Part shown: in pieces, positions 1 to 64,000 of the stretch | How positions within the stretch are numbered: position 1 is the first letter of the stretch | How the letters are laid out: the number at the start of each line of letters is the position of its first letter | Origin: Hypanus sabinus | Taxonomy: Eukaryota | Reading direction: 5' to 3' | Length of the DNA: 64,000 nucleotides | Assembly (NCBI RefSeq): GCF_030144855.1 | Contig: NC_082725.1 | Location: 46,128,001-46,192,000, forward strand | The notes under the pieces: generated by a model | What the model was told of the DNA's origin: nothing | The model's input: only the letters and a program-made list of their open reading frames with translations | Database searches by the model: none | Translations under genes and position numbers: made by a program

Positions 1-609
1 TTTAACTTTACATCCTGTAGTCATAGACTTTCCACAAAAAGACAATATATCCTTTCGAAGTTCTACTATGCCCCTACTGGATAATCAATCTCATAGTTCT
101 CCAAATGCCAGAGATTATAATCCATGCAATCCCCAACGTATTTCGTTGAAGCATTCTAACGAAACAGCAGCAGAGTTATCAGAGTGTGCACACTATAGTC
201 TAAGAAGGGCACGGCATACCCAAGACAAGAATCTTCTCCCTTTCGTATTACAGTTTAGTTATAATTAACTTCATTACACATTTGGTCCACTAAAAACTCC
301 ATCCCTCAGCAAGAGAAAGGAACCAAGACACTGATCTCCCCTTCCTTGGATTCTGAAATCTATTTTATTAAGCGGCAGGGTAGAAAAAGAATCAACTTAC
401 TGATTTGCAGCATCATTGCTTCAAGAAATCTCCTGATCCTTTCTGTAGATATGTGCCTCAAGATTTAAAAAGGCTCGATTTATCTTACGATCACACTGAG
501 TGAGTCATTAAGCACATTAACCAAGCCTAAACATAAAGACCTATATTTCACCAGTGGCATTTCTGGTTGCAAGTATAGGCTTCAGACTCGATTCTCACAA
601 TGATTATGT

Positions 610-2612
610 AGTCAGAATCACTTATAATTTCATTGGCATATGTTGTGAAATTTGTTGCTTTGTGGTAGCAGTACAAAATAATAAAAACAAACTATAAATT
701 ACTATTAAGAAATGTAAATGGGGAAAAAAGAGAAAAAATACTGAGATAGTGGTCATGGGTACATTGTCCATTAGGAAATCTGATGGCGGTGGGCAACAAA
801 CTGCCCCTGAAACACTGAGTGTGTGTTTTCAGACACCTGTACCTCCTTCTTGATGGCAGCAATGAGAAAAGGGTGTACCCTGGGTGATGGGGGTCCTTAA
901 TGATGGATGCCGCCTTGTTGGAGCATTGCCCTTTGACAGTGCTGGGGAGGCTAGTTCCAGTGATGGCACTGGCTGAGTTTATAACTTCCTGCAGTCTGTT
1001 CTGATCCTGTGCAGAGGTCCGAACATGCCAGATGGTGATGCAGCCAGTTAGAATGCTCTCCATGCTACACCTGTAGAAACTTGCAAGTCTTTAGTTATAT
1101 ACCAACTCTCCTCCAGCTCCTTATCAAATATAGCCACTATCATGCCTTCTCTGTAATTGCATGTATGTTGTTCCCAGGATAAGTTGTCAAAGATGTTGAT
1201 ACCCAGGAATATGAAACTGCTCATCATCTCTCGAGGAGGACTAGTATGTGTTCCCTTGACATCCCCTTTGTGAAGTCCACAATCAATCCTTGATCTTACT
1301 AACGCTGAGTGCAAGGTTGTTGTTGCAACACTACTCAACCAGCTGATCTATCTCACTCCTGTACGCTTCCTCATCATCATTTGAAATTCTGCCAGTAATA
1401 GTTGTGTCAAAGGCAAATTTATAGTTGGTGTTTGAGCTGTGCCTAGCCACAGTTGTGGGTACAGAAAGAGTAGGGAAGTGGGCTGAGCACACATCCCTGA
1501 GGTGCGCCAGTGTTGATCGTCTGCGAGAAGGTTATGTTATTTCTGATCTGCACTTACTGTGAGGAAGTCAGGGATCCATTTGCAGAAAAAGGTAGAGGCC
1601 CAGGTTTTGGAGCTTGATTAGAACTGAGGGTATGATTTTGCAGAATGTTGAGATGTAATCAATAAACAGTAGCCAGATGTAAGTACTACTATAATCCGAG
1701 CTCAGGTGCCGAGCCAGTGAAATTGTATCTGCTGTAGACCTATTATGGCAGTAGGCAAATTGCAGCAGATCCAAGTCCTTGTTTAGGCAAGAATTGCTTC
1801 TGACCACGACCGACCTCTTAAAGCACTTCATCACAGTAGATGTGAGTACAACTGGGTGATAGTCATTGAGGCAACTCACTCAGCTCTTCTTGGGCACTGT
1901 CACCCTTTTGAAGTGGTTAGAAATCTCCGACTACAGCAGTGAGAAATTGAAGCATTCCTTGAACACTCCTGCCAAATGGTCAGCACAGGTCTTCAATTCC
2001 CCACCAGGTCCTCTTCAGGGCCTGTCAGCTTGAAGGGGTTCACCCTCTTGAAAGATGTCCTGACCTCGGCCTCCAAGACAGAGATCACAAGGTCACCTAA
2101 TGATTTGCATAGATGTAGCTTTATTTTCCCTTTCAAAGTGTGCAGAGAAGGCATTGAGCTCATCTGGGAGTGAAGCATCACAGCCATTCATAACATTAGG
2201 TTTCACCTTGTAAGAGGTAATGCCCTACAAACCCTGCCAGAGCTGACGTGCGCCTGATTCCATCTCAAATCTCTATTAGAATAGTTTTTGCGCTCTTAAA
2301 ATAGCCTTCCGTAGCTTGTATCTGGACTTCCTGTACAATTCTGGATCACTGGCCTTGAATGCCACAGACAGAGCCCTCGGCACTCTATGAATCTCTTGGT
2401 TCACGTATGGTTTTTGAGTTGGGTGTTAGGCATGTTCTCAAAGGTTCCCACTCACCCACGCAGGTCTTGATGAAATCGGGGACAACTGCTGTGTATTCAT
2501 TCATTTTCAAAGATGAGTCCCTGAATATTGTCCAGTCCACCAACTCAAAACAGTCTTGCAAGTGCTCTTCCACCTCCCTGGATCATACCTTTTTGGTCCT
2601 CACCACTGGTGA
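610..2612 (-). mobile_element. Degenerate Rex1/Babar-type LINE fragment
   Basis: Fragments LQDCFELVDW, LNDYHPVVLTSTVMKCF, LQFAYCHNRSTAD, HPGYTLFSLLPS. Confidence 0.75.
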
Positions 2613-4005
2613 ACGGTCTCCCCCGTAATCTATTGGAGATCCTGGAATAAGCGAAGCTGAAATAGCCCCAAAACTACAGTGTCATCAAGATAACAGCAGA
2701 CCAAACTAATTACCTTAAGTAAATCAAATGCACATTGCAAGAGCTCCAAAATCCCAAATTTATTAAATTTACTTTAAAATTTATCAATTGAAGATGTTCA
2801 TACATAAATGATGATTGCACCAGTTTTAAACATAGTATTATTAAATATAGCACTTTTTCTCAATTACTAAATACTGCTTCAATAGCATATTCATCAGAAA
2901 GTGAGGATAAAAAACATACAAAAATCTGCAACACCAAGATACTACCGATATCGACCTGCTGTAATTGCCCAGAAACTCAAGTATAAGAAACTGGAACTGG
3001 TATTGCTATCCTTGAACCTGCTCCAATATTCATCAAAATCGCGACTGTCTTTTAGCTCAGTGTTAATTTCCAGAATAACACCCATATACACTGATTCCCT
3101 TAATGTCCATAAATCCATCCATCCTTTGAACGAACACAATGAGTGAGCTCCAGGTAGAGAATTCTGAAGATTCATCACCTTTAAAGTAAAAAAAACTTCT
3201 CATCTCCGTCCTAAACAGCTTAACACTTATTCTATATATGCCATCGATGTACAAACTCAACAAGGGGCCTTGGCAAAACTAAATCTTTTAAAAAATATAT
3301 ACAGTATATTAAAAAGATCAGGACATCAGTAGCACAGCAATTAATATTTCTGCTAATAAATGAAACATTCCAGGAACACCGTAGCAAAATTCTGAGAAAT
3401 GACGAAGAAGGCATTTCCTTTCCATTGAAAAGTGGCTTTCTTTCATCTTTTTATTATGAATTACGAAATTTGAGTCATCAAGCTCTTTTTCTGTGACTGC
3501 TTTTAAAAACCTTCTGAAAATCCATCCATTCAAGTAAGCTTCTGATTACCCAATCATATCTCCCACTTCACAGCTCATTATCCTTTGCCGTTTCCACATC
3601 CCCCTGGTGTTAAGTCACAAACCTGGACCACTGACTTTATCGATATGTTGAACCCTGCTGAGTTTTTCCAGTATTACCCGTTTTTGTTCCAGATTTCCAG
3701 TATCTGAATTATTTTGCTTTCTCTCCAAAACCATGGGACAAACCGATCTCTCCAAATATTTGATAGACCCTGGCTTTGAAATATACTGATCACCGTTTTT
3801 GCATCACAGTTCTTAAATTCTACTTGGGGAACAGGGTTTACGTGGTGCACATTGAACCTCTGGTCATTTGAGTTTGGTAGTAACAGCCACATCATGATTT
3901 GTAAATATAAGTTTGGAATATAGGAAATAGGGTTCTGTAAACGTATGGCAAAATCCATACACATCAACGAGACAACACAAATTTTATTGGGAACAAAGGA
4001 CAGAC

Positions 4006-4203
4006 TGTAGTGGAGTGCTACACGCAGCGCTAAAATTACGACACGGAGTCGGTAACTGCAGTCGAAGGAAAAAAAACTTTATTCGAAATCCTCAGCCTCA
4101 CTTTTAAGCCTCCCTCAAAGGCTCCAAATCTCTGTGCTTGCAAACCCCCGTAGGCTATCTAATTGTGAGCCGGTTCGGATGTGCCAGGAATTGGGTTGCC
4201 ACA
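4006..4203 (-). repeat. 3' LTR of CsRN1-like element (198 bp)
   Basis: Direct repeat with a 20-bp deletion relative to the 5' LTR; preceded on the minus strand by a G-rich PPT. Confidence 0.93.
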
Positions 4204-7200
4204 TAACCGCCCCCCAGAACCGGCGATACACCCCCCAATGTCCACAGTCTGGGCCAGAACCTGCTTGGGAGGTTGGCCTCTGCGCCGAGGTGCCGGAAAC
4301 TCGGCCGGTTGTGCCAGGTCCACATGGGCCGGTTTGAGGCGGTCCACCGTGAAAACCTCCTCTTTCCCCCCAACGTCCAGCACGAACGTGGACCCGTTGT
4401 TCCGGAGCACCATAAATGGCCCCTCGTATGGCCGCTGCAGCGGTGGCCGATGCCCGCCCCTTCGTACAAACACAAACTTACAGCTCTGCAGGTCTTTGGG
4501 TATGCAGGTCGGGTTCCGCCCGTGCTGTGAAGTGGGTATGGGGGCCAGGTTACCGAGCTTCTCGCGTAGTCTGCCCAGGACTGCTGCAGGATCTTCCTCT
4601 TGCCCCTGTGGGGCTGGTAGGAACTCCCCGGGGATGACCAGGGGCGCGCCGTATACCAACTCGGCCGACGAGGCATGCAGGTCGTCCTTGGGCGCTGTGC
4701 GGATGCCGAGTAGGACCCAGGGAAGCTCGTCCGCCCAGTTGGCTCCTCGCAGGCGGGCCATGAGGGCTGACTTCAGGTGACGGTGGAAACACTCCACTAG
4801 CCCGTTCGACTGTGGGTGGTAGGCAGTTGTGTGGTGCAGCTGAGTCCCCAAAAGGCTGGCCATAGCTGACCACAGGCTGGAGGTGAACTGGGCGCCTCTG
4901 TCAGAGGTAATGTGGGCTGGTACACCAAAGCGAGATATCCAGGTGGTGATCAGGGCTCGGGCGCAAGATTTGGAGGTGGTGTCGGTGAACGGGACAGCCT
5001 CTGGCCATCTTGTGAACCAGTCCACGATAGTCAGGAGGTGCCGCGCTCCGCGTGACACTGGCAGGGGGCCCATGATATCCACATGAATGTGGTCGAAACG
5101 CCGGTGGGCGGGATGGAACTGCTGCGGTGGGGCTTTGGTGTGCCGCTGCACCTTGGCCGTCTGGCAGTGCATGCACGTTTTGACCCATTCACTGACCTGT
5201 TTGCGGAGTCCGTGCCAAACGAACCTGCTGGAAACCATCCGGACAGTCGTCCGGATGGAGGGATGCGCCAAGTTATGAATGGAGTCGAAAACACGGCGCC
5301 GCCTGGCTGTCGGGACGACGGGACGGGGCTGGCCGGTGGTGACGTCACAGAGTAGGGTCCTCTCACCCGGGCCTACGGGGAGGTCCTGGAGCTGCAAACC
5401 AGAGACCATGGTTCTGTAACTCGGAATCTCCTCATCCGCCTGCTGCGCCTCTGCCAGTGCCTCAAAGTCTACCCCTTGGGAAAGGGAATGAACGGTAGGG
5501 CAAGAGAGCGCATCCGCCACGACATTGTCCTTACCCGAGACGTGCCGGACATCCGTCGTGTATTCAGAGATGTAGGACAGGTGGCGTTGCTGGCGGGACG
5601 ACCAGGGGTCTGACGCTTTCGTAAACTCAAAGGTAAGCGGTTTTGTGGTCCGTGAAGGCGGTGAAGGGCCGACCTTCTAGGAAGTACCTGAAATGCCGGA
5701 TTGCCAGGTAGAGCGCCAACAGTTCCCGGTCGAAAGCACTGTACTTGAGCTCGGGTGGCCGCAAGTGTTTGCTGAAAAACGCCAGGGGTTGCCAGCGACC
5801 TGCGATGAGTTGCTCCAGCACCCCACCGACTGCCGTGTTTGATGCGTCCACTGTGAGGGCGGTAGGGGTGTCCATTCTGGGATGTACTAGCATTGCGGCA
5901 TTCGCCAAAGCTTCCTTCGTTTGAACGAAAGCGGCCCCAGGTAATGTCCTTGCTCGGACCCGACATCAGGGCGAACAGGGGGCGCATGATCCGGGCAGCT
6001 GAAGGGAGGAAGCGGTGGTAGAAATTGACCATACCTACGAATTCCTGAAGGCCTTTGATCGTGGTGGGTCGGGGGAAGTGGCGGACCGCATCTACCTTAG
6101 CGGGCAGAGGGGTTGCCCCGTCTTTAGTAATCCTGTGGCCCAGGAATTCAATGGTATCGAGTCCAAACTGGCATTTGGCGGGGTTGATTGTAAGACCGTA
6201 CTCACTCAGTCGGGCGCAGAGTTGACGGAGGTGGGACAGATGCTCCTGACGACTGCTGTTGGCTATGAGGATGTCGTCCAAATAGATGAACGCGAAGTCC
6301 AGGTCCCGTCCCACCGTCTGTGCGGCATTCTTCAGGCTGAACGGCATGCGGAGGAACTCGAAAAGGCCAAATGGGGTGATGAGAGCCGTTTTGGGGACGT
6401 CGTCAGGATGCATCGGGATTTGATGGTACCCTCGGACGAGGTCTACCTTGGAGAAGATCTGTGCGCTGTGCAGGTTTGCTGCAAAGTCCTGAATGTGCGG
6501 CACAGGGTAGCGGTCCGGTGTGGTAGCCTCGTTCAGCCTGCGGTAGTCGCCGCATGGTCTCCAGCCTCCCGTCGCTTTGGGCACCATGTACAGGGGAGAG
6601 GCCCATGGGCTGTCGGACCGCCGGATGATCCCCAATTCCTCCATCCTCTGGAACTCCTCCTTCGCCTGTCGGAGCTTGTCTGGGGGAAGCCGCCGAGCGC
6701 AGGCGTGAAGGGGTGGCACCTGGGTCGGGATGTGGTGCTGTACGCCGTGTCTGGGCATGGCCGCTGTGAACTGCGGTGCCAGACCCGATGGGAAATCCGC
6801 CAGGACCCTGGTGAAGTCGTTGTCAGACAGCGTGATGGAGCCGAGGTGAGGGGCTGGCAACTGGGCTGCACCCAGGGAGAACGTCTGAAAGGTCTCGGCG
6901 TGTACCAGTCTTTCCCTGGGCAGGTCGACCAGTAGGCTGTGAGCCCGCAAAAAATCCGCACCCAGAAGTGGTTGGGCTACGGCGGCCAGTGTAAAGTCCC
7001 ACGTGAACTGGCTGGAGCCGAACTGTAGCTGCACCTGACGGGTGCCATAGGTCCTTACTGTGCTGCCGTTCATGGCCCTCGGGGGGGACCCAGTGCCCTG
7101 CTGCGGGTGTCGTAACTCGTCGGAGGTAAAACGCTGATCTCGGCACCAGTATCGACCAAAAACCGGCGTCCCGACCTTCTGTCCCACACATACAGGAGGC

Positions 7201-7255
7201 TATCCCGATGGCCAGCCGCCATAGCCATCAGCGGCGGCTGGCCCTGGCGTTTCCC
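4159..7255 (-). pseudogene. pol: Disrupted pol (PR DTGAEIS, RT YLDD, RNase H, HHCC/DDE integrase with GPF)
   Basis: Split over ORFs 7070-7438, 5469-7187, 5627-5908 and 4159-5520; frameshifts near 7085, 5935 and 5640; in-frame RT deletion ([10 protein letters not shown]). Confidence 0.9.
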
Positions 7256-7917
7256 GGGAACTTGCAGGGCGGGTGACAACGGCAGGCTTCTGCGCCCCAC
7301 CGCTGGTGGTAGAAGCACCAGTGTTCCTTGGGCTGGGGGTTGGCGGGCTCTGTGGCCGGGCCTGGACTGGTTTGCTGCTGGGAGCGTGGCTGGGAGATCT
7401 GTGCGATGGACGCCCCGCTCACCTTTTTGGCGTTCCACAGCAAGTCCGCCCGGGCTGCCACCTTCCGGGGGTCACTGAAATCCGCGTCGGACAGCAGCAG
7501 GCGTATGTCCTCGGGCAGCTGCTCCAGGAATGCCTGCTCAAACATGAGGCAGGGTGTGTGTCCGTCGGCGAGAGACAACATCTCATTCATTAAAGCCGAT
7601 TGAGGTCTGTCGCCCAAGCCATCCAGGTGCAGTAAACGGGCAGCCCGCTCGCGCCGTGAGAGTCCGAAAGTCCTGAGGAGCAGGGCTTTGAATTCCGTGT
7701 ACTTGCCGTCTGCCGGGGGCGACTGTACGAACTCCGCGACCTGGGCCGCTGTGTCCTGGTCGAGGGAGCTCACCACGTAGTAGTAGCGGGTGTCTTCTGA
7801 GGTGATCTGGCGAACTTGGAATTGGGCTTCGGCTTGCTGGAACCATAGGTCCGGGCGCTGTGTCCAGAAACCTGGCAGTTTCAACGAAACCGCATGAACA
7901 GAGGCGGCGTCGGTCAT
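7228..7917 (-). CDS. gag: Gag of CsRN1-like element
   Basis: MTDAASVHAVSLKLPGFW...CFYHQRWGAEACRCHPPC; open frame, CHCC motif. Confidence 0.85.
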   Translation of the reverse strand: MTDAASVHAVSLKLPGFWTQRPDLWFQQAEAQFQVRQITSEDTRYYYVVSSLDQDTAAQVAEFVQSPPADGKYTEFKALLLRTFGLSRRERAARLLHLDGLGDRPQSALMNEMLSLADGHTPCLMFEQAFLEQLPEDIRLLLSDADFSDPRKVAARADLLWNAKKVSGASIAQISQPRSQQQTSPGPATEPANPQPKEHWCFYHQRWGAEACRCHPPCKFPGNARASRR

Positions 7918-7942
7918 TTCTGGTCCAAAAATCGTTTGGACC

Positions 7943-7955
7943 GTCGGGGTCACCA
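7943..7955 (-). other. Primer-binding site TGGTGACCCCGAC (complementary to tRNA-Trp 3' end)
   Basis: Begins 2 nt after the 5' LTR; sequence typical of CsRN1-clade PBS. Confidence 0.85.
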
Positions 7956-7957
7956 AT

Positions 7958-8177
7958 TGTAGCGGTGTGCTACACGCAGTGCTAAAATTACGACACGGAA
8001 TCGGTAACTGCAGTTGAAGGAAAAAAAAAACTTTATTCGAAATCCTCAGCCTCACTTTTAAGCCTCCCTCAACCTGCCCCCCCGTGGCGCAGAGGCTTCA
8101 AAGCTCAGTGCTCGCAAACCCCCGTAGGCTATCTAATTGTGAGCCGGTTCGGATGTGCCAGGGAATGGGTCGCCACA
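7958..8177 (-). repeat. 5' LTR of CsRN1-like element (220 bp)
   Basis: Direct repeat of 4006-4203; adjacent to the PBS. Confidence 0.93.
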
Positions 8178-8702
8178 AGACAACCAATATAAGAATATTT
8201 GATTGAGATTTTGACAAGGGCAGATTTCAGCTGCAGCATTCGCACTTCTAGATACTGACATTAAAAGTCGATATGGTTGATGCTATACTTTAAGGACTTA
8301 AAGATGCGTGCAATTAATAAATATTATTCTTACACATGATAGTACAGAGATGCTCAAATGGAGAAACTTGACAAGCTCATGGAGGTAAAATAATTCTGTA
8401 CTGCTATGATCAATAAGATGCACAAGATTACATGAGAGCTAGCATAAACCATATGGGTCCAATAGGCACAGTCTCAGTGCTTTAATGACTTAATTTAATC
8501 CTGTGACTTCCCTCACACAACTTCCCACCAGACTCGTTCTCCACAATATAGCAATCACTCACCACCAATGGTACAATATCAAGAAAAAGTCTGCAGAATA
8601 TGGGCAAAAGAATGTAATGGGACTTCTGAACATCAGAAAAAACTAAAGCTCAAAATATTTCCCAAGGTTTTGAACTTCCACTGTCTGAATAGAACACTAA
8701 TA

Positions 8703-9484
8703 CAGGTTGAATATCCCTTATCCAAAATGCTGAACGCATTTCAGATTTTGGAATACATGATGAGATAGCTTGGGATCACCATAATCTCTGATTCAGTAAG
8801 CAGTCTTTGTTCATCACACACATTATTACATATCATTACATGAAATTACTACATATCATTAAAATAATGAAAGAATAATGTGTAGGGTAACAAATACAGC
8901 ACAACAGCATCAGAATACCTGAATCAACTGTTGAGCAACAACAAACAACGGCAGTCTCTACCCACAATGCGCGTTTTGATTAAAAGGTTACAGTACACTA
9001 TCTGTATTTTGTTTTTAGGTCAAAGGTATAAAAACAATTACTATTGTCGACATGTTCTGGTATTAGATTTTCAGTGACGATCTTGGCAAACTAATTTCTC
9101 TGCTTCTTCACTATCAGCAGACGCTTTAAAACCTTAATGTTGTGACCGTTCTTAAATTTCTGGCACCAGCTTGCCGAATCTTTATTTCATGATCAACATA
9201 CCGTCAACCAGCATATGTTCACTCTGACACTGACCATTTCAATACACGACCAAGATTTTTTTTTTGCTTTTAAGCAGTGTTTTTCTATTCTTCATTAACT
9301 TCTATTCAGTATGTATGTGAGTTCACTTCTCAGACCGGTCTGTGGCGCGCAGAGAGCTGTGTGTCCCCAGGAACCTTCCCAGTACCTTGTGGAATTTCCA
9401 TTTGTGACCTCATGCCAGCACTCAAAATTTGGATTTTGGGGGTTTTTAAGATTTTGGAATTTTGGATAAGGGGTACTCAGCCTG
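8703..9484 (-). mobile_element. Tigger/pogo-type DNA transposon deletion derivative
   Basis: TIRs CAGGTTGAATATCCCTTATCCAAAA and TTTTGGATAAGGGGTACTCAGCCTG; TA on the left; CENP-B-like transposase remnant on the minus strand. Confidence 0.7.
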
Positions 9485-9720
9485 AATATCAATTTCCCTG
9501 GCACAATTTTCTTGCCACATATGAGGAATTCCAAACAAAGTTGATCTCAATTCCAAGTTGTATGATTTGCAAGTTGCCATCACACATTTTCTACAAGCAA
9601 ATCTGTATCACTGTTGTAAGATAACGCTAACACCTTATACCTCCATACTTTCACCAATGCATGCTGATAGACTGCTTTAGATACACATGCTCCAAAGACC
9701 AAGGCTACAACAATGAAATA

Positions 9721-10269
9721 CATTCAGTGACCACTTTAGTACGTACCTGCAGGACCTAGTAAAATGGCCAAATGCATGCTCACTGTCTTCTGCTGCTGTA
9801 ACCCATCCACTTCAATGTTCAACTTCTTGTGCATTCAGAGATTATTTTCTACATGCTTCACGTGTGGTTATTTGAGTTATTGTTGTCTTCCTGTCAGCTT
9901 GAAACAGTCTGGCCATTCTCCTCTGACCTTCCTCATAAACAAATCATTTCACCCACAGAACTACCACCCACTGGATGAATTTTTTTTGCTGTGGTTTTTC
10001 TTTGCACCATTCTCTGTAAACTCTAGAGTCTGCTGGGCGTAAAAATCCCAGGAGATCAGCAGTTTATGAGATACTCAAACCACCCATCTGGCACCAAAAA
10101 TCATTCCATGGTCAAAGTTACATTCTTCCCCATTCTGATGTTTGATCTGAACAACAAATGAACTTCTTGACTGGATCTGCTTGCTTTCATGCATTGCATT
10201 GCTGCCCCATGACTGGCTGATTAGATACTTGTATTAATGAGCAGGTGTACATAAAGTGGCCACTGAGTG
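9721..10269. mobile_element. Non-autonomous Tc1/mariner element (about 550 bp)
   Basis: TIRs CATTCAGTGACCACTTTA and TAAAGTGGCCACTGAGTG; TA TSD on both sides. Confidence 0.8.
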
Positions 10270-10677
10270 TATGAAAACTATTGCACTCCACTGGTGCTTA
10301 ACACAAGAGTTCGTCCTTAACCCATCCTGCCTGCCATCAATCCCAAATGTCGTTTTTGCTCCATCCTTCAGCCAATATAGTCTTTAATACTGCATTGGTT
10401 CACCTTCAATCACTAACCTAAATGAAGCATTTCGCAATGTCACCATATCGTGTAAAAGAATCTCCTCCTACATTGTATGTACCCTCAAACCACACACTGC
10501 AAATGTCATATCTGTCAAAATATACATTCCCCCCCCCCCCCCAATAGGCTTAACTTTTGTGGTGCCGTACACGTGTAAACATCAATAATCAGATTGTTGC
10601 AGCAACGTTTGCCCGGAAGTTACTGTCTCATGATTGTTCTGACAAGATGAAAGCATTTACCATAGAAGCTGACTAAC

Positions 10678-10950
10678 CGGGCAGTGTAGCAGTTAGCACT
10701 TGGTTTTACAGTAACAGCCACCCAGGTTCCATTCCCACGGCTGTCTGTAAGGAACTTGTACATTCTCCCCAAGACTGCGTGGGTCTCCTCCGGGTGTTCT
10801 GGTTTCCTCCCACAGTCCAAAGACATACCAGTTGGTAGGTTAATTCGTTATTGCAAATTGTCCCATGATTGGGCTAGGATTAAATGGGGGGCAGGGCAGG
10901 GATTGCTAGCAGTGCTGCTTGAAGGGCGCTGTGTGTCAATAAATGAATAA
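10678..10950 (+). mobile_element. tRNA-derived V-SINE/HE1-like SINE
   Basis: Core GCGTGGGTCTCCTCCGGGTGTTCTGGTTTCCTCCCACAGTCCAAAGAC; related copies near 22330-22580(-), 30295-30530(+) and 36320-36580(-). Confidence 0.7.
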
Positions 10951-12539
10951 ATTTAACTTCTTTGTTTTAAGGATTTAGTTTTGCACTTTCCGCTTATTCC
11001 AGAACAAAAGGCATTTTGATCCAACATCTATAACTGCTCATGATAAAGCAATTCTGCTAATCCTATACCCTACTTGTTTCCAAGCCATGCAAATGACTTT
11101 TCCTCAAACATCCATCCAATTCTCCATTGAAAGCTTTAATTGATTCTGTTTCCACTATCACTACATAAAGCAAAATTGAAGCTCGTGATCATATACAGTT
11201 CTGGGCAAGAGTTTTAGGCACATGTACAGAATATAGCAGGGGTGCCCAACAGCTTTGCACTGTACGGCATTGTCAATGTGGAGAAGAGACTGAGATGATG
11301 GGAACGGGAAAGGCGGAGTCCTGTGGGGGAGGTGCAAGACAGGTAAAAGTGAAGGGGGGAGTGGTGGTATGGGTGCAGACATACCCAATCCTGAAACACA
11401 AGGCAAGGTCATGTGATTCAAGCAATTGGTTTATTGATCTTAACAGAACATCTCTCCAATGCCTCCCACTCCCTTCTCCTTTTCCCTACCATGTTTCACC
11501 TCTCCCTGACCCCTTCCCACTTATGGCCCACAAAAGAGATTTGTCTCAGAATCAGGTTTAACATCACTCATCTATGTCATGAAATTAATTTTCTTTTTGC
11601 AGCAGAACAGTGCAATATACAAAACTACTACAGTACTATGCAAAAGTCACTATGGCTATTTATAACTGTGCCCAAGATTTTTGCCAGTACTATATATTGC
11701 CCCAAATCTTTAAAACTGCATCAAGTTGTTTTTGAATTATTGGCTAATGAGAACAGTTTCCCTCCACCCTCCCCATCTTAAGACATCATGATCATGTGCA
11801 GCTCTACGAAATCTGTTAACCTCCTTTGCCCTGACAACAATTCAGCATTTAACAATACCCCTGGAACTACTCTAGCAACACGCTAGGGTATTCATATCTT
11901 TCTCAAAGCAAGTAACAAGAACTGGATGCAAACTGTGACCAAACTAGATTTTGAACTGACTCAACACAGTTTCCTCTCGTGATCAAAGCTACCTCTATTA
12001 CTATTTAGAACTGCTTACTAACTTATTATTTTGATTCAACTAACTATGTTTTTCTCCTTTATGTGCTTTGCCTTCCCAAACTGAAAATAGAGTTTTAGAT
12101 TACAGAAGCATCTCCCCAGACTGACCAAAATACTAAGTTTAATAAGTTATTTCAAAGTCCTGGTACACAAGCTTGGCACCACCAGTCAAGTGTTAGCAGA
12201 ACACAAAAGAACTTCAGTTAATATCTGACTGCTTAAAAATCAGAACTTTATTGCACATAAAGAAATCATTAATCTTTTCATTGTTTGGCACTGATAGGAA
12301 GGCATTGAGCTACATCTCAATAGTAGAACCATCAAGTTATGTAGACAGAGACTGAGCCTTCCTAGTCAAAGGTTACTTTGCAAAATAACAAATAGTAGAA
12401 CAGTTCCACTAGATTACAAGGAGGCAAAATTTAATCACATTATTTAAGGAAAGTAGGAGAGAGAAAAAAAACAAGGAATTACAGTTAGCCTGGCATTTGT
12501 ATGAAGAAAATGACTTAAACCTATTAATAAGACATGGTA

Positions 12540-12720
12540 CAAACAAGAGAACATCTGCAGATGCTGGAAATCCGAGCAACACACACAAAATGTTAGAGGA
12601 ACTCAGCAGCATCTATAGAAAAAAAGTACAGTTGACGTTTCGGCCTGATATGTTGATGGTACTTTTTCTATAGATGCTGCCTGGCCTGCTGAATTCCTTC
12701 AGCATTTTGTGTCTGTTGAA
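12540..12720. repeat. Palindromic Penelope-derived short repeat
   Basis: Inverted arms CAGCATCTATAGAAAAAAAGTAC and GTACTTTTTCTATAGATGCTG; also CACAAAATG and CATTTTGTG. Confidence 0.65.
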
Positions 12721-13025
12721 AAGACATGGTAATAGGGCATGTGGAAAAATAAGTAAACGGATGAAGAAAAAGTTAGCACGGACAAATGAAAGGATGTTAT
12801 AACATGCAGATTAAATAAGGGTGAGCCAGTTGATGTGGCATATTTAGACCATCAGTAAGCTTTTGATAGTGTGACACACTGGAGGTTATTAGGCAAAATT
12901 AGAAAGCATCAACTTGGGATAATGGAGTAGTGTTGACTCATTAACATAAATAAAATATAAACAAACACTTCATTTTGGGTTGGGAGGGTTGGTTGCTACA
13001 AGGGTGGACCCCAGCTATTTATATA

Positions 13026-14760
13026 TTGAATAACTACTTTGGTTCTGTCTTCACTAAGGAGGACATAAATAATCTTCCAGAAATAGTAAGGGACCGAGGG
13101 TCTAGTGAGATGGAGGAACTGAGGGAAATACATGTTAGTAGGGAAGTGGTGTTAGGTAAATTGAAGGGATTAAAGGCAGATAAATCCCCAAGGCCAGATG
13201 GTCTGCATCCCAGAGTGCTTAAGGAAGTAGCCCAAGAAATAGTGGATGCATTAGTGATAATTTTTCAAAACTCCTTCAATTCTGGATTAGTTCCTGAGGA
13301 TTGGAGGGTGGCTAATGTAACCCCACTTTTTAAAAAAAGGGAGAGAGAAACCGGGGAATTATAGACCGGTGAGTCTGACATAGGTGGTGGGGAAAATGCT
13401 AGAGTCGGTTATCAAAGATGTGATAACAGTACGTTCGGAAAGAGGTGAAATCATCGGACAAAGTCAGCATGGATTTGTGAAAGGAAAATCATGTCTGACG
13501 AATCTTATAGAATTTTTTGAAGATGTAACTAGTAGAGTGGATAGGGGAGAGCCAGTGGATGTGGTATAATTTAGATTTTCAAAAGGCTTTTGACGAGGTC
13601 CCACATAGGAGATTAGTGTGCAAACTTAAAGCACTCAGTACTGGGGGTATGGTATTGATGTGGATAGAGAATTGGTTGGCAGTCAGGAAGCAAAGAGTGG
13701 GAGTAAACGGGACCTTTTCAGAATGGCAGGCAGTGACTAATGGGGTACCGCAAGGCTCAGTGCTGGGACCCCAGTTGTTTACAATATATATTAATGATTT
13801 AGACAAGGGAATTAAATGCAGCATCTCCAAGTTTGCGGATGACACGAAGCTGGGCAGTGGTGTTAGCTGTGAGGAAGATACTAAGAGGATGCAGGGTGAC
13901 TTGGATAGGTTAGGTGAGTGGGCAAATTCATGGCAGAGTCAATTTAATGTGGATAAATGTGAGGTTATCCACTTTGGTTGCAAGAAGAGGGAAACAGATT
14001 ATTATCTGAACGGTGGCCGATTAGGAAAAGGGGAGGTGCAACAAGACCTGGGTGTCATTGTACACCAGTCATTGAAGCTGGGCATGCAGGTACAGCAGGC
14101 GGTGAAAAAGGCAAATGGTATGTTGGCATTCATAGGAAAAGGAATTGAGTACCGGAGCAGGGAGGTTCTACTGCAGTTGTACAAGGCCTTGGTGAGACCG
14201 CACCTAGAGTATTGTGTGCAGTTTTGGTCCCCTAATCTGAGGAAAGACATTCTTGCCATAGAGGGAGTACAAAGAAGGTTCACCAGATTGATTCCTGGGA
14301 TGGCAGGACTTTCATATGAAGAAAGACTGGATCGACTAGGCTTATACTCACTGGAATTTAGAAGATTGAGGGGGGATCTTATTGAAACGTATAAAATTCT
14401 AAAGGTATTGGACAGGCTAGATGCAGGAAGATTGTTTCCGATGTTGGGGAAGTCCAGAACGAGGGGTCACAGTTTAGGGATAAAGGGGAAGCTTTTTAGG
14501 ACCGAGATGAGGAAAAACTTCTTCACACAGAGAGTGGTGAATCTGTGGAATTCTCTGCCACAGGAAACAGTTGAGGCAGGTTCATTGGCTATATTTAAGA
14601 GGAAGTTAGATGTGGGCCTTGTGGCTGAAGGGATCAGGGAGTATGGAGAGAAAGCAGGTACAGGGTTCTGAGTTGGAAGATCAGCCATGATCATACTGAA
14701 TGACGGTGCAGGCTCGAAGGGCCAAATGGCCTACTCCTGCACCTATTTTCTATGTTTCTA
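13026..14760 (+). mobile_element. Young 5'-truncated CR1 LINE (RT FADD), nested in an older CR1
   Basis: ORF 13559-14671 with [23 protein letters not shown]; 3' UTR ending in a TTCTATG-like microsatellite; few disruptions. Confidence 0.92.
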
Positions 14761-16974
14761 TAATCAATATCAATGATTTCAATGATGGCATGAAGTTTAA
14801 ATTTTAAAATGTTGATATTCATATATTCTTATACATACACGTTAGAAATTAATATGCAGATAACCAAACGATTAGGAAGGAAAACAATATCTTGTTGTAT
14901 AGAGGAGAGGTATATTACACAGGAGTAGTAAGACATCTTATGTGCTGCAAATGAACTTTATTTCATTGTACTGACAATGAATCAGAGCCAGTCAAATCCT
15001 TACCAGCATAGGCAAGGCGTGGTAGTTTTAGAAAATCCAGATTTCAATTGATGGTTTCATAGTTGGCCTTCTGATCAGGACATGATTAATTTTGGAGGGG
15101 GAAAAAAAACTGAACTTTGCAAAGTACACAAAATGCACCATGAGAATTTCAAGTCAAACAGAGGATTAGTCAGAGAACAGATCTCAATGGTTTGTTCACC
15201 TTTACCCTCACTACCGAAAAATAGCTCAAGAAAATATTAACTTACTGCTTGGTGCATGAAGATTCAAGAATCTAATCTTGACTGTGTGTTTCTCAAGATT
15301 TGTAAACTGAAGATGCAAGTTGGGCAAAATTATTTTACAAATTTTAAAACATTTAACCAGTCTGTGATAATGTTACATCTTTATAAAATAGAAGCATAAA
15401 CTGGGAAACCATCATGACAAATAAAATGGGAAAATGCTGAAAATACTCAAAGGTGCAAGAAAAGCATGGGTTTGAACTGCATTTCATAAACTAGTCTAGC
15501 ACTTCAGTGCAAATTTGCGAGCTTGTTAACTAATTTCTGTGACTTTATCCCTGAAAGAGGCTTCTTCCAAGTTAAGGTAAAAATAATGCATACTGTTTTC
15601 TGTTAATATGTTGAATTGGTGAGATTCATTTCATCAGGCAACCAATACAAGATGCTGCATCGTACAGAGCACTTGTTAACATTAAGGACATATTCACATA
15701 TCACCATTAGCATTATAGATTCAGATTCATTTATCATATATACATCAAACATACAGTGAAATGTGTTGTTTGCATTAGCAACCAATTCAATCCAAGGATG
15801 CACTGGGGTAGCCCCCAAGTGTTACTATACATTCTGGTGTCAACACAGCAAGTCCACAATATTCAACACAGGCAGCAATAACGTCAGTGCAATAGCATCA
15901 AAACTCCAACGGCCCCTTTACTCATACAAAAACACTACTGTGGTTTCAACCTCATAGCACTGTCGAGCCCATTGTAGAGTTATGTAATGGTGGAAACACG
16001 TGGGTAACTCACAAACACTGACACTGAGATGGGGTTCACATTAAGAGGCTATGTTTGATGTGATGACCTATTGATGTGAATGTTGCTACTGAACTTGATA
16101 TTCTGCGTTTGATTGACAATAAAGCTAGTTGCTATGGTTTTCCCTAAACTTAAGATGCCTTTGATGTTTTATTTATAAAAACCTAGTGTCAAAGAGAGAT
16201 CAATCTGACTATGACTGGCACTACTAACATTTGGTGTTTTTTTTTTTGACAGGAACATTGCACTTTCTACTTCAGTCCCAAATGGGCCAATTTAGCAAGA
16301 TCATATGCACACACAAAAGCCAGAGATAACTAAAGGACACGTTGACCATTGAACGATATTTGCTACTCTCCTGAAAAGAGCACCACGCCTTCTTTCACTT
16401 TCACTTAATTGGAATACTGCTCAAATCTCAACTTTTCACTGGGCAGTTCAAATCCATGCTGATGCTGCCTGTTCTGCTGAGCATTTCCCACACTGCTGCC
16501 GAGACAGAAGCCAGCTTTCTCTGTTACCTGTCTGGTCAAGTCTCCCCCTTTCCCGTCCACCAAACCATGTATTCAAAATTGTAATTCTTAATTTGACCAA
16601 AGGAGTTGAGTTGTGTTGTAGAGCCCAAGTTCCATTGTGAAGTGTAATAATGCCCTTGCTGGAGTACTCGATTCAACATAGTTTCGACAATGTACATCTC
16701 AGATTGAACAGAGAGAAGTTAAAAACAACAAAACTTATTAAAATTATATGGATATCTGTACTTTTCCCTCAGTGTGCTTTTGCACATTATATTATGAGAA
16801 GAGACAAGAACGGTCTTGAAACAGTAGCTTGAATTTTCTGAAGGGATGCTCATCCCCAGTGCTACAGTACATATTATAAGGGTAGTCAATCTAATGACAT
16901 TGCTTTTTCCATTTTACCCATTAGAATAGAAAGCAACTATTATGTATTTTGCAAATACCAAAATTACTGCTGAG

Positions 16975-19900
16975 TTAGAGAGCTAGGCAGGAAAAATGAG
17001 GAGATCCTAAAAAAAGAATTTGGGGAGCTAGGCAGAAAGATGAAGAGCAGGACCTCCAGAGTAGCAATCCCTGGGTTGCCGCCTGTGGCAAACGCCAGTG
17101 AGAGTAAGAATAGGATGATTTGGCAGATAAAGGTGTGACTGAGAAACTGGTGAAGGGGGCAGGGTTTAAAAACATTTCTGGATCATTGGAATCTCTCCTG
17201 TGGAAGGTATGACTGGTACCAAAGGGACAGGTTACACCTGAACCCGAGGGGGAACCAATATCCTTCCTGCCAGGTTTGTCGGAGCTATAGTGAAGGATTT
17301 GAATTAATTTGGCAGGGGGAAGGGAACCAGAGCGATAGGACTGTTGGTTTACAAGCCAGTGGCAGAGTGTAGTCAGACCATCAGGACAGGCAGTTGATAG
17401 GGCAAAATTGGAGTCAGCAGGATGAATTGCAGTGTAAAATGGGGACAAAATTGAAAAGAACGATGCATACATGACTGAAGGTGTTATAATTGAATGCATA
17501 CAGTATTCGGAATAAGGTTGATGATCTTACAGCGCAGTTACAGATCGGCAGGTATAACATTTGGACATCACCAAGCTGTGGCTGAGAGAGATTATAACTG
17601 GGAGCTTAATGTCCAAGGATACACATTGTATCAAAAGGACAGGCAGGTAGGCAATGGGGCTCTGTTGGTAAAAAAATGAAATCAAATCCTCAGAAAGAGG
17701 TAACACAGCATCAGAAGGCGTTGAATCTTTGTGAACAGAGTTAAGAAACTGCAAGGGTAAAAAAAACCCTGGTGGAGTTACATACAGGCCTCCAGACAGT
17801 AGCCAGGATGTGGGTTACAAAGATAGAAAAGACACGTCCAAAGGACAATAGCAAAGGGGGATTTCAATATGCAGGTTGATTGGGAAAAATCAGGTTAGTG
17901 CCGGATCCCAAGAGAGAATTTGTAGTGTGCCTACAAGATGGCTTTTTACAGCAGCTTGTGGTTGAGCACACTAGGGGATCAGCATTTCTGGATTGGGTAT
18001 CGTGTAATGAACCAGAATTGATCACACAGTTTTAGGTAAAGGAACCCTTGGGAGGTTGTAATCATAAAATGATAATATTCACCTGGCAATCTGTGAGGTA
18101 GAAGAGTCAGACGTATCAATATTACAGTGGAGTAAAAGAAATTACAGAGACCTGAGAGGGGAGCTAGCCAAAGTTGCTTGAAAGGGAAACTGCCAGGGAT
18201 GATGGCAAAACAGCAAAGGCTGGAGTTTCTAGGATCAATTCAGAAGGTTAGATTGGAAGCACTGATATATCATAAAGTATTCTAAAGGCAGGATCACACA
18301 ACTGTGGCTGTCAAGCAAAGTCAAACCAACAAAAAAGCAAAAGAGAGAAAATATACTAGAGCAAAGATTAGTGGGAAGTTAGAGGATTGGGAAACTTTTA
18401 AAAACAAACAAAAGGCAAGTGAGAAGCCATAAGAGGAGGGAAAAGACAAAATATGAAGATAAGTTAGCCAACAATATCAAAGAGGATACCAAAAGCTTTT
18501 TCAGATATATATGAGTAAAAGAGAGAAGAGAGTAGATATTGGGCTGCTTGAAGATTATGCTGGAGAGGTAGTAATACAGGGCAAGGAACTGGCAGATGAA
18601 CTGAGTAAGTATTTTGCATCAGTCTTCAGAGTCGAAGACACTAACTGTATGCCAGAAGTTCAAGAGTGTCACAGGGCATAAGAGAGTGTAGTTGTTAGTC
18701 TCAGGGAGAAAGTACTTGGGAAACTGGAAGGTCTGAAAGTACACAAGTCACTTAAACCAGATGACCTACCCCAAGGGTTCCGAAAGAGGTACCTGAAGAA
18801 ATTGTGGAAGCATTAGTAATGATCTTTCAAGAATCACTTGATTCTAAATTCTGGAGGACTGGAAAATGCAAATGTCACTCAACTCTTCAAGAAGGGAGGG
18901 AGGCAGAAGAAAGGAAATTATTAACTTAACTTCAATGGTTGGGAAAATGTTGGAGTCTATTGTTAAGGATAAGGTTTCAGGGTACTTGAAGGCACATGAT
19001 AAAACAGGTCATAGTCAGCGTGGTTTCCTTAAGTGAAAATCTTGCCTGAAAATTCTGTTGGAATCCTTTGAGGAAATAACAAGCAGGATAGACAAAGGAG
19101 AATTGGTGGATATTGTGTACTTGGATTTTCAGATGGCCTTTGACAAGGTACAGCACACGAGGCTGTTTAACAAGGTAAGAGCCCATGGTATCACAGAAAA
19201 GATACCTGCATGGTTAAAGCATTGGCTGATTGGTAGGGGACAAAGGGTATCTTTACTGATTGGCTGCCAGTGACTAGTGGTGTACTCCAGGGGTCAGTTT
19301 TGGACTGCTTGTTTTTACATTGTACATCAACGATTTAATGATGGAATTGATGGCTTTGTGGCCAAGATTGCATATGAAGATAGGTGGGGGGCAGGTAGTG
19401 TTGGGGAAGCAGGGAAACTGCAGAATGACTGGGTCAGATTAGGAAAATGGGCAAAGAAGCAGCAAACTGAATACAGTGTCAGGAAGTCTATGCTCAAGCA
19501 ATTTGGTAGAAGGAATAAAAGCAGAGATTATTTTCTAAACAGTGAGAAAATTCAAACTTCGGTGGTGCGCAGGGATTCCCTGAAGGTTAAATTACAGGTT
19601 GAGTTGGTGGTGAGGAAAGCAAACGCAATGTAAGCATTCATTTGAAGAGAACTAGAATATAAATGCAAGGATATAATGCTGAGACTTTGAGGCATTGGGG
19701 AGGCATCTCTTGCAGTACCGTGAGCAATTTGGAGCCCCTTATTTAAGAAAGGCTGTGCTGACATTGGAGAGGGTTCAGAGGGGGTTCATGAGAATGCTAC
19801 TGAGAATGAAAGGCTTATCGTAGGAGCAAAATTGATGGCTCTGGCATTTACTCACTGGAATTTAGAAGAATGAGGAGGGATCTCATTGAAACCTTTCGAA

Positions 19901-20238
19901 TGCAGAAAGGCCTAGATAGAGTCAATGTGAAGAGGATGTTTCTTATGATGGGGGACCAAAGGTCACTGCCTCAGAATAGAGGGACATCCATTTAGAACAG
20001 AGAGGAGGAGGAATTTCTCTAACCAGAGGGTGGTGAATCTGCAGAATTCATTGCCACATATGGCTGTGGAGGCCAGGTCGCTGTGCACATGTGACAGATT
20101 CTTAATCAGGGAATGAGGGCTATGGGAAGAAGGCAGGAGAATGGTTTTGAGCGCGAAATGGAGCAGCCATGATGAAATGGCGGAGCAGACTCAATGGGCC
20201 AAATGACCTAATTCTGCTCCTATGTCTTATTGTCTTAG
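16975..20238 (+). mobile_element. Long degenerate CR1 (ORF1 esterase-like remnant, APE, RT, 3' UTR)
   Basis: Remnants of an LHLN..G esterase motif, GDFN, YLDFQMAFDKV and a CR1 3' tail; many stops. Confidence 0.85.
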
Positions 20239-23200
20239 ATAATCCCATTATCTGCATTAATGACTGTGTCGCTTCCAGCTGCTACCATCCGGGAAATGGT
20301 ACCGTGGGATAACAGTCAGGACCAACAGGCTCCGGGACAGCTTCTTCCACCAGACCATCAGACTGCTTAACTTATGCTGACGCAACTGCATTTCTATGTT
20401 ATATTGACTATCTTGTTGGACATACTATTTATTATAAATTACTATAATTGCACATTGCAGACTTAGAGACATAACGTAAAGACTTTTACTTCTCATGTAT
20501 ATAAAGGATGTAAGTGATAAAGTCAATTCAATAACAATTAACCTGATTTCAAAAGCTTCTGGACTGAAACACCAGCACAAAACTTCTCAGATTTCTAAAA
20601 TGGTGCTGTGATATAACATTGTCATTGAGAATTGCTAGAAAAGGACTAATGACTGTAGACAAGTGCCCTACCTACAATCCAGAAGAATAATCCCAGATTT
20701 GAGCAATATTTTACAGAAGGCACTGCCTTTTCTTGCTATCTGAGTCACAGAGGGGTCAAAGCCATGAAAGTGGCAGTCCAATCAGGACATCAAAATCAGC
20801 ACAGGAAAATATGTAGTGCATAAATGATGGCACTTGTCAACTGCTTCAGAAAATAAATCTCAAAGTAATATATACATACTTCGATAATAAATTTACTTGG
20901 AATTTTGTATTTTCTTTTAATCGCATGGATATGTCATCAGAAAGATGTACTGCAAATCTGTAGGGGAGTCTGTGTCATTGTCTCAGCTTTCATAAAACTC
21001 ATCTATTTCAACAATTCAATGGAATGAAAAATCAGCATGTATGAATAGTCTGTTGCACGCTGCATGCCATTGTAAATGAGAATTTTTTTTTAACTTGCCA
21101 CTCAGGCATTTAAAAAAGAATTCTCAACAAAGGAAAATGTCAATAATCTTGAGCGAGGTATTTTGTATTGTGTGCCCTAAGTGAGATTTATGTCCTCACC
21201 TTTCAACTTCAAATACTTTATCATCACGAACTGCAACAAGTATGATTTAACAAGGGACAATGAAACTTCTATAGCTCATTGTGAAAGATGGGAACCACAG
21301 GACATATTCTGACCATATTAGTTTTAAAAAGCAATCAACTGAAAAAGATAATTTGAAGAATCCCTGCATGCAAATTACTACCTTCAGGTGAAACACCTCA
21401 ACTTCAATAATTTTCTTTCCATATTTCCAAATTCAGTGGCCCTGCAGAACCAAGAACTATGTTAGCAAAGGCCTCAAGATGTATTATAACAATCCTATCT
21501 TTCAGTGTCAAGTTTAAAATTTCTTATTTATGACTGCATGCAGTGTGACTACTGACCATTCATACATGTGCACTGAATTGCTGATCTTTATTACCTTATT
21601 GTCTGAGCTAGGACATCAAAAGCAAGTCTTTCACATTCACTCAGTGATGCAGCCATATCTTTTGGCACTGACACCAAGTTCAATTTCCAAATTATCACCG
21701 AAACTATCAAAGGATTGACCATTGATTATCTCTTCCTCGTTACTTGCATATAACTCTAAATAACTTTATCCACTGACACTGGCTCATCTTCAAGATCTAC
21801 ACTGTAGTCACCCACCCCACCATTCTCCAATCCATCACTACCTGTTTAGGTCTCATTGACTTCTCTGTGTTTAAAAGTGCTGATCCCATTTCTCCAATTT
21901 GAGCATGTTCGGCTTTTGTTACTCGTGTAGCTGGAGTAACCATGCTCAAGTTACGGAACCAACTAGAGTTCTAGACTCTGATTACCACTACACAACAACC
22001 TGATTGTGCTCAACTGTAGCCAAACCCTCTGAAATTCATGCAAAATGAGTACCTAGATTTACATGAGGCACACCGCCCTGAACCAAATACTGGCGGCTAC
22101 AGGCCCACAGAAGGTAGTGTTGGAAACAATTATTTAAAATTCTAAAGTGTAGTTCTCCAACCTACACTTCCATCAGACCAGGACAGAGAAGGCTAATGCA
22201 TCACCACTGACGTTCATAGACATTATTATCACCAGTTCCATCACAATCAACATCCTGGGGTCACCACTGTTAAGAAACATGCTCAGCCAATCTCTCACAC
22301 ATCATCAAAGCAGTTTATTTTCTTACTACAACAGAGGAGGCCATTAAGACTGTATTAGGCCCTAAAGCAATCCAACCAGCACCATTCCTTATTTTCCCAA
22401 TACCTTCTAGCTTATTCTTTCCCTAATGTTCAAGTTCCATAAGATCCCTTTGATTATTACCTAAACACTGGGGTAAATTACAGTAACCCCTTAACTAATC
22501 AGCAAGTCCCTGGAATGAGAAGAGAGGAAATTCACCAGGTCACAGGGAGAACGTGCAGACTTCACACAGACTGTACTCAAGGTGAAGAGCCAGGGAAAGG
22601 TCTCCATCCAAAACATTGGCCTCCCATTTCCTTTGTTCAGAAGCTGGGTATCCTGAAGTTGCATTTTCTGATACTCCAAAGCCTTTCACTGAAAAACAAC
22701 GAACTGTACAGAGATCTTCAACCTGTGTTGACCAGGACATCAAATTAAACTAATGCCATCTGCTTGCACATCATCTACAAGCCACAGATCGGGAGTTTGG
22801 TGCGATGCATTTCATCAGCGCGCAGTGAAACCTCTCACCACAACAGCAAGCTGTTTGCATGAAAACCAACCTAATTAAATATTTGACCCCTTCAAGATGC
22901 ACCGCAGTTGCTCACCAAGGCTTTGTCCCTCATAGAAAGGTTCCAACAAATAAGGGATAACAAGATTATTTAAAATAGCCCAACGTGCTGCATAATGATG
23001 TGCAAAATACTAGTTTTCGCTCTCCAGTACATGCGAAGATTAGCCGCTCAACCACGGAGTGCATAACCTCGTTGGAGGATTGTGAGACAGCAAACTTAAG
23101 GCAAAACAATGCCCAGTGTTAATATTGCAGAAATTCGTTCTACCCTTACCGCAGCAAATCAACATGAATACATCATCCCCGTGAACAATGAATTTAGATT

Positions 23201-23589
23201 ATGACGACATGCAAGGCTCTGCAAGTATTCAAACCGGTAAAAGAGCTCCGAACTCGTCTTTACCCCGGGCAAATCCACCTGAGGAACCCGAACCGATCCA
23301 CTTAAAGTGCTTTCGGCGCCTTAGTTTGTTTTTTTAACTCCCACGGTGTAACTGCTATCGGAAGGAACCGTCTCTTAAGCAATTTCTCAGAAGTAAATCA
23401 GATGCAATTGTGCAACTGCATATAGCAAATGCTGCAGTCTGACGACAAAGTGTGAAGTTTAAAGTCAACACTAACCTGCAACATTTGAAGTAGGACCGTT
23501 GAACACAGGTTACCTTGTATTGAGTGCAGATACAGTCGGCACTCTATAGTACTTGGTAGGTACAGTCTCGCTTGTCGATACATAAACTC

Positions 23590-23830
23590 CAAGAGTTTCC
23601 ATTACCTGCCCGGCTGCAGCCACCTCCGCGGTGATTGACAGCTGGTTCCCGTGCGGATCCCGTGGAGCCCACTGGCCAATCAGCGGCCGCAACCTCCCGC
23701 CGATCCTCCAATCACCTCCACTGGCTGTCACAAACATTCCGCGCCAGAGCGTCCTCAGCTGGCACGCCGGTTATGTCTGACACATGACCGCAGTTGCGAA
23801 TGGTCGGAATATTTCCCTGCGAAAAGAAAG
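23590..23830 (-). promoter_or_regulatory. CpG-rich promoter-like island with two CCAAT boxes; gene unidentified
   Basis: Local CpG enrichment outside any recognised repeat; GGCCAATCAG and CTCCAATCAC; minus-strand donors CAG|GTAATG (~23605) and AG|GTAACC (23514/13). Confidence 0.45.
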
Positions 23831-25767
23831 GTAGCTGCGTGAAATATTCAGTCTATATTAACTGTTGAAAATTTCTGCTCAGCTACGCAGATAAATATGA
23901 TAGTGGAGTACATCCTACAGGAAGTGTGACTAAGTACATTAGCAGAGTGGGTGCTGTGCAAGAAATTTGTCGCCCTTACGCCCAGAAACTAACATAATTT
24001 TATTAGCCCATTATGCTATAATGTAACCAAGGACTGTAAGTGTACAGAATGAGAGGTGAGTTTAATCATATTTTTCTAAATTCCTGTGGTTTTCAACCAT
24101 ACGGTAAGCTTTAAATATTAAATTAAATAGTAATTATCCCTCACCTTCCCCCCCCCCCCCCCAACGCCAATGGGTCAAGTATTGGAAATGCTAATAGTGG
24201 AAACGTTAAAAAGTTAGAAGAGCACCTTGATTATTTGTACAATGGGAAACCATGTTTACATATGGTGTTTCAGATCAGTGTGCAGTCAGCTTGTAACACG
24301 AAGAATTATAGATGTATGGCGAATTTTGAGTTTGTATTTCCCCACCTGAACTGTAACCCCATTGTAAATATACAATTGTGTTGAAATTGACTTCCCACTT
24401 GAGGTGAACCACCTTTTATAAGTGCAACTCCATTGTATTTGGAGATAACTATAGTCCCAGTTGCTGACTTTGGTTAAGAGTGCTCAAGGAGCTTTCATGA
24501 TTTCCCAACCCATACAGGTATATATTTACATTTATGTGAACTGTTATTATAATTTTAAATTATCTTTCTAAAATAATTTACAGTTTAACTTTCAGAAACA
24601 GGCTTTAGACTGATATCAATTTTAGGTAGGCATTGCTTATTCTGGCTCTTGCAGGGATCCAGATGTCTTTGACAGGGAAGTTATTACTGGGAGGTTCACA
24701 TGAGGCACTTGTAAAAGTATCAAGCAGTGAATGAACTGGGGAATTCTGAGCCACTATTTTTAGTTTATAAATTGGTTGCTGTCAAATCATGGCACACCTC
24801 TCAGAGTTTGTTGTTACAGTCAAAACCAATAATTCAACCTGAATATCAATATTTGATGCATTATTTGCACTGTGGGCAAAATCAGAAAATTTTAGGCATT
24901 GGGAACTAAGGTGCAACTGAGATTTTAACAAAGCATTAAATCATAGTCGTGCTGAACAATGCAGTTGCTCCAATCACAAACCTGAACCCCAGTTCTCCCA
25001 AAATTGACCCCCTTTCCACTTTCAGTGTCCGTCTCTGACTCCAGAAACACTATGCCCCTTGTACTTCCCTCTCCTGCAATCACGTCATGACCTAGGTCTG
25101 ATTTACCTGCTTGTTCTACACTTAGAGTGTATAAAACATGCAGAATCTTTTCAATTGCACACAACTCATTGAGTCTTATCTTGTAAAAACAGATGAACTT
25201 TTTCAAGAAGTGAAGAACTTTTATGTCCATAACTTTTAAAAGTTTGTTATTTTGACTTCAACCTTAATGTTCAAGTCCTCTTGTGGAAGTCTCAGTGAAG
25301 TCATCAGTAGTCTAGGGCAGTTGTAGCCAAGTGAGACTGCCAGAGATGAGATAGACTGTGGCAGTATGTACTCAAGCCAGTGTGAATCCTCTGTAGTGAC
25401 ACATTTTGGGAAAGGTCTTTCTAAAACTTACCATCCCTTTACACAATGGGGGTGCCAGAGATAGACAAGATAACAAGAGGATGTGAAGCATATCCAACAA
25501 GGCTCAATTGTCTTTGCTAACTTCAAAATATTATCAGCTGTCCACTCAAAGTTTCAATTGATTTTAACACCTCTACTGTGAGTGGCGATTGGTCTTATGA
25601 GTAAGGAATTCAAACATGTACAATTTACAATAATAAATACCTATAACCAATAAACCAATTCTGTATAAAAATAACACAGACAGAATGCTGGAGGGACTCA
25701 GCAGGCCAGGCAGTATCTATGGAAAAGAGTAAACAGTTGATGTGTCATGCTAAGACCCTTCATCAGG

Positions 25768-26992
25768 ACGGACCTCAAGAGAGAGAATTTGTAGAATGTC
25801 TAAGGGATAGCTTTTTAGAACAGCTTGTTGTTGAGCCCACTAGGGGATTGGCTGTGCTGGGTTGGGTGTTGTGCTATGATCTGGAGGTGGTAAGAGAGCT
25901 TAAGGTTAAGGAACTCTTAGGGAATACGATCGTTCACTTTGAAATTTGAGAAAGAGAAACTAAAATCCAATGTTTGGTATTTCAGTGGAATAAAGGAAAT
26001 TACAGAGGCGTGACAGGGGAATTGGCCAACGTTGACTGGAAAGTATTTCAATGATTTGGACTATGGAATTAATGGATTTGTGGCTAAATTTGCCAATGAT
26101 ACAAAGATAGGTGGAGCAGCTGGTAGTGTTGAGGAAACAGAGAGACTAAGATAGTTTAGGGGAATGGGCAAAGAAGTGACAGATGAAATACAATGTTGGA
26201 AAGTGTATGGTCATGCACTTTTGTGGAAGAAATAAATGGGCAGATTATTATTTAGATGGGGAGAGAATTCAAAATGCAGAGATACAAAGGGACTTGGAGT
26301 CCTTGTGCAGGATATCCTAAAGGTTAACCTCGAGATTGAGTCGGTGGTGCAGAAGGAAAATGCAATGTTGGCATTCATTTCTAGAGGTATAGGATATAAG
26401 AGCAAGGATATGATGTTGAGACTCTGTACGGCATTCATGAGACCACACTTGGATATTGTATGCAGTTTTGGGCTTCTTATTTTGAAAAAGGATATACTGA
26501 CATTGGAGAGGGTTCAGAGAAGATTCATAAAATGATTCCAAGAATAAAAGGGTTACTGTATGAGGAACATCTAGCAGCTCTTGGGCTCTATTCCCTGGAA
26601 TTCAGGGTAATGAGGGGGTTCTCATAGAAACATTCTGAATGTTAAAAGGCCTGAACAGATAAGATATGGCAAAGTTATTTCCCATGGTAGGGGAGTCTAG
26701 GACAAGAGGGCACAACTTCAGGATTGAAGGACATGCATTTAGAACAGAGATGCAGAGAAATTACTTTAGTCAGAGGATGGTAAATCTGTGGAATTTGTTG
26801 CCACGAGAAGCTGAGGAGGACAAGTCATTGGTTGCATTTAAGGCAGAGATAGATAGATTTTTGATTAGCCAGGGCATCAAAGGGTATGGAGTAGAAGGGA
26901 GGAGAGTAGGGATGACTGGAAGAATTGGATCAGCCCACAATTGAATGGCAGAGCAGACTCGATGGGCTGAATGGCCTATATCTTATGGTCTT
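25768..26992 (+). mobile_element. Degenerate CR1 fragment with internal deletion
   Basis: FLEQLVVEPTRG, RPHL, ESRTRGHN and a CR1 3' UTR. Confidence 0.8.
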
Positions 26993-28649
26993 AAAGGCTG
27001 CAGCTTCCTTACAAAATGACCCTAATTTGGTTGTAGTATCTCTTCTTGCAACTTATGTGTATTTCACAGTGGAATTTGAGCTTTGCTTTACTTAGAAATA
27101 GTATTTTGGATTTATTCCAACTGGCATTTAAAAAAGCGAATAAAGCAATGGGTCAGCAATTTTACATAACTTTATCTGAAAGATCTATATTGCTACATCA
27201 ATGGTAACTGATTAGGCTCAGACCTTATGCCAACTTTTTACCTGGCACAAACAATTTTCAGTAGTCAATTTAAAGTTAATAAGGGAGTCCTTTATTAATT
27301 TTAATTGTGAATAAATGTGTCAACTGGAGCAATTTCACTTTTGTGGTATTAATAAGGTTCAACATAGCCAGGCCCCTCATTCTTTTGATCCCATAGGTTT
27401 CCAGGATCCATTTACGGATGTATAAAATGACATGTGCATACCGACACCGGGTCTCCTTGATGATGATACATGACTCAGAGTCAAAAGCAATCCTGAACAG
27501 TTTGTGAATGGAGCAAATTTGAGATTGCACAATCTGGAAGACAGTTTCTGCACTCGAAGTTATCCCCTCAGTATCATACAGAGATTTGATTGTTGCAGTG
27601 CAGTGTGTCTGATACATTCTTGGCACATACATCTAATTTAGAGAGGAAGAAATATTTGGAGAAGTGCTTCCTGTGTATTTATCTGAAGCTTTCAAAGTAC
27701 AAAGTAGTCCAGGATACTTTGGAAACCAGATTAAAAATTAGTCTTAGATCATTCAACAATATAAAAGAGATTAGAAAGGATAATCAAAAGATTGATTGAA
27801 GAAACAGTTTTTAAGATGACTTTTAAAATCTGAAGTACAAGGACAGATCTGGTTGTTTTTAATCCACTCAAATAACCGTTGAACTCATTGTCTAGCTAGA
27901 TTTAACCCTAAACTGAAAAGGAAAGACCTTGAACTACACCAGCTGCCACTACAGAAAGAAAAGATCACATTGGTCAAGTTGCAATAAACTTCAAGTTAAA
28001 ACAATTTCACACTGAACCCACCTATATACACTAAGTGAGACCTAAAACATATTTTCTATGTTTAGGCCCAATTCCACTCTTAATTTGAAGGTTGTAATTA
28101 CAAAATCAACTAGTGTAATTAATTGGGATTTCCAGGAGAGGGCAGCAAGGAACCTCAGGTTTTAGAGGATCCCGATACATTCAAGCTGCAGAGTCTGCTT
28201 ACAGCAGCACCAATAACTACACTTTTCTGTGCTGTACTTTTAACAAACAATGTCTTCTGATAACCCTTTTGGTAACAATTTTTTGACAACATAACCCATC
28301 AAAATTCTTGAACCCCTTGTGCAATGTATTTAAAAACTGTAGCTATATTCTCTGACTGTAAATTTGCTAAGTTCTGCACACCACACCACATACCTCCTGA
28401 TTTGCAATGAAAACCAAGGAATATCGGCTTATCAACATTACTGAAGACATGTTGGAATAATGGTTACTAATTCCAATGCGCAGGCAAACCTTGCATTACA
28501 GCTGTTCACAGTATAGAAATTCATCCTATGGAATTCAGAAATTACTACCCAAAAATGCAAGATGCAGAATACAAATGTCAAAGAATTTGAGAGGAAAAAT
28601 TCAAAGCAAAACATGAATTTCTTATCTGTTTTCACTCACAACCTTTGTT

Positions 28650-29820
28650 CAAGAGAATCTAATAGAGATATTTCTGGGAATTATATGCTAATGAGTCTTA
28701 CATCAGTAGTGGGCAAACCATCGGAGAAGATTCTCAGAGACAGGATTTACAAGCGTAGTCTGATTGAGGATAATCAGCATGGCTTTGTGAAGGGAACTCG
28801 GGCATCATGAGCCTGATTGACTTCTTTGAGGCAGTGACAAAACAAATTGATGAAGGTAGATCAGTGGATCTCGTGTATACAGATTTTATTAAAACATTTG
28901 ACAAGGTTCACCATGGTAGCTTATGCAGAAAGTTGGATGCATAGATTCAGACTTGACTTGCCCTGCCCAAAGTCAGAGGATAGTAGTAGATGGAACATAT
29001 TCTGCCTGGAAGTCGGTGAGTAGTGGTGTTCAACAGGGACATGTTCTGGGACCTTGCTCTTTGTGATTTTTAACATGACTTAGATGAGGAAGTAGAAGGG
29101 TAGGTTAGTGACATGAAGTTGCCACACAGGTTGATAGGGTTGTTCAGAAAGCACATATGTTAGTCTTCATTAGTCAATAGATGGAGTTCAAGAGTCCTGA
29201 TAACTTGATAGAGGTGTACAAGATAAAAGGAGGCAAGGACAGAGTGAACATCCAGTGCCTATTTTCCAGACTGGCAATGGCTAATATGAGGGCATAACTT
29301 TAAGTTGATTGGAGGGACATATAGGGGCAATGTAAAAGGTAAGATTTTACAGTGTAAGGAATCCACTGCCGGGTTGGTGGTAGAGGCAATTACATTAAGG
29401 ACATTTAAGAGACTCTTCGATAGGCACATGGATGAAAGAAAGATAGAGATCTACATGGTAGTGAAGGATTAGATTGAATTTTTCTCTTTGGAGTGAAGGA
29501 GCATGAGGGGTGATGTGATAGAGGTGTGCAAGATGTTATGAGACAGAGAGAGAATGGACAGTCAGAGACTTATCCCCAGGGTGGAAATGTGAGGAAACAA
29601 TTTTAAGATGATTGGAAGAAAGTATATGGTTTCTTACAAATTGGTGGTTGCTAGGGAACACTGCCAGTGGTGATGGTAAAGGCTGATAACTCTCAGACAG
29701 GCAGGTGGATGTTAGAAAAATGATCGTTTATATGGGGGCAGAAGGGTTAATTGTTCTTGGAGTAGGTTACTATACAAGGGTGGCAGAACATCATGTGCTG
29801 AAGGGCCACTCTGTAATGTT
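28650..29820 (+). mobile_element. Highly degenerate CR1 fragments
   Basis: SLTSVVGK, NQHGFVKG, GVxQG remnants. Confidence 0.65.
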
Positions 29821-32800
29821 CTGTTTTAAATCACATGTTGAAAGTGGAAATCTTTCTAGGGGAAAGTTTTTGTTTTTGCGTTACAGAGAAACTATAGAGT
29901 TTTATAGAAACTGTCCATAAATGCAGAGATTGGATGTATTCAGTCCCATTAAAGTCAATCCATCTATAATATTTCACTTTATTACATACAAAGCAATGTA
30001 TAGGGGCTCTGCCTCAACCCCCCCCCCCCCCACACACACACCACCAAGTTACTGAAGCTTTCTATTCCTGTGAACTGTATGTAACTTTAATAGGTCTCAG
30101 ATCAGAAATGGAGGCATAAACTCATTTCTCACATCAGAAAATACCTGCAGCTCTAGGGCAGTGGCACATCCAGCCTGCCATAATTCTGAGCGCTCAATTG
30201 CACAAGTAGGCTACACATAAATAGGATGTTCGTAAGCTGGGAGGAGGGGATCAAAGATGTACTCAGCCCACTGCTTTACACTCATGGAGCACCACAGAGG
30301 CATAGCAGTTAGCACAGCACTGTTACAGCTCAGGGCAAAGGAGTTCCATTCCAACACCATCTGTAAGATGCTTGTAAATCCTTTTGAAATCATTTGGGTT
30401 TCCTCCCACATTCCAAAGATGAATCAGTTAGTAGGTTAATCCATCATTGTAAATGGTCTTGTGATTAGGCTAGGGTTAAATAGGTGGATTGCCAAGCCAA
30501 AAGGGCCATTCCACACAATCTCCTGTTAAAATAAAATGATTGTGGCTAGACAGCTCAAATGCAATCTATAGATATGCCAGTGGGAAAAAAGTGTACAGGT
30601 ATGAGGTAGATCATCTGATTGATCAATCACAACAATCTACACAATGGTAAAACCAACTGCAGACTTAGGATGAGAAAGTCAGAAAACACACCAGTCATCA
30701 AGAGGTCAGTGGAAATTGTAAGTAGCTTCAAGTTCCTGAATGTCGACATCTCAGTGGATGCAATCACAAAGACAGTACACCAGCAGCTATACTTCATTAG
30801 CAATTTGGAGTGATTTTTTGTTACCAAAAACTAGCACATTTTCATAGGTGCACAGTGGAGAGCATTCAGATTGGTTGTATAATCTGCTACAGTATTGGAA
30901 AAAAGCTAGAGGGTTGTAGACTCAAGCAGGTGCAGGATTGGCACTAGCTTCCCTGCCAAAATGCTGCTTGGATTAGAACATGTCTTGAGGATAGGTTGTG
31001 ACAGCTAGGGGTTTGGGACAAAGGATGAGAGGTGACTTGACAAGTGTACAAGGGAGATATGCAGCACAAGTCAAGCAGGTAGCTAGACATTGTACCAAGG
31101 CAGAAGTGGCTAATGAAGGGACATAATTTTAAGGTGATTGAAACACCCTGCCAGGAGTGATGGTAGAGGAAGATACATTAGGGACATTTAAGAAACTCTT
31201 GGGTACATGGATGGTAGAAAAACAGAGGGCTATGTAGCAGGTTAAAAGGTCAGCACACCATCCTGTGCTTTGTTCCATCTAATACTTGGGAGCAGCATTC
31301 AGATCCATTTCCCTCTTCATTCAGGATCACTGAATGGCATCTTTCAACCAATATTTACTACCTTATTACTGTAGCAAGACAAGAGGAACCCTGCACTAAA
31401 TCAAGTGTGTGGGTAGGTGAACACTTGAAAGCATTCATAACCAAGGCCTATGGATTAAATTTGGGTATTTGTAGTCACTCATTTGGTAGTGTGCCTAACA
31501 ACTGGCATGAAATTGGGAGAATAATGCAGATAAGGACAAGGTGTACTTATTGATAATTGCACTGCAGTACTGGTTTGAGACTGTCAAGCACAAAATGATA
31601 CTGGCAAGTCAAACTGAATACATTATTCAAATTCCATTGACACCACTATCTGGCAAAAAAAAACTGGTTACATTACTTTGTTAGTTATCTAGAAGCTTAC
31701 AAGGTACTATGATTCAATTAACATAAAGCCAGAGTGAAACTACACCATTCCTGTTAATGAATTTCTGTTGGGACTATGCCAGTTGTGTTGCAGATGATCA
31801 AAACTCAGTCTACATTTTAATCCAATGCAAATAAGTCAGGTGTTATAGGTCCCCACAATTCAGAAGTATGTCCTTAAACTACCAAGTTATGAGAAATCAA
31901 ACACTGCTTCAAAGGCACAACAGGTACCCAAATTTATATCATTGCAATTAAATAGTCAGAACACTTGAACTTTACATTGATGAATCCATCACATTAAGGC
32001 AATTTAACATTAGTACTTTGCCATTCTTCCAAGTTAAACTGCCACTTAATAGAATTGAAAATTAACCATTTTTGTCAGTGAAGTTATAAAATAAAGCAAA
32101 ACAGAAAATAATCCAAACCATTAATTATACTCATGGTAGATGAACCAATCCCATACCTTAGCTGCGTATTTGAATTCATTCTAATTGCAATTAAATTGTA
32201 GCTCAAAACCAAACTAATCTCATGTGAAGGCAAGAATCATTTTGTTCCTGCAGTAGTTCTTCCAGTCAAGGCTATCCAAGTTTCCTTTACCCCATTAACA
32301 GTTGTATCTTCAAAGTTATCCCTAAGAGGACTAAGTGAATACAGACATAGTTATTCAAGATTAAAACTATCTTTATACCACCAGATCAGTACTACCAAAG
32401 TTGAGCTAGAATGGAAACTGTTTTGCATTGCAGTATTTAATTTGAACTGAAACTAGATTCTACAGTGTTAATGAGATCTCTTGTATTTTCTGAATATCTA
32501 AACAGCTATGGCATTCAAGGGTGATTTATGATTGTGGTCCCATGGTTCTGAGTGCAACACCAGCTCAATTTCTCTGAGTAGACTTCAACTTGTACCAACC
32601 AAATGGATAAGCAAACCACTAAATATCCATCACATCAAATTTAAAATAAACTGAATGCCCAGTGCTATATTGCAATGTTGAATACTAGTACAGTATATCA
32701 AATGAAATAAGCTGGAAATGAGATTTATCGACATCCTGCATCTGCAGTGTTTTCTATCCATTTCACCATGCTCTTCTGCATCTTTCACTACCACATACAC

Positions 32801-33035
32801 ATCAATCTCTACCTTGATTAGAAGTTATCACTCACTAAAATGCAATTTCACTTCCACTTATGAAATGCAGCACATTAATGGACATGAATCACTATTTACA
32901 TACTTCAACTATTTCTCATTAAAATCTGAGACAAAATAAATACACTTCTTGGAAACTGGCAAGTGACTTGCAAATTGTCAATAAGGAAACATTTAGTATC
33001 AAATGCCAAGGTGAAGTGAAAAACTTTACAAGTTA

Positions 33036-33041
33036 TTTATT
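33036..33041 (-). terminator. Probable GMNN poly(A) signal AATAAA
   Basis: tttatt on the plus strand about 310 nt past the stop codon. Confidence 0.55.
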
Positions 33042-33348
33042 AGTGTACATACTAAAACATCGACTAAAAGCACTTGCTCTTAAATATACAGTTTTCCCTG
33101 GAATGCATTTTGCATACCAAAGTCAAATTTAATAACCTTGTCCATCATATTGCTACAAAAGGTAACATATGCAATCAACTCAAACATTTCCCACAAGATC
33201 AAAGGTCCATGAAATGAAAAGGATGGCAGTTTGTACATCTGGCATTGTTCATTGCAGCATCACTGGAAATTTCTTCCAGAACTAATGGGAATAATATCTC
33301 CCTCCCTTTTGGTGTCAGCAGCTCAAGCAGTCAAGAAAATGATTGTGC

Positions 33349-33531
33349 CTAATCTTCTTCCTCAGATTCTCTCAAGGAACATTTGTCATCAGATTCTTTT
33401 ACAGGTTCAGTAGTCAGCTTGGACTCTGCTTCCTGTTGTGATTCCAGTTTCAACTCTTCAGAACCATGTGTTTCTTCAACTTCCTGTTCTGACTCCTGCA
33501 TTAATTCATCAGCGCTCTGTCCAGTTAATTT
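33349..33531 (-). CDS. GMNN: Geminin last coding exon (acidic tail, TAG stop)
   Basis: acacag acceptor, KLTGQSADEL...ESEEED*, 183 nt; gives a 230-aa protein in total. Confidence 0.88.
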   Translation of the reverse strand, partial: KLTGQSADELMQESEQEVEETHGSEELKLESQQEAESKLTTEPVKESDDKCSLRESEEED

Positions 33532-34089
33532 CTGTGTAGAAAGAAATAACAGTTACTCAAGGATTTAAACTAATGCACTGCATGGATAGGATTTTACTCA
33601 GGTCAGCAGGTGGAGTGATTGAAATAGTAGGCATCAAATCAAGCAAAGTAAGGCTAGGATAATTAACACAGCATGACTGATGGTCTGAAGGTGGCAAGAA
33701 TATCTTGGACTCATCCAGTGAGACCATCTGAGTAGAACTCTGGAGCAAGGTGTATTCACCAGCCGAGGTTAAAATAAGCTTCAATAGACCACAGGAGTCA
33801 GAGCAGATAAGCAGGCAGATCATGGAAAAATTGTAAAATCAGTTACTATGGTCATTTTTGCTTCCCCAGACTTTGCTGGGTGCATAAAGGAGATATCCTG
33901 TTGATTGTCCCACTAGGACTGTGCTAGACTTCATTGGAGAATTAGCTTTGCCAGGTGATTAAAATTTCAGTGAAGGACCATTTTGGGAACAGCAACCATA
34001 TGTGGAGTTTCGAGATTCATGTGCATGGGCAAGACTGATTTTCAACTGAAGATGCCAACTTGGCAGAAGGCCAATTATAACTACTAGGC

Positions 34090-34765
34090 AGGAACACATA
34101 CCAATCCTCAGGGATGAGAAGTGGAGAGTGAGCAGTTTCAAGTTCCTAGGTGTCAAGATCTGAGGACCTAACCTGGTCCCAACATGATGCAGCTATAAAG
34201 GTGGCAAGACAGTGACTGTACTTCATTAGGAGTTTGGAGATATGGTATGTCAACAAAAACATTCAAAAACTTCTATAAATGTACTGTGGGGAGCATTCTG
34301 ACAGGCTGCATCACTGTCTGGTATGGGGCAGGGGGCTACTGCACTGGACTGAAAGAAACTGCAGATGGTCGCAAATTTAGTCTGCTCCATCTTGGGTACT
34401 AGCCTACAAAGTACCCAGGACATCAAGGAGTGTTGTCTCAGAAAGGCAGTACCAACTTTGAAGTTACATACCCAGCACCCAGGGTATGCCTTTTTCTCAC
34501 TGTTACCATCAGGTAGGAGGTACAGAAGCCTGAAGGCACACACTCAGCAATTCAGGAACAGCTTCTTTCCCTCTGCCATCCAATTCCTAAATGGACATTG
34601 AACCCATGAACTCTACATCACTTTTTATATTATTTGTTTTTGCACGATTTTCAATCTATTCAATATACATATGGTAATTTATTTGCATTTATTTATATTG
34701 CATTGAACTGCTGCTAAGTTAACAAATTTCATAACACATACTGGTGATAATAAACCTGATTCTAA
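34090..34765 (+). mobile_element. Rex1/Babar-type LINE 3' fragment in the last GMNN intron
   Basis: HPGYAFFSLLPSGRRYRSL...RNSFFPSAI; paralogous to 48940-49380. Confidence 0.7.
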
Positions 34766-34769
34766 GTAG

Positions 34770-35460
34770 ATTGGGAGCAGCTGAGTAGGGAAAATCCCAT
34801 CCATCATATAGGAGGCCATTAAAGGCCAGAGTTCAGGACCAGCATTTTCCTGATTGGGAAAGGCTGCAAGGTTCAGGAACCATAGATGACACCGATACTG
34901 AAAGTTTAATCAAAGGAAGCACATTAGGCCAAGTATGCAGAGATCAAAAAGGCCCTTGAATACAGTAAGTATGAAAAAAATTAGAAAGATAAAGAGGGGA
35001 CACATCCTTGACAAGTAGGATTAGTGAGAATCCCAAGGCATATTATGCATGTTACAAGCAGGAGGCCAGTTAGGGAAAGGATAAACCCACTGAAGGACGA
35101 TGGAGGGAATTTGTGCACTAAGCCAGAGGAATCACGCAAGCTCCTCGAGAGCTTCACATCGGCATTCACTAAAGACAAGGAGAATGGTGAAATTAGGGAG
35201 TATGTTGATGTTATTCTACACAATGTCAATATAAAAGGTGGTGCTGGGTGTCTTGAAAAAACCTAATGTGGACAAGTCCCCAGGGCCTGGTGAAATCTAT
35301 CCAAAGATGGAAGCAGGAAGGAGATTGCTGAGGCTTCACAAGATGCTAATCCTCTACACTCAGGAGCCAATATTGTTCCCTTGTAGACAGGGAAAACCAA
35401 ATTATAGGCATTTGAGCCTGACATCAGTGGGAAGGAAACTTCAAAGATTCTTAAGGATAC
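34770..35460 (+). mobile_element. Degenerate CR1 ORF2 fragment
   Basis: FTSAFTK, VDKSPGP, NYRHLSLTSVG remnants. Confidence 0.6.
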
Positions 35461-36622
35461 TTGTTCATATTCAAAGGCTATAATAACTAGTAGATTAATG
35501 TACACATTGAAGAGTTTATATTGCACAATGATATTTCAGTAGTGCAAATTGTAGAGATGCTTGAAACAATCTTCCCAAAGCAAAAAATTACAGAACAGGC
35601 TCTTTGGCCCAATATCCAAGCTGAGCATCAAGTGTCCATCTATACGAATCCTACTTATCAGCACTTGATCTATTATCTTCAAGTGCTAACCTAGATGCTA
35701 AAATGGTGAGTGTACCTGCCCCCTCTCAGGCACCCAATTCTGAGATTAGTGCAAGTGGTTAAGGGAGTAGTTGGTTAGGGATGCATTAGAAGTAACCTTC
35801 AGCAGAGAATATAAAAGAGGGGAGGAAAATAATGGTACAATAAAACCAGATGTTCCTGAATTCCTGGAAATTTACACCCCTGGTGTTCCACTAATGGACA
35901 TTTGCTTTAACTGTTAACTGAGCAATTTAGTGTAAAATAAGTATTATGATAAAAATGTCAAGTGTTCGTTAAATGCAATAGGTCTGGATTAATCCAGAAC
36001 TTTTGTAAAACCATTTTATTGCCTCAACTGTTTCATATGAGCTGTTGACAATTAAATTTACAATTCATTTAACAGAAATTATAATGGCATGAAATTACCC
36101 CAGGAATTAAAATTGCATTGTGCAATAATTTGTATTTATAAACTTGAAAATATTTGAAAGATGAAAATTTAGATGAACAAGTTTTATAGCCACAAGTTCA
36201 ATTCCAATCAGTGTATAACAAGTATTTTGTTACAAATGCTAAAACCAAGCTTCAAATATCCTTATCTAGACTTATTATTTTTTTAAAAAAATTTTTGGGT
36301 TGTTTTTATAACTTTAGAGTACAGAACAGAACCATCTAGCCCAACAAACCATGCTACCCAGCAGCCCACCTATTTAACACTATGCTAATCACAGGATAAT
36401 TTACAATGATCAATCAACCTACTAACTGGTAGGTCTTTAAGCTGTCAGGGGGAGCAGGAAGACACTGATACATTGAAAAAATACACATGGTCATGGGGAG
36501 AACATACAAACTCCTTACAGATGACACTGGAATTGAACTCCGCCATCAAGCTGTAATAACATCACATTAACCACTCCACTATTGGTGTTCAAAGACAAAC
36601 CACCCAACTCAAATCTACTCAC

Positions 36623-36733
36623 CTCAATCATATCAGCCATGTACTGTACATGTTCTGCTAACTCCAGTAAATCTTGGTTCTCTTTCTGCAACTTCAAAAT
36701 ATCTTCATCTTTAAGTTCAATTTCTTTGTGTAA
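36623..36733 (-). CDS. GMNN: Geminin coding exon 5 (coiled coil)
   Basis: [37 protein letters not shown], 111 nt, canonical splice sites. Confidence 0.97.
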
Positions 36734-36794
36734 CTACAAGTACAAGAGTGCATTTCAATCATTTCCAAATTTTAGCATTCAGATGACAGATAAT

Positions 36795-39030
36795 ATCAAT
36801 AGACAATAGGTGCAGAAGTAGACCATTCGGCCCTTCGAGCCTGCACTGCCATTTTGAGATCATGGCTGATCATCTATCAATACCCGGTTCCTGCCTTGTC
36901 CCCATATCCCTTGATTCCCCTATCCATAAGATACCTATCTAGCTCCTTCTTGAAAGCATCCAGAGAATTGGCCTCCACTGCCTTCCAAGGCAGTGCACTT
37001 CAGACCCCCACAACTCTCTGGGAGAAGAAGTTTTTCCTTAACTCTGTCCTAAATGACCTACCTCTTATTCTCAAACCATGCCCTCTGGTACTGGACTCTC
37101 CCAGCATCTGGAACATATTTCCTGCCTCTATCTTGTCCAATCCCTTAATAATCTTATATGTTTCAATCAGATCCCCTCTCAATCTCAATTCCAGCATGTA
37201 CAAGCCCAGTTTCTCTAACCTCTCTGTGTAAGACAGTCCGGACATCCCAGGAATTAACCTTGTGAATCTACGCTGCACTTCCTCTACAGCCAGGATGTCC
37301 TTCCTTAACCCTGGAGACCAAAACTGTACACAATACTCCAGATGCGGTCTCACCAGGGCCCTGTACAAATGCAAAAGAATTTCCTTGCTCTTGTACTCAA
37401 TTCCCTTTGTAATAAAGGCCAACATTCCATTAGCCTTCTTCACTGCCTGCTGCACTTGCTCATTCACCTTCAGTGACTGGTGAACAAGTACTCCTAGATC
37501 TTTGTATTTCTCCCTTACCTAACTTTACTCCACTCAAATAATCTGCCTTCCTGTTCTTACTCCCAAAGTGGATAACCTCACACTTATTCACATTAAACAT
37601 TATCTGCCCACTCACCCAGACTATCCAAGTCACCCTGTATTCTCCTATCATCCTCATCACATGTCACACTGCCACCCAGCTGTATCATCAGCAAATTTGC
37701 TGATGTTATTCTCAATGCCTTCATCTAAATCGTTGATGTAAATCGTAAACAGCTGTGGTCCCAATACCGAGCCCTGTGGCACCCCACTAGTCACCACTGC
37801 CATTCAGAGAAACACCCATTCACCGTTATCCTTTGCTTTCTATCTGCCAACCAGTTTTCTATCCATGTCAATATCTTCCCCCCAATGACATGAGCTCTGA
37901 TTTTACCCACCAATCTCCTATGTGGGACCTTATCAAATGCCTTCTGAAAATAAAGGTACACTACATCCACTGGATCTCCCTTGTCTAAATTCCTCGTTAC
38001 ATCCTCAAAACTCCAATAGATTAGTCAAGCATGATTTACCCTTGGTAAATCCATGCTGCCTCGGCCCAATCCTATCACTGCTATCTAGATATGCCACTAC
38101 TTCATCTTTAATGATGGACTCCAGCATCTTCCCCACTACTGATGTTAGGCTGACAGGTCGATAGTTCTGTTTTCTCCCTCCCTCTTTTCTTAAAAAGTGG
38201 GATAACATTAGCCATTCTCCAATCCTCAGGAACTGATCCTGAATCTAAGGAACATTGGAAAATGATTACTAATGCATCCGCAATTTCCAGGGCCACCTCC
38301 TTTAGTACCCTAGGATGCAGACCATCTGGACCTGGGGATTTGTCAGCCTTCAGTCCCATCAGTCTGCTCATCACCGTTTCCTTCCCAACATCAATCTGTT
38401 TCATTTCCTCTGTTACCCTATGTCCTTGGCCCATCCATACATCTGAGATTGCTTGTCTTCCTTAGTGAAGACAGATCTAAAGTACTTAAATTCTTCTGCC
38501 ATTTCTGTTTCCCATAACAATTTCACCCACTTCATTCTTCAAGGGCCCAACATTGTTCTTAACTATCTTCTTTCTCTTCACATACCTAAAAAAGCTTTTG
38601 CTATCCTCCTTTATATTCCTGGCTAGCTTGCATTTGTACCTCATTTTTTCTCCCTGTATTGCCTTTTTAGTTAAGTTCTGTTCCTTAAAAATTTCCCAAT
38701 CATCTGTCCTCCTACTCACCTTAGCTCTGTCATACTTTTTTTTATATAATGCTATGCAATCTCTGACTTCCTTTGTCAACCACTGTGGCCCCTTTCCCCC
38801 CTTTGAATCCTTCCTTCTCTGGGGGGGATGAACTGATTTTGCACCTTGTGCATTATTCCCAAGAATACCTGCCATTGCTGTTCCACTGTCTTTTCTGCTA
38901 GGATATCCGTCCAGTTAACTTTGGTCAGCTCCTCCCTCATAGCTCCATAGTCCCTTTTGTTCAACTGCAACACTGACACCTCTGAGCTGCCCTTATCCTT
39001 CTCAAATTGCAGATAAAAACTTATATTATG
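36795..39030 (-). mobile_element. 5'-truncated CR1 LINE filling the GMNN intron between coding exons 4 and 5
   Basis: KSPGPDGLHPRVLKE, QHGFTKGKSCLTNL, LVRPHLEYCVQFW and a CR1 3' UTR; same orientation as GMNN. Confidence 0.92.
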
Positions 39031-39053
39031 ATAAAAACTTCAATAGTACTTAC

Positions 39054-39136
39054 TCTTTCATTTTCTTGCAAAACTTGGAAAAGGGCTTTTCTCCGCTCCT
39101 CTGCCAGCTCCTTCCAGTATAGAGAAGGAGGATTTG
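39054..39136 (-). CDS. GMNN: Geminin coding exon 4 (start of coiled coil / Cdt1-binding region)
   Basis: (S)NPPSLYWKELAEERRKALFQVLQENER, 83 nt, phase 1 to 0; hallmark YWKExAExRRKAL. Confidence 0.97.
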
Positions 39137-39232
39137 CTGCAAATGCCAAATCATAAGATTTAATCTGCTGTGAAAAGTTAAAAGCCAAGATGCTTGTATT
39201 TTCAAATGTTGTAACAAAACCAGAACACTTAC

Positions 39233-39389
39233 ATTTGACAAGAAGTTGGTAAGCTTTTTTTGTCATATCAGTTCCTGAGTTTTCATTGTTGCATCCTGCA
39301 AAGTCTTGAGGGTTCTGTGTGCGTGATTTCTTGCAACTCTTTGGTTGATCATCATTCCAGTGCTTTCTTTTAGGAGACTGCTTGTGGGA
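39233..39389 (-). CDS. GMNN: Geminin coding exon 3 (KRKHWND basic motif)
   Basis: SHKQSPKRKHWNDD...AYQLLVK, 157 nt, ttgtag acceptor and gtaagt donor, phase 0 to 1. Confidence 0.92.
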
Positions 39390-39529
39390 CTACAAAACAA
39401 ATACAAATGAACAACACAGAAGCTGGAGAAACTCAGTGGTTCACACAAGGAAACAGACAGTCAACTTTTGGGGTTGAGACCATTCAGCAGACAAATCACC
39501 ACCTTTATTCTATGCTTTTGCTTTAAAAT

Positions 39530-40000
39530 TCACTAGCTACTTTATTAGGCACACTTGCACATTAATGCAAATATCTAATCAGCCAATCATATAACAACTC
39601 AATGCATGAAAGCATGCAGACATGTTCAAGTGTTTCAGTTGTTCAGACCAAACATCAGAAAGGGGAAGAAATGTGATCCAAGTGACTCTGACTGCGGAAT
39701 GACGATTGGTGCCAGACAGGACGTTTTGAGCAATTCAAACTGATTGATCTCCTGGAATTTTCAATGAACAGCCTCTTGAGTTGACAGAGTGGCTTGAACA
39801 AATAAATCATCCACTGAGTGGCAGTTCTGTGGACGAAAATGCCTTAGATCTCAGGGAAACAGCCACTAGTTCAAGCTGAGAGGAAGGTAACTCAAAAAAC
39901 TGTAACAGCATGCAGAAGAGTATCTCTGAATGCATGACACATCAAACCTTGAAGTGGATAGGCTACATCAGAAGCACACATTGTTCCAAAGTTCCACTCC
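39530..40000. mobile_element. Degenerate, inverted second copy of the same Tc1-like element inside a GMNN intron
   Basis: Reverse-complement similarity to 9760-10260 (ctaatcagccaatcat, gttcagaccaaacatcagaa). Confidence 0.6.
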
Positions 40001-40217
40001 TATACCAAATATAGTTCTTGTTTGTGTAAAAACCAAAAAGGAATGAAAACCAATTACACAAAACATTTACTACCAAGAAATAATTCCATGAACAATTTCC
40101 AATTGCTGACTGGAAACTTGGTATAAAAAAATTAATGCAAAGCAAAATTAAGTACCAACCCTAGACTACTCACACATGAACATTAAGGTGAAGTAAGGAA
40201 AGTTGCATGTGACCCAC

Positions 40218-40319
40218 CTCATTTAACCTGCCAACAAGCTGATCTGAAGTAGCAACAGGTTGAATTACTTGCAATGTTCGTCTTAGTGATGTATTACTTG
40301 CAACTCCATTGGTGAAATT
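40218..40319 (-). CDS. GMNN: Geminin coding exon 2 with APC/C destruction box (RRTLQVIQP)
   Basis: NFTNGVASNTSLRRTLQVIQPVATSDQLVGRLNE, 102 nt, AG/GT flanked; matches human RRTLKMIQP...LVGRENE. Confidence 0.93.
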
Positions 40320-41599
40320 CTAATAGAAACAAAATGCTGAATATTTATTAGGTTCCTTTTGTATCTTGGACAATATTGCAGGGTTCAAGCAAAGCTCAGA
40401 GGATTGTTTTTTAATATTAACTGAGTTAAAGCTTCTTTCCCAATCTCACCACCTGAATGATCAATGGTGATTACAGACAAATGAGTAGATACCCATTTTC
40501 ATTAAAGTCCAGTTAATGGTATGGACAATTATTTTCTTCAAATGCAACAAATGGCAACTAGCAAACCAAAGCTACTTTGATAGCCCTGCCTTTTTCAGAT
40601 ACCCTCGTTCTGGATCTGAACAGGAAAGGAACTTATCACATTTCCAAAGATTAAATACTTACAAAAGACTTTTAACAGGCACTCATTGAAATTTTTTTTT
40701 TTAAATGTAGTATTTGTTCATGTAACAGATGCTGGACTTCAGATTTGGAAGCACTCTGGTCATGCAGCAATAAATGGATGACATATCTGCTCAACACTTC
40801 AATATTCTATTTGTACTTCAGAGCATGTGGTCTGAGTTGGGGGGGCTTATTAGAATACTAAAGCCAGAAAAACTCAATTGGCTGAAAGGCCCAAGTCATT
40901 AAAAAAAACTTATTTTTAGCAGCTATAGATTCTTTAAGCTACAACTAAGCTTTAATCAGTGTTTCAAGATGGCAAACATGCAGAAAATGGGAATGGATTT
41001 TTTTCACCAAAGCATTATATATAGCACCAAATAAACAGTAATTATTTCTGTTCTATCCACTATGAGTCAGAAGAGCCTCCAACTGATAACTACCATTAAT
41101 TCTTTCCCAGTTACTATGGTTATCAAGGTGAGATGTCAACTTGAATCTTGACAATAGGACATCATGAAACAATCTACTTTTAAATCAATACTACACAATT
41201 CCAAATCAATGTGCTATTAGCTCAGCTGTATTTATAAGCATATTGTTATACAACATTCAATTCCAAAATTGAAGAGAGATTTTATATAAAACATTAATTA
41301 TGAGGCTACTAAAGCCTGGTCCGTTACTAAAATTCATAGGTTTGACCAACTTTACTTTGCCTTTTTACCTAGCAGCAAACTTTGTCCTTGCTCATTAGAT
41401 ATCATTTAGCCTTGCCTTAAAAACCTAAGTTGACTTTCACCGCATTTTGAACAATATTTTAAGGGGTGGTGGGGGGAATCACCCTTTAAAAATGTTACAT
41501 ACTTCCAATTAGTGATCCTAATCTTAGACTCTTCCAAAGAGGAAGCATCCTCTAAACCATTTCAGGGCTTTAATGATATTAACAACAAATGATCTGCAC

Positions 41600-43270
41600 A
41601 CAGCACACCACCAATAAAAAAGCTATAATGAAAATCAGAACAGGATCAATGATCTGTCAATGCTGCCAATCAGTCAGATCATCCAGAAAGAATTAATAAG
41701 ATTAGTGCGCTAAATTCATAGCTGAAAGATTAGAGCAGGAGTATGGGTTTAAATTTGAGGGACATTGGCATGAGTACTGGAGGAAGCTGTTCTGATGGGA
41801 CAGGGTCAACTCGAACCATGCTGAGACCAGAGTACTGGTGAATCACATATCTGGGGCTGTGGATAGGGTTTTAAATTAAATATCAGGGGAGTGGATTCAA
41901 CAGCTTGGAAAGTATAGATAAGGTAAGGGAAGGAGCATGCAGAAGTAATGAAAGTCTCCAGAATAAATACTGAAACATTCATAAAAGCTTAAGATTTAAA
42001 GGGTGGTGAATACAGGACTTATTTTTGAATGAATGCAACATGAAACAAGGTAGATAATTTTGCAGTGCTATTAAAATTATGACATTGTACAATTACTGAA
42101 TTATGGTTGAAAAAAGATCACAACTGGGAACCTGATGTCCAAGGATACACTATCAAAAAGACAGGCAGGTGGATTGTGGGGTGGCTTTGATAGAAAAGTA
42201 ACAAAAGTAACAGAAAATGTAAAATTCTTGCAATACAAAATGCTGGAAGAACTCGGTAGGCCAGGCAGCATCTATGGAAAATAGTCAACATTTCAGGCCA
42301 AAACCCTCTGGCAGCACTAGAGAAAAAAGCTGAGGAGATTTGAAAGGTGGGGAAGGGAAGAGAAACATCAGGCAATTGGTGAAACTTAGAGGGGCAGGAT
42401 GGAGCAAAGAGCTAGGAAGTTGATTGACAAAAGAAACAGAAGGCCATGGAAGAATGAAGGGGAGGAGCACCAAAAAGAGGCAATGGGCAGGCAAGTAGAT
42501 GACACGAGGGAAAATGGGATGGGAAATGGTGTGTCGGGGGGGGTGGTGGAGGCATTACTAGAAGTTTGAGAGATCGATGTTCATGCCATCAGGTTGGAGG
42601 CTACCCAACTTAAGTGCCTTATCCCAACAGTGGAGGCCATATCAGAATGAGAATGGAAAGTGGAATTAAAATGGGTGGCCACTGGGCGATCCCACTTGTT
42701 CTGGCAGACACATGTAGATGCTTGGTGAAGCAGTCTCCCAATCTACGCAGGTACTATACAAGGCATTGCAGAGGCTCCACTTAAGAGTACTGAGCAGTTT
42801 TAGGTCCTTGCCTAAGGATCTGCTGATATTGGAGAGGTCTAGAGGAGCTTCTCCAGAATGATCCCAGGAATAATATTAGGTGTTTTGAAGGCTCTGGGCT
42901 GTACTCACTGTTTTAGAAGAATGGGGTGGGGGAGAAAAAAGGATGCTTCCTATTGTGTGGGAGTCTAGAACCAGAGACCCTAGCCCTAAAATACAAGAAC
43001 ATCCCTTTAGAACAGATGAGGGTGGGGGGAAAAATACCTTTAGTCAGGGGGTGATGAATCTAGACTTCATTGCCACATACTGCTGTGGAGGCCGTCATTG
43101 GGTAGATTTAAAGTAGAGGGTGATAGATTATTGATTAGTGCAGCAACAGAGATTACTGGGAAAAGACGAGAATTAACAGGGTTCAGAGGAAAAATAAACC
43201 AGCCGTGATCAAATGGTAGAGCAGATTCAATGGGCCAAATGACCTTATTCTGCTCTGAGGTTTTATGCTC
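41600..43270 (+). mobile_element. Degenerate CR1 interrupted by a Penelope fragment
   Basis: CR1 ORF1/APE remnants at 41600-42200 and RT C-terminus/3' UTR at 42750-43270. Confidence 0.6.
42230..42745 (-). mobile_element. Penelope-like element 3' fragment (GIY-YIG C-terminus LGSLQPDGMNID)
   Basis: Minus-strand LGSLQPDGMNIDLSNF* followed by a 3' UTR with a hammerhead-like remnant. Confidence 0.7.
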
Positions 43271-44759
43271 CAACATAGTTCTGGTCCTTATCCCACATTT
43301 CCCTCAGAAGCAAAGATTTACTGGAGCCAAAAATTTCCAATATGCTCCCATTTCAGCCATATCCTAATGGTGTGTACCTGATCTGAGATATTCCAGCTAG
43401 AGGAAACAGCCCCTTGATAGTCACCCTGTCAACCTACTAGAATCGTGTATTATGCTCAACTGAAATTGTAGGCAAATCTTGTACTCCAACTCAAATGCTA
43501 AGTTAGAGCAACCCATATATGCAAAATTAAATCTACAGCACACTGGGTCCAAAGGCAAGTACGGGAGATGTAGAAATCTAAACAGTACATAATGCTTTGC
43601 AAAGCCCTACAGGTCTTACTTTTCCTTTTCCATTCTAAACATCTTGCTAAAATGCCAAAATATCTACATTCCTAGATTTGTGCACAGGAGTGAAGTCTGC
43701 CACACTTACCTAAACTGCCCTATACAAGCTCACGATTGATTGTTAACAATCCTCTGAAAGTTACTCTGGTTGCACTTAAGCATGATAATTGTATTATGCT
43801 GCATCTACAAAGTTAATTTATGGGTAGAAACACTGGTATCATCAGCAATAATCACATCAAATGAGTGAATTATAAACAACCAAAATGAAAGACCATTGGC
43901 AGCTATGAAAGTACAAGGTTTACAAAGTTCTACAGTTTTAAATACTACAGAAATAAGAACTGCATTCAATACATTTCTCACTTAAAATTATCTAACCAGT
44001 GAAAATCATTTATTTGTACCTGCTAGGCCCAAAGTTGTATACTTCAGGATACATTAGCCCAAGCAGTTAAGGCAGGTACCAAATCAGTATCCTGTTCTGA
44101 AGAACTGCCTTATCACTGTACCTAACCCAAGTACAAAGCTTTATTTACTAAAGTTGGAATTGATTCATCTTTTTAATGATTGATTAAGCTTCTACCATAA
44201 AATAGAAAACAAAGGTAGATTAAAGGCATGATTAGGATTGATGTTAGCTGCATTCATGCATTACACTGCAAGCGTGGGAAAATAATTTATACTGTACACG
44301 TAGTAATAGAATTCCCACGGTAAAGTTACTTCACTACAGATTATGACTCCCATGGTGTAGGGCACACCTTACCAAGCGTGGGAAAGTGCTACACAATAGG
44401 TTGCAGACACCATTAAAGATTAAACCATGCAGCTTAGTAATTTTTCCTCAAGGTGAACATATGCCAACAATGCTGCTTCAGCAGTTAACCCATCACTGCG
44501 TTAACAGTACCTGAAGCACAAAAACCCAAGAATAAAGCATGTTTTGATATTATGCACATTTTATTAATTAAATTGACGTTTGAAGCAGATATGAATCTAG
44601 TCATTTACTGTATAATCTAAATACCAACAATTTAAAGCAAAATGCAGTTTAAAAACTTTGCCAATGGGAAAGTTTTATTTCCCTGCAAGCAAACCTATTT
44701 TGCAAACATTCATCCATACTATAGTATGCTAAGACCATTATCATTACTGGCATATTTAC

Positions 44760-44816
44760 CTTTATGGAAGGTGTGGTGTTATCAGCATCAAATCTGTGCT
44801 TCATATTTGTAGTCAT
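44760..44816 (-). CDS. GMNN: Geminin coding exon 1 (MTTNMKHRFDADNTTPSIK)
   Basis: ATG at 44816; AG acceptor at 44825-26 and GTAAAT donor; 57 nt, phase 0; comparable to the human MNPSMKQK...NIK first coding exon. Confidence 0.85.
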
Positions 44817-46289
44817 TGTTAGACCTAGTGAAGGCAAAAGGGAATTGAAGATGAAATTCAAATAGCCCATTTAAACAGTAAAGTAGTATCCTAATAGCCT
44901 TCAATCTACATGTTAAAAGTTTTTCACCCTTTATCATAAAGCATACATTTGGATTTCAGACCTTGTAATGAGATACTAAATTTTCAGCTTCCAGACCAAC
45001 CCATCCTCATACTCCTTACCACTGTAGCTCATTTCCTAAGCTTCAGAAAGTTATACCAAGTGGAACTTCAATACTGAAACTTGAGTTAAATGAATGGTTA
45101 ATCTGAACTAAGACTGTTTTAAAAAAATTATAGGGCTGTTTTTAAAGTATAAAAATGTGCATACCATGAAAAAGAATTCCATACTGTTCATAGATTTTGT
45201 TATCAATCTATTTCCAAACACCTCCAATTAAAAAGGTACTCAAGAAATTTACAACTGCTTCCTCAAGTCCAGGTTATAAAAGTAAATGGAACATTTTCAG
45301 AACACTGCAGTGGTTTTCTTTCTGGTAAAGAACTTGCTTTGCCCACATATTGTTCAAAATTAAGGCCGAATAATCACTTTCCAAACAGTTTTACACCTTT
45401 AAGACCCTTCAAGAATGTGGTGCAGTGGATTCTAACACCATTTTACTGGTGCTCAGACCAGCATTTCAACTACAACAGATGGAAGGTTGCCTTGAACAAT
45501 CACAAACCAGGTAGGTACCAGTGATTAAAATTGTATCAACAGATTCATCAAAATTGAGCACAAGTTACTGTTTTTCAAGAAATGACTCAGGCTGAAATGT
45601 CACACTGATCACAGAAATTAAGAGATAAAGACATGACAGTATACTGCTTAGATTGAATAGTTTTGTACGTCAACGCATTACCAGCTGCACTCGTACAAAT
45701 TGTGACTGAAAACATCTCTCAAATTTGATTTTTTTTAAAAACCCAGAGTAATGTTCTGTATTAATATCTCAGCTTCATATAGCTTTACATAGAAACTTCG
45801 TTTGGAGGGAAACTGCTTCATTAGGAGAGAACAAAGAAACAGCAGCAGCAAGCATCCTACACTAACTACAACCTATTCTAAGCTGGGACAAAACAAAAAT
45901 TATTCATGGAAATTTCAAATATCACCAAATTGACAACTTCAGTGCATTAGGAGATATAATGAAATCGTCAAATAGATACACTTCACTAGAGCCAATAATT
46001 CTAGAAGCATCGAGGTTCAGATTACGATTCCCTTTCTGGCATCCTTCAACACAACTACAGTACCTCCATTCAAAACCCATCCAATTCAAACATCTAACTG
46101 TATACCGACAGTGATGTAGACAAGACTAACTACGACCAAACAATGCAGCAGCATTAAATCGTGCTAGTTGGACCCAAAGGCAATTACAGGCACAAACGTG
46201 GCGATGCGTGCAAGCCGGAGATCTGTTTGGTGGATGCCCACTAGGTCGGACGTAATTAGAGTCCTTTACAATCTAATACGTCGCAAGGC

Positions 46290-46810
46290 TTACATAACGA
46301 GAGGCCAGCCCTCGCCCACCACCACGGCGCGGTCGGGATCAGACAGACCCGCCGCCGGGCCCGGGACCTGGCCGGGGAGAAGGCACTGACCGCCCTCACT
46401 CCCTTTCCACCGCTGAAGGAGCTCCCCAGCAGCCACTCGCCACCCCACCACCGTGTGTCAGACCACAGGACTCACCGAGCGGCGCCTTCACGCTACAGAG
46501 CAATTCTTGCCGCCTTCGGCTCGAGCTTAAAATATCCCCTGGTCACGTGACCCCGCGCTGGGAGGCGGGGCCCGGCGCCGAGCATTGTGGGTGGAAGGGT
46601 AAAAAAAAATCTGCTTTTCCTAAATCCGCCCTGGCTCTCAGCCGCACGTCCCTCACAAAGGTGCAAGAGCGTACGCGCTTTAAATGTTCGACACAGAAGA
46701 AGAAAAACAAGCGGCGGGGAAAGGCGGCAGGTTACGCGAGAGTGACGCAAGCGATCGCGCGTACAATTTAAACCGAGTGAGGCCGGCGGAAATGTTTGCG
46801 CATGCGCGGT
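46290..46810 (-). promoter_or_regulatory. GMNN: GMNN CpG-island promoter and non-coding exon 1 (donor G|GTGAGT at 46476/46475)
   Basis: CpG-rich; E-box palindrome GGTCACGTGACC 46541-52, GC box GGGAGGCGGGGC, E2F-like GGCGGGGAAA, NRF1 TGCGCATGCGC 46797-807. Confidence 0.8.
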
Positions 46811-48939
46811 GTGAAAAGCTGCCCCTTTGCAGCGTTGGAGTGATAACTTCGGTGTTTCTTTTGCTGCTTTCCATCTCTGCTCATGTGCATTTAAATGCAC
46901 AGAATGGTGTACGCAAGAAATAAATTGACTTCTATAGCAACGCACACAAGATACTGGAGGAACTCAGCAGGCCAGACAGCATCTATGGGAGGAGGAGACC
47001 ACCTTCGGGAGTTACATGCCAACTACATTACTGGTGTTGGTTTTCGAGTCAGCTGCTACCTTTGCAGCTGAGTCTTGCCCAGTTCTGGAAAGAGTGAGGA
47101 ATGGGACCCACAGCGTTTGTCAATTACAGATATAAATGTCAGTGATTGATTTTAGTCCAAAGTTTATTCAGCGTATAAGTTGAAAGGGTTGGGGCAGAAC
47201 GAAGAAAAACCCGTTTTTTTCTTTATTCTAAGAACTAGTTCTCTCATTCGTATACATCTGGAAGGTCTTGGCCCGAAACGTCGACTAATTATCGATTTTC
47301 TTAGATGCTGTCTGAGTTCCTCCAGCGTTTTTTAAGTTTTATTCTTGCCATATCCACCTCGGAGAAGTGTCCCCCCCCCCATTACATAAATAAACTGTTG
47401 GAGAATGACTCTTGATATCTTGTTTTTGTGCTTCACTTTGTGTTTTCTTGAAAATATTGGAAAATAGATGTTGTAAGTATGTTATTGCACCTGTGTATAC
47501 GTATAGTTCTATATGTTATAAATATTGCTTTGACTTTGCTGATCAGCAAAAACATGATGAGTCGTTTTAACTTTTTTTGGTAAATATGATCCCTGGAGGT
47601 ACTTGGACTTGCGCTTTGGCCATTTTTGAGCCTACTTAATGTTCAAGACGTCTGCCATCTGCTGTTCTTTATTGGAGAATTGGATGTTTTCTTGTGTGTC
47701 ACATTGTTGGTAGTCCTGATTTGTGAACCTTGAAACTGAGCAGGTTAGTGAGAAAGTGGACTGAGATATTTCAAAACTTTAAGAAAGATGCTATTTATTG
47801 ATGGGACTGTACTTGCTGTTATGTGTGCAAGGGCCAAAACAAACTTTGCCTTTGGGAAAAGCTTTCTACTCTGAATTTCATTTTTTTTTCTAGAATGCTT
47901 TTTTGAAGCTGATGGATTGCTAATTGGTTTGCCAAAAAAGCAGCTTCTTGTCATTAGCTACCAAGTAACAAAGTAAACTCCTTCACTCCTGCTTCAGTGG
48001 ATAAACTCCAGGAATTTGCTCTCTCTCCTCCACAGTGGGAACAGCATAGCGATTAATTCAGATGAACAGGTCGCCAGTTGGCTTTTACTGCTCAAGCAGA
48101 AAGACATTTTCTTTACTGTGCTTCCTCTGTAAGATGAGCAAGAATTGGCGCAGTGCCAGCTTCGGGCTCCATCTGTCGGGGAAGCCCTGTTAGGTTAAGG
48201 CTAAGAATCCATTTAGAGAACAATCGAGGACGATGTCTTGACAATTTTCTGAGCACCAGTTTACAAATTTTACCCTATCAGCATTAACTACATTGTAGTC
48301 ACAATCTGTATGGTTTGCTTAGGTACCTGGATTCAGTGAAAGCAGAACAGTGTTCCAACCCAGATCAGCATTCAAGGTGTTATTTGCACCACTTTAATGA
48401 CTTTGCAATACCTTGAAGGATGATTGACAAGCTGCATAACAACTGGAGCATGTGTAGCAGAGATGTGCGGTATGAGATACTGGGTTAAAGTCTTGTATTG
48501 GTTAACTGCTCGAGGAAATGAGTGCTTTTGTATACAGATAACATTCACAGCATGTCGAATGGTGTTGCTTATCTGCTGAAAGCCCCTCAACACTGAGTTT
48601 AAATATATAAATAATGGGCTTGAGGTTATGGGAGCTCTGGGACCGCGTATTGTGTGAGTCAATAGCTGCCGGATTTTTTTTCATTAGTGTGCTTGGAAGA
48701 CCATTAGCTGCTTCTGGGTGGACACTGGCTTGAGAGGGACACAGACTTACAGCACCCCAGCAATGGAGTAGCTGGGTTGATTGTGTCAAGTAAAACAGAT
48801 AAGATTTGGAAAACTAATGAATAAGCTGAATGGGTGGATTTGGCATCCACTGGCATATGTCTGGCAGCTTCAGGAGGGCAGTTGCAATGTCATCATGGAG
48901 ATAATTAGGTTGTCAGAGTTCAATGTCAAACTAAAGGCA

Positions 48940-49380
48940 TCCAACTGATGTCAATGCAGTTATAAAGAAGGCAAGACAGCAACTATACTTCATTACGATT
49001 CTGAAGGGATTTGGTATGACAACAAATACACTCAAAAACTAGTTGTACCATGGAGAGCATTCTGACAGGCTGCATCACTGTCTGGTATGGGGGAGGGGGG
49101 ACTACTGCACAGAACTGAAAAAATCTGCAGAGGGTTGTAAATCTAGTCAGCTCCATCTTGGGTACTAGCCTACAAAGTACCCAGGACATCTTCAAGGAGC
49201 AGTGTCTCAGAAAGGCAGCATACATTACTAAGGATCTCCAGCACCCAGGACATGCCCTTTTCTCACTGTTAACATCAGGTAGGAGATACAGAAACCTGAA
49301 GGCACATACTCAGTGAGTTAGGAACAGCTACTTTTGCTCCGCCATCCAGTTCCTAGATGGACATTGGACACTACCTCACT
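48940..49380 (+). mobile_element. Rex1/Babar-type LINE 3' fragment
   Basis: High similarity to 34190-34620. Confidence 0.7.
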
Positions 49381-49549
49381 TGAGCTGTGACATATCTAAG
49401 TTTTCTATCCATACAGTCCTTTGACATTTATCCTGAGGCCAAAGGATAGGACAGATAGATTTGGTAACCAGTCACTAAGCTTACTTTGTCAATTATTTCT
49501 AACTTTTTTATGTCCTGCTAAAGAAATTTTGATCTGATATGTTAAATCT

Positions 49550-51225
49550 ATTTTTAAGGTTGATGGTTCAATGGATGGTGTGGAAGGTCAACATAGGTTG
49601 CATTGGGACATTACTGGGATCCAGAGCTGTGCTGACCACCTGGAGTTCATTTTGGAAAAGTGTGAATGACACATTTTAGAAAGTTGAGCTTGAAATCTGC
49701 ATACGAGGTTAAATGCGGGACTCTTAGCAGTGTGGAGACACAGAGGGAGCTTGGGTTCCACGTCCATAGATTCCTCGATGTTGCCATTAAGTTGATAAGG
49801 TGGTTAAGAAGGTAGTGGTGTGTTGGCCTTCATTAGTTAGGGGATTGAGTTTAAGAACAAGGTATTATTGCAACTCTATAAAACTCTTGTTAGACCACAC
49901 TTGGAGAATTATTTTCATTACAGGAAGAATGTGGAAGTTTCAGAGAGAGTCCAGAGGAGATTTACCAGGAGCCTGTCTGGATTAGGGACTGTGTCTTAAC
50001 AGAAAAACATTAACCAAGTTAATTCTTTGGAGTGAAGGAAGATGAGAGGTGACTTGATAGAGGTGTTTAAGATAAGAGGTATAAATAGAGTGGACAGGCA
50101 GCACTTTTTTCCCAGGACAGACATGGCCAATATAGAAGGGCATAGTTTTAAGGTGATTTGAGAAATGTAATGAGGGTGATGTCAGAGGTTTGTTTTTACA
50201 TGGAATGCACTGCCAGGATGGTGGTAGAAGCAAATTTATTAGAGACATTTAAGATGGGCATATGGATGAAAGAAAAATGGAGCGTTATTTGCAAGGGAAG
50301 GTTTAGGGTGATCTTCAAATAGGTTAGAAGGTTGGAGGAAACTGTGGGCAAAAGGACCAGTGCTGTATTGTTGTATATTCTATGGCCTTGACTGTCAAAG
50401 TTCAAAGTACATATATGGTATATAACCTTGAGATTCATCTTTTTGCAGGCTGCCACAAAACAAAAAAAAAACAATAGAACCCATTCAAAGAAAAAAAACA
50501 CACACGACAAGACTATCAAACTCCCAACATGTGGAAAAGAAGGGCAATCCGTGCAAACAATAAAAAGCAAACAATTAACATTAAGTGCAGAGCCCCTGAA
50601 AGTGGGTCCTCAGCACTGTGCTGACAGCTGCCAAGTTAATTTAGCGCTGAAGTGCCCTGTTCGAATTGTGCAAATAGTAAAAATAAAGTAAACAAAAAAG
50701 AAACTGCAGAGTCCACAGCTTCGGAGCACATTCAGCACCGAGGCTACTTTGTACAGAAGCCCGATGGCTGCCGGGCAACACCTACTCCCAAACCTGGTGG
50801 CGTGGGCTGCAAGACTTGCAAGACTCCCTGGAGCATAGAAGAATGAGGGGAGATTTGATAGAGGTATATAAAATTATGACAGGTATAGATAGTGAATGCA
50901 AGCAGGCTTTTTCCACTGAGGCTAGGGGAGAAAAAAAAACAGAGGACATGGGTTAAGTGTGAAAAGGAAAAGTTTAAAGGGAACATTAGTGGGGGCTTCT
51001 TCACACAGGGTGGTGGGAGTGTGGAATGAGCTGCCAGTTGAAGTGGTAATGCGGGCTTACTTTTAACATTTAAGAAAAACTTGGACAGGTAGATGGATGA
51101 GAGGTGTATGGAGGGATATGGTCTAGGTCCAGGTGCAGGTCAGTGGGACTATGCAAAAAAAAAATGGTTTGGCACAGCCAAGAAGGGCCAAAGGGCCTGT
51201 TTCTGTGCTGTATTGTTCTATGGTT
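49550..51225 (+). mobile_element. Cluster of degenerate CR1 3' fragments and other repeats
   Basis: RGDLIEV-like motifs and CR1 3' tails at about 49550-50380 and 50835-51225. Confidence 0.6.
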
Positions 51226-51503
51226 CTACTTCTGCCAGCCAGCAGCAGCAAGAGAAACCAGTCAAATGCAGGTAGATGGCATTAAGCTCCCTGTTCATTT
51301 TCGCTTCTTGTCCTCGACAATTTTAATCTTGGTCAACGCTTTACTTGGAGCAGAGCAATGGGTTCGACCACGGGTTCATGTTCCGCCATTAGGAATCGAC
51401 ACAGAATTGCACCCATGTCGAATGCCCCAGGATATCACAGAAGTGCCAGATAGTTCAGTTGGCTCAAAAATTCATTCTTGGAAGCAAAATTACAGGCTGC
51501 AAT

Positions 51504-51715
51504 TGTGGTGAACTATGTGCCTGTCGGGACACGCCCCTGCTGACTGCTCCTGTGGCTCCTCCCACAGGCCCCTGTATAAAGGAGACCTGCGGCCTGAAGA
51601 TCGGCCTCAGTCTCCAGGACCTTGTATGATAGACACTCACTCCTGGTTCCTTCTTCCAGTCAATAAAAGCCGATATCTCGCCTACGTCTCAGTGTGAGTT
51701 ATTGATGGTGCATCA
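51504..51715 (+). repeat. 5' LTR (TATAAA 51575, AATAAA 51662)
   Basis: Base-for-base identical to 54199-54410 on manual comparison. Confidence 0.95.
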
Positions 51716-51744
51716 ATTTTATTGACTGGAAGAACCTTCGCTAC

Positions 51745-54153
51745 ATGAGGAGCAGGAGGTACAGCGCGGGGGACCGGGCCTTCATTCAGTCGGAGGTGCA
51801 GCGGCTGCTCAGGGAGGGGATCATTGAGCCGAGCACAAGCCCTTGGAGGGCCCAGGTGGTTGTTGTTCGGACTGGGCAGAAAAATAGGATGGTGGTGGAC
51901 TATAGTCAAACCATCAATAGGTTTACGCAGCTTGACGCATACCCCCTACCCCGCATCGCGGATATGGTCAACCAGATTGCTCAGTATAAGGTGTACTCGA
52001 CAATAGATCTGAAATCCGCTTATCACCAGCTCCCCATCTGCCCAGAGGACCGCCCCTACACCGCCTTCGAGGCGGGCGGCCGGCTCTATCACTTCCTGCG
52101 CGTCCCTTTCGGTGTCACGAATGGTGTCTCTGTCTTCCAGAGGGAAATGGACCGGATGGTGGACCAGTACCAACTGCAGGCCACATTTCCCTATCTGGAT
52201 AACATCACCATCTGTGGTCATGACAGGCCAGATCACGACGCCAACCTCCAACGGTTTCTCCAAGTGGCCGCAGCTCTGAACCTTACTTATAACAGGGACA
52301 AGTGTGTGTTTGGTACCACCCGTCTTGCTATACTTGGGTATGTCGTGGAAAACGGGGTTATTGGCCCTGATCCCGAACGTATGCGCCCCCTGTTAGAGCT
52401 CCCTCTTCCCACCACTCTCAAGGCCCTCAGACGGTGCCTGGGGTTTTTTTCCTATTACGCCCAATGGGTCCCCCATTACGCAGACAAGGCCTGCCCCCTG
52501 GACAAGTCTACCTCGTTTCCCCTCTCTGCTGAGGCCTGCGCGGCCTTCAACTGCATTAAAGCGGACATTGCCAAAGCTACGATGCATGCAGTGGACGAGA
52601 CCGCTCCCTTCCAAGTGGAGTGTGATGCCTCCGATTTCGCTCTGGCTGCTACCCTTAATCAGGAAGGCAGACCAGTAGCATTCTTTTCTCGCACCCTCCA
52701 AGGCTCTGAAATTCGGCACTCCGCGGTGGAGAAAGAAGCCCAGGCCATAGTGGAGGCTGTTAGGCACTGGAAGCACTATCTTGCTGGCAAAAGATTCACT
52801 GTGCTGACCGACCAGCGCTCGGTTGCGTTCCTGTTCAGCAACCAACAGCGGGGCAAGATCAAAAATGATAAGATTTTGCGGTGGAGGATAGAACTCTCCA
52901 CCTACACCTATGATATCCTGTACCGGCCTGGCAGACTCAATGAGCCCCCTGATGCCCTATCCCGGGGAACATGTGCTAGCACACAGCTCGACCAGCTGTA
53001 CGCCCTTCATGCACAACTTTGCCATCCGGGGGTCACCCGATTTTACCATTTTGTGAAAGCTCGGAACCTGCCGTACTCCCTGGAGGACATCAGGACGATG
53101 ACCAGGGACTGCCAAATTTGTGCCGAGTGCAAACCGCACTTCTACTGTCCTGACACGGCACAACTTGTCAAGGCCACCCGCCCTTTTGAACGCCTGAGTG
53201 TTGACTTTAAGGGCCCCCTTCCCTCCACTGACCGCAATGTCTATTTTCTCAGTGTTATTGACGAGTTCTCACGGTTCCCCTTTGCCATCCCCTGCCCCGA
53301 CACCACTGCCACGTCCGTCATAAAAGCCCTGCGCCAGCTCTTCACTCTGTTCGGGTATCCCTGCTATATCCACAGTGATAGAGGGTCCTCCTTTATGAGT
53401 GAGGAGCTGCGCCAGTACTTGCTAGCTAGGGGCATTGCTACCAGTCGGACCACGAGTTATAATCCCCGGGGTAATGGCCAGGTAGAGCGGGAGAATGCCA
53501 CAGTGTGGAAGGCCACACTTTTAGCCCTCAAGTCCAAAGGGTTGCCGGTCTCTCGATGGCAGGAGGTCCTCCCTGAGGCACTGCACTCTATCCGCTCTCT
53601 GTTATGTACGTCCACCAATGCCACCCCTCACGAACGCCTATTCTCTTTTCCCAGGAAGTCTGTCACTGGGACCACCCTACCAGTTTGGCTGACGTCCCCG
53701 GGGCCAGTGCTGCTCCGGAAACATGTGAGGAGCAATAAATACTCCCCGCTGGTGGAGAGGGTTCACCTTCTCCATGCGAACCCCCAGTATGCTTACGTGG
53801 TCTTACCTGATGGGCGGGAGGACACGGTCTCCATCCGCGACCTGGCACCCGCAGGTGCAGCAGACCACTACCCTGAAGGCTCTCCGGTAACTGTGAACCC
53901 TGCACCAGAGGTGACACCGTACTCACCAGGCCCTACACAGACTCCTCACGACACTTGTATACCGGGCGTTTCGTACGCATTTATACCAGGCGCCTCGCAC
54001 ATGCATGAGGGATCACCGGCGCCTAGTGGGCAAGAACACGCGCAACCCCCGTCCCCTGTGCAATCGCCAATGTTGCCGGCACCTATGCGGTCACAGCCGG
54101 TGCTACGTAGATCGCAGCGACAGATTCGACCGCCTGATCGGCTTGACTTGTAA
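51745..54153 (+). CDS. pol: Uninterrupted RT-RNaseH-integrase ORF (802 aa)
   Basis: RMVVDY, YPLP, DLKSAYHQ, PFGV, YLDN; RNase H CDAS...EKE...TDQ; HHCC; D(FKG)...D(RG)...E(REN). Confidence 0.9.
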   Translation: MRSRRYSAGDRAFIQSEVQRLLREGIIEPSTSPWRAQVVVVRTGQKNRMVVDYSQTINRFTQLDAYPLPRIADMVNQIAQYKVYSTIDLKSAYHQLPICPEDRPYTAFEAGGRLYHFLRVPFGVTNGVSVFQREMDRMVDQYQLQATFPYLDNITICGHDRPDHDANLQRFLQVAAALNLTYNRDKCVFGTTRLAILGYVVENGVIGPDPERMRPLLELPLPTTLKALRRCLGFFSYYAQWVPHYADKACPLDKSTSFPLSAEACAAFNCIKADIAKATMHAVDETAPFQVECDASDFALAATLNQEGRPVAFFSRTLQGSEIRHSAVEKEAQAIVEAVRHWKHYLAGKRFTVLTDQRSVAFLFSNQQRGKIKNDKILRWRIELSTYTYDILYRPGRLNEPPDALSRGTCASTQLDQLYALHAQLCHPGVTRFYHFVKARNLPYSLEDIRTMTRDCQICAECKPHFYCPDTAQLVKATRPFERLSVDFKGPLPSTDRNVYFLSVIDEFSRFPFAIPCPDTTATSVIKALRQLFTLFGYPCYIHSDRGSSFMSEELRQYLLARGIATSRTTSYNPRGNGQVERENATVWKATLLALKSKGLPVSRWQEVLPEALHSIRSLLCTSTNATPHERLFSFPRKSVTGTTLPVWLTSPGPVLLRKHVRSNKYSPLVERVHLLHANPQYAYVVLPDGREDTVSIRDLAPAGAADHYPEGSPVTVNPAPEVTPYSPGPTQTPHDTCIPGVSYAFIPGASHMHEGSPAPSGQEHAQPPSPVQSPMLPAPMRSQPVLRRSQRQIRPPDRLDL

Positions 54154-54198
54154 GAACCTTCGCTACATGAGGACTTTTTCAAACGAAGGGGGGGTGAA

Positions 54199-54410
54199 TG
54201 TGGTGAACTATGTGCCTGTCGGGACACGCCCCTGCTGACTGCTCCTGTGGCTCCTCCCACAGGCCCCTGTATAAAGGAGACCTGCGGCCTGAAGATCGGC
54301 CTCAGTCTCCAGGACCTTGTATGATAGACACTCACTCCTGGTTCCTTCTTCCAGTCAATAAAAGCCGATATCTCGCCTACGTCTCAGTGTGAGTTATTGA
54401 TGGTGCATCA
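54199..54410 (+). repeat. 3' LTR
   Basis: Identical to the 5' LTR; followed by the TSD. Confidence 0.95.
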
Positions 54411-54999
54411 GCAATTAATCGTGGCTCAGAAGAAGTACATTTGGCAGAAGAGTATTCCGTATAATTGCAGGCTGTCTGCAAGATGTTGCATTTGGTCATT
54501 GGTGCCATTTTGTTGAAAGTCTTGCTTGTATTACATTATTTGAATTTAACTGAACGTACCTTCAGCTGAATTCTGCTATAAATATTTTTTAAAGCTGTTA
54601 ACTCGGTCTATTATGAAATTAAAAGGAAAATTTTATATCACACAATTTTAGAAAGAATTTTGTGTTTTTTTTTCAAGTCTAAGGTCCAGTATAATTCATG
54701 TACCTGAAATGAAATTCCCAAGTAATTATATCTATTGATTAACCAGTAAATCTGGGAGGGATTCCTTTTTGTATATTTATTTGAACAGCCAAAACTAAGT
54801 TAAACATCTCTTTACAATTGAATGGGAATAACTATGCTTTACTCTCCTATACACTTCCTTGAACAACTCATAAAATATTTTATTTTAATAATGAGATGTT
54901 TCCAACAAAATATTTTTTAAAAACCTGAACATCTGCAGTAAAACCTGCCTCAGAAAGTTAAAAGGGTATATGTACATGGGGGTGGGGCGTTGGGTCAGA

Positions 55000-55530
55000 G
55001 GGAATGGACCACGTGATGAGGGGTGACGTACACAAACATGTTTACATAGTTTGAAAGTAAGCTAGAATTTGAAAAAAAAAGTAAATGAGTTGGTTAAGGG
55101 CATAGAAATGGTCACCGAGGTGCAAGGTGCCGGTTTAAAGAGAATCTAGCGGAGCTGTGTTTTTGAGGGGGATGGGTGGGTTGTGACGTCGAGCAGCCAT
55201 CTTGCGCTGGTGTGGCGGCGGCGGGGGCGCGGGTGATCTTTGCTGTCGTCTGACGGGAGGGCAGAGAGCCGAGCGCTGGCCCGGTCTGACACGCCGAGAG
55301 TTAGCGGGAGCAGCCGACCTTGTGCGAGGGGCAGTGAGGGAGCGAGAGCGGAGGCAGGCAGGCGGGCAGGCGGCAGTACTCGGGCCAGAGGCCGTGGTTT
55401 TGTGCGGTTTTCTCACGCCAGGAGCTCGCTTTAAGACTATGGGTGACCTAGAGCGCAGAGAGCGCGGCTCGCTCACACTGACGGGTTTGACCGGGTTTGT
55501 GGTCTCTTCTTGACATGGGCGGGGAGTGAC
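55000..55530 (+). promoter_or_regulatory. C6orf62: C6orf62 CpG-island promoter and probable non-coding first exon
   Basis: CpG-rich; CRE-like TGACGTC 55184-90, YY1 motif GCAGCCATCTTG 55193-204, E-box CACGTG near 55010. Confidence 0.75.
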
Positions 55531-56484
55531 AGTCAGCGTTAGTTTGCAATATATATATACGTTATATATATGTTCAATACAAACAGCTTAGGAAAGGAGT
55601 TACGGTAGAAAACCAAAACAATCAAAAGGCGGCACAGCAGGAGCTCCCAACAGTTAAGCCTGTGAGCAGATCTATAGAGGCAAACATGATAAACAAGTGA
55701 TTTTTTTTTTGTTTTCTTTGTGTAGGGCGATGTCAGGAAACCGGTTAAAGGTTTACCACCATGTTGTTAATTGAAACCAAGTCTTTGGTGAAGTCAGAAA
55801 TGCCCTTTGCTTGGTATTTTGTTTGTTTCTACCCATGTGCCAATGAGCCGTGTCATGTAGTTGATGTGCCAGTGCAATCCTCTTTGTCTTTTATTGTCTG
55901 TCCTTAAAGCAAAAACTAAAAAGGAAAAAAATATACTGTCACCTACTCCAATATGTTTGAAGACAACTGTGCCAGAGGCTGCAGGTAAACTTATCAGGCT
56001 TTTTTTTTGTGTAAAAAGGCAAAAATCTGGCCTGTATGTAAACATGGGATCTGGCTGCATCATTTCTGTGTCATCCTTGGGCACACCTGAATCTCAGTTA
56101 GGTGTTTAATTTGTTGGTTAGATCCATTGGTATCCATCATTGTAATCTAGTTTTAGTTCAGCAGGTTAAAATTTATCTCTAATTTGGATTGCTTTGGTTT
56201 GTAAGTTTTGTTAATGTGAATTAAAAGTGAATTTAGTTCCCTGCACTCTGATGTGACCGTGTATATATAGGGACTGTTATCATGACTGGACTCTGGCCAA
56301 CATTTATCCTAAGTTTTTGCACAACACAGTTTTAGAGCTTCTGGACTAGTAGTTGTGGTAGTTTTTTTCAGTTAGTGCTACCAGACATGTTCTGTTGTGC
56401 TGTTTTCTTTTGAGAGAAATTGCCCATGTTAGATTTTGTCACTTTGTCATAAGCTAAAAAGAGGGTTAACACACTCAAAACAAA

Positions 56485-56613
56485 ATGGGTGACCCACACT
56501 CTCGGAAGAACCAGACTTTAAATCGACTGCGTGCTCAACTTAGAAAGAAGAAAGAATCTCTGGCAGATCAGTTTGATTTCAAAATGTACATTGCCTTTGT
56601 ATTCAAAGATAAG
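56485..56613 (+). CDS. C6orf62: C6orf62 coding exon 1
   Basis: [43 protein letters not shown] then gtaaga; near-identical to the human C6orf62 N-terminus. Confidence 0.96.
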
Positions 56614-57291
56614 GTAAGATATTACCTTTCTTGGCATATTTGTCAAAGGTGAAATGTAGAATGCTTTCTTCACTAGTTGTGGGACGAGAAGCTGCTTTAT
56701 AGGATATTTACAGGGCAGTCCCTAGATAACTGTAATTGACGTACTTTGAAGCATTTACATTGGCAGAAGTTCATTTAGGCTTCAAAGCAACGGTCATGAT
56801 AAAGAACATTGATCTACCTACCTACTGCCCATTGCGCCACTGGCGTTTAGCGCAGCAATGAGGGTCCTTCATCTGTGGTGGCGTTCAGGGCTGCCTTCAT
56901 TGTGTCAGTAGCTCAGTTTTCACAGTCATGCAAGTTCAGGATAGAGACTCTGGAATACCATCGCACTCAGATGTGGAAGGTTTCTTCATTGCTGTTTCCA
57001 TAACAGTTTTGTTGTAGCAGTCAGGGTTATTAGCCCTGAAGTGAACCCGGAGGACTGGTGGACCACTCTTAGTCCAGCTTCTATTGTTTGACCTGTTTGG
57101 CATGGGTGACCCTACCAAGAGCCAAAGCATAAAACCCTGACTCAGCCAGCATAGCTCTCTGGGTCATTGAGGCACACAGGCCTTCAAACTACTTCAAGAT
57201 TGTGGTCCTCTTGAGAGGAAAGAACATTGAAGACAGTAGGAAAACTAGCAGGGATTGACAGAAAGGAGGAGAGCAGGAACTTATAGTGGAT

Positions 57292-57710
57292 CACAAACAT
57301 GAGAAAATCTGCAGGTGCTGGAAATCCAAAGCGCAAAACACAAAATACTGGAGGAACTCCGCAGGTTGTAGAGAAAACAGTCAACTTTTCAGGCCGCTAC
57401 CCTTCTTCGGGACTGGGGGTGTGGGGGCAGGGGAAAGAGGCTGGCTGGAAGGTGATAGGTGAAGCCAAGTGGGTGGGAAAGGCCAAGGACTGGAGAAGAC
57501 AGAATCTGATAGGAGAGGAGAATGGACCGTACGAGAAAGAGGAGGAGGAGGGACCCCTGGAGAAAGTAATAGGTGAGAAGTAGTACAAGGTCAGAGTTGA
57601 GAATGGGGAGGGGGAATTTTGTTCACCTTTTGAAGAAATCAATATTCATACCATCAGGTTGTAGGATACTCAGAATATAAGGTGTTGTTCCTCCACCCTG
57701 AGGGTGGGTT
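57292..57710 (-). mobile_element. Penelope-like element 3' fragment in C6orf62 intron 1
   Basis: Minus-strand QPDGMNIDF; same 3' UTR family as 42230-42745. Confidence 0.7.
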
Positions 57711-60097
57711 GTAGTTGGTCAGATTAGCTGAATAGAAAAGTGGCAAGTAGAATCCCTGATCCCTGAAGAGATGTACCTATGGAACTGCAACAAGAGGATG
57801 GGATGACATTCAGGTGTGGAGGAGTAGTGATCTTTGGGATGCGTGTCCTTAGTTAAAGGTAGTTGGGATGCTTTTCTTTCGGTCAGACATAGAACAGCTG
57901 GCAGGGATACTAGAACTGAGGATTTAGTACTGTTGACAGTTCTGGTTCAAACAATGTGGGAAATGTGTTTACACTGGAGAGAGTGATAAGATTTGTAAAG
58001 TTGTTGCCAGGAGTGGAAACCTGTTGCCAACAGGGGAAGATTAGGTAGGTTGGGGTTATTTTTTTCATCAGTGTAGAGGCTAAGGAGAGACTAAAAGATG
58101 TGAAATTGACAGCTTTGGATAGGTGAATAGAAGGTACCTAAATATACCCCTCACTAAAGAGGCAAAACCCGAAATCTCAAATTTAAACCTAGAATAATCC
58201 TGGAGGAGTGTTGTTGGACTTGCATTTGTCTCGCATGTGGAGAGTATTCCATCACATTACTGGCTTCCGTGAAAGGCCTTGGGTGTCAGTAAAGTCATTC
58301 ACTGCAGGATACCCAGCACAGCCACGAAGGGCTAAATGGCCTCCATTTGTTTTAATTCTATGCTGTTCTGATATGGACAGACTTTCCTGGAAAGCTGAGA
58401 AAATAACTACTGTGATTGTCTCTTTATCATAAGATCAAGGGTTATACAGAATTTCTTAATCACTTTGGAAACTGAGCTTAATATGACACACATGATAGTT
58501 ACAGTTAACCCATCCACAGATCCTCACTCTGCTTCCTTCAGATTATTTTGGGATTTGCACTGTCATTTGACTGGGATATGAAGGCTTATTTGCTTTATCT
58601 TTACAATAAGTGGGGTAAAATGTCAGCTTGTCCACAGAATATTTGCTTAAAGTGTAAATAACTACCATGATTAATCCCACCCCAGTGAAACTCTGTTAAT
58701 CCAGTTTGTGTAGGGCTCTGGTGTTGGGCAAGCAAATTTTCTGGACTATCAGATACTATACACCTTCACACTTCTAGTTCTTTTTCTGATGTTATGCAGT
58801 GGAATAATAAGTTTTCCAATGTACCGAGCGAGTTTAAAATTAATGCTTGAAATGGAACTAGATGTTTCAAAGCGCTGTGGGACCTTGGGCCCTGCTGAGT
58901 TCCAAGTGTGAATTGAATTTCTGAATGACCGAAGATTTACTCTATTATCTACCTTTGAACTGAATTTTTCTTGTCCCTCATTTCAATATCCCTTTAGTCA
59001 TTTGGTTGCTAATTAATATGACATTCCGCAGTATATACTAAAACTTAACAGACGCTTCAAAGTGAGACCAAGAACACAAGCTGTTGTATCTGGAATAATT
59101 TTATTCAACCTCTTCATGCTACTTGGTTAAAGTGAAATGCATTTGAGCATGTGAACAGTATGAAAAATGAATATTATTGATCAGTTGGTTTCATTCAAAT
59201 TTTCTTTGCAATTTTTTACTATTGTCCAAATCACTTTCACAACATCGCTCACTTCTGCTTGCTGCCTATATCTGTGGTTGACAGTGTTTTCATGGGGATT
59301 TCAGGGAAAGGAGAATGGGGAATATACTGATTGGATTGTACTCTTACAGGCAGCATTTGATTAGGTATCTGCTCCCTTGAAAATTTAATCTAAATAGTGA
59401 GTCAAAGGTCACATCAGAATTTTTAGTAGACATCTGTAGGTAGTTGGAAATGAAGGCAACTTAAGCAATATGGGAATAGAAAATAGGCACTTGATAACAG
59501 GAGGGTAGGGTAACCTAATATTGGCTAGTTGAGTTAGGAGACATATTCCTCCTTCCTCAAAACAATGCTTGATTAATTGTTACTTTTCAATTACCTTAAT
59601 CACAGTTGACTGTCTCCTGATAATGAAATTTGGATTGTTTTTCAAGGTGACTTGTTTATATTCATGCTTGTGTGATTATAGTTTTAGTAAAACTTATTCA
59701 AATTTGTGAGAACATGATTTCTGCTTAAGAATTTAATAATTTTGTTTCTTAAGTTTTGTTTAAGTTGAATTTTAAAAGAATTTCTTGCTTTGATATTTTT
59801 CTTTGTACGTTTCAGATTTTCCCCCAACATTTTAGAAATTTCACTTCAGAAATTACTGTCCTGTACATAATAGGCACAGAGTGTATAGTCCCTGTTCATA
59901 CTGTCCTGTGAAGTGAATAGCTTATATTTTTAAATTCAACTTGCAGTCCTTTCCAAACAGAGCTATTGTGTGTCACTGAATCAAAATATTTTAAATCTAT
60001 TTTGAAAAATGCAACTTGACAGTAATAATTTAAAAGAAATAGCATAGATAGAAAATGTTTTATGTTAAGAATTATGATTCTGATATTATGATTTAAG

Positions 60098-60274
60098 AAG
60101 AAAAAGTCGGCACTATTCGAAGTGGCTGAAGTGGTACCAGTTATGACCAATAACTATGAAGAAAATATCCTCAAAGGTGTACGGGAGTCCAGCTACTCCC
60201 TGGACAGTTCCACAGAGCTGCTGCAGAAGGATGTAGTGCAGCTTCATGCACCACGCTACCAATCCATGCGCAGG
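60098..60274 (+). CDS. C6orf62: C6orf62 coding exon 2
   Basis: [30 protein letters not shown]...[10 protein letters not shown] then gtaagt, 177 nt. Confidence 0.95.
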
Positions 60275-61447
60275 GTAAGTACTTCACTAGAATTATATAA
60301 GTTAAAGTTTGCTTGTTCTTGGAATGATGCAGAGTGGTAGAATATGTCACATCAAAATGTTCAATTACTAACAGCAACTTCCTTTATCTTAAGAGGGAAA
60401 AAGGTTTGTATTTGCTTTACATAACCATTTTTTCCACAATGGTCACAGCCAAAACAACCATTGATACTCTTCAACGCTGTAAACGCTGGAAGTAATAAAA
60501 TACTCAAAAGGTCTGGCAACATTTAGAGTAGTGGGAGCTAGAAACAGTTTCAGGTCAAAGTTCCTCAGTCAGAAGTATTAATTCCCATGCACGTAATTAT
60601 TTATTGGCTTAAATATAAAACTGATTTTGATATGCTAAGGTCTTTTGATTTGTACTAATATGGAATCGTTTTGCTTAAGGCTGATCATTTTTCTTCTGAT
60701 TGGTTTTTTCCATTTACTGATCAGCATTGTGTTAACTTAATTTGGCGATGCCAGTGGTTTTTTGCACTCCCTTCAATTTTAACTGAAAAGCTGACTACTT
60801 GCCTTTGAGCTTATGATCTAATGTATCTTTTAAGATGGAGCTTCTAATGTGATAATTGGTTTGGTAATGATTCATAGATTTGAAATATTCTACTTAAAGA
60901 TAAATCAACTCGTTTAAATATTTTGATGTAATATATTTAGATTCTCTTCTATATGTCATTTCAAATTATTGTAAATGTTGCTTTATTGATTAGTTTTTAA
61001 AACTGTTTGGATATGCCTATTTAATTGTGAGAAGGCAATATGGAAAAGCTGGTTCCATGGCTGAAGATGTAAGGCAACAAAGAAATCTGGCTGTGGTAGA
61101 TATGATCGTCTGCAGGGATCAATTTATCCTAATTAATGCAAATACTCTTTTGTGGTTTAATGCTTTTAAAAGTTCTTGTTATTTTCTTACAATGCTATAT
61201 TAGACTGGCATTGAAAGACGACGATTTTAGTTATTCAGAACGAAGGGTAAGTATGGAAACTGGAGGTGGTTGTTAGCAATTCACATTCTTTTGACTTCTA
61301 GCCTTGTACTATAATGCCTTGTAACTCTTGATCCACAACCAAAATTATCATTTTTAGTAAAATTATAATCTTTGTTTTTGCATTTCTTGATATGGAATCC
61401 ATTCAATATCTCTATTGGAATTTCTCTCATTGCCTGACCTATTTTAG

Positions 61448-61573
61448 GATGTAATTGGCTGTACACAGGAGATGGACTTTATCCTTTGGCCACGGAATGA
61501 TATAGAGAAGATGGTCTGTCTCCTTTTCTCCAAGTGGAAGGGTACAGATGGTGAGCCTTTCAGGCCTGTTCAG
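61448..61573 (+). CDS. C6orf62: C6orf62 coding exon 3
   Basis: [42 protein letters not shown], 126 nt, AG/GT flanked. Confidence 0.96.
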
Positions 61574-62781
61574 GTACTGCTTGTACATAAACATGAGCCA
61601 AACTTTTGGATGCCGATCACAATTGATTTGACTTGCAGTTTGCCTAGCTTGTTGACAGTTTTTGTGTTGGATGATTTTTCTGTATCTTTGGTTTTGTTCA
61701 GACGTTATATATTTATAGTTTGACATTGTAATTCTTAGTATATGGGTTTCATTTCCGTTGTCTCTCAGTTATCTGTGTAATGACAAATCTTGATAGACTT
61801 TGTTCTTTTATGGATACCTTGTTTCTTACTTTTCCCTCTAGCGATCTTAACATCGTGTTAGATTCACATTTGTAGTGCATCACCAAAGCAGCATAAAAGT
61901 AGAAACTCAATGGGCTTGGCAAACTGCAAATCAAATCAACTGTGATAAGTATACTGTCAACATTAGCACAGTAATGGTGGTTGTCTGTCATGTGCAGTGA
62001 TGACAGGAGACCTTTCAAAGTGGATAGGCCATTGCACTGGGGCAGTTCCTCTCTTGACCCCGGTACAGTGGTAAAAACAAGTGTCACAAACTGGGGTCTT
62101 CCTTGGTTGCAGTGGATGACCGTGGCGTCTTCTGTGCCTTGTCATGCTCTTTGCTCTCCACTGAGCATTGCAGAACTGTAGATCTCATCTGCCCAGTCAG
62201 CTGGAGCTGACTTAGCATGCTAGGATAGGCATGTCTCTATCTCACCGGGTTTGAGGCCCGCTGGCTACCCTCACCCTTGCCTGTTGAAGTGGTGTGGCCA
62301 CTATCGCATGCAGACAGCTACTTGGAACCGCAGGTGGGAGCTGAGCTTCTGGTGGGGACCGAAAATGAGTGAGCTGCCCCAGAATGGACACGACAAGCCC
62401 CTTCACCAGAGCTTTACCCCTCCCTGGACACCCAATACACATCAAGCACAGTAATTAAAGGGGTTATTTATGCATAAGCCTTAATAAACCAGAAGCATTT
62501 TGTTTGCCTGTGGTACTTCAAAACCAAGCTTAGCCCTTTGGTTGTCTTGAGTCCACAAGCACTTATAATGAAGATGTTGGGTTGAGACCAATAGCAGGGG
62601 TCCTGTCAGATCTTAGCAGAATTACCAAGGCCAATTATAAAATCTATGCATCTAATAAACCTAAAAGGAATAAAATTAGATCTTTCTGATCTTGGCAAAT
62701 AATTTTTGAGTACTTGCTGAACATGAAATTAAGCAACAATTCTTGTTTTCTAATATTTTAAAGTGCTTACTGTTTATGCAG

Positions 62782-62916
62782 GCCAAGTTTGAGTTTCATC
62801 ATGGCGATTATGAGAAACAGTTTCTGCACTTAATTAGCCGGAAGGATAAGGCAGGACTCATCGTAAACAACCCTACCCAGTCCATCTTTCTGTTCATTAA
62901 TCGTCAGCACTTGCAG
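62782..62916 (+). CDS. C6orf62: C6orf62 coding exon 4 (final exon lies beyond the window)
   Basis: [45 protein letters not shown] then gtga, 135 nt. Confidence 0.96.
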
Positions 62917-64000
62917 GTGAATATAATTGTGGGCCTTTATTTTCCTAAACTTACTTGGTCCCATCTTCTGTTTGGGTGAAGAAATGTGGAACATTGCCAG
63001 TGGTTTTAATACCGGTGAAATTTGGCATGATTCTTTTTCCCTTTCTTGCTACTAACTTAATAATGCTTTGTGTTCTTGAAATAAGTCTTTGTGAACTGTG
63101 CACTGCTATATACAGTGATTTTTTTTTTGGTTCTCTGCATGACTGCCTACAAATCTTGCTGGAGTAACTTTTAGGACCATTACAAGGCAGTTTAAATTTT
63201 AAAGTTATTTGATTGATTTGAGTTATTGTATGTTATGAAAATCTGCAGGATACAGATTTTCTCGTATGGAAATAATTATTGCTTTGTAAACTCATTGTTT
63301 GATGAGCTCAAAATTTTTGAAATGAATCTAGTTATAACTTTGGGTCTTAAATACGTACTGAAGTCCTGAACTTAACTCCATAACATTGGGGTTGGAAAAT
63401 AAAATCAATATTATTTGCTTTGTCCACCATATTGACATCAGGCAAGATGAGATTAAGTCTGTTGTAATCTCCTTAACAGGTAACATGGCATGTTACCAAA
63501 AATGCAAATTTCACCCTTGGGAGATTTTGCTGTTTATAGCCAGAGTAGTCAGTCAAGCCATTAACTTAGAGTGACATTTATAGAGGCAGTGTCTGGTGTG
63601 AAACATGTAACTGACATATCTGTGGGATGTTGCGAACTGAAAACAACTGGAGCCTCAGTGTTGGGAATGTTGGCTTGGAAGTGAATGCTGACCTAAGATT
63701 GTTGAGGGTCCAGTGAACTTGGAAATTTTGCTTAGAGTGGCTTAAAATGCTTCCTGTAGATAACCAGATCTTCGGAAATGGAGAGCAGATGTCACAGCTG
63801 TCTGGCCAATTGTGAGGTTTGTTTCAGATCTGTGATCTTGATCTTGAAGAAAAGGTCTTGCCTTGAATCTTCGTTGTTGGGAGGGGGAGTACCTTGGAGC
63901 AGGGCAGGTAGGTAGAGCTTCTAGGTGTTGAAGATATTGAGTACAAGTACCATCCTTGTGCTTTGGTGAATAAATCAATGATGTAGCTTAGCTGCAGGTG

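Follow-up and report, generated by a model that had tools for sequence, protein, structure and literature searches.

Self-priming of reverse transcription has been shown experimentally for Tf1 and is treated as a mark of the Tf1/sushi chromoviruses. In Tf1, the RNA's initial 11 bases pair with the PBS (primer binding site) and are cut off by RNase H, as described in the available passages of three papers (PMC7175516, PMC10085805, PMC4600332). Besides, the plant Tcn1 (Gypsy) and TAR/Houba/Osr-1 (Copia) lineages have been predicted to self-prime, the criterion being at least 10 bp of LTR complementarity starting 0–5 bp past the 5' LTR (passages of PMC6317226). The element considered here occupies positions 51504–54410 of the window (the whole 64,000-nt stretch of Hypanus sabinus DNA that was analysed), and the site next to its 5' LTR pairs with a segment of that LTR, which we call the arm.

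Architecture of the element and of the arm–PBS duplex

The element lies on the forward strand between two copies of a GCAAT target-site duplication (TSD; 51499..51503 and 54411..54415). Its 212-bp 5' LTR (51504..51715), which begins with TG and ends with CA, is 100% identical to the 3' LTR (54199..54410), and a polypurine tract (PPT, 54185..54198) adjoins the latter. The frame in between (51751..54153) encodes RT, RNase H and integrase (Pfam RVT_1, RT_RNaseH and rve), with the RT/RNase H chain 4ol8 and Ty3-G Gag-Pol as the best PDB sequence matches. LTRs, TSD, PPT and domain order identify the element as a Ty3/Gypsy LTR retrotransposon. In the RT active site (window 51956-52250) the motif YLDN replaces YXDD, as it does in several relatives.

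Gag and protease are absent from the window copy, as seen both in the Pfam scan and by mapping on a full-length copy. Natural full-length copies measure 4,467 bp and carry a single gag-pol ORF of 1,323 aa, which starts with an ATG 9 nt downstream of the PBS and encodes, in order, zf-CCHC, protease, RT, RNase H and integrase. Aligned with one of the 4,467-bp natural copies, the stretch 51751..54153 matches positions 1808-4467 at 99.4% identity. In order, the window copy comprises the LTR, the PBS with two bases added, roughly 17 nt from the 3' UTR, and the sequence from RT onward. Mapping on the natural copy places the rearrangement junction at 51733..51751, where two extra LTR-complementary bases and the short 3' UTR piece, part of a 25-nt repeat shared with 54149-54173, precede the jump to the RT start. 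The window copy is a young internal-deletion derivative. A two-part system, composed of gag-less and pol-less elements, was rejected because natural full-length single-ORF copies exist.

Two further elements were noted in the window. An older Gypsy element of another lineage lies on the minus strand (4006-8177), with LTR pieces 91-100% alike and broken frames; it has an ordinary TGG PBS 2 nt past its 5' LTR and hence offers a tRNA-primed control in the same window. A fragment of a non-LTR (LINE-type) reverse transcriptase frame at 13529-14671 presumably resembles CR1/L2.

The sequences TTCTTCCAGTCAATAAAA (51651-51668) and TTTTATTGACTGGAAGAA (51717-51734) are exact reverse complements with 48 nt between them, and the former recurs in the 3' LTR at 54346-54363. 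As originally predicted, the site after the 5' LTR has no TGG start: the second sequence begins 1 nt past the terminal CA of the LTR (51715). Together with an arm whose 3' end points into U5, this gives the duplex the polarity expected for self-priming, which was likewise anticipated. The predicted length of 18 nt holds for the window copy, where the complement is exact, but not for the family, in which PBS and duplex comprise 16 nt. The PBS accordingly spans 51717..51732, and its complement, the arm, spans 51653..51668 (second copy at 54348-54363), includes an AATAAA at 51662-51667 and covaries with the PBS; it would form the 3' 16 nt of the putative self-primer. In the window the 16-nt core occurs three times, in both LTR arms and the PBS, against 0.06 occurrences expected and with three reached by 0/100 shuffles. 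Folding of 51600-51760 with RNAfold, as suggested beforehand, placed the helix in both the MFE and the centroid structures (z -2.4), and 3/200 shuffles folded equally well.

Upstream of the arm, a TATAAA box (51575..51580), which is seen in all 33 LTR arms examined, precedes the 16-nt arm by 78 nt, and an initiator-like TCAGTC (51607..51612) points to a predicted transcription start at about 51609 (LTR position 106). A hairpin with a CCAGGA/TCCTGG stem is predicted in the MFE fold at 51614..51646 and may constitute the 5' part of the putative primer; a hairpin of shifting register is likewise predicted 5' of the arm in most copies folded. The loop between arm and PBS (51669..51715), which consists of a GCC motif abutting the arm followed by the remaining R/U5, would template minus strong-stop DNA. 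A self-cleaving ribozyme was dropped as a candidate because the loop measures merely 24-68 nt and because Rfam matched no ribozyme.

In the genome, the 18-mer occurs 16,044 times, mostly in LTRs, and the PBS is carried by 2,215 LTR–PBS junctions; among the first 100 of these listed, 94 run with TTTT... into a short leader before gag, and six continue with AAGG, which is complementary to more of the LTR. The normal PBS of the family is therefore 16 nt. The 17th and 18th pairs of the window copy sit at its rearrangement junction, with a 5-nt microhomology (AAGAA) to the 3' UTR of the element, so that the two extra nucleotides are attributed to the rearrangement in this copy lacking gag and protease. 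No junction among those listed leaves the leader at the end of the PBS without first adding AA, and the extra bases in such copies are therefore unlikely to be due to chance. Complementarity extends past the PBS in 301 junctions, corresponding to 6-14% of junctions depending on the count used.

Covariation of arm and PBS in subfamilies and distant relatives

Other PBS cores are carried by 582 copies in the Hypanus sabinus genome. Thirty of these variant-core copies were fetched, of which three had no scorable arm and 27 were scored. At the variable positions, the PBS paired with its own arm at 7/7 sites in 18 of the 27 copies, compared with 26 of 580 cross-pairs, and at least six variable positions were paired with the own arm in 23 of the 27.

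Among proteins, the nearest ones carry the label Hypanus sabinus, at up to 99%. Other relatives bear the names Mobula, Scyliorhinus, Actinostola and Porites, and the labels thus cover rays as well as one shark, one sea anemone and one coral. A metagenome scan yielded 80 loci with 42-67% protein identity. The gag-start motif was found in 21 of them, one being too close to the contig end, which left 20 assessable 5' junctions; 18 of these show a perfect leader–LTR duplex of 11-19 bp, each matched by 0/100 shuffles. Of the two misses, L180 has a PBS that by eye matches the last 12 contig bases in the 3' LTR, and L184 showed no leader–LTR pairing in the junction test. Five more loci were inspected by hand: three have 11-12 pairs, and the two others, near-identical, are cut too short, though one of them later gave 11 pairs including one G-U. 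In the remaining 54 of the 80 loci no 5' junction was identified. Two related loci, L209 and L210, are one compensatory pair apart. A search of viral contigs for relatives gave none that was confirmed, and two relatives labelled as bacterial integrases from metagenome-assembled genomes (P0016, P0063) probably represent animal DNA in those bins.

From these sources 18 family representatives were taken, 15 metagenomic and three from the Hypanus sabinus genome, all selected for having an arm. On average, 11.8 of the first 12 positions pair with the family's own arm versus 7.5 with that of another family, at least 11 pairs being reached in 15 of 306 cross-pairs, and positions 7-9, 11 and 12 show several pair types. 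The edges of the duplex vary little: the arm ends with TAAA in 17/18 families and is followed by RCC in 17/18, and the PBS starts with TTT in 17/18 and with ATT in one. Pairing between arm and PBS is hence kept while the letters change, both within the genome and in distant relatives, which is the outcome that the original prediction had named as its check.

These data bear first on the possibility that a host tRNA, a tRNA fragment or another small RNA primes at this site and that the LTR match is incidental. Priming by tRNA is indeed the rule for LTR elements (passages of PMC6317226). However, the PBS lacks TGG, at least 18 different PBS sequences each track their own LTR, and Rfam finds nothing at gathering level in 51480-51800, the one match there being at chance level (E 0.72) and belonging to no ribozyme or tRNA family. 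A single tRNA or host RNA would not be the source of so many PBS sequences, since no host RNA can follow them all, and this explanation, largely refuted by the covariation, appears extremely improbable.

The composition of the arm bears on another explanation, in which the duplex serves regulation by concealing the poly(A) signal of the 5' LTR, a different primer is used, and the rearranged copies described below are side effects of an inverted repeat. An AATAAA lies in the helix of the present family, AATAAA or ATTAAA lies within the arm in 10/18 families, and the PBS adjoins only the 5' copy of the arm, all of which would suit masking. On the other hand, the arm holds no AWTAAA in 8/18 families, two of which have one in the unpaired loop, and the partner always begins exactly 1 nt past the LTR, a position that priming and integration impose and that masking would not require; nor was another primer site seen, the ATG following 9 nt after the PBS. 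We thus regard masking as the sole function of the duplex as quite unlikely. As a secondary role, perhaps beside priming, masking is possible, and we rank it second because AWTAAA falls within the arm in 10/18 families only.

Rearranged copies and the ends of the putative primer

Of the 301 junctions with extended complementarity, 100 were listed and 90 of these copies were fetched, giving 35 of class 1, 53 of class 2 and two that fit neither. The short class is undercounted, because the ten copies left out are mostly further short-type or duplicate cases. Class 1 copies are read-throughs, with an intact 5' LTR and PBS followed by inverted LTR sequence. In element orientation, class 2 copies consist of LTR 1-165, a T, inverted U5 and then a jump; two such junctions were re-read by hand.

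The 35 class 1 copies end at LTR 143-148 (12 copies), 131 (1), 95-109 (6), the LTR start (9) or past the PPT (7), with end positions accurate to about 5 nt (for example, 103 or 96 in L120 and 95 or 107 in L143). Six of the seven mid-LTR ends thus fall within 95-109 (binomial P 1e-5) and five of seven within 97-109 (P 2e-4). In 32/33 LTRs, the first T of TATAAA is followed at a distance of 33-34 nt by an Inr-like motif, which together with that box predicts a start at LTR ~106; the TCAKTY initiator consensus is given in the available part of PMC3601003. The six ends at 95-109 are what would be expected if an attached primer had been copied up to its cap. In one copy (L108), LTR plus read-through to LTR 107 is flanked by an 8-bp host duplication instead of one of 5 bp, which fits one end without an integrase site.

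A second start site, together with a primer of Tf1 size (about 20 nt), would likewise account for the 12 ends at 143-148. In a strictly Tf1-like manner, the RNA would start just before the arm (LTR ~146-148) and the primer would be the first ~18-20 nt of the transcript; if microhomology is allowed, none of these 12 of 35 read-throughs needs more than about 4 extra bases, and alternative start sites are described for Tf2 in the passages available from PMC5341516. Against this reading stand the TATAAA box and the Inr-like motif, kept in 32/33 LTRs and placing the start 44 nt upstream of the arm, as well as the six read-throughs that end near the start so predicted. Moreover, the hairpin predicted to end at LTR 143-148 would likewise stop RT there. 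We therefore consider a primer of this kind unlikely, and favour a longer one that would begin at the upstream initiator.

Class 2 copies relate to the other end of the putative primer. Their 53 ends lie at 169-212 in 24 cases (none at 169-174), at 158-168 in 16, at 150-157 in 6, at 110-149 in 5, at 95-109 in 1 and below that in 1. The peak at 158-168, at the arm edge, is significant against a uniform distribution (P 4e-8) and within 150-208 (P 0.007). An uncut template would give run-off at the start site, whereas a template cut at the arm edge would give the observed peak. The pile-up could also arise from a stall on entry into the duplex rather than from a cut end. Nor would one cut at AAAA|GCC lead to the several junctions that enter the arm by 3-7 nt without help from microhomology. 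We set aside the acceptor junctions at LTR ~162-168 as a sign of cleavage, given that switching out and back again would place them at the same position. Smaller pile-ups of inverted-U5 ends were observed at LTR 175-186 (five at 180), which may reflect the poly(A) site or a pause of RT, and at 115-121 (four). Retrocopies whose poly(A) tail follows LTR ~180-194, or else the arm directly, were searched for by sequence with 0 matches each, and no poly(A) tail appeared among the loose ends listed from four contig sets aligned to the 3' LTR.

The distribution of class 2 ends also bears on a primer made by trimming an RNA 3' end back to the duplex, be it that of the 3' LTR copy in the genomic RNA or that of short capped LTR transcripts that arise by premature polyadenylation and act in trans, with the template left uncut. 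It would agree with the arm ending on a poly(A)-like hexamer, with the seven read-throughs that run on via U3 and PPT into internal sequence and with the predominance of LTRs among the genomic 18-mers, and short LTR transcripts would also account for ends at the start site. Nevertheless, an uncut template predicts strong-stop DNA reaching the start site, whereas among the 53 inverted U5 pieces a single one ends at 95-109 and 16 stop at the arm edge; besides, a second jump to the 3' R explains the long read-throughs equally. This, too, seems an improbable route. The prediction that the primer could come from either LTR copy is accordingly narrowed: the 5' LTR copy fits better and the 3' copy less well, because the read-throughs end near the predicted start while inverted U5 pieces rarely reach it (1/53).

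A 5-bp TSD with at most one mismatch flanks 24 of the 30 class 2 copies that have both ends in view, 15 copies being not scorable. Six solo LTR palindromes of ~380-400 bp, composed of a whole LTR, one A and inverted LTR 165-1 (L072, L123, L129, L152, L154, L164), carry perfect 5-bp TSDs, implying that both of their integrated ends are U3 ends. These TSDs indicate that the forms arose before integration and are neither assembly errors nor later inversions.

Further features of the rearranged copies were recorded. The RT start (natural copy ~1805-1850, window 51751 onward) is a recurrent target of template jumps in both orientations (L065, L070, L105, L132, L156). Right after PBS read-throughs, a motif AAGAA(A/C)CTTC recurs (window 51730-51751 and 54152-54173, with similar letters in L071, L081, L155 and one further listed match); in the window copy it derives from the 3' UTR just upstream of the PPT, and jumps into it could yield TRIM-like miniature elements. 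One locus (L093, G000:C1:64884100-64893500) is a tandem array of full-length copies with shared LTRs at a spacing of 4,255 bp, resembling the integrase-independent tandems known for Tf1/Tf2 (available passages of PMC11042837).

Proposed priming mechanism and comparison with known systems

The proposal of self-priming is supported by the covariation and by rearranged copies that read from the PBS into the LTR arm. The duplex has a fixed position and polarity, covaries, and was engaged during reverse transcription; from this we infer cleavage and priming. That some form of self-priming operates is very probable. For its specific form, judged from sequence data, we favour with a probability of roughly 0.6 a Tf1-like process in a clade without chromodomain, with a capped primer of ~60 nt that would be cut near AAUAAAA|GCC.

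Transcription would start at the initiator predicted 33-34 nt past TATAAA, at ~51609, so that the arm would lie at RNA nt ~45-60, where its pairing with the PBS is seen by sequence and covariation. The RNA is then likely cut near AAUAAAA|GCC, either right where the helix has its 3' edge or slightly within it, by a few bases, the RNase H of the element being the probable cutter by analogy with Tf1. The capped ~60-nt piece would stay on the PBS and prime a minus strong-stop DNA of ~50 nt, which would transfer to the 3' end via the short stretch between cut and poly(A) site. The primer presumably remains attached, such that plus-strand synthesis sometimes reads past the PBS into it; read-through of this kind likely made the 18-nt match in the window as well as several hundred inverted or deleted copies. 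However, a 16-bp inverted repeat of any kind can bring about template switching and make plus strong-stop DNA fold back; the rearranged copies therefore bear witness to pairing of the arms during reverse transcription and not to a covalently attached primer. Likewise, Ty3 is said, in the available part of PMC7472051, to inherit its PBS without copying of the primer, and covariation therefore need not stem from primer copying.

More tentatively, and at less than even odds, we suggest that a widespread non-chromoviral animal Gypsy clade has evolved a substitute for tRNA: a capped RNA of ~60 nt whose 5' part is folded and which is released from the genomic RNA by a cut at the poly(A) hexamer's edge. 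A single helix would then conceal the 5' poly(A) signal and also define where the primer terminates at its 3' end, and both primer ends would be mapped by hundreds of integrated read-through intermediates. If self-priming operates here, a clade without chromodomain and with thousands of copies in one vertebrate genome would represent a distinct and highly successful instance of it. Neither the supply of tRNA nor silencing by PBS-directed tRNA fragments would then affect it. The internal position of the paired part raises the question of what cuts an RNA–RNA duplex ~60 nt from the cap, and also whether the same helix controls the choice of poly(A) site. Moreover, the rearranged copies predict both primer ends exactly and may offer a general route from genome assemblies to priming mechanisms, while annotation tools that demand a tRNA PBS may miss or misjudge the clade.

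With Tf1/Tf2 of Schizosaccharomyces pombe, Tj1 and the Tf1/sushi group, the element shares the Ty3/Gypsy domain order, a PBS complementary to its own 5' LTR, the lack of a tRNA site and the requirement that cleavage where the duplex ends liberate a 3' OH, as far as these are set out in the passages available from PMC7175516, PMC10085805 and PMC4600332. In contrast to the Tf1 primer, which is the first 11 nt of the RNA, the paired arm is here predicted to lie ~44 nt past the start, measures 11-19 nt and terminates in a poly(A)-like hexamer, after which comes RCC. Pfam scans of the window ORF (E<=0.001) and of three full-length proteins (E<=0.1) detected no chromodomain. Three duplexes form a 'pretzel' around the PBS in Tf1/sushi elements; here an RCC...GGY arrangement after the arm is found in 15/18 families, but the helix right after the arm beats shuffles at P<0.05 in only 4/18. 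Given the missing chromodomain, a primer that is probably not the extreme 5' end and an unproven pretzel, we keep the element out of the Tf1/sushi group.

The clade agrees with the sequence criterion applied to plant Tcn1 and TAR, although hosts and lineages differ, and the passages available on these (PMC6317226) offer no evidence based on rearranged copies and none pointing to a long primer. Features shared with the Mag lineage and related non-chromoviral animal Gypsy elements (A/B/C clades, Cigr-1 and MolGy clades; available parts of PMC6238403) are short LTRs, a single gag-pol ORF and marine animal hosts. The available main text of that paper makes no mention of a PBS or of self-priming for Mag-related clades, and neither of the two motifs searched is present in its readable supplements. 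No published description of priming in this clade was found within a search to which most subscription journals and the Repbase reports were external. Two Cys-His knuckle-like motifs are visible in the Gag of relatives, and Pfam gives one weak zf-CCHC match; tandem Cys-His knuckles in Gag are a trait of the Mag lineage, to which the element may be related. To these comparisons the present locus contributes the correction to 16 nt, the covariation among subfamilies, and rearranged copies that would place both ends of the putative primer.

If the favoured reading is right, the process also resembles the tRNA priming of retroviruses and most LTR elements, in that a primer of tRNA size would pair only by its 3' 16 nt and carry a folded 5' part. 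In tRNA priming, m1A58 of the tRNA stops plus-strand synthesis; here no modified base would do so, and read-through would thus be common. Unlike a tRNA, finally, such a primer would be element-encoded and bear a cap, having been cut out of the element's RNA.

What the first reader, a model, noticed from the sequence alone, without database searches (positions are those of the whole stretch)
51504..54410. Freshly inserted pol-only Gypsy element: no gag, no protease, but an intact RT-RH-IN ORF
Seen: identical 212-bp LTRs, a perfect GCAAT TSD, and only 29 nt between the 5' LTR and the ATG of an 802-aa ORF that starts just before RT. Known: Ty3/Gypsy elements need Gag and PR, and non-autonomous derivatives more often lose pol. 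Inference: either a post-insertion deletion, or a form that moves as such and supplies pre-trimmed RT/IN while borrowing Gag/PR from a partner with the same LTR (a split, two-component element).
Basis: partly seen in the sequence, partly recalled or inferred. Interest (0 to 1): 0.8.

Follow-up and report, generated by a model that had tools for sequence, protein, structure and literature searches.

The report
Gag-less deleted stingray Gypsy copy
This is a very young copy of an abundant Atlantic-stingray Gypsy retrotransposon that has lost its gag and protease coding part through one internal deletion; it is an ordinary defective derivative, because complete sister copies exist in the same genome.

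Summary
Two identical 212-bp LTRs (TG..CA), a GCAAT target duplication and an intact 802-aa RT-RNaseH-integrase ORF sit at 51499-54415, with no gag or protease. The host is Hypanus sabinus. Its annotated proteins include models running from gag start to pol end (CCHC gag, protease, RT, RH, IN; 1291-1325 aa) that are 99.4% identical to this ORF. The window copy therefore lacks about 523 codons (about 1.57 kb), from gag codon 2 to just inside RT. By comparison with two relatives whose DNA I could fetch, the ORF's ATG sits where gag normally starts. The cut falls inside a conserved block, about 65 residues into the mature Ty3 RT, so the product is not a neatly trimmed RT. The junction heptamer ATGAGGA is identical to a leader-like repeat in the element's own 3' UTR. 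That slightly favours a template switch during reverse transcription over a later genomic deletion. I found no support for a two-component system. Whether the junction recurs elsewhere could not be tested, because the genome's DNA was not retrievable. Side results: the primer-binding site pairs with the element's own LTR, with covariation across three elements (Tf1-like self-priming), and the RT motif reads YLDN across the clade.

The parts
51499..51503 (.). Target-site duplication, left copy (GCAAT)
51504..51715 (+). 5' LTR, 212 nt, TG..CA. TATA-like box at 51575-51582 and AATAAA at 51662-51667.
51651..51668 (+). LTR segment spanning the poly(A) signal. It is perfectly complementary to the primer-binding site and is the putative self-primer.
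   Evidence: 18 nt, 0 of 2000 shuffles reach this length; fold -50.5 kcal/mol, z -3.6. Covariation in L012 and L001.
51717..51734 (+). Primer-binding site, starting 1 nt after the LTR. It is complementary to the element's own LTR, not to a tRNA 3' end.
   Evidence: No tRNA-type PBS is seen.
51722..51751 (+). 5' copy of the 30/31-nt leader-type repeat. Its exact 22-mer core lies at 51730-51751 and includes the ATG and the junction heptamer ATGAGGA.
   Evidence: (D4)
51745..51756 (+). Deletion junction. The start codon at the native gag position is joined to pol codon S526 of the full-length protein. The 4 nt AGGA after the ATG are of ambiguous origin.
51745..54153 (+). 802-aa ORF: N-terminally truncated RT, then RNase H, then integrase. 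It is 99.4% identical to residues 525-1325 of full-length P0137.
51880..52344 (+). RT domain (RVT_1). The active-site motif reads YLDN.
52534..52905 (+). RNase H domain (RT_RNaseH / RT_RNaseH_2)
52996..53466 (+). Integrase zinc-binding domain (weak hit) and catalytic core (rve)
54143..54173 (+). 3' copy of the leader-type repeat. It overlaps the pol stop codon (54151-54153) and fills the first part of the 3' UTR.
   Evidence: Also present in another genomic copy (P0004 tail).
54181..54198 (+). Polypurine tract ending GGGGTGAA directly before the 3' LTR. It is conserved in L012 and L001.
54199..54410 (+). 3' LTR, identical to the 5' LTR
54411..54415 (.). Target-site duplication, right copy (GCAAT)

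Best explanation
The element is a non-autonomous, internally deleted copy of a young, high-copy Ty3/Gypsy family of the Atlantic stingray. The complete form of this family encodes one Gag(CCHC)-protease-RT-RNaseH-integrase protein.

About 523 codons (about 1.57 kb) are missing, from gag codon 2 to pol residue 524/525. What remains is both LTRs, the self-complementary primer-binding site, the short leader with the gag start codon, the polypurine tract, and an in-frame RT-RH-IN reading frame truncated at its N-terminus.

Shown:
- the anatomy of the element;
- the host;
- full-length sister copies in the same genome;
- the position of the breakpoint inside a conserved RT block;
- the youth of the copy.

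Inferred:
- The deletion most likely arose by template switching of reverse transcriptase, either in the cycle that produced this insertion or in a recent ancestor copy. The proteins would have come in trans from complete sister elements.
- The frame is open because the copy is young and the junction happens to be in frame, not because its product is used.
For: - **Host and family.** The best hits are H. sabinus proteins at 94-99% identity.
- **Full-length siblings.** P0137 (1325 aa) and P0138 (1291 aa) carry gag, protease, RT, RH and IN. The window ORF matches P0137 residues 525-1325 at 99.4%.
- **Complete gene models.** Seven models run from the gag start to the pol end. Three checked loci span 3981, 3981 and 3849 nt.
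- **Youth.** Apart from the junction residues, the ORF differs from 16 sister models at only 3 private residues, and the LTRs are identical.
- **Start codon.** The gag ATG lies 20 and 23 nt after the LTR in relatives L001 and L012, against 29 nt here.
- **Breakpoint.** It lies inside a block conserved across the clade and about 65 residues into the mature Ty3 RT.
- **Junction.** The heptamer ATGAGGA is identical to the element's own 3'-UTR repeat. The native gag must read ATG GAG, since all gag models start ME.
- **3' repeat.** It is a family feature, because the read-through tail of P0004 contains it.
- **Cis signals intact.** The PBS-LTR pairing and the polypurine tract are both present.
Against: - No DNA of any other H. 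sabinus copy could be fetched. The native leader of the full-length element and the exact breakpoints are therefore inferred from proteins and from relatives at 68-75% identity.
- The junction can also be read as a plain deletion directly after the ATG plus one A-to-G change (K to R). R occurs at that residue in related families. That reading removes the argument for a template switch.
- A single copy cannot show whether the deletion came before or after integration.
Confidence: 0.8

Rival explanations
1. Post-insertion genomic deletion. A complete element inserted here and the host genome later lost about 1.57 kb between the gag start codon and the start of RT.
For: - A single locus with intact LTRs and target duplication is equally compatible with this reading.
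- The junction can be read as ATG followed directly by pol codons with one substitution.
- Three private amino-acid changes show that some time has passed since divergence from the sister copies.
Against: - The 7 nt at the junction match the element's own 3'-UTR repeat exactly. A plain deletion needs an extra point change to produce this.
- There is no useful microhomology between the inferred gag start (ATG GAG) and the pol side. The 3'-UTR-type acceptor offers 2-4 nt.
- Zero LTR differences leave little time for a deletion after insertion.
Confidence: 0.25
2. A propagating gag-less subfamily. The pol-only form is itself a source element that has been copied several times, using proteins from complete elements (parasitic). 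In the stronger version it contributes RT/IN while others contribute Gag/PR (a Cinful/Zeon-like split).
For: - All cis signals are intact.
- Three 754-aa gene models begin at the Met that is residue 49 of the window ORF. The two whose loci were looked up, P0125 and P0127, are single-exon genes in introns of unrelated host genes on different chromosomes, with no gag model within 10 kb upstream. They could be further gag-less copies.
- Split GAG/POL families are known in maize (PMC8547701).
Against: - None of the 207 retrieved proteins starts with the junction peptide.
- The window locus is not on record as either an 802-aa or a 754-aa product, so annotation cannot be used to count such copies.
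- Full-length copies are common, so the split-family criterion fails.
- The ORF lacks a conserved N-terminal RT block.
- A Pol without Gag has no known route into particles in a single-ORF Gag-Pol family (inference).
Confidence: 0.25
3. A retrotransposed spliced subgenomic RNA. The gag-PR region was removed as an intron, and the spliced RNA was reverse transcribed and inserted.
For: - The Gnomon models P0005 and P0006 share one internal splice in two full-length copies. Element RNA may therefore be spliced, or the annotation pipeline may skip defects in a repeatable way.
Against: - An intron starting right after the retained sequence would begin GA, not GT. The native gag reads ATG GAG, since its proteins start ME, as in L012 and L001.
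- The acceptor side cannot be inspected without the parent DNA.
Confidence: 0.03
4. An assembly artefact, in which a complete element collapsed across an internal repeat.
For: - The element carries a 22-31-nt internal direct repeat. Its family is highly repeated in the genome.
Against: - A collapse across that repeat would remove the whole ORF, not gag-PR only.
- The window has no N and the reading frame is clean.
- The LTRs and target duplication are perfect.
Confidence: 0.03

Closest known systems
Internally deleted non-autonomous LTR retrotransposons mobilised in trans by complete relatives (general class; for example barley BARE-2 and mouse ETn/MusD, cited from my own knowledge)
   Same: It keeps the LTRs, PBS and PPT but lacks part of the coding capacity. 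Near-identical complete sister copies in the same genome can supply the missing proteins.
   Different: The part lost here is gag plus protease, and an open RT-RH-IN frame remains. The better-known derivatives lose pol or all coding sequence. Mobilisation of this particular form has not been shown.
Maize Cinful/Zeon and the 25 split GAG/POL LTR families (Sanz-Alferez et al. 2003, as cited in PMC8547701; Stitzer et al. 2021, PMC8547701)
   Same: A copy that encodes polyprotein domains but no GAG, within a family whose LTRs are shared with GAG-encoding copies.
   Different: In those families fewer than 1% of copies hold both GAG and POL. Here at least seven gene models hold both. This copy also lacks protease and the N-terminal part of RT. 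No amplified pol-only lineage has been demonstrated.
Tf1/sushi-group self-priming Ty3/Gypsy elements (reviewed in PMC6317226)
   Same: The PBS is complementary to the element's own R/U5 region instead of to a tRNA. It lies next to the LTR and forms a long stem that encloses a U5 hairpin. Gag and Pol are made as a single ORF.
   Different: The complementary segment lies about 70-75 nt downstream of the TATA-like box, so probably not at the very 5' end of the RNA (inference). Pfam detects no chromodomain. Clade membership was not tested by phylogeny.
Foamy-virus style Gag-independent Pol expression (from my own knowledge)
   Same: A Pol reading frame with its own start codon and no Gag part.
   Different: Foamy Pol includes protease and is made from a spliced RNA of a complete virus. 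Here the frame results from a deletion, lacks protease and is N-terminally truncated within RT.

Membership tests
Ty3/Gypsy (Metaviridae) LTR retrotransposon | Direct LTRs ending TG..CA, flanked by a short target-site duplication | tested here: met
   212-nt identical LTRs, TG..CA ends and a 5-bp GCAAT duplication
Ty3/Gypsy (Metaviridae) LTR retrotransposon | Pol domain order RT, RNase H, integrase, with Gypsy-type RT_RNaseH domains | tested here: met
   Pfam order RVT_1, RT_RNaseH, Integrase_H2C2, rve. The best solved-structure match is Ty3 Gag-Pol/RT.
Ty3/Gypsy (Metaviridae) LTR retrotransposon | Gag and aspartic protease encoded upstream of RT (autonomous element) | tested here: not met
   Absent from this copy. 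Present in full-length sisters P0138 and P0137 and in relative P0011.
Ty3/Gypsy (Metaviridae) LTR retrotransposon | PBS next to the 5' LTR and polypurine tract next to the 3' LTR | tested here: met
   The PBS at 51717-51734 pairs with the LTR. The PPT lies at 54181-54198 and is conserved in relatives.
Split GAG/POL ('two-component') LTR family, Cinful/Zeon type | Copies that hold both GAG and POL are absent or very rare (under 1%) | tested here: not met
   Seven gene models run from the gag start to the pol end. Three checked loci span 3981, 3981 and 3849 nt. The criterion comes from PMC8547701.
Split GAG/POL ('two-component') LTR family, Cinful/Zeon type | The POL-only form is present at many independent insertion sites with the same junction | not testable with these tools
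   Genome DNA was not retrievable. No retrieved protein starts with the junction peptide.
Split GAG/POL ('two-component') LTR family, Cinful/Zeon type | A complementary GAG(-PR)-only form sharing the same LTR | tested here: inconclusive
   Gag-only and gag-PR gene models exist (P0147, P0150). They may simply be broken full-length copies, and their LTRs could not be read.
Self-priming (Tf1/sushi-like) reverse-transcription initiation | The PBS is complementary to the element's own 5' transcript region rather than to a tRNA, and the pairing is maintained by covariation | tested here: met
   Perfect complements of 18, 15 and 11 nt in the window, L012 and L001. Each starts 1 nt after the LTR, the sequences differ, and 0 of 2000 shuffles reach each length. 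The fold has z -3.6.
Self-priming (Tf1/sushi-like) reverse-transcription initiation | The complementary segment is the extreme 5' end of the RNA and is released by RNase H | not testable with these tools
   The transcription start is unknown. The TATA-like box lies about 75 nt upstream of the segment.
Tf1/sushi clade (chromoviruses) | Chromodomain at the integrase C-terminus, and phylogenetic placement in the clade | tested here: not met
   No chromodomain hit in Pfam for the ORF or for full-length relatives. Phylogeny was not done.
TRIM / LARD non-coding non-autonomous elements | No coding capacity between the LTRs | tested here: not met
   An 802-aa open RT-RH-IN frame is present.

The most novel reading that the evidence does not exclude
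The gag-less form is an amplified lineage in the stingray genome. Its Gag-independent RT-RH-IN product, or a shorter product from the well-placed internal Met49, would be used in trans. That would make it a vertebrate counterpart of the maize split GAG/POL families. The three 754-aa single-exon models could be its other members.
Probability: 0.04. Interest if true: 0.7.

Novelty: new member of a known kind. Interest (0 to 1): 0.2.

Why it matters
The main value is as a correct annotation. This locus is a defective copy of an active-looking stingray Gypsy family, not a new kind of element. It does show that the family was mobile very recently and that it produces deletion derivatives.

Three features of the family may interest transposon specialists more than the deletion does:
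- the primer-binding site pairs with the element's own LTR, and the pairing covaries across species;
- a leader-like repeat sits in the 3' UTR and could promote template switching;
- the RT active-site motif reads YLDN across the clade.

Tried and rejected
- **Other H. sabinus copies.** I tried to fetch their DNA to compare the leader and count junctions. Every NCBI locus was returned without DNA because the file is too large. One ENA sample failed in the same way.
- **Exact look-ups.** Neither the 802-aa ORF nor its Met49 version is on record.
- **Metagenome scan.** An 18-mer of the leader repeat gave 10 hits. All were chance matches of 18-24 nt with no retroelement protein.
- **Viral-contig scans.** Neither the DNA scan nor the protein scan found anything.
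- **Apparent deletions in gene models.** I first read the internal gaps in Gnomon models (P0001, P0005/P0006, P0132, P0144) as evidence for many deletion derivatives. I dropped this because the gene spans of P0002, P0005 and P0006 equal the full-length ORF span, so their gaps are predicted introns.
- **3'-UTR copy in relatives.** An eyeballed similarity between the L001 leader and its 3' UTR was not significant. The 3'-UTR leader copy is therefore specific to the H. sabinus lineage.
- **The other LTR element in the window.** The element at 4116-8177 on the minus strand is an unrelated, decayed Gypsy (about 30% identity, DUF7041 gag). It is not a partner.
- **Spliced-RNA origin.** Rejected on the inferred donor dinucleotide.
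- **Other ORFs.** Ten other window ORFs gave no Pfam hit. There are no tRNA genes and no tandem repeats.
Full report
**Observation**

- Two 212-nt direct repeats at 51504-51715 and 54199-54410 are 100% identical. They begin TG and end CA.
- They are flanked by GCAAT on both sides, at 51499-51503 and 54411-54415.
- The LTR sequence occurs nowhere else in the 64-kb window.
- Between the LTRs lies one long ORF, 51745-54153 on the plus strand, of 802 aa. Pfam hits, in order, are RVT_1, RT_RNaseH/RT_RNaseH_2, a weak Integrase_H2C2 and rve. There is no gag or protease hit.
- The window has no N.

**Host and family**

A protein search places the window in the Atlantic stingray, Hypanus sabinus. Dozens of its annotated 'uncharacterized' proteins match at 94-99% identity.

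The complete family member is a single reading frame. It holds Gag with two CCHC knuckles, an aspartic protease, RT, RNase H and integrase. Examples are P0137 (1325 aa) and P0138 (1291 aa). The same architecture is seen in relatives at 55-75% identity from other elasmobranchs and from cnidarians.

The window ORF aligns to P0137 residues 525-1325 at 99.4% identity. No gag or protease of this family lies anywhere else in the window.

Seven gene models start with the gag N-terminus and end with the pol C-terminus. For three loci I could read the gene span:
- 3981 nt for P0002 and P0005, which equals the full-length frame;
- 3849 nt for P0006, which starts at an internal Met.

This also shows that the internal gaps in those three models, and possibly in other such models, are predicted introns rather than real deletions. 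I therefore do not use them as evidence.

**What is missing and where the cut lies**

Relative to P0137, the window copy lacks residues 2 to 524/525. That is about 523 codons, or about 1.57 kb.

Two relatives with retrievable DNA show where gag normally starts. They are L001 (Logan run ERR6050755, 68% identity) and L012 (JGI contig Ga0316163_100074, 75% identity).
- The gag ATG follows the 5' LTR after only 20 and 23 nt, just behind the primer-binding site.
- The 29 nt seen in the window are therefore the normal leader.
- The ORF's ATG sits at the native gag start position.

On the other side, the cut falls between K525 and S526. This is in the middle of a block (LF.NLT.DC.PIATK|SRRYS) that is conserved from cnidarian to ray elements. 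Aligned to the crystallised mature Ty3 RT (4ol8), ORF residue 14 corresponds to RT residue 79. About 65 N-terminal RT residues have no counterpart in the ORF. The product is therefore a truncated RT, not a pre-trimmed one.

The start codon has a poor context (T at -3, A at +4). Met49 has a good one (A at -3, G at +4).

**Age**

Compared with 16 sister models, the ORF differs only at the two junction residues and at three private positions: R250C, V253D and R343K. Together with zero LTR differences, this marks a very recent insertion. The open frame needs no selection to explain it.

**How the deletion arose**

A 22-nt string at 51730-51751 includes the ATG and the next four bases. It recurs exactly at 54152-54173, directly after the pol stop codon. 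With flanks, the similarity is 29 of 31 nt (0 of 500 shuffles reach the score).

The 3' copy is not private to this element. The frameshifted read-through tail of P0004, a different genomic copy, spells the same sequence with a one-base deletion. The copy is absent from the 3' UTRs of L012 and L001.

All gag models start Met-Glu, so the native 5' sequence must read ATG GAG. The window reads ATG AGG A at the junction, exactly like its own 3'-UTR copy.

The simplest reading has three steps:
- minus-strand synthesis left the pol template at the start of RT;
- it resumed on a 3'-UTR-type copy, using 2-4 nt of microhomology;
- it reached the primer-binding site through the shared leader homology.

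That is a reverse-transcription error, either in the cycle that made this insertion or in a recent ancestor.

The alternative is a plain deletion right after the ATG plus one A-to-G change (Lys to Arg). It differs by a single nucleotide, and Arg occurs at that residue in related families. I therefore give the template-switch reading only a moderate edge.

A spliced-RNA origin is unlikely, because the implied intron would begin GA.

**Two-component idea**

Split families are known in maize. Cinful encodes polyprotein domains and Zeon encodes GAG. In 25 further families, fewer than 1% of copies hold both parts (PMC8547701). The stingray family fails that criterion, because complete copies are common.

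I could not count junction-sharing insertions.
- DNA of the NCBI assembly was not retrievable.
- The window's product is not on record.
- None of the 207 retrieved proteins starts with the junction peptide.

Three 754-aa models begin at the Met that corresponds to residue 49 of the window ORF. For two of them, P0125 and P0127, the loci were looked up. They are single-exon genes inside introns of unrelated host genes on different chromosomes, with no gag model within 10 kb upstream. They are the best candidates for further gag-less copies. They may equally be complete copies with a broken 5' half.

I put about 0.25 on the form having been copied more than once. I put a few percent on its product having any role.

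**Cis signals**

The primer-binding site starts one base after the 5' LTR. It is perfectly complementary, over 18 nt, to an LTR segment that spans the AATAAA signal.
- L012 and L001 have the same arrangement with different sequences, 15 and 11 nt long.
- In each of the three elements, 0 of 2000 shuffles reach the observed length.
- The RNA fold pairs the two segments around a U5 hairpin (-50.5 kcal/mol, z -3.6).

This covariation supports self-priming of reverse transcription, as described for the Tf1/sushi group (PMC6317226). Two differences stand out. No chromodomain is detected. The segment lies about 70-75 nt downstream of the TATA-like box in all three elements, so it is probably internal to R.

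The polypurine tract ending GGGGTGAA is conserved in the three elements.

**Verdict**

This is an ordinary, very young deletion derivative of a recently active stingray Gypsy family. The deletion alternative is supported and the split-element alternative is not. The decisive genome-wide junction count remains to be done.

Noticed in passing
window 51651-51668 and 51717-51734; L012 3878-3892 and 3945-3959; L001 74-84 and 135-145: The primer-binding site is complementary to the element's own LTR around the poly(A) signal. The complements are 18, 15 and 11 nt long and covary across three elements. This suggests Tf1-like self-priming in a Gypsy clade with no detected chromodomain.
   Followed up: partly
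window 51722-51751 and 54143-54173: A 30/31-nt leader-type repeat (exact 22-mer core) occurs after the PBS and again at the pol stop and 3' UTR. It is present in another H. sabinus copy (P0004 tail) but not in relatives L012 and L001. Its function is unknown. It offers homology for template switches that could also produce ORF-less mini-elements.
   Followed up: partly
window 52189-52200 (ORF residues 149-152): The RT active-site motif reads YLDN instead of the canonical YxDD. The same is seen in most relatives, down to cnidarian elements at 55-60% identity. One relative (P0021) has YLDD.
   Followed up: partly
window 4116-8177, minus strand: An older, unrelated Gypsy element. Its LTR ends are about 91% alike, it has a DUF7041-type gag, and its pol is broken into separate RT and IN ORFs. 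It is only about 30% identical to the finding's ORF.
   Followed up: partly
window 13559-14671, plus strand: A 370-aa ORF with an RVT_1 hit, probably a LINE-type reverse transcriptase fragment. Related repeats lie at 14.3-14.6, 19.4-20.1 and 25.8-26.8 kb.
   Followed up: no
window 34331-34603 and 49097-49369: Two segments of about 270 nt, 86-89% alike and 14.8 kb apart, probably copies of a short interspersed repeat.
   Followed up: no
H. sabinus gene models P0005 and P0006 (no window coordinates): Two full-length copies on different chromosomes are annotated with the same internal splice, which joins the gag zinc knuckle to mid-RT. Their gene spans equal the intact frame. This is either repeatable annotation behaviour or real splicing of element RNA.
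   Followed up: partly
ENA sample ERZ26222911, 11,255-nt contig carrying P0009 (no DNA held): Three head-to-tail copies of a 73%-identical relative, spaced about 3.8-4.1 kb apart. This suggests tandem arrays that share LTRs.
   Followed up: no
Gag N-terminus and Pol C-terminus of the family (P0137 residues 5-12 and 1318-1325; window 54127-54150): Both ends of the polyprotein carry an RP(P)DRLDL-like motif. Similar motifs (LRPERL.. and RRPPDRL..) occur at both ends across the clade. The reason is unknown.
   Followed up: no
L006 and L009 (JGI metagenome contigs): Two of the ten chance hits to the 18-mer extend to 22 identical bases. No retroelement is encoded there, so these are most likely coincidence in an unrelated gene.
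   Followed up: partly

Follow-up and report, generated by a model that had tools for sequence, protein, structure and literature searches.

The window, that is the whole 64-kb stretch of DNA analysed, contains a young Ty3/gypsy LTR retrotransposon of 2,907 nt (51504-54410) with a frame of 802 amino acids (Table 1). About 0.6 kb separates it from a downstream region (55001-62922) with a CpG island and, on the strand of the element, a DUF4566 gene, four exons of which match PF15130 and which we take to be C6orf62. A second CpG island is found at 46001-47000. The window also holds a second gypsy element on the minus strand (4006-8177), with LTRs about 85% alike, a DUF7041 gag, and reverse transcriptase (RT) and integrase in separate frames, as well as decayed copies of a LINE-type RT at 13031-14753 and 36799-38488.

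Table 1. Features of the retrotransposon, with positions in the window.
Feature	Position	Strand
Target-site duplication, left copy, 5 nt (GCAAT)	51499..51503	+
5' LTR, 212 nt, TG...CA ends, no difference from 3' LTR	51504..51715	+
LTR stretch across the AATAAA signal, pairs with the primer site (candidate self-primer)	51651..51668	+
Position of the primer site; repeats 51651-51668 in inverted form over 18 nt; native to at least 51732	51717..51734	+
22-nt copy of the element's own tail, of which 16-19 nt are patch past the shared letters; ATG at 51745	51730..51751	+
802-aa frame: RT (conserved start clipped), RNase H, integrase; without gag and protease	51745..54153	+
Site at the pol stop codon that resembles the primer site; probable target of the first jump	54143..54156	+
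22-mer in the tail, the native copy, across stop codon and 3' UTR	54152..54173	+
Polypurine tract ahead of the 3' LTR	54186..54198	+
3' LTR	54199..54410	+
Target-site duplication, right copy, 5 nt	54411..54415	+

The paired TG...CA LTRs, the target duplication and the purine tract place the element in Ty3/gypsy, as do the domain order RT, RNase H, integrase and the nearest solved structure, which is that of Ty3. Integration was normal, as is shown by LTRs without differences and a perfect target duplication; since the LTRs are intact, the faulty product described below was inserted in the usual way. Scans for tRNA and Rfam matches returned none. The literature on Smaug, Barthez/Cigr and MolGy supplied no clade name, nor did the available portions of PMC3601003, PMC6934838 and PMC3670739, and the element is not described in the literature searched, a scope that leaves most subscription journals and Repbase outside. 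The RT motif at 52192-52203 (residues 150-153) reads YLDN, not YxDD. Among 121 proteins the fourth place of this motif is Asn in 86 and Asp in 23, with 12 unmatched, and we read YLDN from these counts as a trait of the clade rather than as decay. A literature search on the motif returned nothing relevant.

The first-pass annotation of this DNA proposed that gag and protease had been lost from the element, and the comparison with its relatives agrees. A domain search of the frame found no match to gag or protease, the two parts an autonomous Ty3/gypsy element would hold. The pol match begins 30 nt past the LTR, whereas relatives that have clean LTR pairs mostly show 1.2-1.4 kb in between. The proteins nearest to the 802-aa frame come from the stingray Hypanus sabinus (98-99% identity), which makes this species or a near relation the likely host. 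The joint falls at residue 525 in one long stingray protein and at residue 491 in another, which puts the missing gag-protease part at about 1.5-1.6 kb.

A perfect direct repeat of 22 nt, AAGAACCTTCGCTACATGAGGA, brackets pol at 51730-51751 and 54152-54173, just as the annotation had it. None of 100 shuffles matched it, and with up to 3 mismatches allowed it is absent from the rest of the window. The first copy carries the ATG that opens the frame and the second overlaps the TAA stop codon by 2 letters. Two features had escaped the annotation: the copies stay alike upstream (51722-51751 against 54143-54173, 29 of 31 positions with one mismatch and one gap), and the stretch 51717-51734 is a perfect inverted copy of LTR letters.

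The tail copy is the native one. Two stingray gene models, P0019 and P0175, read the 3' ends of sister copies in another frame, and both carry a diverged form of the 22-mer there. To judge the leader copy we used 85 related loci from metagenome and MAG contigs, 33 of them with a repeat pair around pol and 26 with a callable LTR end; these are distant relatives (39-66% protein identity), and a few of the repeat calls are partial. In all 26 loci the longest word common to the leader and the last 80 nt before the 3' repeat measures 4-7 nt, compared with 22 nt in the window. The exact leader pattern occurred in none of the metagenome contigs, viral contigs held no relatives, and no ray protein was found that crosses the leader in another frame. 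Six of the related contigs (L080-L085) are from bacterial MAGs and encode an animal-type retrotransposon, which is likely host contamination.

Contigs from four public runs, possibly of other species and with a leader possibly of a sister subfamily, give a closer comparison. Among the contig ends listed, seven from two studies (four from run X1, two from X2 and one from X5) match the window to 51732 and then diverge, showing an ATG nine letters further along. At the pol side, five X1 contigs depart from the window upstream of 51751 and their match starts at 51751. The codon after the window ATG is another pointer to a patch: it encodes arginine, found at the second position in 0 of 44 ray gag starts, and lysine stands in its place in all seven stingray proteins that span the pol site (66 proteins compared). 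Since the arginine codon fits neither gag nor pol but only the tail, the most plausible reading of the leader copy is a patch templated by the tail, in line with what had been proposed. The gap is thus filled from elsewhere in the same element, as in a deletion with templated insertion. Runs X1, X2 and X5 also contain joints between the regions 52828-52861 and 51683-51715, from 52828 to 51683 and/or from 51715 to about 52850. These may reflect a 35-nt piece of the LTR end in place of about 21 nt of pol, perhaps another templated patch in this family.

The primer site pairs with the element's own LTR over 18 nt, and the region folds with z = -3.05. Complementarity of this kind extends over 11-19 nt in 22 of the 26 related loci, while shuffled leaders pair with the LTR over about 6 nt on average. 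The pairing letters vary between families, and among 156 combinations across families, with arms chosen by best match, none paired at 11 of 11. Pairing in the relatives begins at leader position 2 (3-4 in three loci), the paired LTR segment mostly terminates in TAAA or AAAA, and a small GCCT/ACCT...AGG hairpin follows most paired segments. According to parts of PMC3187697, the plus-strand strong-stop DNA includes a copy of the primer and anneals at the primer site, which would put its 3' end at or near the left joint.

This left joint is the end of the self-pairing segment. Three letters (AAG) are shared there in three runs, or five (AAGAA) if the parent had two more, and the last two letters of AAGAA also lengthen the pairing with the LTR. 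The longer, imperfect likeness lies 5' of the joint, so it is usable by a plus-strand (sense) jump and not by the minus strand. The template of the patch ends 12 nt before the purine tract and the look-alike site lies 12-40 nt before it. At the pol joint the annotation had called an AGGA microhomology, which does not hold: the lysine codon of all seven stingray proteins leaves an overlap of 1-2 nt, and the match of X1 starts at 51751, which together rule AGGA out. The second jump had no homology in either direction and is uninformative on the strand.

We scored 2,419 internal positions as landing sites for the end of the leader. If the leader is taken to end at 51734, the pol stop site comes out on top (19 vs 16), a result that may be circular, as two of its letters may be tail-derived. 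For a leader ending at 51732 it comes second (15 vs 16), and the site that beats it holds one change particular to the window copy. If the primer copy had the 11 nt of Tf1, a site within the integrase gene would lead with 14 and the stop site would follow with 12; the product keeps five further leader letters, so a short correct extension would have been needed first.

On these data, RT template switching is the likeliest cause of the gag-protease loss, as the annotation had suggested, and a patch made by RT along one of three routes (plus strand, miniature or minus strand) is very probable. The route we favour, and which may well be the right one, is a single reverse-transcription cycle that went wrong through two jumps of the plus strand. 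The plus-strand strong-stop DNA would have annealed by its primer-site end to the look-alike at the pol stop codon and not to the true primer site. After extending along the tail for 17-19 nt, RT would have made a second jump, with 1-2 letters in common, to the beginning of the RT region, where a minus strand had perhaps stopped, and then finished, with the ATG carried along by accident. We infer the strand, the order of the jumps and the completion within one cycle, this single-cycle RT origin from the positions of the joints only.

The same structure could have arisen in two steps. A first deletion that joined the primer site to its look-alike would give a TRIM-like miniature of an LTR, about 61 nt and an LTR, and in a later cycle the minus strand would switch once from full-length RNA to the miniature RNA. 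This needs just one jump per cycle, yields the exact structure of the window and uses a look-alike site that is built in; in addition, LTR depth is far above internal depth in all four runs. However, the expected joint 51751 to 54174 is not among the 15 joints listed of 23, and the tail bin 54121-54215 is no deeper than the coding bins, in runs that may come from other species. We consider this two-step origin rather unlikely.

Another route is a double jump of the minus strand through AAGAA and AGGA, the microhomologies that the annotation had suggested. The 3-5 letters shared at the left joint would serve such a jump, and retroviral recombination is mostly a minus-strand affair according to the title of a cited paper. 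Nevertheless, AGGA is unavailable at the pol joint, the longer likeness is on the side that the minus strand cannot use, and the route requires a backward jump along the RNA, so that we regard it as unlikely. Repair after integration has a similarly small chance of being right. Here a chromosomal break would have removed gag and protease and a host polymerase would have filled in the templated patch. Low-homology templated insertions are typical of end-joining, which supports this origin, and three residues private to this copy suggest that it has spent some time in the genome. Against it, a distance of 2.4 kb separates the template from the right break end, and the left joint at the end of the primer site and the template at the purine tract are both landmarks of reverse transcription.

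It is quite improbable that the ATG is that of a native gag, from a subfamily whose leader naturally resembles its tail, fused to pol by a simple deletion. The position of the ATG, 29 nt past the LTR, would suit this, being within the gag-start range of relatives (16-47 nt, 21 loci). But a native identity of 18 nt would be required, which none of the 26 loci shows, as would an extra change, the next codon suiting neither gag nor pol. An assembly artefact, finally, is extremely improbable: no contig piece crosses the joint among the 32 of 20,376 listed, yet the pol side offers nothing repeated to an assembler (1-2 nt overlap) and the LTRs and target duplication are clean.

The preferred double jump of the plus strand leaves the question of whether the patch created a new translatable unit, as the annotation had claimed. 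One part of this claim stands: the ATG is in frame and the frame is fully open. Such an outcome is common by chance, as 4,348 of 23,219 possible pairs of patch and landing site (19%) give an open in-frame ATG, and 33% do so among patches that include the ATG. With T at -3 and A at +4 it has a poor start context, and upstream of it a short frame opens at 51705. A search of public runs listed no RNA run with the sequence, an outcome that has no bearing on expression. Ahead of the joint the RT has lost some 25 residues, a conserved stretch that is present in 30 of 34 aligned relatives and of which 11 positions align to the solved RT 8r0s. At residues 250, 253 and 343 the frame is unlike all nine near-identical stingray proteins compared. 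No other protein among those compared begins like the 802-aa frame, none points to a second copy of the same form, and the exact protein was not in the protein collection among the 15 of 29 cluster members listed. Judging by sequence, the frame is probably not a working gene and its start codon was probably supplied by accident; lack of function is what we infer.

The C-terminus of the integrase, RPPDRLDL (54127-54150), mirrors the N-terminus LRPDRLDL of Gag in relatives. A pattern common to both, picked post hoc, occurs at the N-terminus in 62 of 85 cases and at the C-terminus in 49 of 85 (shuffles: mean 4, maximum 12), and it is a possible capsid-docking motif. That the patch made a Pol-only helper, with its new ATG at the place of a gag start, which would dock through this Gag-like integrase tail onto the particles of full-length copies, strikes us as highly improbable; if true, a split of Pol from Gag like that of foamy viruses would have arisen in one step. 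The element would gain larger significance only if its Pol-only frame were translated, spread or selected. As it stands, we regard it as the fossil of a single error of reverse transcription. The plus-strand strong-stop DNA of this putatively self-priming clade may end at the left joint, which would be informative about the length of the primer, and from the built-in look-alike site one would predict a hot spot for the formation of miniature derivatives.

Several known systems share parts of this picture. Like TRIMs, as far as parts of PMC6934838 describe them, the element is a non-autonomous derivative whose terminal repeats are short, at about 210 nt. TRIMs have a short non-coding interior and measure under 1 kb, in contrast to the 2,907 nt of the element, its internal part of 2.5 kb and a pol that is nearly all kept; it is therefore not one of them. 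Foamy viruses make Pol from its own start codon, separate from Gag. The pol frame here likewise has its own ATG; it differs from a foamy-like Pol in being without protease and in the clipped start of its RT.

The primer site resembles that of the Tf1/sushi group. Tf1, Tf2 and Tj1 have a primer site complementary to their own LTR, as stated in parts of PMC7175516 and PMC4600332, and so does the element, many of whose relatives also hold gag, protease and pol in one long frame. In the element and its relatives the pairing differs by extending over 11-19 nt across the poly(A) signal. At the integrase end no chromodomain, the mark of chromoviruses, was matched in Pfam at E<=0.001.

The errors themselves are known from retroviruses. 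Pulsinelli and Temin (1991) reportedly traced deletions in retroviral vectors to plus-strand-transfer errors that begin at the end of the primer site. The deletion in the window likewise starts at the end of the primer site, with the differences that this site pairs with the element's own LTR and that a second jump follows. Pathak and Temin (1990) are said to have described deletions with insertions made through RT template switching. Parts of PMC3187697 and PMC5086612 name these as an outcome of such switching, and the element shares with them a large deletion, a short stretch of its own genome in the gap and an otherwise normal insertion. It is set apart by being a natural insertion of an animal gypsy element, by a patch with an in-frame ATG and by a left joint at a self-pairing primer site. 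Overall, it looks like an ordinary one-off broken copy that belongs to a known class of RT error.
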